From assembly GCA_002269645.1 (NCBI GenBank), contig NIVC01000043.1:109086-173085 (forward strand): 64,000 nucleotides of DNA, read 5' to 3'. The notes under the pieces are model-generated. The model saw only the letters and a list, made by a program, of their open reading frames with translations, had not been told where the DNA came from and did not search any database. Positions 1 to 64,000 of this stretch are shown here, one piece after another (position 1 is the first letter of the stretch; every line of letters begins with the position of its first letter). Source of the DNA: Macrostomum lignano (taxonomy: Eukaryota). A program made the position numbers and the translations under genes.

Positions 1-536
1 GTCCTGGATGCTACGCATGCGGCACGCACCTGCTCAGTCTTCCGCTGCAAATTAACCTCCTTCACTGCTTTCCGAGTCGCCTGCAGACGCCGTTCAGTCT
101 CAGCAACCATGCGCACCAGAGTGTCGTTGTGACAGCGCCAAGCATCGGATCCGTGAGCCAGCAGCAGTTGCAGATTCTCAATGCGGACACTCTGGTGCTC
201 CAGCTGGGCTCGACTGTTGTCAACTGAGTCTCGCCAGCTCTGCACATCGGTCAGGCGGCCAGTTGGCGGGGCTGGCAGTTCGTATCGCTTCATGCTCATG
301 TGCTCAGGCGGCTGTCGACTGCTTAAACGTTCAAATTCGGCCCGCAATATATCGGTCTCAAACTGATGAAGATTCAATGGCGGCAGGTGTTCCAAATAGT
401 TTTTAGTTGGCCGGTAGCGTCGCATCTCCTCTTCAACCATGCCGAGGGCGGCCTCTCTGACGCCGGCCTCGTCGAAGCCTCGGTCAACGTAAGGAAGAGC
501 GTTGACCAAAGCGGCCTGTTGTTCCAGTGCAGACAT
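1..536 (-). CDS. BCAS2: Pre-mRNA splicing factor SPF27/BCAS2 (5' part; runs off the window)
   Basis: My translation from the ATG at 536 gives MSALEQQAALVNALPYVDRGFDEAGVREAALGMVEEEMRRYRPTKNYLEHLP...SMKRYELPAPP...AQLEHQSVRIENLQLL, recognisable SPF27 motifs. No stop lies inside the window. A TTTAG acceptor sits 2 nt upstream of the ATG. Confidence 0.92.
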   Translation of the reverse strand, partial: MSALEQQAALVNALPYVDRGFDEAGVREAALGMVEEEMRRYRPTKNYLEHLPPLNLHQFETDILRAEFERLSSRQPPEHMSMKRYELPAPPTGRLTDVQSWRDSVDNSRAQLEHQSVRIENLQLLLAHGSDAWRCHNDTLVRMVAETERRLQATRKAVKEVNLQRKTEQVRAACVASR

Positions 537-568
537 GCCTAAATTTGCTCAGTGGGCACGAATAGTCA

Positions 569-790
569 GAGTTCAATACACTCAGCTCATCACGTGACTT
601 TTCCTTGCGTGTTTATTTGTCTAATACAGGGAGTGTCTGTTCAATTTATAGCCCATCGCGTGACCTCGTCTATGAATGTGCATAGGCGAGTGTTCTATTT
701 TAGCACACCACGTGACTTACTCGCCTTACAACATGAATGTACAGGGGGAGTGGGGCGGGTGTGTTCTATTTATAGTTCATCAAGTGACCT
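569..790 (-). promoter_or_regulatory. Four degenerate ~55-70 bp modules, each with an E-box-like GTCACGTG, some followed by TATA-like CTATAAAT
   Basis: Plus strand: tcacgtgac 590-598, tcgcgtgac 656-664, cacgtgac 709-716, tcaagtgac ~780. Three are preceded by gtgt(c)tgttc(a/t)attt(a)tag-like sequence. Lies just upstream of BCAS2; function is inferred. Confidence 0.45.
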
Positions 791-1624
791 TCTCTAATAT
801 CGTGAATTCCCTATCTAAACGGATTCCCCAAAGACCTTTCTGAAAATAACTGAAACACGTTTAAAACAGCTTAAAACGCGAATTAAATAAAATATATATT
901 ATCGACGTTTTATTGAAAACATTTAAACAAAAATTTATAAAATTCGTTGTGTACAGTGTTCTACACGAAAAACCTGATTGTGTACGTACTGCAATAATGA
1001 TGATCCAGGAGTGGAAAATTACAATATAAAAAATTAGGTGTCCAAAAGACCTCTAAATCGAGACAGTATAATAATAAAAAATTCAGTCAAAAACCTGCCA
1101 AAAAGATGGCAGCAGTGCAATCTAAAAAATTGAATATTTATTAAAACTATGGAAGACAGTCTTAGAGCACCAATTAAATGTGATATCAAATAATTAATTA
1201 TGGAATAAGAAACATTCACCATTAAATTTTGGAAGAGATTCACAGCACCAGTAGCCGCCAAAATAAGATATTATTCTCAAGAGTAAGACAAATATTCATA
1301 ATTGGCCAAACTGAATAACAAGAAAATCTGGTTTTATTTTAACATATTGCACGCGTACGACAAATAACAGCTGATATATGATTGATAATTACAAGCTGTA
1401 TTACAGTTAACACAATAGATAGCAGGTTTTAGTAATATCTTGAATATAACTGCATGGGATCTATTGAAAATAAGGAATTTAATATCACACACAAGAATGT
1501 TTTAAACATCGCATTACATCTGGTGGCGTTCTGTGACCTTATCTGATAATTTTCTGATAATTTTGTGTTGTTCTGTGATCACTTAAGCTTTAAAAGATAA
1601 AAACTGAACAAATTTAAATAACAA

Positions 1625-2695
1625 GCGATTTCAAATAGTTTGAGAGACAGTTTTCTAGAAATTCAAAACCGATTTCAAATATTTGGAGAGTCAGTTTTCT
1701 AAGAAATTCAAAACCGATTTCAAATATTTGGAGAGTCAGTTTTCTAAGAAATAAAAACCGATTTCAAATATTCGGAGAGTCAGTTTTCTAAGAAATTAAA
1801 AAAATCGATTTCAAATATTCGGAGTCAGTTTTCTAAGAACAAAAAAAACGATTTCAAATATTCGGAGAGTCATTTTTCTAAGAAATTAAAAACCGATTTC
1901 AAATATTCGGAGATTCAGTTTTCTAAGAAATTAAAAACCGATTTCAAATATTCGGAGATTCAGTTTTCTAAGAAATTAAAAACCGATTTCAAATATTCGG
2001 AGTCAGTTTTCTAAGAAAATAAAAAAATCGATTTCAAATATTCGGAGTCAGTTTTCTAAGAACAAAAAAACGATTTCAAATATTCGGAGATTCAGTTTTC
2101 TAAGAAATTAAAAACCGATTTCAAATATTCGGAGATTCAGTTTTCTAAGAAATTAAAAACCGATTTCAAATATTCGGAGATTCAGTTTTCTAAGAAATTA
2201 AAAACCGATTTCAAATATTCGGAGATTCAGTTTTCTAAGAAATTAAAAAGCCGATTTCAAATATTCGGAGATCAGTTTTCTAAGAAATTAAAAACCGATT
2301 TCAAAGAATCTGAGGGACAGTTTTCGAAGGAGTTTGAAACCGATTTCAAAGAATCTGAGGGACAGTTTTCTAAGGAGTTTGAAACCGATTTCAAAGAATC
2401 TGAGGGACAGTTTTCTAAGGAGTTTGAAACCGATTTCAAAGGATCTGAGGGACAGTTTTCTAAGGAGTTTGAAACCGATTTCAAAGAATCTAAGGGACAG
2501 TTTTCTAAGGAGTTTGAAACCGATTTCAAAGGATCTGAGGGACAGTTTTCTAAGGAGTTTGAAACCGATTTCAAAGAATCTAAGGGACATTTTTCTAAGA
2601 AATTCCAGGGCGATTTCAAAGAGTCTGAGTGAGAGTTTTCCAAGACATTCAAAACCAATTTTAAAGAATTTGGGGGTCAGTTTTTTCCAAAATAA
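1625..2695. repeat. 45-bp tandem repeat with two block-wise subtypes
   Basis: Units CCGATTTCAAATATTCGGAGATTCAGTTTTCTAAGAAATTAAAAA (left) and CCGATTTCAAAGAATCTGAGGGACAGTTTTCTAAGGAGTTTGAAA (right). Confidence 0.9.
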
Positions 2696-2762
2696 TTAAC
2701 AGTTTTCCTGTCTAGGAAAAAAGAATGGTCAAATCCGTAAAAAATAATTCTAAGAATCTAAC

Positions 2763-4723
2763 CTAGCACGCACATCTGCCGCCGCCGATTTCATCGTCCT
2801 CATCTGCGTTACCACGCCGCGGCTTGTTCTTCGCGCCGCTAACCGCCCCCAGCCGGACAATGGCCGGATCGTCGGTCAGTGAGACTGTCTGAGCCGCCGA
2901 CTCAGAGTTGGCAGTCTTGGCTAGCACCGATTCAATTAGAAATCGCATCGCCTCCTCAATCATGACGCCCTCCTTGGCGCTGACCTCTGTCCAACCAATG
3001 AAGCCGTTCTCTCTGCAGAATGTCTCAATTTCGGACAGTTGCAGCTGCCGCTCGCCGCTCAACAAGTCGCATTTATTGGCCAGCAGGATGGCCGGTAGCG
3101 GGCTGCCATCGGGCAGGGCGCATTTGCTGTCCAAATCGCGTTTCCATTTCAGCGCACCGTCAAATGTTGAGCGTTTGGTTAAGTCAAATACGATTACGGC
3201 TGCGTGGGCGTCTCTGTAGTACACTCGCGTCATGGAGGTGAACCTGCAGGGGTGGGGGGTTGACTGACTGCCTGTGTCTTTCTCTGTGTCTCAGTCAGTC
3301 AGTCAGTGGGTCAGTCAGTGGGTCAGTCAGTGGGTCAGTCAGTCAGTCAGTCACCCACTCACTCAAGTCAGTCAGTCAGTGGGTCAGTCAGTCAGTCAGT
3401 CAGTGGGTCAGTCAGTCAGTCAGTCAGTGGGTCAGTCAGTGGGTCAGTCAGTGGGTCAGTCAGTGGGTCAGTCAGTCAGTCACCCACTCACTCAAGTCAG
3501 TCAGTCAGTGGGTCAGTCAGTGGGTCAGTCAGTCAGTCAGTCAGTCAGTGGGTCAGTCAGTGGGTCAGTCAGTCAGTGGGTCAGTCAGTCAGTGGGTCAG
3601 TCAGTGGGTCAGTCAGTCAGTCAGTCAGTCAGTCAGTCAGTCAGTCAGTCAGTCAGTCAGTCAGTCAGTCAGTCAGTCAGTCAGTCAGTCAGTCAGTCAG
3701 TCAGTCAGTCAGTCAGTCAGTCAGTCAGTCAGTCAGTCAGTCAGTCAGTCAGTCAGTCAGTCAGTCAGTCAGTCAGTCAGTCAGTCAGTCAGTCAGTCAG
3801 TCAGTCAGTCAGTCAGTCAGTCAGTCAGTCAGTCAGTCAGTCAGTCAGTCAGTCAGTCAGTCAGTCAGTCAGTCAGTCAGTCAGTCAGTGGGTAAGTGGG
3901 CCAGTCAGTCAGTGGGTCAGTCAGTCAGTCAGTCAGTCAGTCAGTCAGTCAGTCAGTCAGTGGGTCAGTCAGTCAGTCAGTCAGTCACCCACTCACTCAA
4001 GTCAGTCAGTCAGTGGGTCAGTCAGTGGGTCAGTCAGTCAGTCAGTCAGTCAGTCAGTCAGTCACCCACTCACTCAAGTCAGTCAGTCAGTCAGTGGGTC
4101 AGTCAGTCAGTGGGTAAGTGGGTCAGTCAGTCAGTCAGTGGGTCAGTCAGTCAGTGGGTCAGTGGGTCAGTGGGTCAGTCAGTCAGTCAGTCAGTCAGTC
4201 AGTCAGTCAGTCAGTCAGTCAGTCAGTCAGTCAGTCAGTCAGTCAGTGGGTAAGTGGGCCAGTCAGTCAGTGGGTCAGTCAGTGGGTCAGTCAGTGGGTC
4301 AGTCAGTCAGTGGGTCAGTCAGTGGGTCAGTCAGTGGGTCAGTCAGTCAGTCAGTCAGTCAGTCAGTCAGTCAGTCAGTCAGTCAGTCAGTCACCCACTC
4401 ACTCAAGTCAGTCAGTCAGTGGGTCAGTCTGTGGGTCAGTCAGTGGGTCAGTCAGTGGGTCAGTCAGTCAGTCAGTCAGTCAGTCAGTCAGTCAGTCAGT
4501 CAGTCAGTCAGTCAGCCAGTGCTCACCTCTCCTGCCCGGCAATGTCCCACATCTGCAGTTTAATAGTTTGAGTGTCAGACCAGCGAATAACTTTAAGCGC
4601 AAAGTCCACCCCGATGGTCTGCTTATAGTCAGTCTGAAACATGTTATTCACATATCGATGAACGAACGAAGTTTTACCAACTGTTGGATCGCCAATTACT
4701 AATATTTTCATTAGTTGCTCCAT
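2763..4723 (-). CDS. RAB29: Rab29/Rab7L1-like GTPase (Rab32/38/29 family), 2 exons, 225 aa
   Basis: Exon 1 is 4723-4527 (AG|GTGAGC) and exon 2 is 3243-2763 (CTGCAG|G); the phases match. Motifs: GDPTVGKTS, family-diagnostic WDIAGQERFTSMTRVYYRDA, NKCDL, SAK and a C-terminal CAC (CxC) prenylation signal. Confidence 0.9.
3260..4517. repeat. (CAGT)n microsatellite with GTGG variants filling the Rab intron
   Basis: About 1.25 kb of CAGT, with recurrent GTGGGT and CACCCACTCACTCAAG interruptions. Confidence 0.97.
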
Positions 4724-4889
4724 CGGGAAAATTTACTGAAAGTAGTAACAATGAGGAGGTATGCTTTATAATGTACAAATATGTATTGGATAGAAAATAA
4801 TAAATAGAATCAAGCAATTGTTCATTGTTAATAATTAAAAATTTGACACGAAAGTTAGTTTAGTCACTAAGTATAGTCACTGCCATACT

Positions 4890-5370
4890 TAAAGTCCCAC
4901 TCCAGTCCCATCCCAGGTCCCAACCGAGTCCCACTCCAGGTCCCAACCGAGTGCCACTCCAACCCCACTCCAGGTCCCAACCGAGTGCCACTCCAACCCC
5001 ACTCCAGGTCCCAACCGAGTGCCACTCCAACCCCACTCCAGGTCCCAACCGAGTGCCACTCCAACCCCACTCCAGGTCCCAACCGAGTGCCACTCCAACC
5101 CCACTCCAGGTCCCAACCGAGTGCCACTCCAACCCCACTCCAGGTCCCAACCGAGTGCCACTCCAACCCCACTCCAGGTCCCAACCGAGTGCCACTCCAA
5201 CCCCACTCCAGGTCCCAGTCCCAATCCCAGCCCCACTCCAAGTCCCAATCCGACTCCCAGTTCCACTTCCAGTCCAAGTCCCAGTCCTATTCCGGTCCCA
5301 GTTTCAGTATACTCGTAAGTCCCAGTCCTAGTCTAGTCCCAACCCCAGTCCCACTCCAAGTCCCAGTCCC
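4890..5370. repeat. 34-bp tandem repeat decaying into CCCAGT-rich sequence
   Basis: Unit CCAACCGAGTGCCACTCCAACCCCACTCCAGGTC. Confidence 0.92.
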
Positions 5371-5778
5371 AGTCCTACTGCTATGAAACAAGCTACAAAT
5401 TTAACAAAGAAATCACAAATAAAGTAGCAAGTGTCTACTAAGACAATGCAGTAATGTTAATTTACTGCATACATTAGTTTGTATGTAATAATTGATTTAT
5501 TATTGGTTGAAATTCTAAATTTTCTATACGGGGCCTATTTAGTGAATACATAAGCTAGGACTGAAAGTGAGTGAATATTTAGCTAGGTCGACATTTTTGT
5601 ATCAGTATAACAGAGCCATTGAACCTCTATTATTAAAATTGGCTATTTCATAAACTACAGTTCTAGATGCTGTAATATAAAGCTAAACGAACACACTACT
5701 TGCAGTCTTAGTCGAGTAGTAGTATCAGTTTCTCAAATAGTTATAGTTTTACAGGCCGCCCAGAACCGGGGGGCAAAC

Positions 5779-7779
5779 TTAGGGCGCCATCTCTTTCGGA
5801 TTTCGATCGTGATTGTTGCCGAATTTGCGCATGTTGCCAATCAAAGTGTCCTCGTGCTCCAGAGTGCCAGGCTCCATATCAATCACATTCGGATATTTGT
5901 TTGGATCGCCTCGGCTGCCAACTTCGCCGTATTTTCTTTCCCACAGCATCCGGTGCTTCTGCTTCATCAGGGCGTTCTTAACGTTGTGCGCGTAGCCCAT
6001 GTCGCCGTGCTTGATGAAGTAGTTGGTGGAGGCTGCGTGGGTGGGAGGGGAGTTTCAACTACTTGTCACTCCCATAGATTGCCACTTTTCACTCTACTTG
6101 TCACTCTCCTAGATGGCTACTTGTCACTCTCCTAGATGACTACTTGTCACTCTCCTAGATGGCTACTTGTCACTCTCCTAGATGACTACTTGTCACTCCC
6201 ATAGATTGCCACTTTTCACTCTCCTAGATGGCTACTTGTCACTCTCCTAGATGGCTACTTGTCACTCTCCTAGATGACTACTTGTCACTCTCCTAGATGG
6301 CCAGTTGTCCCTCTCCTAGATGGCTACTTGTCACTCTCCTAGATGGCCAGTTGTCCCTCTCCTAGATGGCTACTTGTCACTCTCCTAGATGGCCACTTGT
6401 CCCTCTCCTAGATGACTACTTGTCACTCTCCTAGATGGCTACTTGTCACTCTCCTAGATGACTACTTGTCACTCTCCTAGATGACTACTTGTCACTCTCC
6501 TAGATGGCTACTTGTCACTCTCCTAGATGGCTACTTGTCACTCTCCTAGATGACTACTTGTCACTCCCATAGATTGCCACTTTTCACTCTCCTAGATGGC
6601 CACTTGTCCCTCTCCTAGATGGCTACTTGTCACTCTCCTAGATGGCTACTTGTCACTCTCCTAGATGACTACTTGTCACTCTCCTAGATGGCTACTTGTC
6701 ACTCTCCTAGATGACTACTTGTCACTCCCATAGATTGCCACTTTTCACTCTCCTAGATGGCTACTTGTCACTCTCCTAGATGGCTACTTGTCACTCTCCT
6801 AGATGACTACTTGCCACTCTCCTAGATGGCTACTTGTCACTCTCCTAGATGACTACTTGTCACTCTCCTAGATGGCTACTTGTCACTCTCCTAGATGACT
6901 ACTTGTCACTCCCATAGATTGCCACTTTTCACTCTCCTAGATGGCTACTTGTCACTCTCCTAGATGGCTACTTGTCACTCTCCTAGATGACTACTTGTCA
7001 CTCTCCTAGATGACTACTTGTCACTCTCCTAGATGACTATTTGTCACACTCTCCTATTCACACTATAGCTATCCTTGTCACTCTTTCGATCGCTGAGCCT
7101 AGCTAGTCTAATTCTAACCCTTGTCACTGTTCCTTTAACCTGGTCACTCTCGTCATAGATTTTCTTCCGATCGCGAAGATTACCTTCATCATAATCCTTT
7201 TGAATCTGGCCGCAGTGTTTCTCAATAAGGTCGCGCTGCCTGCCGTACCACTGGAAGCACTGTTCCCGCCGACGACGAAGTATGTTGACAATCTCCTGGT
7301 CAACCAGGCTGGGTTAGTTGGGGACAGGTAAAAATTTACTTGTAATTAAAAAGTAGCTATTTTCAGTCTCGAAAATATCAACGCTACATATCGGGAAAAT
7401 GGTTTTATTGTATAGATTTTCACATCGATATCACAAAAATAGTGATAATTATTTGACATTTTTACTAGTTAGTAGGTTAGTAAGAAAATGTAACTTTTTT
7501 TAATTTAACAGTAAAAACTCACCGATCCCTTTTGTACTGCTCGTCGGCCTCCAGATTGCAAAGTTCGTCATCAACAAAGCACTGGTCGATAGTAGGCACC
7601 CTAGGATATCGGCGATGATAATATGGATATTTCTTCCTGTACTTGTCAATCACATTCTCCTTGAACCAGGTGGTTGGCAAGTCGAATGCTTTGAATAGCC
7701 AAGTGTCAGTGAACGCCTTGCTAGTCACCGGGGTGTAGAGCGACTCCCGTGTCGGTTCAGGCTCGTGTCCGCCGCCCAT
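5779..7779 (-). CDS. NDUFB10: NADH dehydrogenase 1 beta subcomplex subunit 10 (PDSW), 3 exons, 211 aa
   Basis: Exons 7779-7523, 7308-7184 and 6032-5779, with GT-AG sites in consistent phases. Motifs YYHRRYPRVPTIDQC...EADEQYKRDRLVDQEIVNILRRRREQC...HC...TNYFIKHGDMG...ALMKQKHRM. Confidence 0.92.
6058..7050. repeat. 23-bp tandem repeat filling NDUFB10 intron 2
   Basis: Unit CTACTTGTCACTCTCCTAGATG(G/A), with a recurrent CCCATAGATTGCCACTTTT variant. Confidence 0.95.
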
Positions 7780-8319
7780 CCTTTATTGCTATTAGTAATA
7801 TGTTAAGTTTTAGTCGCTAAGAAGCTGCGGGATTCAAGAAGGTAAGAGTAAAGTCATTGTAGAATTTTTACAATGGGCACCGGCCCTTGTGAATTTAATA
7901 AAATCGCTGAATAAAAAAACACAGCAGAGATTCCAAAAAACCATTGGCAAAAAACAAAGGATTTTTGTTTTTTTGCGCCAATATGTATTTCACTGCGAAT
8001 GCACAAAAAGATCTTAAAGGCTTCCTCGCTTTAATTTAAGAGAAATTACACAGATACAATGCGTTGAACTACCGAAAGACACTGCAATGAGAAACTCTAA
8101 ACAGATTATCAAAAATATGCTTTTTAGGGCACAGGGAAAATATAAAATCATAACAGAAATGCTTCTCTAAAGAACTAACAGTTATACTGTATGGTTAGTC
8201 AGTCTAGTGCAAAGCATTATGAAGATAAACACGATTCTATTAATAGACTTTTAACCAGATCACACTAAATACGAAGTACTTGACATGATTGCTATTCTTC
8301 AATAAGTATGTGCTATCAC

Positions 8320-9842
8320 ACCCACCCGTCACCCTCCAGTCCTTCAGCATCTCCCCCCGTCACCCTTCACTCCTTCAGCATCTCCCCCCGTCACCCTCCA
8401 CTCCTTCAGCATCTCCCCCCGTCACCCTCCACTCCTTCAGCTCCCCCCGTCACCCTCCACTCCTTCAGCTCCCCCCGTCACCCTCCACTCCTTCAGCTCC
8501 CCCCGTCACCCTCCACTCCTTCAGCTCCCCCGTCACCCTCCACTCCTTCAGCTCCCCCTGTCACCATCCACTCCATCAGCTCCCCCGTCACCATCCACTC
8601 CATCAGCTCCCCCGTCACCATCCACTCCTTCAGCATCTCCCCCCGTCACCCTCCACTCCTTCAGCTCCCCCTGTCACCCTCCACTCCTTCAGCTCCCCCC
8701 GTCACCCTCCAGTCCTTCAGCTCCCCCGTCACCCTCCACTCCTTCAGCTCCCCCTGTCACCATCCACTCCTTCAGCTCCCCCCGTCACCCCCAGTCCTTC
8801 AGCTCCCCCGTCACCATCCAGTCCTTCAGCTCCCCCGTCACCCCCCAGTCCTTCAGCTCCCCCGTCACCCCCAGTCCTTCAGCTCCCCCGTCACCCCCAG
8901 TCCTTCAGCTCCCCCCGTCACCATCCAGTCCTTCAGCTCCCCCCGTCACCCCCCAGTCCTTCAGCTCCCCCGTCACCCTCCACTCCTTCAGCTCCCCCCG
9001 TCACCATCCAGTCCTTCAGCTCCCCCCGTCACCCCCAGTCCTTCAGCTCCCCCCGTCACCATCCAGTCCTTCAGCTCCCCCGTCACCATCCAGTCCTTCA
9101 GCTCCCCCGTCACCATCCACTCCTTCAGCATCTCCCCCCGTCACCCTCCACTCCTTCAGCATCTCCCCCGTCACCCTTCACTCCTTCAGCATCTCCCCCG
9201 TCACCATCCACTCCTTCAGCATCTCCCCCCGTCACCCTCCACTCCTTCAGCTCCCCCGTCACCCTCCACTCCTTCAGCTCCCCCGTCACCCTCCACTCCT
9301 TCAGCTCCCCCGTCACCCTCCACTCCTTCAGCTCCCCCGTCACCCTCCAGTCCTTCAGCTCCCCCCGTCACCCTCAAGTCCTTCAGCTCCCCCGTCACCC
9401 TCCACTCCTTCAGCTCCCCCCGTCACCCTCCACTCCTTCAGCTCCCCCGTCACCCTCCACTCCTTCAGCTCCCCCCGTCACCCTCCACTCCTTCAGCTCC
9501 CCCGTCACCCTCCACTCCTTCAGCTCCCCCGTCACCCCCCAATCCTTCAGCTCCCCCGTCACCCTCCACTCCTTCAGCTCCCCCCGTCACCCTCCACTCC
9601 TTCAGCTCCCCCCGTCACCCTCCACTCCTTCAGCTCCCCCCGTCACCCTCCAGTCCTTCAGCTCCCCCGTCACCCTCCACTCCTTCAGCTCCCCCGTCAC
9701 CCTCCACTCCTTCAGCTCCCCCGTCACCCTCCACTCCTTCAGCTCCCCCCGTCACCATCCACTCCTTCAGCTCCCCCGTCACCCTCCACTCCTTCAGCTC
9801 CCCCGTCACCCCCCAATCCAATTCAGCTCCCCCCGTCACCCT
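8320..9842. repeat. 27-28-bp C-rich tandem repeat
   Basis: Unit CCTTCAGCTCCCCCGTCACCCTCCACT. The long Pro/Ser ORFs in the track are by-products of this array. Confidence 0.95.
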
Positions 9843-9859
9843 GCGGTCCATTCCAAGCA

Positions 9860-12140
<2,281 letters not shown>

Positions 12141-12274
12141 CTGCGGGCGGGATTAGAAAGTGAGAATTTCAAAACAAGGATCAAAAGAAAAGTCTTTGTT
12201 CTTGATGCCTTATATCTGAGTCTAAGTTTAGTTCTTACAGATTTTAAGAGGATTTAGAAGTCTTAGCTTTGGAT

Positions 12275-12567
12275 TCTGTTTTAGAGCCCAATTAGGCCAG
12301 ATGTGCAACCGACAGCTCAGCCGCAGCTATTGCGCGGCGCATCTGAAGGCTGCGTACGGCTGTTCAGTCCAAGGACTGGGGGGTTGCCACACACAGCCTC
12401 AATTACCCCAGCTAATGCTGGCACCCATTTTACAGCTGGGTGAACTGAAGCAATGCAGAGTTAAGTGTCTTGCTCAAGGACACAAATTGTTCCGACTGGA
12501 ATCGGGAATCGAACCCCCGACCTTTAAGTCGTGAGTGCGACGCTCTAACCACTAGGCTACAACCTCC
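12275..12567 (-). mobile_element. tRNA-derived CORE-like SINE
   Basis: Head GGAGGTTGTAGCCTAGTGGTTAGAGCG...GGTTCGATTCCC (A and B boxes), followed by TGTGTCCTTGAGCAAGACACTTAACTCTGCATTGCTTCAGTTCACCCAGCTGTAAAATGGG, which resembles the CORE/MIR domain. The 3' boundary is approximate. Confidence 0.75.
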
Positions 12568-12934
12568 TTTGTTTTAAGGAATTAGAAGTCTTCGTTTTGA
12601 GGAATTAACGGGGATATTATTAGCTCCAAAAGAGACCAGGGTTAGGGTTAGTTTTAATTAATAAAAAATCTGTATTTAAAATTTACTAAAGCTTAATAAT
12701 AAATTGTTACACCGATGTCAATTTATCATTCGACCTAATGTAGCACGAGACAATTTTATTAATATAAAAAACCAATTCTCACAGAAAATAATTAGAAATC
12801 AATGATATCAATCGTAAAACACAGTAAAACACAGATAAAAGCTGGCAAATTTCTGAATAGAATAAACTTGTTAGAATCGGCACATTACATGTCAGACATT
12901 GGAATATGAAAAAGTTGAATCATGAGCAGTCTAC

Positions 12935-13354
12935 TCAAGACGGCTTCAGCATGAGACCAAGCTGTTCAGTGGCAAACGCACTCAGCTGGGTAAGCATCTG
13001 AGTTCGCAGATCCATATTGCCAGCCAGCATAGTAGCCAGCATAACCGCATCAGTAATGTCAAAACCGCGCAATAAATCCATTGTAGAGTCCACCAAATCG
13101 TTGCGTTTTTCTTGCGGCAATCGAAGCAGCACCGTAGCCAGCGGTTCGAATTGGCCCGACGTGGCCCAGGCGCCCGCCAGGCCACCAACGGCGCCGCCGA
13201 CGGCTACACCGACTGGGCCACCGAGAAGTCCGCCGACAAAGGCGCCACCTCCGGCGATTGCAGCACCTTTAGCGGACTGCTTCACGGTGACTCGAATGCC
13301 TTCCTCCTCGGATAGCTTCACTAGCAGGTCGAAGACTTTTACCGGATCTAGCAT
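12935..13354 (-). CDS. C19orf12: C19orf12 (nazo/MPAN protein) homolog, 139 aa, intronless
   Basis: Glycine-zipper segment KQSAKGAAIAGGGAFVGGLLGGPVGVAVGGAVGGLAGAWATSGQF, followed by DITDAVML. Confidence 0.9.
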   Translation of the reverse strand: MLDPVKVFDLLVKLSEEEGIRVTVKQSAKGAAIAGGGAFVGGLLGGPVGVAVGGAVGGLAGAWATSGQFEPLATVLLRLPQEKRNDLVDSTMDLLRGFDITDAVMLATMLAGNMDLRTQMLTQLSAFATEQLGLMLKPS

Positions 13355-13391
13355 TGCTGCCGGCTGTTGGCGCGGAGAGGGTGGCTACCTG

Positions 13392-14090
13392 TGAGATGCT
13401 TAGCTGTGCTTAGCTATGAGATTGGGATGCTTAGCTATGAGATTGGGATGCTTAGCTATGAGATTGGGATGCTTAGCTATGAGATTGGGATACTCAGCTA
13501 TGAGATTGGGATGCTTAGCTATGAGATTGGGATGCTTAGCTATGAGATTGGGATGCTTAGCTGTGACATTGGGATGCTTAGCTATGAGATTGGGATGCTT
13601 AGCTATGAGATTGGGATGCTTAGCTGTGACATTGGGATGCTTAGCTGTGACATTGGGATGCTTAGCTGTGAGATTGGGATGCTTAGCTATGAGATTGGGA
13701 TGCTTAGCTATGAGATTGGGATGCTTAGCTGTGACATTGGGATGCTTAGCTATGAGATTGGGATGCTTAGCTATGAGATTGGGATGCTTAGCTGTGACAT
13801 TGGGATGCTTAGCTATGAGATTGGGATGCTTAGCTGTGACATTGGGATGCTTAGCTATGAGATTGGGATGCTTAGCTATGAGATTGGGATGCTTAGCTGT
13901 GACATTGGGATGCTTAGCTGTGACATTGGGATGCTTAGCTATGAGATTGGGATGCTTAGCTATGAGATTGGGATGCTTAGCTATGAGATTGGGATGCTTA
14001 GTTATGAGATTGGGATGCTTAGCTGTGACATTGGGGTGCTTAGCTATGAGATTGGGATGCTTAGCTGAGATCGGGGTGCTTAGCTGTGAG
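13392..14090. repeat. 21-bp tandem repeat abutting the C19orf12 5' acceptor
   Basis: Unit GAGATTGGGATGCTTAGCTAT, with a GTGAC variant. Confidence 0.97.
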
Positions 14091-14863
14091 ATTAGCATAC
14101 TAAGCTTAGATAAAAGACTAAAACGATGCCAAAGTCAAATGCAACAGGTTGGTAAAGCAACGCAAAAATCGATTTGCACAATATTTATTGATTGCCATAG
14201 ATATTACAAAATTGCGAGACAAGGTTTAACAAAATTTAACAAAGTTAAAAAAAGACAAAAGAAGAGTCAACTAGTTTAAACGCAGGCCGTCCAAGGATAG
14301 CTTAGGAGAAAAAATAACAAGTCACAAAAGGCAAGTTAAAAAATAGGCTGCCTTACATGGCGCATATATGGTACTAATATTTAATAAATAAATAAATAAA
14401 GCGTGTTTGTAAAGCAGCACAACAAAGACTGGCGGATATGTACGCACAAGGAAGGCAAAGTGAGACAAAGAAGAATCGAACAAAAAAACAAGCAATGCAG
14501 ATAGCACCGATAGGCAAACAAAAAATAGTCACATAAAATAGTGCATGTTAATAAACACATGGGAAATGCTTTTAAGTGGGACAAGTTTGCAAAAAAATAT
14601 ATTAAATTAGCAAGTGCATGCGCGATTTTTATTACTTAAAGTAGCGAAATTGAAAGGCAAAACGTAAGTAATTAAAAATTAGATTAAGTAAAACAAACGG
14701 GTAGCAACCGTATGCAGGATTTAATTTACCGATTAACAATTTTGGCTGAATTGGGTCAATGCGTACTTTACTATGCAATTTATGAGGAAAATACAAAAAT
14801 AACTTTGATTCTAAAGCTGCTGTGTGGTTCAGGAGCTACCCCTAAATTTTTCAGGTAGTGCAA

Positions 14864-17263
14864 AGGCGATTCTCATGGGTAGTTTAGGGGCGACTCTCAC
14901 GGGTAGTTTAGGGGCGACTCTCACGGGTAGTTTAGGGGCGACTCTCACAGGTAGTTTAGGGGCGACTCTCACAGGTAGTTAAGGAGCGACTCTCACGGGT
15001 AGTTTAGGGGCGACTCTCACAGGTAGTTAAGGAGCGACTCTCACGGGTAGTTTAGGGGCGACTCTCACGGGTAGTTTAGGGGCGACTCTCACGGGTAGTT
15101 TAGGGGCGACTCTCACGGGTAGTTTAGTGGCGATTCTCACGGGTAGTTCAGGGGCGACTCTCACGGGTAGTTTAGGGGCGACTCTCACGGGTAGTTTAGG
15201 GGCGACTCTCACAGGTAGTTAAGGAGCGACTCTCACGGGTATTTTAGTGGCGATTCTCATGGGCAGTTTAGGGGCGACTCTCACGGGTAGTTTAGGGGCG
15301 GGCGATTCTCATGGGCAGTTTAGGGGCGACTCTCACGGGTAGTTTAGGGGCGACTCTCACGGGTAGTTTAGGGGCGACTCTCACAGGTAGTTAAGGAGCG
15401 ACTCTCACGGGTATTTTAGTGGCGATTCTCATGGGCAGTTTAGGGGCGATTCTCACGGGTAGTTTAGGGGCGGGCGATTCTCATGGGCAGTTTAGGGGCG
15501 ACTCTCACGGGTAGTTTAGGGGCGACTCTCACGGGTAGTTTAGGGACGATTCTCACGGGTAGTTTAGGGACGATTCTCACGGGTAGTTTAGGGGCGATTC
15601 TCATGGGCAGTTTAGGGGCGACTCTCACGGGTAGTTTAGGGGCGATTCTCACGGGTAGTTTAGTGGCGATTCTCACGGGTAGTTTAGGGGCGATTCTCAC
15701 GGGTAGTTTAGGGGCGATTCTCACAGGTAGTTTAGGGGCGATTCTCACGGGTAGTATAGTGGCGATTCTCATGGGCAGTTTAGTGGCGATTCTCACGGGT
15801 AGTTCAGGGGCGATTCTCACAGGTAGTTTAGGGGCGACTCTCACGGGTAGTTTAGGGGCGACTCTCACGGGTAGTTTAGGGGCGACTCTCACAGGTAGTT
15901 AAGGAGCGACTCTCACGGGTATTTTAGTGGCGATTCTCATGGGCAGTTTAGGGGCGATTCTCACGGGTAGTTTAGGGGCGGGCGATTCTCATGGGCAGTT
16001 TAGGGGCGACTCTCACGGGTAGTTTAGGGGCGACTCTCACGGGTAGTTTAGGGACGATTCTCACGGGTAGTTTAGGGACGATTCTCACGGGTAGTTTAGG
16101 GGCGATTCTCATGGGCAGTTTAGGGGCGACTCTCACGGGTAGTTTAGGGGCGATTCTCACGGGTAGTTTAGTGGCGATTCTCACGGGTAGTTTAGGGGCG
16201 ATTCTCACGGGTAGTTTAGGGGCGATTCTCACAGGTAGTTTAGGGGCGATTCTCACGGGTAGTATAGTGGCGATTCTCATGGGCAGTTTAGTGGCGATTC
16301 TCACGGGTAGTTCAGGGGCGATTCTCACAGGTAGTTTAGGGGCGACTCTCACGGGTAGTTTAGGGGCGACTCTCACGGGTAGTTTAGGGACGATTCTCAC
16401 GGGTAGTTTAGGGACGATTCTCACGGGTAGTTTAGGGGCGATTCTCATGGGCAGTTTAGTGGCGATTCTCATGGGCAGTTTAGGGGCGATTCTCACGGGT
16501 AGTTTAGGGGCGGGCGATTCTCATGGGCAGTTTAGGGGCGACTCTCACGGGTAGTTTAGGGGCGACTCTCACGGGTAGTTTAGGGACGATTCTCACGGGT
16601 AGTTTAGGGACGATTCTCACGGGTAGTTTAGGGGCGATTCTCATGGGCAGTTTAGGGGCGACTCTCACGGGTAGTTTAGGGGCGATTCTCACGGGTAGTT
16701 TAGTGGCGATTCTCACGGGTAGTTTAGGGGCGATTCTCACGGGTAGTTTAGGGGCGATTCTCACAGGTAGTTTAGGGGCGATTCTCACGGGTAGTATAGT
16801 GGCGATTCTCATGGGCAGTTTAGTGGCGATTCTCACGGGTAGTTCAGGGGCGATTCTCACAGGTAGTTTAGGGGCGACTCTCACGGGTAGTTTAGGGGCG
16901 ACTCTCACGGGTAGTTTAGGGACGATTCTCACGGGTAGTTTAGGGACGATTCTCACGGGTAGTTTAGGGGCGATTCTCATGGGCAGTTTAGGGGCGACTC
17001 TCACGGGTAGTTTAGGGGCGATTCTCACGGGTAGTTTAGTGGCGATTCTCACGGGTAGTTTAGGGGCGATTCTCACGGGTAGTTTAGGGGCGATTCTCAC
17101 AGGTAGTTTAGGGGCGATTCTCACGGGTAGTATAGTGGCGATTCTCATGGGCAGTTTAGTGGCGATTCTCACGGGTAGTTCAGGGGCGATTCTCACAGGT
17201 AGTTTAGGGGCGACTCTCACGGGTAGTTTAGGGGCGACTCTCACGGGTAGTTTAGGGGCGATT
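14864..17263. repeat. 24-bp satellite with ~0.5-kb higher-order repeats
   Basis: Unit GGGGCGA(C/T)TCTCACGGGTAGTTTA. The marker variant GGGGCGGGCGATTCTCATGGGC recurs at 508- and 532-bp spacing. Confidence 0.95.
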
Positions 17264-17356
17264 TTATCAACTAGTGGTGGATACAGTACTCATAGTTAGC
17301 AAATTTAGAAGAGGTTTATTACTGTAAAAGAATTCGACAAGTCAATACGGTAGCAC

Positions 17357-18620
17357 TTAGCACTTGGTATTCGGTACGCCGCCATTCCGACTCGAGCGAC
17401 AGGCCAAACAGCCAGCCCCATTCAGATTGGCCAGCTCAGCAGATCGAGTTTGCATTCGGCTCTCTAATTCTCGAGCCTGTTGACGCAATTGAGCAGCCTC
17501 ATTTGGATTGGAAGTCGTTGCAGCGAGCCGATTGCACAGGCGCAGTTCGGCTAGTAGACAGTCTACCAGACGTTCGGTGTCCTCTACTAGGCGGGTGTGC
17601 AGCCAAGCTGGTAGCTGGCAATCCGGCTGCTCAGTATGCTGCTGCTGCAGATGATGACGCTGCTGATGCTGGCAACGAGCGACCGGTTGCGCTTTGGTTG
17701 CTGCGTTACTACTGGCTGCAGTAGTATTAGTTGATGCGAAGGAATATTCACCAAATTCTGCTGGGCGTTGATGAGTCTGTGGATTAAAGGAGCGCGATTA
17801 ATGCTTTGTAGAATGTACTTTTACAAGCACACTGGATTAGAGAGATAAGGGACCAATGCTTAGGGACGGATTAGGGATGGATTAGAGACCGATGCTTAGG
17901 GACGGATTAGGGATGGATTAGAGACCGATGCTTAGGGACGGATTAGGGATATATTTGGGATGGATTAGAGACCGATGCTTAGGCACGGATTAGGGATGGA
18001 TGGGGACTGCTTAGGGTGGATTACGTATGAATTAGAGACGGATGCTTAAGGTGTGGATTAAGGTCATAGATACGGATAGGTGCGGATTAGTAAACTCATC
18101 TTAACAGACTTACGGCAGTAGCGCTGACCATTACCGGTCCAGCCGAAAATGTGGATGCACTGGTAGGCGGAGCATCGCCAACCCCGCTACCGACGCCGCC
18201 GCCGCTGCCACTACCGACGCCTTTCCGACGCCATTCAATACGCAACAGCCGACCGTCCAACATTAAACCGTGGCCCCGGCCATCAACCAGGCCAATAGCC
18301 GATTGGATGCGAGCAAATTTAGCGAATGCAAAGCCGCGAAATCCGCCGCCAGGCCCGTAGGCTAGGCTGACGTGTTCCAGCGGGCCGAATCGGCTTAATT
18401 CGCGAGTTAGATCGGATTTGGTGGCCGTTGGCGGCAGATTGCCAATAAATAGCTCGCTACACGGCTGAGGGGGCGGTGGGGCCGGCGGCGGTGGCGGGGG
18501 TGGCGGGTGAGGCGGCGGTGGCAAATGAAACGCAGGCGGTAGCGGCGGCGCTAGATAGTAGCACTGTTGAAGCTGAGATTGTTGATTAGCCTGCTGATAG
18601 CACGGCTGTTGAATGGCCGC

Positions 18621-18653
<33 letters not shown>

Positions 18654-18680
18654 CCAGCTTGGTGGGATTGTGCCAATCAT
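17357..18680 (-). CDS. Single-RRM protein with a Q/P-rich N-terminus and a coiled-coil-like C-terminus, 2 exons
   Basis: TTTCAG|ATG at 18680. RNP2 LFIGNL and RNP1 RGFAFAKF. Donor GCC|GTAAGT at 18114. Exon 2 (17776-17357) is absent from the ORF track; it follows CCACAG| and is open in phase 0 (THQRPAEF...RQQARELESRMQ...NTKC*). Confidence 0.8.
17825..18090. repeat. 36-bp degenerate repeat in the RRM-gene intron
   Basis: Unit GATGCTTAGGGACGGATTAGGGATGGATTAGAGACC. Confidence 0.8.
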
Positions 18681-18784
18681 CTGAAACATTTAATTAATAT
18701 ATGCATACTGATATAGGATGTGTATGCAAGGTTTAGAGGTTAATTTCATGGCTTAAGCATTGATTGATAAGGGATGAACGTTCT

Positions 18785-20295
18785 AGAGATGATGGTCATG
18801 GCCTGGGTGACCCTAGAGATGATGGTCATGAGTGACCCTAGAGATGATGGTCATGGATGACTAGAGATTATGGTCATTGGTGACTAGAGATGATTGTCAT
18901 GGATGACTACAGATTATGGTCATGGGTGACCCTAGAGATGATGGTCATGGGTGACCCTAGAGATGATGGTCATGGGTGACTAGAGATGATGGTCATGGGT
19001 GACCCTAGAGATGATGGTCATGGGTGACTAGAGATGATGGTCATGGGTGACCCTAGAGATGATGGTCATGGGTGACCCTAGAGATGATGGTCATGGATGA
19101 CTAGAGATGATGGTCATTGGTGACTAGAGATGATTGTCATGGATGACTACAGATTATGGTCATGGGTGACCCTAGAGATGATGGTCATGGGTGACCCTAG
19201 AGATGATGGTCATGGGTGACTAGAGATGATGGTCATGGGTGACCCTAGAGATGATGGTCATGGGTGACCCTAGAGATGATTGTCATGGATGACTACAGAT
19301 GATGGTCATGGGTGACTAGAGATGATGGTCATGGGTGACCCTAGAGATGATGGTCATGGGTGACTAGAGATGATGGTCATGGGTGACTAGAGATGATGGT
19401 CATGGGTGACTAGAGATGATGGTAATGGGTGAATAGAGATGATGGTCATGGGTGACTAGAGATGATGGTCATGGGTGACTAGAGATGATGGTCATGGGTG
19501 ACTAGAGATGATGGTCATGGGTGACCCTAGAGATGATGGTCATGGGTGACTAGAGATGATGGTCATGGGTGACCCTAGAGATAATGGTCATGGGTGACTA
19601 GAGATAATGGTCATGGGTGACTAGAGATGATGGTCATGGGTGACCCTAGAGATGATGGTCATGGGTGACTAGAGATGATGGTCATGGGTGACTAGAGTTA
19701 ATGGTCATGGGTGACTAGAGATGATGATCATTGGTGACTAGAGATGATCGTCATGGGTGAATAGAGATGATGGTCATTAGTGACTAGAGATGATGGTCAT
19801 TGGTGACTAGAGATGATGGTCATGGGTGACTAGAGATGATGGTCATGGGTGACCCTAGAGATGATGATCATGGGTGACTAGAGTTAATGGTCATGGGTGA
19901 CTAGAGATGATGGTCATGGGTGACCCTAGAGATAATGGTCATGGGTGACTAGAGATAATGGTCATGGGTGACTAGAGATGATGGTCATGGGTGACTAGAG
20001 ATGATGGTCATGGGTGACTAGAGATGATGGTCATGGGTGACTAGAGATGATGGTCATGGGTGACTAGAGATGATGGTCATGGGTGACTAGAGATGATGGT
20101 CATGGGTGACTAGAGATGATGGTCATGGGTGAATAGAGATGATGGTCATGGGTGACTAGAGATGATGGTCATGGGTGACTAGAGATGATGGTCATGGGTG
20201 ACTAGAGATGATGGTCATGGGTGACTAGAGATGATGGTAATGGGTGACTCTAGAGATGATGGTAATGGGTGACTCTAGAGATGATGATCATGGGT
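18785..20295. repeat. 23/25-bp tandem repeat
   Basis: Unit GTCATGGGTGAC(CC)TAGAGATGATG. Confidence 0.96.
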
Positions 20296-21204
20296 AAGCA
20301 TTTTACTAATTTAAAGATTGAAAAAAGAAGAGTCAAAAACAGCACTTTTATCAAAAAATCCTAAATTAATAATTGTCATTGCGCTGCAGTTAGTACAGAA
20401 GGATAACCGCAGTCGGCATTGAAACGACAAAGCAGCAAAATGGACACCGTGATGGGTTTAAGCGAATAAGACGACCTTGATTTGATAAGGGCCAGTTTGG
20501 TCTTCTTTAAAGGAAACATGAACAACTTATTAAGACGGGACATTTCTTGCAGGACAACGAATGTTTTTCAAAGTATTTTTTTTCAAAAAAGAACAAAGAA
20601 AAATGAGAAAATACGTATTAAAATAAGCACTAGCATATCATATAGTAACGAGATTTGTACATTCAATCTAACAACTTGACAGTTCATATGTAATTGCTGC
20701 TAAGACGGGACTGAAATATTTTTTATTTAATTTAGTTTTTTTACTCCATTAGTTTCCAACATAATAGCATAGACAGACTAACCCATGATTGATGCAGGTA
20801 TGCAGCATACTTGATTAAAGCAACTCGATGCACAACATACAGTGGGGAACAGTACCAAATAATGTGCAGAAACATGCAGGGCAAATAAGCGCACACAAAC
20901 AGAACCGGGATGACAATGCACTGTCGTGAAAATTCACAATGAAACATTTACAATGTAAACCCTTTCTGCCATAGAGCATACTATTTTTATGCATTTCAAA
21001 ATAAGCACCCGTCTGGTCGGGAATTAGCTTAGGTAACTAGTCTAACAGCCTCCGTAAGAATCGCAACATGATTATTGACAGGTTCTCAGTGTGCCAGAAC
21101 AAAGAAAAACTACATACAAAGTCTCAGTCAAATGCGGCTTCGCTCCACAAGAAACAAATATTGCAGCACAAATCAAAGTTACTCAAGGCCCACTGCCAAC
21201 CAGA

Positions 21205-23931
21205 TCAGACTCGGGTCGGCTCGCCTCCGACGCTAGCGTCGGCCATTTTCCGCGGCGACGAGTTGGCCGACGACGATCCTGATGAAGAAGAGCCGCTGGA
21301 CGACGAAGAGCCGCTAGACGAAATAGAAGACGTGCGCCGCCTGCCAGCCATATGGGGATCGTATTGCTGACCGCTGCTGACGCCGGCTTCCACTGGCCCA
21401 ACAGAAGGCAGCGGCGGCATCGCCTTGTCGTCCTCGTTGTCTTCAGCCTCCGACGATGACGAAGAAGACGAAGACGACGAAGACGAAGATGAAGATGAAG
21501 ACGAGGAGCCCGAAGAAGAGCTGCTGCTGGCGTCAAGCCGCGGCACGAATTTGTCTCTAGCCGATAGCTCTCTAGAAGGTGACGCTGTCGTGCCTCGCGT
21601 CGGCGATCGTCGCTTGTCCCGTCGCCTCTCCTGCTGCTGCCGCTTGATGTAGTCGCGCTTGATCCGATAGCGATTGTCCGCCGCCCCGGAGGCCGCAGCA
21701 ACGACATCCCGGTCAGGGTTATGATCCCGATCCCGGTTCCGATCCCGCTCTGAAACCCGCTCTCGACCGGATTCGCGATCCCGGTCCCGGTCCCGATTTC
21801 GATCCCGATCTCTATCACGAAATCGTTCCCGATCGCGGCCCGGCTCAGTAAAGTCCCGATCGCGGCGACGCTCCCGATCTCGATTCCTGTCCCGATCCCG
21901 AAGCGACTCAAGCTGGTCGCGCTGTTTGCGCCGATCATTTTCGACCCGATCGTCGCGGCGATCGGTTCGTCTTTGCCGGCGGCTAGCATCGTCTTCGAGC
22001 TTAACGGCAACGGCGGTAACTTTGGACGGCACGACAACGGCCGAGCCCAGCTCGCCGCCGCTAACAACTCTACGCGTAGGCGACCCGGAACGATCTCTCG
22101 GACTGTTGCCATTGCTATTATTATTATTATCGCCGCTTCGACGTCGACGTCGGTCGCGAAGTTGGCGTCGCAGATCGTCGCCCCCGCCGCCGCCTCCTGC
22201 TTGGACACGACGACCTCCCCGACGCCTGTCGTGCATAAATTCGTGCTCCAACTCCATAAACTTGTCGCACTGCCATCGGCCGTCAGGACCTTCGACGTCC
22301 CTGTCATCGGCGGCAGCGGCACCGGTCGTTGACTTTGTCGGCTCCGGTGGTGGAGCCTCGCTAAGCAGCTCGTCGTCATCATCAACGTCGGCCATAATAT
22401 CCACTGTATCTGGCTGATACTGACGCGCTGCCAGTCGGCTCCGTTGAATGTCACCACGCAGGTCGTCGCCGTCCTCTTTATCGACTTTGTCGGCATCGTC
22501 ACTAACTACGTCGACGTCGATACCGGCCGTGACAGCGGCGATAGCGGCGGCTGCGGCGGCCGAAGCAGCTGATTTGCTCCACTTGGTGCCGCGATGGGCT
22601 TTCCGACGCTCCAGTAGGCGATTTCTGGCGTCTCCGCTGGTAAGCGAGGCGCCGCCGCTGTGATCGACTTGCTCGCCATCGGCCAGCTGGTCGGAGACCA
22701 TCTTCAATGAAGTCAACGGCCGGCGCCTGGCCGCGTCCTCCCGGCGACCGCCGTCATCGTCGGTGTCGCCGCCGCTGTCGGAGACATCTTCGGCGCCGTT
22801 GGCCATGCGACGTCGCTTTGAACGAACAGCGTCGCGCGTGTCGACGTTGGCCTGCGTCTCGCGCAGACGCCGTTCGGCGTTGACCCGCTTCCTGTAGGAT
22901 TTGGAGATGTGGCCGGACAGATTGTCGTAGTTCGGATTGCCGTACTTCTTATAATACTTCGAATTCTTATTGGCGCCCTTCACTTTCCGGTCAGATTTGA
23001 ATGCGAATCGAATCCGAAGGTTTTTGCATCGATTGTGCGGCCTGGCCTCGAGCCAGTGCCCTGGCGGCAACTGCTTAATCTGGCTATCCTCATCTGAGTC
23101 AGTCGGCTGATCCGAGGCCACCTTGGCCTCCTCCTGGCCAGATAACGACGAAGAAGAATGCCGACGTCGACGCTGCCGACGCTCCGGAGGTTTAGTATCG
23201 CTGCTACTCCCAGCGACTGGCTGATTTTTGTCACCTTCGTTGTCCTCTTTATTATTAGAGTCGTCTTCCATAGGTTCATCGTTGACAACTGCAGGCTCAG
23301 TAGCTTCATCAATATCGGCGGCAACGCGAAGGATTGCCTGCATAGCGGTGTCATGGTCGGCGAATACCACATTGCAGGAATAATCGTCTATCCATTCCAT
23401 TGATTCTGGCGCAATGTCGCCGAAGTAGCGAAAAATCTCTTCAGTATTCATGCGGTTAACGCCGCGCAAGTGGATGGCATTTAGGCGCAATCGGCGCTCG
23501 AAAGGATCGGTTAAGTCGCTCTGAGAGATGCCTAGAGCTGAGTAGGCGGCCAGTTTCAATTCTTCGGCATCTTCGCATTTGGTTAGCCGGCCTATCACAG
23601 TTTTAGTTGGACGAGGCGGCGGCGGACGCCTCGGCGGAGGCGGCGGACGCGGCGACGAAGAACGAGCTCGGCCGTCGCCGGCGCCAGTAGTTGAAGGCTG
23701 TCGACGCCGAGCCGCGGGAGGTTCGTACAGCCGCTGCTGCCGTTGTTGGCGTTGATTAATCAGGTTGAGCATCTCGCGACAGTCTTGCAGCTCCTCGTCG
23801 GTTAAGCCGGGTACCTGCTGCTGCGGTTTACTACTTGTAGTAGCTGTTGATTTTCCAGCCTCAGCGCTTGCGGCCGAATCTACGGCCATATCGTCGACAT
23901 CGTCTAATAGCAGTACGGGCGGATCCGCCAT
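21205..23931 (-). CDS. NCBP3: Nuclear cap-binding protein subunit 3 (C17orf85), intronless, with an RD/RS-rich C-terminus
   Basis: AIHLRGVNRMNTEEIFRYF...EWIDDYSCNVVF and IRFAFKSDRK...SKYYKKYGNPNY match the NCBP3 RRM region. Likely start is MADPP at 23931; the ORF is open from 24003. Confidence 0.88.
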   Translation of the reverse strand: MADPPVLLLDDVDDMAVDSAASAEAGKSTATTSSKPQQQVPGLTDEELQDCREMLNLINQRQQRQQRLYEPPAARRRQPSTTGAGDGRARSSSPRPPPPPRRPPPPRPTKTVIGRLTKCEDAEELKLAAYSALGISQSDLTDPFERRLRLNAIHLRGVNRMNTEEIFRYFGDIAPESMEWIDDYSCNVVFADHDTAMQAILRVAADIDEATEPAVVNDEPMEDDSNNKEDNEGDKNQPVAGSSSDTKPPERRQRRRRHSSSSLSGQEEAKVASDQPTDSDEDSQIKQLPPGHWLEARPHNRCKNLRIRFAFKSDRKVKGANKNSKYYKKYGNPNYDNLSGHISKSYRKRVNAERRLRETQANVDTRDAVRSKRRRMANGAEDVSDSGGDTDDDGGRREDAARRRPLTSLKMVSDQLADGEQVDHSGGASLTSGDARNRLLERRKAHRGTKWSKSAASAAAAAAIAAVTAGIDVDVVSDDADKVDKEDGDDLRGDIQRSRLAARQYQPDTVDIMADVDDDDELLSEAPPPEPTKSTTGAAAADDRDVEGPDGRWQCDKFMELEHEFMHDRRRGGRRVQAGGGGGGDDLRRQLRDRRRRRSGDNNNNSNGNSPRDRSGSPTRRVVSGGELGSAVVVPSKVTAVAVKLEDDASRRQRRTDRRDDRVENDRRKQRDQLESLRDRDRNRDRERRRDRDFTEPGRDRERFRDRDRDRNRDRDRDRESGRERVSERDRNRDRDHNPDRDVVAAASGAADNRYRIKRDYIKRQQQERRRDKRRSPTRGTTASPSRELSARDKFVPRLDASSSSSSGSSSSSSSSSSSSSSSSSSSEAEDNEDDKAMPPLPSVGPVEAGVSSGQQYDPHMAGRRRTSSISSSGSSSSSGSSSSGSSSANSSPRKMADASVGGEPTRV

Positions 23932-24929
23932 GATGAATATTTCAATTGTTGAGCAGGTCGGCTTCTTTTGTTTTGAGTTGCACTGCGGTGGTGCTACATG
24001 CATTGAGTGAAATTAATTGACTTCAAAATACAGTAGACTGTCTCATTACTGTTTCACAGTTTCATTACTACTACTTACTATAAGTAGCTTAGAAACCTTT
24101 CAAAATATCTAAAAATTCATTATTAAAGATCATTTAACTACAAACTATAGCCGAACAATATCCAAGAATCCAATTTCATTAACTAAGGTAAAATTAACAG
24201 AAATAAAAAGTCTAGAAACTAAAGAAGCGTGTTAGCAAAAGAGCGGATGCAACAAAATTTATATATTATATATTTGCTCTTCTATCCAAAAACACATTCA
24301 ATTCTACCTTGCATAGGATACAATGCAGTTCAAGCTATTAAATTTCAATAATATTTTAACAAAATGTACCGTAACTGTTAATAGATTTTAAGAAGTATCC
24401 AAAAAATCGATTCATTTTCAGACACGCTAGGGAAAAAATCAATCAACATTTTCGACTAATTGGTGCACAATGCACATTAATATAAATAAATGAATAATTT
24501 TAGTAATTCAAATAAAAATGCAAACCATACATCATAGAGTTCGTGGGGAAAGCGTAGCAGAGAGGGTCTAGTTCAGTTTTAAAAAAAATCAAATTAGTTT
24601 TTAATTTCGCATAAGTTGCAAATGAGTAGTTTATAAACTTATTGAACGGAAAAAATCAGAGACAGTGCACTGGCGACAGGTACAATACATTAGTTTGTTA
24701 TGTTGCTATTCAGTTATTTAATTTTTCACGTAAAAATACGAATACGGGAAATACGCCAAGCAATTAATCATTAGGAAATAATCATTCGCATGTTACTAGA
24801 GCAGCATATTCCTGCATAAAAAATTAATTAATTAACCGCTCAGACGCTAATTAGACTCTATTTAAGTTAGTACGAGTATTGGCAAACAAATTCTGTCTGA
24901 TTTAAGGTACCTAAGAGACCCGCTCACTA

Positions 24930-25540
24930 AAGGGATTTGGAAGAAGCAGCGGAGCTTCTAATGGGGGATTTGGGGAAGCAGCGGAGCTCCTAATGGGGGA
25001 TTTTGGGGAAGCAGCGGAGCTTCTAATGGGGGATTTGGGGAAGCAGCGGAGCTTCTAATGGGGGATTTGGGGGAAGCAGCGGAGCTTCTAATGGGGGATT
25101 TGGGGAAGCAGTGGAGCTTCTAATGGGGGATTTGGGGAAGCAGTGGAGCTTCTAATGGGGGATTTGGGGAAGCAGCGGAGCTTCTAATGGGGGATTTGGG
25201 GAAGCAGCGGAGCTTCTAATGGGGGATTTGGGGGAAGCAGCGGAGCTTCTAATGGGGGATTTGGGGAAGCAGCGGAGCTTCTAATGGGGGATTTGGGGAA
25301 GCAGCGGAGCTTCTAATGGGGGATTTGGGGAAGCAGCGGAGCTTCTAATGGGGGATTTGGGGAAGCAGTGGAGCTCCTAATGGGGGATTTGGGGAAGCAG
25401 TGGAGCTCCTAATGGGGGATTTGGGGAAGCAGTGGAGCTCCTAATGGGGGATTTGGGGAAGAGCGGAGCTTCTAATGGGGGATTTGGGGGAAGCAGCGGA
25501 CCTTCTAATGGGGGATTTGGGGAAGCAACGGAGCTTCTAG
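24930..25540. repeat. 32-bp G-rich tandem repeat
   Basis: Unit GGGGAAGCAGCGGAGCTTCTAATGGGGGATTT, starting about 90 bp past the FKBP8 stop. Confidence 0.95.
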
Positions 25541-25632
25541 TTTTAAAACGATTCCAGTGTGTTAAATATGCACACACAAAACTCCCCCTAAGCATGCAAA
25601 AATCATCTAGTACGTTATAAATGACAAAACTG

Positions 25633-28600
25633 TCAACTGTTAAACCGATAGGCAGCGCCAGCCAAAGTGACGGATAGTATAACGCTAGCGGCAGCCCCCA
25701 ATAGCCAAGCGTGCCGGCGAATCCAGGAAACCTGCTGCTGCTGCAGCCGGCCCCTGCCACCGTTGTCGGGCCCGTCGCGCAGGCCTAGCATTTTCTTATA
25801 CATAGCCGTATTAGCAGCCTGTTGCCGCTTCAGCTCCAGTGTTGCCTTGGCAACCTCGTTCTGTACTAGACGCGAATCTGGGTCGCGTTCCAAAGCGGAG
25901 CGCAGCGAACGCAAGCCGTTGACTAGATCGCCTTTGCTAACTAAGGATTTGCCTTTGCGAAAATGAGCTTTAATATTGTCCGGCTGCAGGCCTAGCACGC
26001 TGTCGCAGGAAGCGATGGCGGCGTCGTAGGCTGAGATTTTCACCTGGGTTGCGGCTAAATTATTGTAGACCCGGACTCGAGCTTCTGACACGCCTGGTTC
26101 GTCCTGATTGAACCGAATTATTGGAGTTTTTATTTACGAGCCGTATAAGTTACATGGTTAGTGTTTTTAGGTGCGATTTCAAGTGTTGCTAGGGTCGATT
26201 CTCTGTGTTGTTAGGGTCAATTTTCTGTGTTGTTAGGGTCAATTTTCTGTGTTGCTAGGGTCGATTCTCTGTGTTGCTAGGGTCAATTCTCTGTGTTGCT
26301 AGGGTCGATTCTCTGTGTTGCTAGGGTCGATTCTCTGTGTTGCTAGGGTCGATTCTCTGTGTTGCTAGGGTCGATTCTCTGTGTTGCTAGGGTCAATTCT
26401 CTGTGTTGCTAGGGTCGATTCTCTGTGTTGCTAGGGTCGATTCTCTGTGTTGCTAGGGTCGATTCTCTGTGTTGCTAGGGTCGATAATCGGTGTCGCTAG
26501 CGGCAATTTTCTGTGTTTCTAGGGGCGATTTTCTGCTTTGCTAGGGGCGATTATCAGTGTTGTTAGGTGCGATCATTGTTACTAGGGTCACGTTTCTGGA
26601 GTTGTTAGGGTCATTTTGCAGTGTTATTAAGGGAATTTTCAGGTGTTGCTAAGGCCGATTTTTATTGTTGCTAGGGTCCATTCACGTGTTGCCAGGGCCA
26701 AGGGCCGAATTTCTTGGTTTTCTTTGGGCCGATCAATCGTGTTGCTAGGGGCGATTATTGGTGTTGCTAGAGGCACATTGTTGGTGTTCTATGACCAGCT
26801 GCAATAGGTGTTGCTGTGCGCGATTGTCGTTAAGGATAAGTTTTTGAATGTTGCTGTGATGATAAGGACAATTTCGGTGTTGCTAGGGCCGATTCTTGAT
26901 ATTGCTAAAGGCGCTGGTTTTGGCGTGGCTTCAAGTAAAGACATTTCCAAAAGCCGCCAAAGGAAGATTATTGCAAAATCGTTTTAAAGAGCGATTTTAA
27001 GAGCAAACGAGTGGCTGCTTTTGTAAGATTTATAGGTGAGGTACGTTTTTAAAATTATATAAATGTCCACTAAAGTAGCATAAGCAGACAGGTGAATTGA
27101 TTGTTTAACACTTAGGTCCACTTTTAAAAATTGCTATTTTTAGTATATAGGAAATAATATTGGCATGCTATTTAAGACTGCAGACACGGGCAAGTCGTCT
27201 TGAAGCCTCGGTAAGTCACGCCATAATGTAAAATCTACATGCAGCTAGTGCTCTAAGCAATAGTATTTCTTCATAAATCTAGAGGTAATTCTCGAAATTC
27301 CGCCAAGATGAAAGCCGGGGGGAATTCCTAAAACTACAGTAGGGAATTACTGAAACTACAATAGGGGAATTCTTAGAACAGTAGGAGAATATCTAAAACT
27401 AAAGTAAGGGAATCCTAAAACTGAAATAGGGGAATTCCTAAATCTACAATAGAATTCCTAATTGTACAGTAGGAGAATTCCTAAAACCTACAGTAGGGGA
27501 ATTCATAAACCTAAAATAGGGGAATTCCTAAATCTACAATAGGGAAATTCTTAGAACAGTAAGGGAATATCCTATATACTAAAAATGAGTTGCTTGTTTG
27601 TACGCAATCGATTAGAGAAAAAATGGCTGGACCGATTTTCTTCGAACTTGCACTGTTCCTAAATCTACAATAGGGAAATTCTTAGAACAGTAAGGGAATT
27701 TCTAAAACTAAAATAGTAGAATTCCTAAAACTACAGTAGGGAAATTCTTGAAACTAAAAAAGGGGAATTCTCAAAAATACAACTGGGGAATTACTGAAAC
27801 TACAGTAGGGGGTTCCTAAAGCTACAATAGGGGAATTTCTAAAACTACAGTAGGGGGTTCCTAAAGCTACAATAGGGGAATTCCTAAAACTACAGCAGGG
27901 GAAAACTTGAAATTCTCTAAATGAAGTCCATAAAAATCGATAAGACTATGAATGAAGGAATTGCCTGCTAAGGTACCCAGATCCTCTCACCTGACAATGC
28001 TCTTCTAGAATCTTAGCCGCTCTGCCGTAACAATTCACAGCTCCGGCAAAGTCTTCCCTATTAAACAGTTCGTTGCCCCGTTCGCGTTTTTTATCGGCAA
28101 TGCGAAGCGACTCGACTGGGCCTAGAGAGGCGTAGTCAATTGGGTCGTCAACTGATACCAGAGTTACTGTGCAGTGCAGCACAGAGCCAGGCGGTATAAC
28201 TACACCAGTGCTTGTCTTCACCTCGGCAGAGTAGCCGTAGGCGTATCGAGCCGAAGTGACTAAGCTGCATTGTTCGTCTAGTTCCATTAGTAGCACAGCA
28301 ATGTCCAGTGCTTGGATGTGATCGTATTCGCCAATGGATATTATCAGGCCCGATTCGGACTCGACAGGTGTGCCGTCTGGCAGGCTGGCTTCCAGTTTCA
28401 GCGTCACCTGCCGGGTTGCCAGTTGGAGATACAATAGTAGCTACAGACTCATTTGAGAAGCATGAGCAGATACGATTGTAGTAGAGGTTGGCAAATGTTT
28501 TTAATACAAAAATTCAGATAAATACGTTCGTAAACTAGCTCATGGTTTCGGGCCAGATGAGAGAGAGGAGAGAAAGGAAAAAAGAGAGAAAAAGAGAAGG

Positions 28601-31600
28601 GAGAAGAGTGGAGAGAAGAGAAGAGGAAAAAGGAGGAGAAGAAAGAAAAGAGAGAAAAGAGAGAAGATGGGAGAGGACGGGAAAGAAGAGAGAAGAGACA
28701 CAACCCTTAAGCCTTCAGAATTGCGATTGAATTGCTATTGTAAAGTTTTAAAGGACCCGACGGCCGATATAGAAAGGTCTTGCAGGTCACCTGAATGTCC
28801 CAATATTAGTGAAAATGTCCACCAAAAAGCATAGAACACAGGCAGACAGACTAAAATATTAAGCATTTACTACCTGTAATAATGGGTTCTGTGCTTTAAA
28901 GTGAGCACAATATAGGCGTATTAATGAAGGCTGCAGACACTGTCACAATTGTATAGTCTTATAGCCTTAGTAAGTAACGCCAATTTAAATACTTTGAGTC
29001 AGTCAGACACTCTTATGAATCAATTAGTCAGGCAACAATGAATGCGCAAGTCAGACAGGCATGAATGAATCCGTCAGACAGTCATGAATGAATCCGTCAG
29101 ACAGTCATGAATGAATCCGTCAATCAGTCATGAATGAATCCGTCAGACAGTCATGAATGAATCCGTCAGACAGTCATGAATGAATCCGTCAGACAGTCAT
29201 GAATGAATCCGTCAGACAGTCATGAATAAACCAGTCAGACAGGCATGAATGAATCCGTCAGACAGTCATGAATAAACCAGTCAGACAGTCATGAATAAAC
29301 CAGTCAGACAGGCATGAATGAATCCGTCAGACAGTCATGAATAAACCGGTCAGACAGTCATGAATAAACCGGTCAGACAGTCATGAATGAATCCGTCAGA
29401 CAGTCATGAATAAACCGGTCAGACAGTCATGAATTAATCCGTCAGACAGTCATGAATAAACCAGTCAGACAGGCATGAATGAATCCGTCACAGTCATGAA
29501 TAAACCGGTCAGAGAGTCATGAATTAATCCGTCAGACAGTCATGAATAAACCAGTCAGACAGGCATGAATGAATCCGTCAGACAGTAATGAATAAACCGG
29601 TCAGACAGTCATGAATGAATCCGTCAGACAGTCATGAATAAACCGGTCAGACAGTCATGAATTAATCCGTCAGACAGTCATGAATAAACCGGTCAGACAG
29701 TCATGAATGAATCCGTCAGACAGTAATGAATTAATCCGTCAGACAGTCATGAATAAACCAGTCAGACAGGCATGAATGTGTCAGATAGTTAGTTATGTGT
29801 ATGGCTTGGCTAGGTCTCTCAGTTATTATTATTTGTTTATTTTTTAGTTCTAGTGCACATTTGCCACCCCAGTGTCGGGGGGGGGGGGGTTTGGAGTTGG
29901 TTATTTACTCTCTCTCTCTCTGTGTGTTGTTCAGTCACCCACCCCTAATCTGTCTGTGCTGAGTCAGTAAATCAATATAAATAAATACAACACCGCGCGT
30001 GGAGAGTTCCACGTGTCCTTCCTTTTCTACTTCTAACTACAATCACTCGGCTCATAACTTCACATTGGCGACGAGAAAATGGCTACAACTGGTAGAATTC
30101 CAGAACTCTCTGCAAACTCTGACATTGAGGTATACCTAGAGAGGCTCGAACAATTTTTCATCTGTAAAGAAGTCCGAGACGAGGCGAAGGTCGCCACGCT
30201 GGTGACCGCCATCGGAGAAGACGCTTACAAGGTTCTTCGGAATCTGTGCCTGCCGGAAACGGTGACCTCCAAGTCATACTCAGACTTAGCTGCGGTCTTG
30301 AGGGCACATTACTCTCCCAAGACGTCAACGTTATCCGCCAGATTCCGCTTTCAACAGCGCGTGCAGAAGCCCGGCGAGAGTCTCGCGGACTTTATTGCTG
30401 GCCTAAAGGCTGCCTCGGAGCATTGCAAATTTGAGTTCACTCTGGACGGGTCAGACGGATCCCACTGCATCAGCACTCTGGACGAGAGACTGCGCGACCA
30501 GTTTGTCTTCGGTCTCCGCAGTGACGTGCACCGTGCAAAGCTGCTGGAGATCGAACAGCCCGACTTCAAGACGCTCGTGGCCAGAGTCAACGCATTGGAG
30601 GCAGCGGAGAAGTCGTCGTCGGAGATGGCGCACCGTGCTGAAGCAGTCGCCCACCTGCGTCTCCACAAGAAGCCCGCTGCGCCCAAAGAGCTCAACAAAT
30701 TCAACAAGCAGGCTCCCCGGCAGCCGCCCGGAGCTCAAGCCATCGCTATGCGGGCAGCTGCTGCCTCAGGCGCGTGTGCAAGCTGCGGCGGCGCCCACAG
30801 TCGGCAGCAGTGCAAGCTTCGTGAGGCCAAGTGCCATAACTGCGGCAAAGTCGGGCACATCCGCAAGGTGTGCAGGTCTTCAAAGCTGCACAAGCTGGAC
30901 CCAGAGCCGGCTGAGCTGCAGGAGCCCCTCTTCAGCATTAGGCAGAGCGGATCGAGCAAGGGTCTGGCGGTCGAGCTGCTGCTCCAAGGCAAGCCATGTC
31001 GCTTCGAGGTGGATACCGGCTCCGCCCTCACCGTCATCCCGAAGAGTCTCCAAGAGGATGTCCTGCCGGGTCTCCATCTGTCGCCGACATCCACGGTGCT
31101 GCGCACCTACACGGGCGAGAGCTTTCGACCCATCGGACAGGCAGAGGTCGCGGTTCAGCATAATGGCCAAGATCGGCGGTTGACGCTGCTTGTGGTCGAG
31201 CAAGGCGATGTCGCACTATTGGGTCGCGACTGGCTGACGCAGCTGAGATTGGACTGGCCGACGATCCTTGGTCAGGTCAACTCAGTGACCGGACAAGCAG
31301 CTGATCTGCTCGCGCAGTTCCCCGAGGTCTTCCAAGGCGGCCTTGGCACCTATCGGCACGGCGAGGTGAAACTGCACATGCCGACTGAGGCGAAGCCGCG
31401 CTTTTTCAAGGCCAGACCGGTCCCCTATGCACTCCGGGAGCGCGTCGATCAGGAACTTCGACGGATGGAGACTGACGGCATCATCACGCCAGTCAAACAT
31501 TCCGACTGGGCTGCGCCAATTGTGCCTGTTGTCAAGAAGGACGGTTCGGTGAGGATCTGCGGCGACTACAAGCTCACCTACAACGCAGAGTCCAGGCCGG

Positions 31601-34600
31601 AGCTGTACCCACTGCCGCGCATTGAGGACTTATTTGCAAAGCTGGGTGGCGGCTGCAAATGGTCCAAGCTGGACATGTCAAACGCCTTCCTGCAGCTGCC
31701 ATTGTCTGAGGACAGCAAGCCCTTCTTGACCATCAACACGCAGCGAGGCCTGTACCAGCTGAACCGCATGCCGTTCGGCATCAACTGCGCCAGTGCGGTA
31801 TTCCAGCGCACTCTAGACTCGCTGCTCGGTGACCTAGAGTCTGTGCAAGTCTTTGTGGACGACATCCTGGTGACGGACAAGACGCTGCAGCATCATTGCG
31901 AGAATCTTATCAAGGTCCTTCAGCGCCTACGGGAGGAGGGCCTACGGCTGAACAAAGACAAGTGCGAGTTGTTCCGCGATTCGGTCGAGTATCTGGGCCA
32001 CCGGATCGACAGCAACGGGCTGCGGCCGCTGACAGAGAAGGTGAAGGCGGTGCAGAACGCCCCGCCACCCCCAGACTGCAGTCAACTCCGAGCTTATTTG
32101 GGCATGTTGACGCACTACGGCAAATTTCTGCCTCATCTGTCCACGGTGATCGCTCCCCTGAATCAGCTGCTGACTAAGAACGCGCGCTGGACGTGGGGGG
32201 AGCCTCAGCAGATAGCCTTCGAGAAGTCCAAGCGTCTTCTGCTCGAGTCTCCGGTGCTGATGCATTATGACGCCAAGCTGCCGCTGCGGCTAGAGTGCGA
32301 CGCCAGCCCCTATGGTCTCGGCGTGGTGCTGACGCACCGAGTGGACGGCCAGGACCGAGCCATTGCCTTCGCCAGTCGCAGCCTGACGACGGCTCAAAAG
32401 GGCTACTCGCAGTTAGACAAGGAGGCGCTAGCGATCGTGTTCGGCCTCCAGCGCTTCAATCAGTTCCTCCAAGGCCACAAGTTCGTCATCGTGACCGACC
32501 ACAAGCCGCTCCTGCTCCTGCTCTGTGATCGATTCCAGAGCACGCGGCGGCTCGCATGCAGCGCTGGGCGATCCGTTTGGCCGGTTACGACTACTCGCTG
32601 GAGTTCCGGCCCACCAGCAAGCACGCCAACTGCGACTCTGTCCCGGCTGCCATTGCCGAGGCAGTTTGAGGAAGAGCCGGCCGTCAACGCCCTGCTACTG
32701 GATGAGGAGACCGGGTCCGCCATAACGGCTCAGGCGGTCGCGCGCAGCACTCGCTCGGATGCCATTCTCGGCCGGGTGCTTCGCTGTCTGCAGACTGGCG
32801 CGCCAATGGCTGGCGCCGATCTCATCGACTTCTCGAGGCGCCAGGACGAGCTGAGCGTTGAACAGGGCTGCGTGCTGTGGGGCGCCCGCGTCGTGGTGCC
32901 CGCGGTTCTGCGACAAGGCGTGCTGGACGAGCTGCACCAGGCGCATCCCGGCATCAACCGCATGCGAGCGCTAGCCCGCAGCTACGTCTGGTGGCCCGGC
33001 CTGGACGAGCAGCTTGCGTTGACCGTCAAGTCATGCCGGACCTGCATGCTGAACCAGGCTGACCCGCCCAAGGCGCCGGTGCAACCGTGGCCGTTTCCTG
33101 CTGAACCTTGGGCGAGGCTGCACCTGGACTTCGCCGGCCCCGTTAACGGTCGCACGTACCTGGTCATCGTGGACGCCTTCAGCAAGTGGCCGGAGGTTCA
33201 TCAGGTGCACAGCGTTACGTCTGCTGCCACCATCGAGCGACTCCGCGAGGTCTTCGCCAGACTGGGCATTCCCGGGTGTTGGTCTCCGACAACGGCACGC
33301 AGTTCACCTCCGCGGAGTTCGGCGAGTTCACAAGGCGCAACGACATTCGGCATGTTTTCTCGGCGCCGTTCCATCCGGCAACGAACGGCCAAGCGGAGAG
33401 GTTCGTTCAGGTGCTCAAGCGACATCTGCTCAAGAGCGGGCACTCGACGGCGGCACTGCAGCAGATGCTGCTGTCCTACCGCAACACGCCGCACTCGATC
33501 ACCGGCGAAGCTCCCAGCCAGCTGCTCATCGGCCGCAGACTGCGCAGTCGGCTGGACCTGCTGATGCCATCGCTGACGAGCAGCATGCAGCAGCACCAAG
33601 AGCGGCAGGTCGAGCAGCAGCCGCATGCGCGCGAGTTTCAAGTCGGCGACCGAGTTCTACTGCGCGACTTCAGCTCCAACGCTAGGGCTGGCGGCGGCAC
33701 CCGCTGGGCGGCGGGCAGCGTCGTGTCCGCTGGATCCCGCAACTGTGACGTTGAGGTCGGCGGTGCTCTCCATCGGCGGCACACGGACCAGCTGCTGACG
33801 AGCTCGCTGCCAGAGGCCGACCCGGTGACGCCGGCCGCTGTCTCCGATGAACCGCATTCGCTGCCCACTGAGCAAAGCGAAGGCGACGGCGGCAATGACG
33901 CGCCGCAGGATGACGCGGCCACCGCCGCCGCTGACCGGCCGAGCAGTCCGGCGAGGCGCTACCCGCAGCGTCGGAGGCAGCCACCTGAACGCCTGCAACT
34001 TTGATCCTGAATTTGAACTGACTCTGACTTCGAACGAACTTTGCTAGGGGATGTTTCGAACTTTAGGGGGGAGATGTCAGATAGTTAGTTATGTGTATGG
34101 CTTGGCTAGGTCTCTCAGTTAGTTATTATTATTTGTTTATTTTTTAGTTCTAGTGCACTTTTGCCACCCCAGTGTCGGGGGGGGGGTTTGGAGTTGGTTA
34201 TTTACTCTCTCTCTCTCTGTGTGTGTTGTTCAGTCACCCACCCCTAATCTCTGTCTGTGCTGAGTCAGTAAATCAATATAAATAAATACAACACCGCGCG
34301 TGGAGAGTTCCACGTGTCCTTCCTTTTCTACTTCTAACTACAATCACTCGGCTCATAACTTCACAGAATGAATCCGTCAGACAGTCATGAATAAACCGGT
34401 CAGACAGCCATGAACTACGCCAGTCAGTCACCTGATCTCCAGACTGCGGTCTCGAGTCGCGCCCCCGCCCTTCGACAAGGGTTTTCTTCCACAGGCGCTG
34501 ATTGCCCAGCACGTCGGTGTAGCCGTCATCCGGCGGCTGGACGGTTTCGCTCTGCAGGTCGGCACCGTCGCCCGCAGTGGGCAGCTCAGTCAGCACCGTT

Positions 34601-34617
34601 GCTTCACCGTGTGGCAT
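25633..34617 (-). CDS. FKBP8: FKBP8/FKBP38 (FKBP domain, TPR repeats, C-terminal TM), 3 exons, 357 aa
   Basis: Exons 34617-34432, 28407-27991 and 26103-25633, all phase 0. Motifs DVLGNQRLWKKTL...GDQ|VTL, IQALDIAVLLM, KRERGN, NNLAA...QPDNIKAHFRKGK, MYKKMLG and a hydrophobic tail. Confidence 0.92.
26170..26900. repeat. 22-bp tandem repeat with a decay gradient (FKBP8 intron 2)
   Basis: Unit GTGTTGCTAGGGTCGATTCTCT; homogeneous at left, degenerate at right. Confidence 0.9.
27315..27900. repeat. ~23-bp degenerate tandem repeat (FKBP8 intron 2)
   Basis: Consensus GGGAATTCCTAAAACTACAGTAG. Confidence 0.8.
29040..29778. repeat. 23-bp tandem repeat (FKBP8 intron 1), split by the LTR insertion and resuming at 34366-34415
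   Basis: Unit GTCAGACAGTCATGAAT(GAATCC/AAACCG). Confidence 0.93.
29779..34365 (+). mobile_element. Full-length Ty3/gypsy LTR retrotransposon (Mag-like)
   Basis: LTRs at 29779-30064 and 34075-34365 (TG...CA, near-identical). 5-bp TSD GAATG at 29774-29778 and 34366-34370. PBS TGGCGACGAG at 30066-30075; polypurine tract TTAGGGGGGAGA before the 3' LTR. Confidence 0.96.
30079..34004 (+). CDS. Gag-Pol polyprotein (two Cys-His knuckles, PR, RT, RNase H, IN) with three apparent frameshifts
   Basis: CASCGGAHSRQQC and CHNCGKVGHIRKVC; DTGS protease; FVDD reverse transcriptase; DASPYGLG and TDHKPL RNase H; HHCC plus LDFAGP, SDNG and QAERF integrase. Frame changes near 32540, 32635 and 33272. Confidence 0.92.
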
Positions 34618-34867
34618 GGAAAACGCTCGATTAATTGTTCAATTAAATAAAGTTCAATCACAATATGAGAGTCAAGTTAGAACTCAGACTGCAGCCTGCG
34701 GATGTCGACTACAGCATGCATGAGTTTTAAATACGAAATTGTAGCATGAGAGAATCATCAAGCATTAGAATAGCAGTTGAATATTTAATTGACTTATTAA
34801 TTTTTGATACATAACTGTCAGCTGATGGACTCTGTACAGAGGAACGCATATCTGTACTGTACACAAA

Positions 34868-35083
34868 GAAAGACAGACAGACAGACAGACAGACAAGACA
34901 CAGATAGACAAACAGACAAGACACAGATAGACAAACAGACAAGACACAGATAGACAAACAGACAAGACACAGATAGACAGACAGACAAGACACAGATAGA
35001 CAGACAGACAAGACACAGATAGACAAACAGACAAGACACAGACAGACAAACAGACAAGACACAGACAGACAAACAGACAAGAC

Positions 35084-35126
<43 letters not shown>

Positions 35127-35291
35127 AGACACCGATAGACAAACAGACAAGACACAGATAGACAAACAGACAAGACACAGACAGACAAACAGACAAGACA
35201 CAGACAGACAAACAGACAAGACACAGATAGACAAACAGACAAGACACAGATAGACAAACAGACAAGACACAGATAGACAAACAGACAAGAC

Positions 35292-35334
<43 letters not shown>

Positions 35335-35499
35335 AGACACCGATAGACAAACAGACAAGACACAGATAGACAAACAGACAAGACACAGATAGACAAACAG
35401 ACAAGACACAGATAGACAAACAGACAAGACACAGACAGACAAACAGACAAGACACAGACAGACAAACAGACAAGACACAGATAGACAAACAGACAAGAC

Positions 35500-35567
<68 letters not shown>

Positions 35568-35776
35568 GACACCGATAGACAAACAGACAAGACACAGATA
35601 GACAAACAGACAAGACACAGACAGACAGACAGACAAACAGACAAGACACAGATAGACAAACAGACAAGACACAGATAGACAAACAGACAAGACACAGACA
35701 GACAGATAGACAAACAGACAAGACACCGATAGACAAACAGACAAGACACAGATAGACAAACAGACAAGACACAGAC

Positions 35777-35838
<62 letters not shown>

Positions 35839-36045
35839 CACCGATAGACAAACAGACAAGACACAGATAGACAAACAGACAAGACACAGACAGACAAACA
35901 GACAAGACACCGATAGACAAACAGACAAGACACAGATAGACAAACAGACAAGACACAGACAGACAGACAGACATACAAACAGACAGACAGACAGACAGAC
36001 ATACAAACAGACAGACAGACAGACACAGACAGACAGAGAAACGGC
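34868..36045. repeat. AGAC-derived compound microsatellite with a 23-bp unit
   Basis: Unit AGACAAGACACAGATAGACAAAC interleaved with (AGAC)n. Confidence 0.95.
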
Positions 36046-37194
36046 ATGAAACAAATAAAACGTAAGCCGGACTGCTAGAGACAAATTAACGCACCTACAA
36101 CAAACTATGAGCCACAAAAAGCCACAAAAAGAAGCAAGAATCTAAACAAGAACTGAGTAGCACAAAGATGGCATTCTACGGGAAAATTGTGTATTTTTGT
36201 AAAAAAAAAAGCAAAAAAGCATCAACTAATACTGATCGAAGAGTGCGGAATTCAAACATCAAATGAGATTAAAATGAAACTACAGAACAATAAAAAAGTC
36301 GCTACAAAAAATCAAATGAAGACTAATATATTTGCATTCGCTAGACTTCGCAATACTGAAGTTGAAAATTCGCCTTACATACTACTAACAGCTGCGCTGA
36401 AAATCTGAGAGAACATGCAAGGATTGTTTTGTGAGATTAAAAATCAGCTCATTATAAAATAGCAGAAGAAATACGATTGTAAATATGGAAAACAAGATGA
36501 ATAATAAATTCAAAGCACCGTGCAACAAATTTCTCTTATGGATTGAGTGTAAATACTACTGCTATGAAGTAGGAGGAAAAAATATGGCACACCATTTTTA
36601 ATATACTCGTAAAACAAATTTAATCACAATTTCTTGAACGAAAAGAAAATTCGTAATTAAAAACTTTTTAAAAATCAAATCACCTTGATCTCTAATTAGT
36701 ATGTCAGTGTGGAAACTTTTATGATATTGCAAACTCCAATCAAATATTTGATTAATCAATCCATCAATGTACCCGTGTTGATATCTACTCGTACTTATCT
36801 ATCCATTATATCTGATCTCTATCAATACATTAATACGTCAAAGTATCAAGATATCAACGTATCAAGCTATCAATTCATCAGTCTATCAAGCTATCAATCT
36901 ATCAAGTTATAAATCTAACAGGGTAGAATTCTAATATCTATTAAGCTATATAAATATATCTATAGCTGGATGTTCTGTCTTTTTAAACACACATCTGAAA
37001 TCAGAACAAAAATAAAAATCAACCACCTCATTAAAGAAGTACATGTTATATCGCAATAAAAGCAATCAGCTATAATACTAGGATTAAAAACGTGCTAAAT
37101 CAAAAGCCAGCGCAACTAGCTATGAAGCTAAAAATGGTATTGTTTATCGCTGCGCGCTCAGCAATATTAAATGAAAGCGCGCACGGAACGCGAT

Positions 37195-37668
37195 TCACTC
37201 CTTAGACGTAGCAGGCAGCGGCGGAGGCACAACAATAGTAGTGGTATTGGCGTGCTGCAGCACGTAATCAACTACGCTGCCTAAGAAGGCGCGTCTAAGC
37301 GCGCTTAAGCCTCGACTGCCAATGACGATGACGTCAACTGCCTGCTCCTCGGCGATCTCCACGAGGGCCGGGCCGGCGCCGTGGGTCAGGCGTTCCAGGA
37401 AACGCGGCTGTGGCTTCACTCCCATCTCTGTGCAACGCTGGCGCACTTCAGCTGCCATTAGTTTTCCCCTAGCAACGGCATGATTGACACCTTCGGCGAA
37501 TAGTTCGGAGGAGCCGACTCCTGCGCCGCCGTATGTAATGGCTGGCGGCTCGGCTATGTAAGCGAAAATGAGCGAATCGGCTGGGTTGTTCATTTTGTCG
37601 GCGTACCAGCGCAGCGCTCGATAGCTGTGCTCGCTGGCGTCCATTGGGATGAGGATTTTGCGGACCAT
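37195..37668 (-). CDS. Universal stress protein A-domain protein (copy 1), 157 aa
   Basis: MVRKILIPMDASEHSYRAL...GPALVEIA...DVIVIGSRGLSALRRAFLGSVVDYVLQHA, containing the G-2x-G-9x-GS motif. CTAACAG acceptor shortly upstream. Confidence 0.9.
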   Translation of the reverse strand: MVRKILIPMDASEHSYRALRWYADKMNNPADSLIFAYIAEPPAITYGGAGVGSSELFAEGVNHAVARGKLMAAEVRQRCTEMGVKPQPRFLERLTHGAGPALVEIAEEQAVDVIVIGSRGLSALRRAFLGSVVDYVLQHANTTTIVVPPPLPATSKE

Positions 37669-37774
37669 ATTGTTGCTTTTATTGCTGCTGTTAGAACATG
37701 CATATAAGTGCATTTGTAATGGTAACTTAGCTTGGTAGTGCAGAGATTAGTAAAGGTGTTTTAATTAGGATTTG

Positions 37775-38610
37775 GCTGTCCATGGGATCACTGAGAATTC
37801 TGGCATTGGGTGTCCATGAGATCACTGAGGATTCTGGCATTGGGTGTCCATGGGATCACTGAGGATTCTGATGATCTAGCATTGGGTGTCCATGGGATCA
37901 CTGAGGATTCTGGCATTGGGTGTCCATGGGATCACTGAGGATTCTGATGATCTAGCATTGGGTGTCCATGGGATCACTGAGGATTCTGGCATTGGGTGTC
38001 CATGGGATTCTGAGGATTCTGACATTGGGTGTCCATGGGATCCTGAGGATTCTGGCATTGGGTGTCCATGGGATCCTGAGGATTCTGGCATTGGGTGTCC
38101 ATGGGATCCTGAGGATTCTGGCATTGGGTGTCCATGGGATCACTGAGGATTCTGGCATTGGGTGTCCATGGGATCCTGAGGATTCTGGCATTGGGTGTCC
38201 ATGGGATCACTGAGGATTCTGGCATTGGGTGTCCATGGGATCCTGAGGATTCTGGCATTGGGTGTCCATGGGATCCTGAGGATTCTGGCATTGGGTGTCC
38301 ATGGGATCCTGAGGATTCTGGCATTGGGTGTCCATGGGATCACTGAGGATTCTGGCATTGGGTGTCCATGGGATCACTGAGGATTCTGATGATCTAACAT
38401 TGGGTGTCCATGGGATCACTGAGGATTCTGGCATTGGGTGTCCATGGGATCACTGAGAATTCTGGCATTGGGTGTCCATGGGATCCCTGAGGATTCTGGC
38501 ATTGGGTGTCCATGGGATCCCTGAGGATTCTGGCATTGGGTGTCCTTGGGATCACTGAGGATTCTGAGGATTTTGGCATCAGGTGTCCATGGATCACTGA
38601 TGGTTCTGGA
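37775..38610. repeat. 33/34-bp tandem repeat
   Basis: Unit GGATTCTGGCATTGGGTGTCCATGGGATC(C/AC)TGA. Confidence 0.95.
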
Positions 38611-39854
38611 TTAGTCAAAACACAAGAGGATGAAGGTTGCTATGGAAACACTACTGAAAGTAGAAAATAAATTCAACACAAATAAGTGATACTTTTTCAG
38701 CGCAGAAGCAAGCGCGCAATACTCGGGAAAAACAGTTTTATTAATGAAATTGTTGAAACCAAGCTAAAGCAGTGATATTTTCAAATTCGCGACTCTCGAA
38801 ATTACAGAAAAATTATTACAGGTAAAACCGTTGCCTAATGTAAAACCATTATTTAACAACAGCTGTAAAAGGATTCAATTTAAAAGAAACCAAAAGCCAA
38901 GTTAAATTTGATTACAGTCCACAAAACAGATTGCCTGTGACCATAGCCGCATTAGTACTGTATAAACTAATTACCAAAATTATACTTATTTAATCCTTTA
39001 TAATTACTTAATAAAATAACATTGATAAGCGAGGACTGGTTAGAATTTATATAATTTTACTGAAACGAAAACTATACTTAATTATTTAAAATAATTAACA
39101 ATTAAGGAAGGCAAGGAAAAAAACAAAGGAAAAAGAGAATCATAGAAACATGACGATTCCAAAAAGCGCAGAAAGGCAGTTTTCAATAATCAATTTTAAA
39201 AGCATTACGCTCGTAATTACGATTGCAACAATCTAGGCATACTACTTGTTTACTATATAGAGCGGATAATAAGTAGTTCAGGCGCGAATTAATTACTATT
39301 TTTGCTTTGTTTCATTTCACAGAAAAAAACTTGTTTTAAACATATTGACAATTGTTCTGGTAAACATTGAACAGATACCAAAGCAACAATTAGGCACATT
39401 GATTCAATTTCATATTTAGTGCTTCAGCAGGTGCAAGCGGTGAAGTGTTCAGCATAAAAGGCAAAAACCGATGGTTTAGAAAAAAATGAATGCCATGCAT
39501 AATAACAATACTATTTGGCAAAAATTTAAAATATTCTTTCCAATTTATGATTGTAATAACTGTCTGAAATATGAGTCTGTAAAATTAACGATTGTTTAAT
39601 TATTAATTAGATGTAATTACTGAATTGCTAGATATACCACTCAAAATAGTAGTTGTAAAAAGCAAAGCATCTACTCTTTTTCAGGAGTTTGTCTGTGCAA
39701 TGTCACAAATTGAATGTGGCAGCTAAATTTCGTTTTCCTTCCTCGGGTATTACGGCCTCAGGAGTCAGGAGTCCATGTGGTTAAGAATGAACAACAAGCA
39801 TTTCTTGTGTACTCAAAGTACAAAAGTGAACGGAAGACGGACAAAACTCAGAAT

Positions 39855-40310
39855 AGAGGGACAGGCCCAATCTGGCTCAGCCAATGAGCAGTAAGGACAG
39901 GAGTGAGGGCAAAGTCAGACGGACGAAACTGAGTCTAGGACACAGACCCAATCTAGCTCAGCCAATGAGAGAGCAGTCAGGACAGGAGTGAGGGCAAAGT
40001 CAGACGGACGAAACTCAGTCAAGGGACAGGCCCAATCTGGCTCAGCCAATGAGAAAGCAGTAAGGACAGGAGTGAGGGCAAAGTCAGACGGACGAAACTC
40101 AGTCAAGGGACAGGCCCAATCTGGCTCAGCCAATGGGAGAGCAGTAAGGACAGGAGTGAGGGCAAAGTCAGACGTACGAAACTCAGTCAAGGGACAGGCC
40201 CAATCTGGCTCAGCCAATGGGAGAGCAGTAAAGAGTGACGGCCAAGTCAGACGGACGAAACTGAGTCTAGGACACAGACCCAATCTAGCTCAGCCAATGA
40301 GGGAACAGTA
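39855..40310. repeat. 84-bp tandem repeat with two CCAAT boxes per unit
   Basis: About 5 units, each containing GCCCAATCTGGCTCAGCCAATG. Confidence 0.88.
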
Positions 40311-40911
40311 AGGAGAGAGGTCAAAGCCAGACACAAGCGGGCAAGAGGAAAGGCTAACTATTATGAACACGAGCTGGACTGTATTTTGGAGCAGCTTTAA
40401 GCATGGTGAAGATGCTCTACTTGTAGAAAGCCAGAGGCGATAGTTAAATTTTGAAAAAACGATTTATTATTTTTTATTTGACTATCATAAAGACTCATGG
40501 GGGAATAGCCGCAATATATTAGGTGGCTTTGGGAGGGGGGGGGTGCTGAGATGTCAAGACTCATAGACGAATTGCTTAGATGGGGGGGGGGGCTGGTCAG
40601 AGGCTTCGATGCCAAAGCTCATAGTGGGTCTGATATCCTAGGCTAGATGGCAGGCTTTCAATGCGGATTATTTTTTTATTCAAACATTATTTTTCTTTAA
40701 AAAAATTAACAATACTGACCGTACAAGGTCAAAACCTACATGTAGTTTGCTAATGAAAAAATAATAGATGAACGCAGTCCTCTGAGAGTGACATAATTTA
40801 GTTATAAATCGAAAAAAAACTCAATATATTATTTGCAACTTACTTAAACGTCCAAGAATTTCATGAAGATCTTTTTTATTGTAACTGTGAATATATACCC
40901 AGCAACATATA

Positions 40912-41421
40912 TTATTTAGGCACAGTAGCAGCGGTAGCCTCAGCGCTAGAAGCAGCAACAGCAGCAGCAGGCGGCGGTATAATAGCGCAGGGCTTGTGCG
41001 CGTGATGCAGCACGTAGTCGCTAACGCTGCCAAGAAAAGTGCGCCGCAGCGTGCCAAGGCCGCGACTGCCCATGACGATTAAATCAACGGATTCTTCGTT
41101 GGCAACGCTAACTATAGTTGGCCCGGGTCCGGAGTGCAAGCGCTCTAAGAATCGTTTGCTAATATCAGCTCGAATGCCCCATTCGGCGCAGCGGCTATCA
41201 GCTTCGGCAGCCAACTGTTTCGCTTTAGCTACAGCCTCCTCTTTGCAGCGCATGTAGACCTCCGGCGTGGCCGCGCCAGCGGACATCATCATCGACGGCG
41301 GCTCGGAGATGAACAACAACAGCAAGGAATCGCCAGCTACTTGGTTATTCTCAATGTACCAGCGCAGGGCGCGGAGACTGTGGGAACTGCCGTCGAGTGC
41401 GACTAGAACTGTACGGCCCAT
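40912..41421 (-). CDS. Universal stress protein A-domain protein (copy 2), 169 aa
   Basis: CTAG|CCATG start. MGRTVLVALDGSSHSLRAL...GPGPTIVSVA...DLIVMGSRGLGTLRRTFLGSVSDYVLHHAHKP. Confidence 0.9.
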   Translation of the reverse strand: MGRTVLVALDGSSHSLRALRWYIENNQVAGDSLLLLFISEPPSMMMSAGAATPEVYMRCKEEAVAKAKQLAAEADSRCAEWGIRADISKRFLERLHSGPGPTIVSVANEESVDLIVMGSRGLGTLRRTFLGSVSDYVLHHAHKPCAIIPPPAAAVAASSAEATAATVPK

Positions 41422-42859
41422 GGCTAGCATCAATTGGGAAAGCAAATTAATTAAAATGAACGGTTTAACTTGACGAACAGTAAGCGTATCTCGGCTATAA
41501 TAATGATCTTTTTATTAACTACGCTACTTATAGTAGTAAAAGATGAATAATTGCTGTCCTTTAATTAGTAACTTAGATGGGCCACTCAGAACAATGCGTG
41601 TAAGCTACTTTCAGTTCAGTAGTAAGTTAAACAGAAGCATTTTAATGTATTTTAAACCAAAGGCTCATTTACGCTCGTATTGGCTCTTACTCACTTGACT
41701 TATTAGCTTTAAACCCTCGAACCGCGCCTTTCCACACTACCCCTCGCCCCGCCCAAATTTTTATTGCCATTCTCGGAATTCCAAGCCTAAATCTGCAATG
41801 TACATTTCAGTGGACTGGATAATGTAAATTATTGCTGGACCTATTGGCAAGTTGTTTACGCCTGCAAGCTTGTGGGCTTCTAAACTTATTAGCCATTTAA
41901 GCTGGCTTTTTTATATAATAGCGTATGTATTCATTTTTTCTACTGAACTGAAAGTAGAAAGCTGTTTTACTAAGTATATGTGCCTGAGTGGCCCATCTAG
42001 CTACGTTAGGAGCTGTGGTAAAGACACAAAAAAGACAAAACGCATATTTTAAATAGAGAATTCAATTTTTATTTGTCTAGTCTAAATATACTAAATCTTA
42101 TCTATTACTATTCACGGATAATTGAATTTCTGTGAGCAAAACATGTCCTTGCTGTCAAGATAAAAACACAAATTTCTGACAGCACAGAAAAAGACAAAAT
42201 TTTGTTCAAATACAATATAGGCGCGCTATTTAGGGCTTAAATGCACTTTGTATTATGTACATAGGTTTGCTCATAAAGCCCCGGTAAAACGCGCCGTTTA
42301 TACTTATTAGTAGGCAAAATATAGTGCCAAACTGCCTACACTATAACTATTTAGATAAAAATAGAAAACACAAACTAGTAAGAATACAAATTAATAAAAA
42401 ATTGCTGTATAATGCTGCATTTATTGACAAACTGACAGTTGAAATGTACACAGACAAATATATCGTGGTTAAGACGCTTACCTTACTAGATAAGATATAA
42501 TGTTTATATGTATTGTTTACAATAATTAGTAAAAAAAGCTATACGCACATTACAAAACTTGCTGGATATAAAGAAAGACCACTGATGACGACAGTGGGGT
42601 TGCGCCTGTAACGAAGGCATTTAGCTAGCAAATATATAATCGTATGCGTATAATTTGTACACCTTGCTGGGCAATTTACAGTAAGCTGAATACAGTTCGA
42701 AATTCGATTTGGGAACAGGCATATGCTAGAGTAGATTTTGTTCTAATGTTTGCGAAAAACAGATATAAAACAAAACTTATTGCAGCAAACTTATGAAGCG
42801 AAATTTAATGAGATTATTTTAACAAACTCGCATGGCATACTCGTATGCCTAATAGAGTT

Positions 42860-43708
42860 TGAAACAGTGGTGTAAGCCCATCCTTATGATCTGAAACAGT
42901 GGTGTAAGCCCATCCTTATGATCTGAAACAGTGGTGTAAGCCCATCCTTATGATCTGAAACAGTGGTGTAAGCCCATCCTTATGATCTGAAACAGTGGTG
43001 TAAGCCCATCCTTATGATCTGAAACGGGACGTAAGCCCATCCTTATGATCTGAAACGGGACGTAAGCCCATCCTTATGATCTGAAACGGGACGTAAGCCC
43101 ATCCTTATGATCTGAAACGGGACGTAAGCCCATCCTTGTGATCTGAAACGGGACGTAAGCCCATCCTTATGATCTGAAACGGGACGTAAGCCCATCCTTA
43201 TGATCTGAAACGGGACGTAAGCCCATCCTTATGATCTGAAACGGGACGTAAGCCCATCCTTATGATCTGAAACGGGACGTAAGCCCATCCTTATGATCTG
43301 AAACGGGACGTAAGCCCATCCTTATGATCTGAAACGGGACGTAAGCCCATCCTTATGATCTGAAACGGGACGTAAGCCCATCCTTATGATCTGAAACGGG
43401 GTGTAAGCCCATCCTTATGGTCTGAAACGGGACTTAAGCCCATCCTTATGATCTGAAACGGGGTGTAAGCCCATCCTTATGGTCTGAAACGGGACTTAAG
43501 CCCATCCTTATGATCTGAAACGGGGTGTAAGCCCATCCTTATGGTCTGAAACGGGACTTAAGCCCATCCTTATGATCTGAAACGGGGTGTAAGCCCATCC
43601 TTATGATCTGAAACAGTGGTGTAAGCCCATCCTTATGATCTGAAACGGGGTGTAAGCCCATCCTTATGGTCTGAAACGGGACTTAAGCCCATCCTTATGA
43701 TCTGAAAA
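42860..43708. repeat. 31-bp tandem repeat
   Basis: Unit CTGAAACGGGACGTAAGCCCATCCTTATGAT, with block-wise variants (AGTGGTG, GGGGTG). Confidence 0.96.
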
Positions 43709-44200
43709 GCATATTATGTGCGCAAACAGTTCGATTTAATATGCAGTTACGAAAACTGAATAAATTGAATAAATACACCTGCAGATATATATAAGAATGG
43801 AATCGAATATCATGCATGAAATCATAAAGCATATATAGGGATACCGGTAAGAGTTCCTACACAAATTCTATCAACAATTTAAAAATAAATCAAGTCTATG
43901 CATTTATAACTTTTTATTAGTGCGAGTAACAACTGTAACAGGCTACTGGGCTAGTAGAGAGTAGTTTACACGAGCGCGCACTGTTTTTAACCATTTATAT
44001 GGATAATTATAAAACTGAATACTGGTGTGAAAATCAAATCTCTGCTAGATTAGGCATTATGTTTACAAATAAACATTTTTTTCAGTGTCAATGTACTCGT
44101 AATTAGCATCACAGCCGAACGGACAGAAATTGTTAGCTAGGATCAAATAGCTGCAAAAGGCATATTTAAACTGGACAAGTTACATAATTTAATAGAGTTA

Positions 44201-44967
44201 TTAAACTTGCGAATCGTCGCTAGACTCAATGCTCCGTCTGAGGGCGTTCATCCAGTCTTCCATTTCTTCAACGCTGGTGGCAGCGAATCGGTAGCACTCG
44301 TGCTTGGATGCCACCCGGCTGCTGTTGCTCTCCTTCCAGGCCTGCGAAATTGCAACATTTTCCTACACGTCAGTAGTATCATGTAATAATTATGTGCGCA
44401 GGTTTTTAAAGAACGGATGGAACATAAGACACTAAAACAGACCAACATACATACAAGTAAACAGACAGAGACGGCCAGACATACAAGTATACACATACAG
44501 GCAGATACAGACAGAAAGACAGACAGACAGAGACATATAGACGGACAGCCAGACAGACAGACAGAGACAGACAGCCACAGACACTAAGAAATTAAGACAG
44601 GCAGACAGACAGACAGACAGACAGACAGGCAGACAGACAGACAGACAGGGAGGCAGACAGACAGACAGACAGACAGACAGACAGGCAGGCAGACAGGCAG
44701 GCAGACAGACAGACAGGTAGGCAGGCAGGCAGACAGACAGACAGGCAGGCAGATAGACAGGCAGGCAGATAGGCAGGCAGGCAGGCAGGCAGGCAGACAG
44801 ACAGACAGACAGGCAGGCAGATAGGCAGGCAGGCAGGCAGACAGGCAGGCAGGCAGATAGGCAGGCAGGCAGGCAGACAGACAGACAGGCAGGCAGGCAG
44901 ATAGGCAGGCAGGCAGGCAGACAGACAGACAGACAGGCAGGCAGATAGGCAGGCAGGCAGACAGACA

Positions 44968-45024
<57 letters not shown>

Positions 45025-46405
45025 ACAGACAGACAGACAGAGCAAATTAATCACACGCACCTTGATCCGGCCATCCAGTCCGGGCGGTTTCACAAGCTCA
45101 AAGCAGTATTTGCCGTCGTCGGCCTCGCGCACCTCCAGGCCCTGCAACGGTATTGAGCCTTTCGGCTTGCCTTTGCTCCGCTGCTCAGCATAGTAACTAA
45201 GATGATTGCTGCTCAGCACAAAAAAGCGCCGCTTCCAACTCTTAACACTGCCGCCCTGTTTTTGCAGATAGCCGGATTTCTCAATAGCGCCAGGTTCAAT
45301 GCCGCCCAGTTCATCAACGGCATCGTCGCTAACAAACGGTTGCGCTTTGATATCGTCGAATATCTCTTTGACAAATTGCCTGTCAAGATTCTTTAAATCG
45401 CTCCGGCCAAGGAGACTGTGAAAGCCTTCAACTGTGCTGAGTGATTTATCGCGCTTAGCGCTGGCATTGTGCAAAGAGGTCTGCAGCATCATGCAGGCAT
45501 AGCACAGGATAAATAATTGCTCAGCTGTCAGCGGGAAATCTGGATTTTGACGATGATAGGCGGCCGAGAAAATTTCCATTGTGCGTTCGATTACCTGTTG
45601 ATAATGGGATTTTGGTGCGATTCTTGTATTGCAATTTGAATGAGTGATCATCTGCTTCAGGATGAGTGATCAACTACTCGTACTTTAGGATAGGCGGAGA
45701 ACCCCCAACCAATTCAGACAAAAGGGTACCCACTTCAGGCAAAAGGGGCAACCACTTTCAGGAAGGGGCAACCACTTCAGGCAAAAAAGGCAACCACTTC
45801 AGGGAAAAGGGGCAACAACTAAGGATTTAAGATAAGCCTTAGCAAACCATTAGCACAAAGCGCAACTTCAACAGGGAAAAGCGAGTAAAATAATAATACT
45901 CTCAAACAGCAGCGCCTACCTGACTTTCGCCAATCATTTTAAACGAGAACATAAACTCCCGAAGCGCGGTCATAAAGCTTTTGCCAGCAAAGGGAAACTG
46001 GTCGGCGTATTCTGTTAATATTTTGGCATTGTCAGCTTTGCCCAAATAGTTGCCAAGCACCTGTTTGTCCAGCTGTTTAGCAGAGTACAAATACTTGGCT
46101 ATACTAGCGGGACTATCGTCAGGTATGAGATCGTTCTCAAGCATGAAAGCTATGCCCTCCTGCGGCTTTGTGTTGAATTTGAACTTCGCTCGAGACGCTA
46201 ATTGTTCTTTAGGATCTTTCTTCTCCTCAGGTGTTAGGTAGATACTAATATTCTTCAGCTCGTATTCGTACTTGTCAATGTCCGACTGCAATCGTTGGAT
46301 CTCAAGCACCAGCTGCTCCTTCTCTTTCTGGATAGCGGCTAAACTCGCCGCCTTGCCACCGCTCATTTCGGGGGACATGAAAGTTACAGTTTGAATTCGA
46401 TACAT
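44201..46405 (-). CDS. Cytohesin-like Arf-GEF (coiled coil, Sec7, PH), 3 exons, 386 aa
   Basis: Exons 46405-45920, 45594-45061 and 44341-44201, all phase 0. Sec7 motifs KFNTKPQEGI, FKMIGESQ|VIER and MLQTSLHN. PH motifs KSGYLQKQGGSVKSWKRRFF and EEMEDWMNALRRSI. Confidence 0.9.
44435..45040. repeat. (AGAC)n/(AGGC)n compound microsatellite (cytohesin intron 2)
   Basis: Direct reading of the sequence. Confidence 0.95.
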
Positions 46406-46504
46406 GCTACTCTTGGTTCACTTAGTAGTATGAGAAATATATTGTAGTTGCAGTGTGTAATTTGACAGTAAATAAATGAAATTGGATTGGTAATCTATAT
46501 CAGG

Positions 46505-46830
46505 GACTACTAAACAGAATGGATTACTAATCTATCACATGAACTACTAACAGAATGGATTGCTAATCCATCACATGAACTACTAACAGAATGGATTGCT
46601 AATCTATCACATGAACTACTAACAGAATGGATTGCTAATCTATCGCATGAACTACTAACAGAATGGATTGCTAATCTATTCCATGAACTACTTACAGAAT
46701 GGATTGCTAATCTATCCCATGAACTACTTACAGAATGGATTGCTAATCTATCCCATGAACTACTTACAGAATGGATTGCCAATCTATCCCATGAACTACT
46801 TACAGAATGGATTTTTAATCTATCTCACAG
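46505..46830. repeat. 36-bp tandem repeat
   Basis: Unit CATGAACTACT(A/T)ACAGAATGGATTGCTAATCTATC(A/C). Confidence 0.92.
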
Positions 46831-47406
46831 GCTACTAACGGAAATGATGACCCTAATGTAAAAACTTCAAAAGCCGAAACAGTCGTAAGCAGAATGAAGT
46901 ATGTATTATTGAAGTCTCAATAAAGTCTCAATTAAAGCAATATCTACAAAAATTTCAAAAAATATTAGCAACAATTTGCTATTACAAAAAATCATAACTG
47001 AAAAAATAATTATTGATAGCCTTGAGGGGTTTTTAACTAAAAAAAACTCACAATGGACGGTGCTAGTGCAAAGCAGTCAGGGACGGCACAACAAAAGTAC
47101 AACTAAAGTCTTTGCTTAATTGAATCTAGGAATGTGGAAATTATGTCAAATCATTACGATCTCTGTAATACTCGGCACAGCCTTATTTTACATATCGCAG
47201 ACATCAATATAAAAAAAAATTCACAACAAAAAGGGGTACATTCCTTGTGCGTGTCAATTCAGAAGCAATGACATTGTGTCAAGAATTATTACAAGCATTA
47301 TCAAACCCAAAGCTTCTCATACTCAAGGGCATGATGCAAGCAAGCTAATTCAACTGCGTACTAACCGCGACCGACTCTGCTTAACTTACAGTAATAGTAA
47401 GTCAAA

Positions 47407-48057
47407 TTAAGCGTCAACTTTAACAAAAACTTTCGGCCTAGAAAATATTTTTATCGCCTCTTCTAATTCGGCCAATTTTCGTTCGATATCGCTTTTGATA
47501 CAAACTAGCCGGACAGTGTCCGACCGGACAGGCAGGCGATTGAGTTCGGCCAGCAATAGCTGGTGATTCTCAGTCAGCAGTGCCAAGGTTTTCCGACGCT
47601 CCAAGTCGCTCAATCGGCGATGCCCCGGCGGCTGGTCGGGATCCGGCCGGGCCGCCACCTCCGCGGCGTGGGCCGCTTCGAACTCGCGACGTCGTCGAAC
47701 TAGATAAGCCGGCAGCTCGCCGCGTCGATAGCCGCTAAGATCGTTGGCCGACTTCGACATCGCCGTAGCCGTACCCGATCGACCAAGAGGTCGCCGCGAA
47801 CCCGCAGCAGCCGCTGCGTTGGCATTTGCTCTGACGTAGTTGACGCTGCGTCGGATTAGTCGAAGATCGTTGGCTGACGAGGCGCGCGGCACCGACACGC
47901 GGTCGAGCGGCGCCGTACGCCGGAACGGCGGCACCGGATGATCGTCGGCCTCCAAATCTGGGCCGGTTTTCTCGTGCGCGCGCAGATACTCGCGCTTAGG
48001 CGCGCGACGCTGCTGACGATGCGCAGCTGGCGACGCAGCTACAGCGGCCGAGGACAT
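47407..48057 (-). CDS. ENKD1: Enkurin domain-containing protein 1-like, 216 aa
   Basis: GELPAYLVRRR...PDPDQPPGHRRLSDLERRKTL...LP...DIERKLAELEEAIKIFSRPKVFVK is the enkurin-domain C-terminus. Confidence 0.85.
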   Translation of the reverse strand: MSSAAVAASPAAHRQQRRAPKREYLRAHEKTGPDLEADDHPVPPFRRTAPLDRVSVPRASSANDLRLIRRSVNYVRANANAAAAAGSRRPLGRSGTATAMSKSANDLSGYRRGELPAYLVRRRREFEAAHAAEVAARPDPDQPPGHRRLSDLERRKTLALLTENHQLLLAELNRLPVRSDTVRLVCIKSDIERKLAELEEAIKIFSRPKVFVKVDA

Positions 48058-51000
48058 TGTTGGTGCGGAATAGAATTATTTAATAAACTGTTTAACGGGT
48101 TCAATGGCTGATCCAATTTTACCATGCAAACAGTTTTAAGGGATTTTATATTAATTTGATGCATTAATCTACTTCACTTTTCTTTGCACACAAACACCAT
48201 TTTGACACCAAACTGTAGAAGTGCAAGTCATAGTCTGGAAACCTAGTCTACAATAATTAGATTCTAAAACAACAATAGCACAACGCTTTTTAGTTCATTT
48301 AAATATTAACTAAAATATTTATTTAGAATTATCATTTAGAAAGTTAGATATTTCTTTTTATGATTGGCATTGGAATTCTTTACCCTAAATAGAAGCTGAG
48401 GAATAACATTATTTTTGTGATAAAAACCCTGCAGGAATGTAACAATAAGAGTGATTCCTTGTCGAAGTTCTATATATTTGCTATAAAAATGCCAAATAGA
48501 ATCAACAAATGGAGTATTTTTTGCTTAAACAGACCAATATAAAAATATGATATGCAACTCATAAAGACTTAATCCTACAAAAAAAGTTAACAATTTATAG
48601 ATAATAAATACTCCAACAATTAAAAAGAAACAAAACATTATTAGGATCATATGCACAACCTTTAGATCTTCACCAAGCCAAGGTGAACAGTTTTCCATAA
48701 AAGTGCAATATACTTGTATCTGTAGCCTTTTGCAACATAAGCTTTACTCAAAATGCAATCCAAATCCTTTATTTCTGTGGCTTTAATTATTTAATGTTCT
48801 TTCTTTCTTTTTTTTTCTATCATTTATTAAAATGTTTTCCCTTTTCTTATATTTTTATATGATTTCTTCCTCCTTTATTTGCTTCACTTTCAATCTTTTG
48901 TCTACTCCTATAATTTAATAAATGAAGATAGAGCAAAGATATGCACAGAGCATATACATGAAGTTAAAATCACAAAAATACTATGTGGAACAAAAGTATA
49001 TACCTATCATTCTTGCATACCAGACCCAACAGTTTTTATATTACTAAAATTTTCCTATTGATTGCTATTCTATGAAAATTAAGATAAAGGGTGGCTTAAA
49101 ATTGAAAAATTAAAAAATTCTAAAGTATGGTTTCTTTGATAGATAGATAGATAATATCTAAAACATTTGGGAACTATGAGCTTTTTAAAAAAGGTAAAGA
49201 CATTTTTGCTAAAAGTCAATGCTAATTTAAAAACAAAGCTAGCTACGAGCATGTTTATGAAAAGCCAAACTAGTTTTACTATATTTAATCATTATAAGTG
49301 AATTTTGTTTTGGTTAAAAAAGTTTAGAAACATACAAGTATAATAATAGATATGTTAGATATAATAAAGTAGCAAAATTTATATGTGTAGCTGCTAATCA
49401 ACCTAGCCAATCTTGACAAAATTGTAGAATTGTGGGAGACCAAGATATGTAGGTCAAAACTGATAGCCAAAATTGAAAGAGGCAAGCTAGCAAAGAAACA
49501 AAAAGAAAAAAGTAATATAAAATAGTAAATGGAATCTAAGAAAATAAAAAAGAAAAAAAGTTGTGAAAGAACCAACAAAGTTATACTAAGGATTAGTTCA
49601 TTTATTAATTGGACATAATTAATATAAACTTAAAGGTTATGCATTTGTAAGTATATCTAGCAAATGTCTAGATAAAAGCTTGGCCTATTTCATAGATACC
49701 TAGTTCATTTTAACCTTATAATATAGCACAATAAAAATTTATTTTTGATAATGCTTAACTAGATTTTTATTGGCTATTAGTAATATACAGATTATTTAGT
49801 TGAATTTTTAAACAAGGCCTTAGATTTGGAATAATATAAGAATCTAATCCTAATATCTTATCCTAAGATAAGAAGAATAAGATAAGACCCCTTTTTAGTG
49901 GAACATTACCACAAGCCCTAAGAATATTTTGTTGATAGTCATTATAACCTATATACTATAAATGTTTCAATTATACTTTCAAATAATATTTTGAAAAACT
50001 CATTGCATTTTAATGTTTATTTATAAATAAATATAAATATATCACTCCAAATTGGCCAAACAAGTAAGAATATTTTGCAAAAGCCAATTCTTTTATTACC
50101 ATTACCAATACTAGGCCTACTAGCTACTATTATATAGTAGCATTATAAATATCATATTACAAAAAAGCTTTAAGTTATATTTATTATATAAGGCTATAAA
50201 ATATACCAATATACTTGTTTATACATATTTAATAAATAACCAACCCAGTTAGTCAAGCTAATAACAATGTTAATAGTAATAATAGTCCAAATATAAAATT
50301 TATAGCTTTTTTATTATTTTTGACAATTTGGATCAATAGGTCTAATAAATTGAAAACCTTTAACCTAAAAATCATTTAATACAGTGTAAATATTTATATA
50401 ATGTATTTATATAATATGTTCTATATATATAATGAGAATTATATAATATTAAAATAGGGTACTGTCATTTAAACTTTATTTTTAGGCGCCCTTTAACCCC
50501 TTGAGCTCTAAGCTTAACTAGCAACACAGTTGCTTTCAAATACAAGTTGAAAGATTAAAATAAAAGTTTTACTTTTGTTTTTAAATAGGCCAGGCAGCTG
50601 GCTGGCTATATTTCTAGAACCAATCTAAATCACATTTTCTCGTCAAAAACAATTATATATATATATATATATATATATAAATATGTGTATATTTTTATAT
50701 GTAGAGATTAGCAATCTAATGCCTCCCTTTGGGATGTGCAATAAGCAATGAGCAAAAATTATTGATGCAATTCCATTATAAAGCACATTTTTGTAAGAAC
50801 CAATTCCTTCTTCAGTTTTACAAATCACCTTATTTGAGTAAAATTGTTATAGACAAATGTGTTTGCTAAGAATCTCTTTTTTTGCTAAGAATGCAAATGC
50901 CCCCTCTCCCTGTCTGCAATCTCTTTATTTCTAGCCTAAATTGGCTAGGGTGGGTAGGGTCTGGACTTTACAATGGTATGATCTTGCAAGGCTAGTTGAA

Positions 51001-51518
51001 CTGCCAGGGCCAACCCCTCTCAAGGTTATCTGTGACTTATTGTTTTTCACACTTAAACAATTAGTGATTTAGTTAGTTATTTAGTATATGGATTTATCTA
51101 GTTTATCTGGACTTGTTATTGTTTACTTTATTTTCTCTTCTTCTCTATCTAGTTTAGTCTTATTATTCTTTTTTTCTCTCTGTACCTACCTTCTGATTGG
51201 CTCTATAATCTCACCAATCTTCTCAGTTGCACATTCTACTATACCTCCTAATTCTTACTTGTAATCAACCACAACTGGTTTTGATTCAACCTCCCTAGGG
51301 CTAGCTTGATTTAATCTACTTACCTAACATAATGCTCTTGCCCTTTCTCTCTAAGTCTATTAGCATAAGCATAACCCCTCAACCTTACATGGCTTAGCCC
51401 CAACCATCCAGCCACTGCTGTCATTTTCTCTTGCTTAGCTCCATTTGTCCACCTCAGCCTATATGGCTAATCCCTACCTGTCCATTATATGACAGGGCCA
51501 ATAGGGTTAGGCTAGCAC

Positions 51519-51784
51519 CATACATGTGCAACCCCCCTGATTTACACTGGCCATGCGACTTACTTTTTGACCAAAAATGCAACTTACCTGTAAAAGAAAC
51601 CTTAATGCAATTTTGGGTAAACGGCAGGAGTAACTATTACTGTCTTATTAGGGCTAAATGCCTTGTCATCTAATTAGTACTCCATCTGTATTCTTTAGGT
51701 TGGGCATTTTTGCGACTTACCACTGGTCTACCACAATTTACGGTGGCCAGATTGGCCAGGTCGGCCAGCAGTTGCGCATGTATG
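51519..51784. mobile_element. Non-autonomous hAT-type MITE (copy 1)
   Basis: TIRs CATACATGTGCAAC and GTTGCGCATGTATG. 8-bp TSD GCTAGCAC at 51511-51518 and 51785-51792. Homologous to 55681-55978 in inverted orientation. Confidence 0.85.
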
Positions 51785-53554
51785 GCTAGCACCAATCTAC
51801 CCTAGAAAATTTTGCTATATATTGTAGATTCTTACTCTATGCCAACTTAAGATATTAAACTACCACATTTCTATTATTAACTAGATTTAAAAAAATGCTT
51901 GCAAATCAATATATTAAAAATGGTTTATATCTGTGTGCATATGTGTATGATCAATTTAAAAAATGGCTCAATGGATTTTCTTATAACTTGCACTGTTTGA
52001 TCAGTTTGACTGTTTGATAGCTTGCAAATCGATATAACTAAATCAAATCCACTCAAGTTCTAAATGAAATTCATAATTGTCCAGTATTGCCATGGCAATC
52101 AGTGCCACCGGCGCCATCCCTAGAAATGTAAGTATGATATACATTGTTAGTTACTACTTTATCATTTAATACCCTCCTAAAATTTGTTTTCTGTTTCTTC
52201 TTGACTTCTTGACTCCAAGAAGTTAACAAACCAAGCATATATTCTTAGGCAATGGTATTCTTCGGAACCAGAATCTCTCTTTTATTTGGGGCTTGTTACT
52301 TTATTATTTTAGTCTAGGCATTTTAATACATTGTTGGTTACTATTTTATCATTTAATCCCCCCTAGAATTTTTTCTTTTTTCTCAACTCTTAGAAACAAA
52401 AACCAATTGTACATATGTTATTCTAAGGAATCAAAATCTCATTTTAATTCCAGGCTTACATACTAATCAAATATGCTTCTGTAGAATTTTAAAATTAACA
52501 ATTTAACTATCTTTGCTTAATTTTATAGCTATAGCGTGCTACTTCTGCAGGGATCAGAAGCATAAAGCTGTAAAGCAACACAGTGCAATGCACTCAAACA
52601 ATATGTGGCATATCAGCAGCAACAGCAGCAGAAATAGCAGGAACAACAGCAAAAGCAACAGCAATAATAGCAACGAGACAATGGCGGCAAAAAGATTACT
52701 AACTAACTATTTTACAAACATTACTACTAATATCTACTTTACTTTACTAATGACATCTTTACTATTAAATGTTAACAACAAATTTAAAAAAAAATAAATC
52801 GGACCTAATTGGACCTTGATTTAAAAAAATCACTGCTTTGAACTTTGCTAAACAGAGTATGCATTATCTTAGGAGTTTACTCATCAAGAGCAATAATCAT
52901 TTACTCATCAAATGAAACAAAACAATTTTGCAAAAAATGCAGCAAGGTATTGAATCTACAATGTAATCACTATTAAATAATTTAATTTAGTTTCAGTTTT
53001 TAAGTGGCCTTGGCCCAGCCATTGAGCCATAGTTAGGCTACTATTACTATTACCACTACTAGCTTTTTCATTTGAATTAATATAGAAAGGTGCAGTCATT
53101 TGGTGGAAACTAATAGAACAAATAAAATTAAATCTTACTACATGCACTTAAAGTAAAACAATGCAACCTGCAATTACCAAGTTGATCATGCATACAAACA
53201 TGTACATTTAAAGTAATCTAACTAACAAAAAGATCAGAATGGTGGAGAATAAATATATAATAAAAATTTTCTACTTGAAATTTATACAAAGCAACTTTTT
53301 TAAATGCTTTAGAGTCCCAAATTAGGGAGATAAGAGAGCAGTCTCCTGTAAAGATCTTTCTCTCTTTTCTCTGTAAAACTGCTTATAAAATGGTTAAGGT
53401 AGCTTTTTATAATAGGAAAATCTAATCTTATAATCAATGCAAATGTACAAAACATTGCAAGTGCAAGCTTCTTGAAGTCAGTAGCATTGGATTCAGTCAG
53501 TCTACTATTAGTCTCAATTATTACAAGTTTTTATAAGGTTTAACAAGCTCAATA

Positions 53555-53700
53555 ATCATTCGTTTATCAAGCATAGTTATCCTAGTTTATTAAATGCAGT
53601 ACTCCTTGGTTTATTAAGTGCAATAATCTTTAATTTATCAAGCACACTAATCCTTTGTTTATCAAGTGCAATAATCATTTGGCTTATCAAATGCAGTAAT
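53555..53700. repeat. Decayed ~24-bp tandem repeat
   Basis: Recurring TTTAT(C/T)AA(G/A)(T/C)GCA(A/G)TAATC units. Confidence 0.6.
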
Positions 53701-55124
53701 CCACTTTCAATAAAAAATTATATTACTTTTATGTACATATATATAATCTAGAAAAAATTCTGATTGTATACATGGTAGCCAGATGGCAAGATGCTCAAGT
53801 GCCAAACATTTCAATACTAAGACAATTCAATGCTTTGAACTTCTAAGATAATTAGTACCAGAGCCATAGTCTATATCATGCTAGGTATACACCCAAACAA
53901 AAATTGAATAATTACAAATTCAGACTGAAAAAAATTGAGTGTATGCCAATTTTTAAAACTATGCCAGTATTGCAACAATTAATGACATTTTTATACTGTG
54001 GCAATAAATGACCTTTTTTGATGATAATATTGATAGTGGAAAATTGATACATGCAAAGATTAAATATTTTATTAAAGTTTATGCTTTAAATAAACCCTTG
54101 TGGTAGTGCAAACTCCCACTGAAGTTTTATTATTTTAAATTTTCTAATCACATATTATGGACTAACAGTGGACTTTCTCATTTTGCTATTGCCCCATTTG
54201 CAGCCCTATCTGCCTACCCTGTGGCACAGTTCTATGATATATTTTTCAGTCCCCATTCTGGCCTACCTGCCCCTTTTTGGCCTTGCATGTCCCTTTTTCT
54301 GTTTCTATTCTTTTCTCTCAGTATTTTCTATAGAAACTTTTGCTTGACAAGTTCTGGACCCAGTGTCTATGCCCTATCCCCATTTTCTGAACCACTTTGC
54401 CTAACTGCTCCCCCTTTTTATATTTATTTGGCCTCATTTGGCCCAATTCTGAAAAGCTCTTTTTCTTTTTCCTGCTTTCTTCTACTATTTTTTCAAATTT
54501 TGCTTAACTTTACTAGTGCTCCATGGAGTAGACCCTAATACACTAATTGCGACTAGCTAATTTCTTTGCTTAGAATCATCTGATCTTTAACTTAGAGCCT
54601 CACATAGTGGCTTCCATGGCATCATTTATCGTCAAGTCAACCTAAACATACCAACTGTGCACGCCTACTTTTGTTGGTATACAAGGTCAATACATGCTCC
54701 AAAGTATGGTACTAGAGCAAATAGAAGCAAAGCTAAAGGGAAAATAAAAGGTTATAATATGAAAGCTAAAATGTTATAGAATTCTAAGTTTTTTTCCTTA
54801 ACCAATAATATAGTTTTGTTGGAGTTTGACTTTAGATTTCAAAATTCATGCAAAAATAGTTCTGGCAAATTTATTGGAATTCAGGGGGTTTAAAATCTAT
54901 AGGTTAAAAATCTATACAATGATAGCTAGGTTTCAATAGATTGTAAAAAATAAATATCAAATGAAAACTATTTGCCTTTATTAGGCCTTATCTTATATGT
55001 ATCTTTTTAGTACTAGGGCCTATTATTATTAAGAAGCCAATTTATAATAGTCTTTGTCTTTAAATTTTAAGTGTATAATAAATATATGTATAATAAATAT
55101 ACTAGCTACTCAATGATAACAATA

Positions 55125-56234
55125 GGCAGTTGTTATTTGTCCGGTGACCAGACGAATAGCGATATGGTTATTTGTCCGGTTACTGGATCCTGACCATGCT
55201 TTTCTATTCATCCAGTTAAATTGATAATGCTAAAATATCTAGTTCATAAAAACCACAAGGGTAAATATTCTTAGACTTTAAAGACTTCTTACTTGTATCT
55301 TGACTATTATATTGTTATACTAGTGTGTGTTTTATACACCAAATTATGATGTATGAAACATTTGCCGACACTTATTCAGACACTTCTATAGACACTTTAG
55401 TTTCTGTTGTATGAATCATAGGAACAAGCATTAAATTTGTTTATTCCTAACAAACTATCAGTAAACTGCTTTATTGTAAGCTTTTTTGCTTTATTTTATT
55501 AAATATGAATCATGAAATTTGTTATTTTGCATAGATTCTTTTCATGTGAAGAAGAATGTTAAATTTGTCCAGGACACTTCCTAATTCATATTTAATAAAA
55601 TAAAGCAAAAAAGCTTAAAATAAAGCAGTTTACTGATAGTTTGTTAGGAATAAACAAATTTAATGCTTGTTCCTACAATTCATACATGCGCAACAGTCGG
55701 CCGAGTCGGCCGATCCGGCCGACCGATTTGGCGGCCAATCAAGGAAGTCGCAAAAATGCCCACCCAAAAAATAACCTGAAGAGTAGTACTAAGTAGCTGA
55801 CGAGGCATTTTAGCTTAATAAAACAGTCATAGTTACTCCTGCCGTTTACCCAAAGTTGCATTAATTTTGCTTTCAGGTTTTTTTATATGTAAGTCGCATT
55901 TTTGGCCAAAAACTATGTCGCATTTTTGTTAAAACTAAGTCGCACGGCTGACCGAATTTTGGAGGTTGCACATGTATGCTACAATTCATACGACAGAAAC
56001 TAAAGTGTCTATAGAAGTGTCTGAATAAGTGTCGGTGAATGTTTAATACGTCAAATTATGCCGAATTGAATAATATACTGCTTTGCTTAACACTCTAATA
56101 TACAAGAAAATATTAATCAGTATACGAGAATAGGTCTATTCATCACGAAACAAATAAGATACTTGTGTTAGCAATTTAACCGGACAAATAGCAAAAAGGC
56201 TATTCGTCTGGTCACCAGACAAATAACAACTGCC
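55125..56234. mobile_element. Mutator-like non-autonomous foldback element
   Basis: TIR GGCAGTTGTTATTTGTC(C/T)GGTGACCAGACGAATAGC. 9-bp TSD ATAACAATA at 55116-55124 and 56235-56243. Internal ~170-bp inverted arms at 55341-55510 and 55584-56057. Confidence 0.82.
55681..55978. mobile_element. hAT-type MITE (copy 2) nested in the right arm of the foldback element
   Basis: Same TIRs as copy 1. 8-bp TSD CTACAATT at 55673-55680 and 55979-55986. Confidence 0.88.
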
Positions 56235-56272
56235 ATAACAATATTGGGTATATCATCATGAGGCCTAGTAGT

Positions 56273-56668
56273 ATTTTTTTATTTTTTTATTAGAGGCAGG
56301 GGGTTATGTGTACCCTCGCACACTTTAAGAGACATAGGCACACAAGCAGTGAGAGGCATTACTGCCTATTCCACTGACTCCCCTGAGCAGGCATATAAGC
56401 GCGCGGATACGTACGCAGGCACACACTCACACAGGAGTATATAGCAGCCCTAACTTTATATTATCATTAGGCATGTATATTTCACTATACCTTGGCGGGT
56501 TGGCCCTCCCTCAAGGCTGTTAGGCTTAATTGCACAAGCAGAGCCAAGCCGAGATTCCAATTTAGCCCCAAATTATTATGACTACACTTGGAATTGAGCC
56601 TGAGTTGCTGCCCTCTTGCTGGCACACCAGAGCAGCTGTGCTAGGCCTATTGCTGGGCTATGGCCCCC
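56273..56668 (-). mobile_element. tRNA-headed SINE (copy B), hypermutated relative to copy A
   Basis: The reverse complement aligns along 10801-11157, for example TCTCGGCTTGGCTCTGCT, CTGCGTACGTATCCGCGCGCTTA, GGCAGTAATGCCTCTC and the poly-A tail. Confidence 0.8.
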
Positions 56669-57699
56669 TTGGCCTAGTTAGTATATCATCAGGTAACCAA
56701 ATTTGTTAACAATAATAATGCATGGTAAAATACACTGAATTTGTCAATGACAATAGAGTTGAAGAATTAGATGTTGACAAATTTGATAGCACCTAGGACC
56801 TAGGGGGCCTATGCTAGTAAAGGTCTAAATATATATTCATGATTAAGCCCTATGAATAGGTCTAAAAACACATAATTGTGATTATTACTAATATGTGATG
56901 ATCACTTAACTAGGCCTAAAAATATCATTAACCAATAACAGTATTTTCACTTATAATTATTATAAGTGCTGTGTCATGCCTGTGCTGTGGGCTGTGTAGG
57001 CCCTATTTCTACTTCTAATATGGCATTGGGTTGGGTTGTTGTTTGTTGCTTAGAAAGCTTGGCTGTTTGGGAAAGCTTTGCCCCCCCCCTCCTCAAAATA
57101 GTTCCAGGTCCGCCCTTGGTTAAATGACTATGGCCTATTGGGTACCTTTGTCGCACAACATTCAATTTTACTTTCAAGGGCACTAGGGCAGCATTTGATG
57201 TGATTTCATTTGATGTATGATTTATGAATTCGGTTATCAGTTGAGGCGCTTGTTGGTAGGCTTACCAAGTTTAGGAATTTTTACTAGCTAATCATTACGC
57301 CATTTAAGACTTGATAGTTAAACTTCGTCGTAATGTTGATCTCAAATCGTGAGTCACAGAAGACAAAAATTTTGAATTCAAAAAACGACAGTATATTTAT
57401 CTACCTATGTAACAAGACTCGGGCTTTATTAAAATGCTAAGTTTTTATTTATTTTTATAATATTTTAAAGGCTTGAAGAAAATTGAATTACGAAAATTTG
57501 TTTTTTTACAAACGCGTGAATTGGCCGACGTTTCCCTCATCTTCAAAAAGCCCAGTTAATTTTTTAACAACTCAGTATATCTTTTATGTACGGATCTGTG
57601 CTAATCTGAAATTAGATACTTACGCATTTCGTAACTGAGCAAGAATAAATATTCGATGGTGTCGAATTAGTGAAGAAATTTTATGTACATGTATATATC

Positions 57700-57950
57700 G
57701 GCACAAATGACTGTGTAGGCCGCGCGGTAAAGTGCGGCACGGGCCCGCTGCGCGTGGCAGCTTTGGTACGTGTGATCGAACCGCGCCACTGCCACCCCCT
57801 GTAGCCCGTGACGTGTGCCTAGAAGGCGATGACAGTAAAATGGAGGAGCTATAGAGAGCTTAAGAACTTTCCCCGCAAAGTTAAATATACTCGGACACGA
57901 GACTCCACCTATCTTTCCACTACGGGCCGGAGCTTGGCCGTAGGCTTGAG
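57700..57950. ncRNA. Candidate structured RNA or CpG-rich regulatory island
   Basis: Nested complementary pairs within 57700-57819 (GGCACA/TGTGCC, CACGGGC/GCCCGTG, GTGGCAG/CTGCCAC, GCCGCGC/GTGCGGC), plus further small hairpins to about 57946. No family recognised. Confidence 0.3.
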
Positions 57951-58528
57951 GCTATGAAAAATGTAGACCATGCATTGAAACTGGTTTTCGTGTTCCATAT
58001 CCTTTATTGCTGTTGTAGAGAGAAGATATAATAAAGGATAGCCAACAAAAATATCTGCTACAATGTTCAAAACCTATGCCCAGCTTTTAATTTGATTTGA
58101 AACATTTAAAATATTTCTATCAGTCGATTACACATACCTTATTGTTGTATGCTCTCCTTGAAAATGGAACATATATATTTAAAAACTTGACTTAGTACAA
58201 CAAAATAATTAAATAAAGTTCTTTACTACGTTCAAGCAAAAAGTTCCTCTGTTCTCATGGAACAAAAATTATATCGAAAATTAAAACAAGATGCTGTCTC
58301 AACTTTATTAACTGGCGATGGATCGAGTTGCCCCTCAAATGCAAGTTTGAAGAACAAATTAGATGGCGGCGTATAACGCGCGAGTATAATTGAAAAAAAG
58401 AATGAGATTTCATTTAAATTGTATTCTTGCTATTATAAGATAAAATGAGCAGCGGAAAAAATGCACTAAGTAACTGATAGAACGCAGGCCCAATCGGTCC
58501 AGCAAAGTTCTGTCAGCACCATCGGGTC

Positions 58529-61500
58529 CTATGCGCAGTCGCCAGCCGGTAAAGAATGTTCAAAACTGTCACTGGTGTCAGCATCGCTAGTCGTTTGCTC
58601 CACTAAGCTGAGCTGGCAAGTGATGCTGACCAGAGGAGGCACTTCCTGCTCGAGTTCCGACAGATGAGGCGAGCCGAAGCACCGTGCATTGCTGCTAGAC
58701 GGGCAACTTCGAGAGCTGCAGGATTGGGCATCGAGCGGCGAGCTTCTTACGCCTTCGTTAGCCTGTTCGACCCGCGGATCCGAGTCTGCAGTCTGGATGG
58801 ATTGGAGAGAAAGCAGCTGATCCGCGCTAGATGATGCCAGCTTGTCGCCAGCCGCCTGGGGCAGTAGTAGCTTTCTGCACGTATCGCTCACCTGATTGAA
58901 CTGGTTGCGAGGGTGCGCAAGCTGGTATCGGTGCTGCTGCTCTCACTCGATGCCGTTTCCTGATTTGAGAAGTACGGCTGATGCGGTGGCTCACGCTGCA
59001 GCGTTTTCGAATCTTTCTTCGAGTCTTCGGTATCGGAGGCCAGGTGCAAGTTTAGATTGGTGCCCAGCTCTGGACAGTGTGTGATGACGCATTGTAAGCT
59101 GCAGTACTTTGAGGATAATCGTTTAGACTTCTCGGTCAGCGATGCTTCGATTGGTTTTAGACACTTTGCACAATCAGTTGCACCGATAGATGTCAGAGGA
59201 GTGACGTCACAGTTATTGAATTCTATTGCTTGTTCATCTAAGTCATTGCTGAATCGATCGCTCTGTCGCCGGCTTTGTATAGCCAGATTGGAAGCTACTT
59301 GCAGCTTCTCAAGAAGCTCATTGCTTCGGCCTCGACGGGCTGTTGAGCCTCGACAGGACTCGGCCCTGTAGAAGCAACAGGGCGTCCAGGTCTGCTCGAC
59401 GCCCGAATTAAACAATTTCTGTCTGTTGCCGCATCGCTGATGCAAACAGAGGCTTGACCTGACGATTGCTGCTTCTGGGTGCTGCGTGGTATTCAGCATA
59501 GATAGATTCAGATGTCCACCTGCCAGTTCAAGAGTCGAACCCAGTAGGCAGCAGCTTACTATTAATCTCTTGACAATGCGGGAGCTGATGCATCTGGCAA
59601 ATCGAAATGCGATAGCTCTATTAGTGCTGATGTTTCTCTCTGGCTCGGCTGGGATTCGATTGTCTGCCCTGATCAGCAATCCGCCAAAATGAGTCAAGAG
59701 ACTTGCAGATTCACTCGCTGAGTCGGGCAGCATTTTCTCTAGACTGACGAATGCCAAGCTTTGTCTAAACAGTTGCGCATGTTTTAATGGTCTCCAAGAA
59801 CAGAAAATTTGCTCAAAAATACAACTGGGAAGCTCAATCTTATGCTGCACAGCGTCAGCAAGAGGCTCCACAATTTGAACTCGACTACGTCGATGCAGTG
59901 CAGTCCGCTTTTTATTAACGCTTTTCGCTACTCGATTGAAACCTTCGCAACCAGTGGTTAGCCAGTCTGAGACATTTTGCTGCTGACCATGCAATGTTGA
60001 CGGTAAGCGAAATTTTTCCTGCAACGCATCGGACGATATTGAGCTGCGCGTTTGAGAATGCTGCAATGTATCAGCAGCAACGTCACTTCGACAGTTGTTC
60101 GGCAGATCGGAACTCCAATTGCAAGTCTGACTGGCGCAAAACACCGGGCTCCGTTCACGTCTATTGGTCCTTGGCAATGCAGTCTCCGGCTCAAGGATGT
60201 GAATCGTTGCTTCTATGTCAACACAGTCGCCTCTCCCAACTCGTCCCCAGTGTCTGCCAACACCCAATTTAGCCTTAACTCGTGAGGTGCCTCATCTAAC
60301 GGAAGCAGAAGATTGGACTCATCGCGTCCGTTAACCACGCCGCTGAATAAATCTTCCGCATAGGCCGCCGCAGCCGCCGCGGCTGCAGCAGCTTGAGATT
60401 CGAAATCCGAGTTTTCACGCCGGGACAACCGCTCTGTGACAGCCTTAGAATGCTGGCAACCAGTTGGAGCTAAGTGCGAGTTCGCTTGAGCTTCTGACAT
60501 TGACCGTTGCGATGAATCGCTTGAACGCGAGAACGAAGAGATTTCAGCACCGCTGAACCGGTGATGATACAACGCTTGCGTGCTCAGCTGAGACACATTG
60601 GTTGGACGTTGTTCGCTGCTAATTTCCTCATCTGTTGAACAAGTGCTAGTGCCGATATTATCGACATTTTGATAGACTAACTCGCCTTGAATTCGTTCAA
60701 CGCTGAATCGCTCAGACAGGCTGCGCTCAGATACTGGCGTTGCAGTTGCACGAATCTGCGCTTGCTCAAAACTGCCATCAAAGAAGAGCTGATCACATGT
60801 CTGTAGTTTCCTGCATTCGATCTATTTGAAAGCCCACATTTACGGAAAAGTTCTTGGCTTCCATATTTGACGCAAAATTCCAACCATCGCCACTTCGACT
60901 GTGAACACCATTAGCTGACTGAATATTCACAACGTGAGTGTGACAGAACTGCCTTGTTTTTCTTCTTGGTGGCTTTTCATAGCAGTTGTTGCAGTTTTGC
61001 TGCTGCCTACTAACGAACTATCTGTGGCAGTGCTGGTTCGCTTACTATGCCGTTTAACTTTAACAACTTTTCTTTCGCGTCCCAGGAACGCAATCTGGCT
61101 TGTCTTTGTGATGATTGGACGAAGATGCCTGCAAACTTAAGGCGTTCGTCACCTTTGTGTCATACTTCTGCCTGCGCCTATCGGCGCGACTGATCTTCTC
61201 AGCAATGATCTCCGCCAGCGTGTCCACTATGTTCGATTCAGAGGAGTAGCTGCGCGACTTTGTCGACTTCTTGTACCACTTTTTCGTTGCTTGTTTAAAT
61301 CGTCCTCATTTTTAAGAGCTCGACCAGCCCAGAGCCGTGAGTTGATTTATTTGTTTTAGCGCTAGCCGCGCCCGCGGCTGGCGAGGCGACTTCTAAAGTT
61401 TCCCCGGCACCTAAGCGGCTTGCTCTACCAGCGAGTATCTCGTGTAGTAGAGTTGCTACGTCTGACGGCCGCCGAAGCTCGCGGCGTTTTCTAGAGCACT

Positions 61501-62370
61501 CTGCTATCGAGGCACCGGCAGATGGAGCTGCATCTGCGATGGACTGATAGGCTTCAGCGCGACTTGCACTGCGAGCCAGAACCTCCCGTAGCTCAGCCTG
61601 AGATAGTGTTGAAGAATGGCGATTCGTGCGGTGGCGTTGGCTGGTGACAGCAACAGCTGCAACAGAGGCTTTAGCAGAAGAAGACGCAACGCGCGCCGGC
61701 GGTGGCGGTGTCAGAGTCTTTGGAGGTGGCGTCGGTGGCGGAGTCTGAGACGGCATCGGGGCGAAAGCAACTGCTCCGGTGGCGGCGGCGGTGGCAGCTT
61801 TTTCCGAGGCGGCAGCGGTGGTAGAGTTTTCCGAGGAGCCGGCCGGGGTGCCCGTCGGGGCGGAAGCGGCGGTGGCGGACTCCGTTCAGCCGGCCGCGAC
61901 GCGCGTGACGCTCGAGGCGGCGGAAGCGGAGGCGCCGGCGACTCCGTCGGCTCATGCGGCATGGCAACCGACTGCCTGACGAAACTGATGTTATCCGGTC
62001 ACCAATGGAGGCGCTCCTTGACGCGGCTGAAAATCTTCCGGTACTCGGTGATCTGCGGCTTCCTGCCGTCCTCATGCTGCACCCGTCGATCTCGTCTTCA
62101 TCCTTGAAGTCTTTGACCCAGGCGGACACCGGAACATAGGTCAGTGACCGCCTTCGTCGACCACTCGGCCTAGGATTTGAAGAAGCCGATCCGTCCAGCT
62201 GAGCGTTGTTTGACAGCTTCGAGCGGAGCCTATGACCACTGCTGAGGGGACGGGCTTTCTTGGGAGTTGCGTCCCTGGCCCCAGGCCAGCAGAAACTTCA
62301 ACTGCGTGCTCGGCGACATAGGTCGGCTAGCCTGCGATGCACTGTGGTCGCAGTGAGCTAGATGGTGCAT
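58529..62370 (-). pseudogene. Large (~1,250 codon) Ser/Ala/Pro-rich coding-like region broken by many frameshifts (pseudogene or assembly indels)
   Basis: Overlapping minus-strand ORF pieces join end to end with 1-2 nt shifts (near 62290, 62080, 61755, 61305, 60910, 60790, 60680, 60220 and 58890), and there is an in-frame TGA at 61999-62001. Candidate ATG at 62370 after TTGAG. No domain recognised. Confidence 0.55.
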
Positions 62371-62601
62371 GTTTTACTCAAGTTTAGTCAGCTGGCGATA
62401 AAAAATGGTAGTTACACAGATTTCACTGTCTGTCGGAATTCAAATTCTTTGCCTTGAGACTCAAGTAAAATTCTTTTAATTACTATTTTATTAAACTGAA
62501 CACAATTATAAATTCACTTGCTATATGATAGTACTTTTTAAGCTCGTTCTAGGCAGTAAATATAGCCGTCTATGGTAAAAGCGTAAAATCGGGAAATAAC
62601 C

Positions 62602-62692
62602 GGTGTGCATGGGCTGAGTAGCGACCAAAGCCTTTGAGTTCGATTCAAAGTCTTTGGCTACATTAGATTGGGGTTCGAATCCGCTTGAACCA
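62602..62692 (+). other. tRNA-like/Pol III-like remnant with two B-box-like motifs
   Basis: GAGTTCGATTCAA inside a long hairpin (GTAGC..CAAAG..CTTTGA/TCAAAG..CTTTGGCTAC) and GGGTTCGAATCC. The acceptor stem is poor. Confidence 0.3.
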
Positions 62693-63923
62693 TGTGTGAC
62701 AACTCTCAGTTCACAGCATTATGCATGCTTGACGATAAGAAAGCAAGTATCGGCATCCTCGTGTGCGTAGTGCGCGTAGGGCTGAAGGATGGCTGTCGCC
62801 TTGATTTGCGGCAGCACCCAAAAGCCTCCTTCAAGTTCAAACCAAACAGTGGCAGTCCTGCAGTCCAAGACCCTACCTGACCGCCAGAGGGCGGCGCTGT
62901 TCCAGGCTATTACAGGTTACAGGATTCGGCCCTCGGTTTCCAAGCACAATAGGTGAAGTTAGTACTTTTAATATACCTACTTTTTGAGTTGAAAAAGAAT
63001 AGGCCAAATTCAAAACAGTTTTATGATACAGTTGCCAAACAACGATACACAAAAAACCGATAAAGGCGAACAGTGATAAACTAACGCACTAATTTAAAAG
63101 GATATATTTTTGTACAAGTGTCACCATTAAACAATTCAACTAGTGAAAGGAATTCAAAACAAGTATCAATTTCAGATAATGCATAGTATATAGAGCGCAA
63201 ATTACATTTTTATTTATTGGAGGCTCAATGAATTTTTGTAACGATATGATTATGAAGTGAGTAGTTTTCTACCAATTATTACATTCAAGAGAAACACCAA
63301 ACAAAAATCAAGTTGGCCTATTGGAGTTCGAGAGTGGTACATGGATTAGTCTGAATGAGCAATGAAATGTCTTGAGCTCACAGCTAGCACTCAAGTTATC
63401 TATAAACTGAACTGTGCCAACGATATCTTATACATGTATTGCATATGAATAGCAACAATAAGGAAGATATATTGACGTTAAGCTGAAAATATTATCAACA
63501 ATCAACAATTTGAGCAGAACAACAACCACAGATAAAATTGGACAATGCATACTTGTCAAAAGCATATATAATTAAGCTAGTACCTATTAGCCAGCGAAAT
63601 TCAATTATACTAAAGATCAAATTCCTAAACCTCAAAAACAGCTTTAATTAACAGCCGCGTAACCATAGAAAATGATTGCCTTACCTAGTACGAATTCATA
63701 ATTAAAGTCTTACAATTCCTCTCGCCCACACGACAGGAGAGTCTCGCAGGCACGTAAAATCCTTCAGTTCTAATAGAATTTTTCGATGTTACTGAATGCT
63801 GACGGCCTAAATCTTGAATTTTGCGTGCACGAGTAGCCAGGGTAGGTAGTGAGCCAAATTGTTCGGCATATATTACGCTACTATTAGTACGCTGAAAGAA
63901 TATTCCAAGCTAACAAGTACAAA

Positions 63924-64000
63924 TCAGAGCAGCAACCAGTACAGCAACAGGCAGTGCAGGCCAAACAAATATGCGATGACGGCGTTGCGCGCGCTCGCCG
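63924..64000 (-). CDS. C-terminal tail-anchor of a golgin-84/CASP-like Golgi protein (partial)
   Basis: The frame from 63998 reads ASARNAVIAYLFGLHCLLLYWLLL*. The AR..VI.Y...LH transmembrane motif with Tyr and His is typical of golgin-84/CASP. Only 24 aa are visible. Confidence 0.5.
   Translation of the reverse strand, partial: ASARNAVIAYLFGLHCLLLYWLLL

Follow-up and report, generated by a model that had tools for sequence, protein, structure and literature searches.

Probable regional CpG decay, with a moderate CpA component, of a SINE-like copy in the flatworm Macrostomum lignano

Two copies of a short SINE-like element in one contig of Macrostomum lignano, here called copy A and copy B, differ by an excess of C-to-T changes at CpA as well as at CpG. 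The question raised by this locus is whether an animal genome possesses a mutational defense resembling fungal repeat-induced point mutation (RIP), as the original prediction proposed, or whether copy B has simply decayed along with the DNA around it. The window analyzed here spans 64 kb and closes contig NIVC01000043.1 (assembly GCA_002269645.1). Two joined minus-strand ORFs in this window, with Sec7 and PH domains, encode a product 100% identical to M. lignano BOX15_Mlig014986g1, which confirms that the host is an animal, a free-living flatworm, and removes a fungal origin of the window, under which RIP would be trivial. Two homeologous contigs, L001 and L002, share the gene order of the window at 94-99% identity. 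The window also contains a retrotransposon pol ORF, an RRM ORF, an NCBP3-like ORF and a 153-aa ORF; a homologue search with pol returned a single M. lignano protein. Our analysis covers a single locus, with about 100 homeolog differences in the domain that surrounds copy B, and three family copies, of which one was seen as protein only.

Copy A was located by nhmmer at approximately 10788-11164 on the plus strand (10801-11157 in the original prediction), between two long minus-strand ORFs, and is plausibly intronic. It has a GC content of 0.535, contains 23 CpG (observed/expected ratio, o/e, 0.91), and ends in the A-rich tail GATAAAAAAAG at 11147-11157. The 397-bp body of copy B lies on the minus strand at 56274-56670 (previously given as 56273-56668), with a GC content of 0.479, 8 CpG (o/e 0.35), and 34 TpA compared to 17 in copy A. 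Its A-rich tail appears on the plus strand as a T-run at 56274-56297. Copy B is flanked by a 12/13-bp target-site duplication, with GGCCTAGTAGTA on the tail side (56262-56273), which is also found beside the homeologous copy in L001, and GGCCTAGTTAGTA on the head side (56671-56683); the duplication of copy A is ambiguous, lying in low-complexity DNA. Box-like motifs are present in the heads of both copies (TAGCCCAGCAATAGG in B and GGCTCGATTCC in A). The B-box-like motif GGCTCGATTCC is found at 10848-10858 on the plus strand in copy A, and its counterpart in copy B, GGCTCAATTCC at 56590-56600 on the minus strand, shows a CpG-to-CpA loss at site 10853, where a third copy described below retains TCG. 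A block of five CpGs, AAGCGCGCGGATACGTACGCAGG at 56397-56419, is kept whole in copy B and has lost one of the five in the L001 homeolog.

Designation of these elements as SINEs is reasonable, based on their length of approximately 380-400 bp, the A-rich tail, the target-site duplication at B and the A- and B-box-like motifs. Like tRNA-derived SINEs, they are non-coding and have a duplication of 12-13 bp, with both box-like motifs located within the first 90 nt, and they occur as dispersed copies, one of which is read through. They differ from that class in that their heads are not recognized as tRNA-like: ARAGORN found no tRNA in either head, and the Rfam tRNA model gave no match to either even at E<=10. 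The family is also represented by just three copies seen: the 64-kb window holds two, a gene model from elsewhere holds the third, and another 24-kb locus has none. Copies A and B are the sole members in the window by nhmmer and sequence comparison; an nhmmer search with an A/B profile detected no further copies in the window, L001, L002 or L005, and homeolog-specific DNA contained no family copy. Exact 20-mer scans of genome and metagenome contig sets returned only chance matches in bacterial contigs.

Copies A and B were compared in a global alignment over the coordinates of the original prediction, covering 346 aligned positions. The two are 83% identical; they differ by 58 substitutions and by 13 indels, each 1-9 nt long. 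Read from A to B, 27 substitutions are C>T or G>A changes: 12 at CpG, 12 at CpA/TpG, two at CpC and one at CpT. These counts agree with the earlier estimate of roughly ten CpG and roughly ten CpA/TpG differences, and all of the example changes quoted with it are found in the alignment. The accompanying statement that there were few other substitutions does not hold, as 31 of the 58 fall into other classes (10 reverse transitions and 21 transversions), in addition to the 13 indels. Transitions are asymmetric in direction (27 vs. 10, p=0.008). Per available site, C>T affects 12/55 CpA, 12/42 CpG and 3/83 CpC+CpT, the CpG losses all lying outside the intact five-CpG block. The CpA rate (22%) thus almost equals the CpG rate (29%), and it exceeds that of CpC+CpT (odds ratio 7.4, Fisher p=0.0013), as the original prediction had required. 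When polarity is disregarded, the enrichment in the SINE pair is approximately 2.5-fold (YpA 14/88 vs. YpC+YpT 10/159). No preference for CAC or CAG was detected among the CpA changes of the SINE pair or of the safely polarized lineages of the surrounding DNA considered below.

The direction of these changes, which had been assumed in the original prediction, was assessed with a third copy of the element. A search against protein representatives, in which a 115-aa open antisense frame of copy A had no matches, found UniProt A0A1I8HYD0 through a second antisense frame of A. This M. lignano carboxylesterase gene model ends in approximately 95 residues that are a read-through into an element copy whose flank and deletions are distinct from those of A and B. 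In a codon-aware comparison limited to in-frame segments, 5 of the 12 CpA sites are informative, and the third copy has the A state at all five (10949, 10958, 10992, 11045 and 11074). Of four CpG sites, three (10853, 11068 and 11091) likewise show the A state in the third copy, as does the one informative CpC site (10845); at the remaining CpG site, 11101, it shares the B state, which could reflect parallel decay. The C>T changes therefore belong to copy B at nine of the ten informative transition sites, and the alternative, in which the family consensus carries TA and copy A is the derived one, finds no support at any testable site. Of the five informative transversions, four (10804, 10889, 10931 and 11052) show the B state in the third copy, and copy A has itself acquired derived changes, for the most part transversions and deletions.

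The age of the changes in copy B is indicated by L001, positions 2098-2276 of which are the homeolog of B's 3' half, 93% identical. Nearly all of the B states are present in this homeolog, so the changes of copy B are old and regional. Site 10992 does not have the B state in L001, and the CpA>TpA change there thus followed integration and the split of the homeologs. The changes of copy B probably occurred in situ; they could also have arisen in a source gene before insertion.

Copy B is located in an AT-rich CpG desert of approximately 8.5 kb (48501-57000), interrupted by a younger insertion. Over the 6.6 kb from 48,501 to 55,124, in which few repeats are detectable, GC content is 0.30 and 21 CpG are found compared to 251 GpC, for a CpG o/e of 0.14. 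Consecutive 500-bp windows from 48,501 contain 0, 1, 0, 1, 1, 0, 6, 4, 4, 0, 1, 0 and 3 CpGs, and the segment that holds copy B (56,235-57,000) has a CpG o/e of 0.25. The edges are sharp: the adjoining 500-bp windows at 47.5-48.5 kb have CpG o/e of 1.0-1.5, the ratio past 57 kb is approximately 1, and the left edge lies at most about 450 bp from the 5' end of an enkurin-like gene (48,057). Copy A and its flanks have a GC content of 0.52-0.65 and CpG o/e of 0.8-0.97, so the restriction of the decay to a domain, as originally proposed, is upheld. CpG decay at this locus is apparent in the scarcity of CpG relative to GpC, in the sharp edges of the desert, and in the 12 of 42 CpG cytosines changed in copy B.

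This decay is not specific to repeats. The unique DNA of the desert is as CpG-poor as copy B, and a repeat only 28 bp from B's tail-side duplication is untouched. This neighbor is an element of 1,110 bp at 55125-56234 that carries terminal inverted repeats together with a duplication of 9 bp, ATAACAATA; its CpG o/e is 0.95 and its site is empty in L001. As it is absent from L001 and CpG-normal, it is younger than the desert, indicating that CpG loss requires residence time. A second, MITE-like repeat family has an older copy inside the desert at 51553-51784 (minus strand) and a younger copy at 55680-55978 (plus strand, termini CATACATG...CATGTATG) that lies within the 1,110-bp element and is still CpG-rich. 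The older copy served as an independent check on the SINE pair; its unique changes affect 5/18 CpG and 1/21 CpA, the latter showing no excess.

The part of the original prediction that concerns a process directed at CpA receives weak support. The CpA excess is significant in the SINE pair (p=0.001) and weak in the unique DNA of the desert, where it is 1.5- to 3.5-fold with p of approximately 0.04-0.05; it does not extend outside the desert or to the MITE-like family. These estimates come from an alignment of the window with two homeologs, in which lineage-specific differences were counted at sites with invariant neighbors and no nearby gaps. Per site and lineage, C>T in the desert was observed at 3/39 CpG, 21/1182 CpA, 12/1239 CpT and 2/576 CpC, giving an odds ratio of 2.3 for CpA vs. 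CpC+CpT (p=0.015), with polarity partly unsafe since 74 of the 106 desert singletons fall on L001, where that contig is the outgroup and direction is insecure. The CpG rate of 3/39 per lineage compares to about 1% for other cytosines, with an assumed direction for all three CpG>TpG events, which lie on the outgroup lineage. Limiting the count to the two safely polarized lineages gives 9/788 CpA vs. 4/1210 CpC+CpT (odds ratio 3.5, p=0.04), and under a strict local-tree filter, which leaves 11 desert events, the comparison is 4/444 vs. 1/712 (p=0.07). When the window and L001 were compared without polarity at 4,782 sites of the desert, transitions were found at 2.8% of YpA, 2.0% of YpT, 2.2% of YpG and 1.2% of YpC sites (odds ratio 1.5, p=0.05). 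Outside the desert, at 34-48 kb, the same procedure yields C>T at 14/2364 CpG, 23/3915 CpA, 16/2394 CpC and 13/3516 CpT. CpG there changes at the rate of the other contexts and CpA does not stand out, so that CpG is hypermutable in the desert only.

The base composition of the desert places an upper limit on the strength of any CpA effect. The ratio TpA/ApT is 1.04 at 48,501-55,124, compared to 0.83-0.84 in the window outside the desert and 0.7-0.88 in other non-coding M. lignano DNA. The index given by (CpA+TpG)/(ApC+GpT) has a value of 1.35 in the same segment and already approximately 1.3 outside the desert and in other non-coding M. lignano DNA. In a simple simulation of desert composition with a CpG multiplier of 10 and a varied CpA multiplier, the absence of a CpA effect gave GC 0.30, CpG o/e 0.21, TpA/ApT 0.99 and an index of 1.18; a CpA multiplier of 3 lowered the index to 0.83 and one of 6 to 0.58. 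Composition thus rules out a sustained CpA effect of the grade produced by RIP and is compatible with an effect of 2-fold or smaller, a 2-fold effect remaining compatible because the index is near 1.3 outside the desert already. Taken together, these results show a real CpA excess in copy B, in the direction expected, and a small one in the surrounding DNA. We judge it slightly more likely than not that the desert domain has a genuine bias towards CpA that is at least 2-fold.

The explanation we favor as probable is regional, methylation-type CpG decay of a copy residing in an AT-rich domain, together with a moderate CpA bias, and with no defense that recognizes repeats. Copies A and B would both be old members of a SINE-like family of M. 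lignano and would stem from separate insertions. Copy B would have landed and aged in the AT-rich intergenic domain of approximately 8.5 kb, where C>T change would proceed much faster than elsewhere, with overwhelming loss at CpG and moderate loss at CpA (roughly 2- to 4-fold over CpC/CpT); copy A would have retained its cytosines after inserting into DNA that is GC-rich and CpG-normal. The most likely mechanism, which we infer from CpG loss alone, would be spontaneous deamination of 5-methylcytosine in a silent domain that is methylated in the germline, with an AT-biased background superimposed in which C>T is about three times as frequent as T>C per site. The CpA component may derive from spill-over CpA methylation by DNMT3, from a sequence-context effect, or partly from sampling. 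Such a process would be regional and would act on resident DNA, whether repeated or unique. Reviews report that both DNMT1 and DNMT3 are retained in M. lignano and that its overall level of 5mC is low, with DNMT1, DNMT2 and DNMT3 the sole methyltransferases mentioned; according to a 2022 review, the genomic pattern of 5mC in this species has not been described.

A comparison with the methylation-driven CpG decay of transposons in mosaically methylated animal genomes shows several points of agreement. Half of the CpG dinucleotides of copy B are lost, and the CpG losses are polarized to B at three of four informative sites. The desert has a CpG o/e of 0.14, and its CpA+TpG exceeds ApC+GpT by roughly as much as the lost CpGs would yield. 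Hypermutability at CpG is seen inside the domain only, and the species has DNMT1 and DNMT3. In the mosaic methylation of invertebrates, gene bodies are usually marked. The present case differs in that an AT-rich intergenic stretch beside CpG-normal genes is affected, and in its extra CpA>TpA component, which lies outside the classical picture. Several points run against the favored explanation: the CpA rate of 22% in the SINE is well above that of the surrounding DNA and the prediction of plain CpG decay, the desert TpA/ApT of 1.04 compared to 0.7-0.88 in other non-coding DNA of the species is beyond a CpG-only model, five adjacent CpGs survive in copy B, and the changes of B could predate its insertion.

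A possible but rather doubtful alternative is that only CpG decay and general AT pressure have operated, the CpA excess in the SINE being a small-sample effect or a subfamily effect due to a different source gene. The excess rests on just 12 CpA events, and without polarity it is about 2.5-fold in the SINE and 1.5-fold in the flanks; under the strict local-tree filter it is found at p=0.07, and the MITE-like family, at 1/21, does not show it. The composition of the desert fits a CpG-only simulation, the 13 indels may hint that A and B derive from different masters, and the L001 homeolog indicates that the B states are old. Weighing against this are the agreement in direction of three data sets (the SINE pair, the unpolarized L001 comparison and the safely polarized lineages), the A state of the third copy at each of the five CpA sites where it can be read, and the lack of a CpA excess outside the desert by the same method.

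A more specific form of the favored explanation, which we consider unlikely, takes the CpA component as real and driven by methylation: DNMT3 would methylate CpA along with CpG throughout the silent domain, in repeats and unique DNA alike, and deamination of methylated CpA would yield the excess of CpA>TpA. The activity of DNMT3 follows the order CpG > CpA > CpT > CpC, and C>T in the desert follows the same order. The CpA excess also occurs only where CpG is hypermutable, copy B is derived at 5/5 CpA sites, and the desert has a higher TpA/ApT than other non-coding DNA; CpA methylation by DNMT3, known from mammalian oocytes and neurons and reported for some flatworms, would explain a CpA excess in just the place where CpG decays. 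The germline mutational footprint of methylated CpA is, to our knowledge, not an established phenomenon in animals. The statistics outside the SINE are thin (p=0.04-0.05), and no CAC/CAG preference is seen at the locus, a point of difference from DNMT3 activity at CpA. CpA/TpG is not depleted, a sustained multiplier of at least 3 clashes with the composition under the simple model, and the second repeat family is changed at 1/21 CpA. Precedents among flatworms are found in reviews, in which non-CpG is the dominant methylation context in Taenia solium and CpA-context methylation is reported, although disputed, in Schistosoma.

The RIP-like defense itself, in which a RID-like methyltransferase or a deaminase would recognize repeats and hypermutate CpA and CpG, we regard as highly improbable. 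Several features do recall fungal RIP as carried out by RID and DIM-2: C:G>T:A transitions, a strong CpA share, raised TpA, and an AT-rich block beside GC-normal genes that resembles the AT isochores generated by RIP. CpA>TpA is as frequent in copy B as CpG loss (12/55 vs. 12/42), and B is derived at all five informative CpA sites. Of the two compositional indices proposed as a check, the first lies in the RIP range and the second outside it. TpA/ApT is 1.21 in copy B and 1.04 in the desert, above the threshold of >=0.89 (PMC2621366), although it is 0.83-0.84 already outside the desert. For (CpA+TpG)/(ApC+GpT), the values are 1.64 in copy B and 1.35 in the desert, where RIP calls for <=1.03 and RIP-affected fungal repeats have values of 0.27-0.74 (PMC2621366). 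The dominance of CpA<->TpA changes, 12/15 or 0.8, lies in the "medium" range (PMC2621366), and the rate at CpG (12/42) is no lower than that at CpA (12/55). Under RIP both members of a duplicated pair become mutated, and approximately 400 bp is the lower length limit known for it (PMC2621366); here one copy of two is affected, copy A being spared, and the element is at that limit. C:G>T:A changes account for only 27 of the 58 substitutions, so that more than half are of other types, and the loss at CpG is no less severe than at CpA. The changes extend beyond repeats into unique DNA as CpG-poor as B, the younger repeat 28 bp away is untouched, and a second repeat family in the desert has no CpA excess. 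The terms "RIP-like" and "defense" are therefore not supported, as the decay is regional and hits unique flanks, copy A is untouched, and CpA/TpG is not depleted. The host is, moreover, an animal for which no premeiotic repeat-scanning stage is known.

Editing by APOBEC or ADAR is strand-specific and motif-specific. Least probable of all, and ruled out by strand symmetry and motif, is such editing at retrotransposition (APOBEC-type deamination of cDNA, or ADAR editing of RNA, before B integrated), which would account for the C>T/G>A excess of B relative to A but is at odds with 13 C>T and 14 G>A changes spread along the sense strand of the element, with only 4 of the 27 mutated cytosines following T (TpC), with the change at 10992 that postdates the homeolog split and hence integration, and with the same CpG loss in unique flanks. 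The strand and TpC counts likewise give no indication of the APOBEC/AID-type deaminase that the original prediction had entertained.

In conclusion, the substitution counts, their polarity at nine of ten informative transition sites, the sharply bounded desert and the absence of repeat specificity are directly observed, and the decay of copy B is of a known kind, that of a transposon copy in a CpG-depleted domain, in a new instance with an unexplained moderate CpA component. To find a RIP-like defense in an animal would be highly surprising, and the data from this locus do not support one. A more speculative extension of these results, to which we assign a low probability, is that the low 5mC of M. 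lignano is concentrated in AT-rich intergenic CpG deserts, where CpA would be methylated besides CpG. If true, the double footprint of CpG>TpG and CpA>TpA would record non-CpG methylation in the germline of an animal, and would represent a regional route to the inactivation of resident transposons that does not involve scanning for repeats. The sharp CpG desert beside CpG-normal genes predicts where the sparse 5mC of M. lignano sits, and context-specific C>T change in such deserts offers a handle on whether CpA methylation leaves a footprint in the germline.

Several stretches of the window that appear CpG-poor are not deserts; they are explained by minisatellite arrays, which were recognized by periodic translations of open reading frames and by ladder-like BLAST matches. 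Long arrays lie at 3260-4700, 8289-9884, 13367-14279, 15972-17299, 34727-36117, 37772-38612, and 42860-43707. One array occupies the intron of a two-exon, minus-strand Rab32/38-like gene (exon 1 ending at 4526, exon 2 starting at 3243).

The pol region of a Ty3/gypsy-type LTR retrotransposon was identified at 30079-34004, comprising a 1161-aa open reading frame and an overlapping 272-aa integrase-end frame. These two frames are in different registers, indicating at least one frameshift, and the region matches BOX15_Mlig026022g1 of M. lignano at 63% identity. GC content in the pol region is 0.58-0.65 with a CpG o/e of about 1, and no sign of C>T decay was found there, in contrast to the decayed SINE-like copy B (56274-56670, minus strand).

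Comparison of window positions 34200-56400 with two homeologous or allelic M. lignano contigs, L001 and L002, shows that relationships among the three are mosaic. The window is nearest L001 at 34-48 kb (1.1% vs. 1.8%) and nearest L002 at 48-53 kb (0.95% vs. 2.5-2.9%), and this switch of the closest contig suggests recombination or gene conversion between the copies, or assembly chimerism. A non-autonomous element of 1,110 bp at 55125-56234, bounded by terminal inverted repeats of ~58 nt (GGCAGTTGTTATTTGTCCGG...) and a 9-bp duplication, ATAACAATA, is present in the window contig and missing from the homeologous contig, where the empty site is found at L001 2290-2310; it is thus a recent insertion. 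Internally the element carries foldback arms, and its CpG content is normal. Nested within it at 55680-55978 (plus strand) is a member of a MITE-like family of ~300 bp with ends CATACATG...CATGTATG. An older copy of this family lies on the minus strand at 51553-51784, in the CpG desert, and another is found at L002 2653-2950, in a 3.3-kb L002-specific insertion at window position 50337.

Copy B has lost 12 of 42 CpG cytosines outside a block of five CpGs within 23 bp at 56397-56419 (AAGCGCGCGGATACGTACGCAGG), which by contrast is unchanged and is the same in copy A. A third copy of the element is represented in UniProt A0A1I8HYD0, an M. lignano carboxylesterase-domain gene model whose final stretch of ~95 residues (~142-238) is an antisense translation of the element, reflecting either exonization or annotation read-through. 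Its residues KRADTYA also fit retention of the five CpGs in that copy. The retained block could be a protected or functional part of the element, or its survival could be due to chance (about 3%). The homeologous copy of B in L001 is truncated at the point matching window position 56442, and the sequence upstream of the cut is unrelated over more than 2 kb (L001 1-2097; GC 0.39, CpG o/e 0.70), reflecting either an insertion into the SINE copy or a rearrangement there.

The desert itself, at 48501-57000, has sharp edges and lies between CpG-normal genes; dinucleotide counts over 6.6 kb give 21 CpG against 251 GpC, with a GC content of 0.30. Lineage-specific CpG transitions, scored between the window and the homeologous contigs, number 3/39 inside the desert vs. 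14/2364 outside, the latter rate being equal to that of other contexts. As CpG transitions are elevated in the desert alone, the sequence comparison points to a lack of germline methylation over most of the region, and the sparse 5mC of M. lignano may be concentrated in blocks such as this one.
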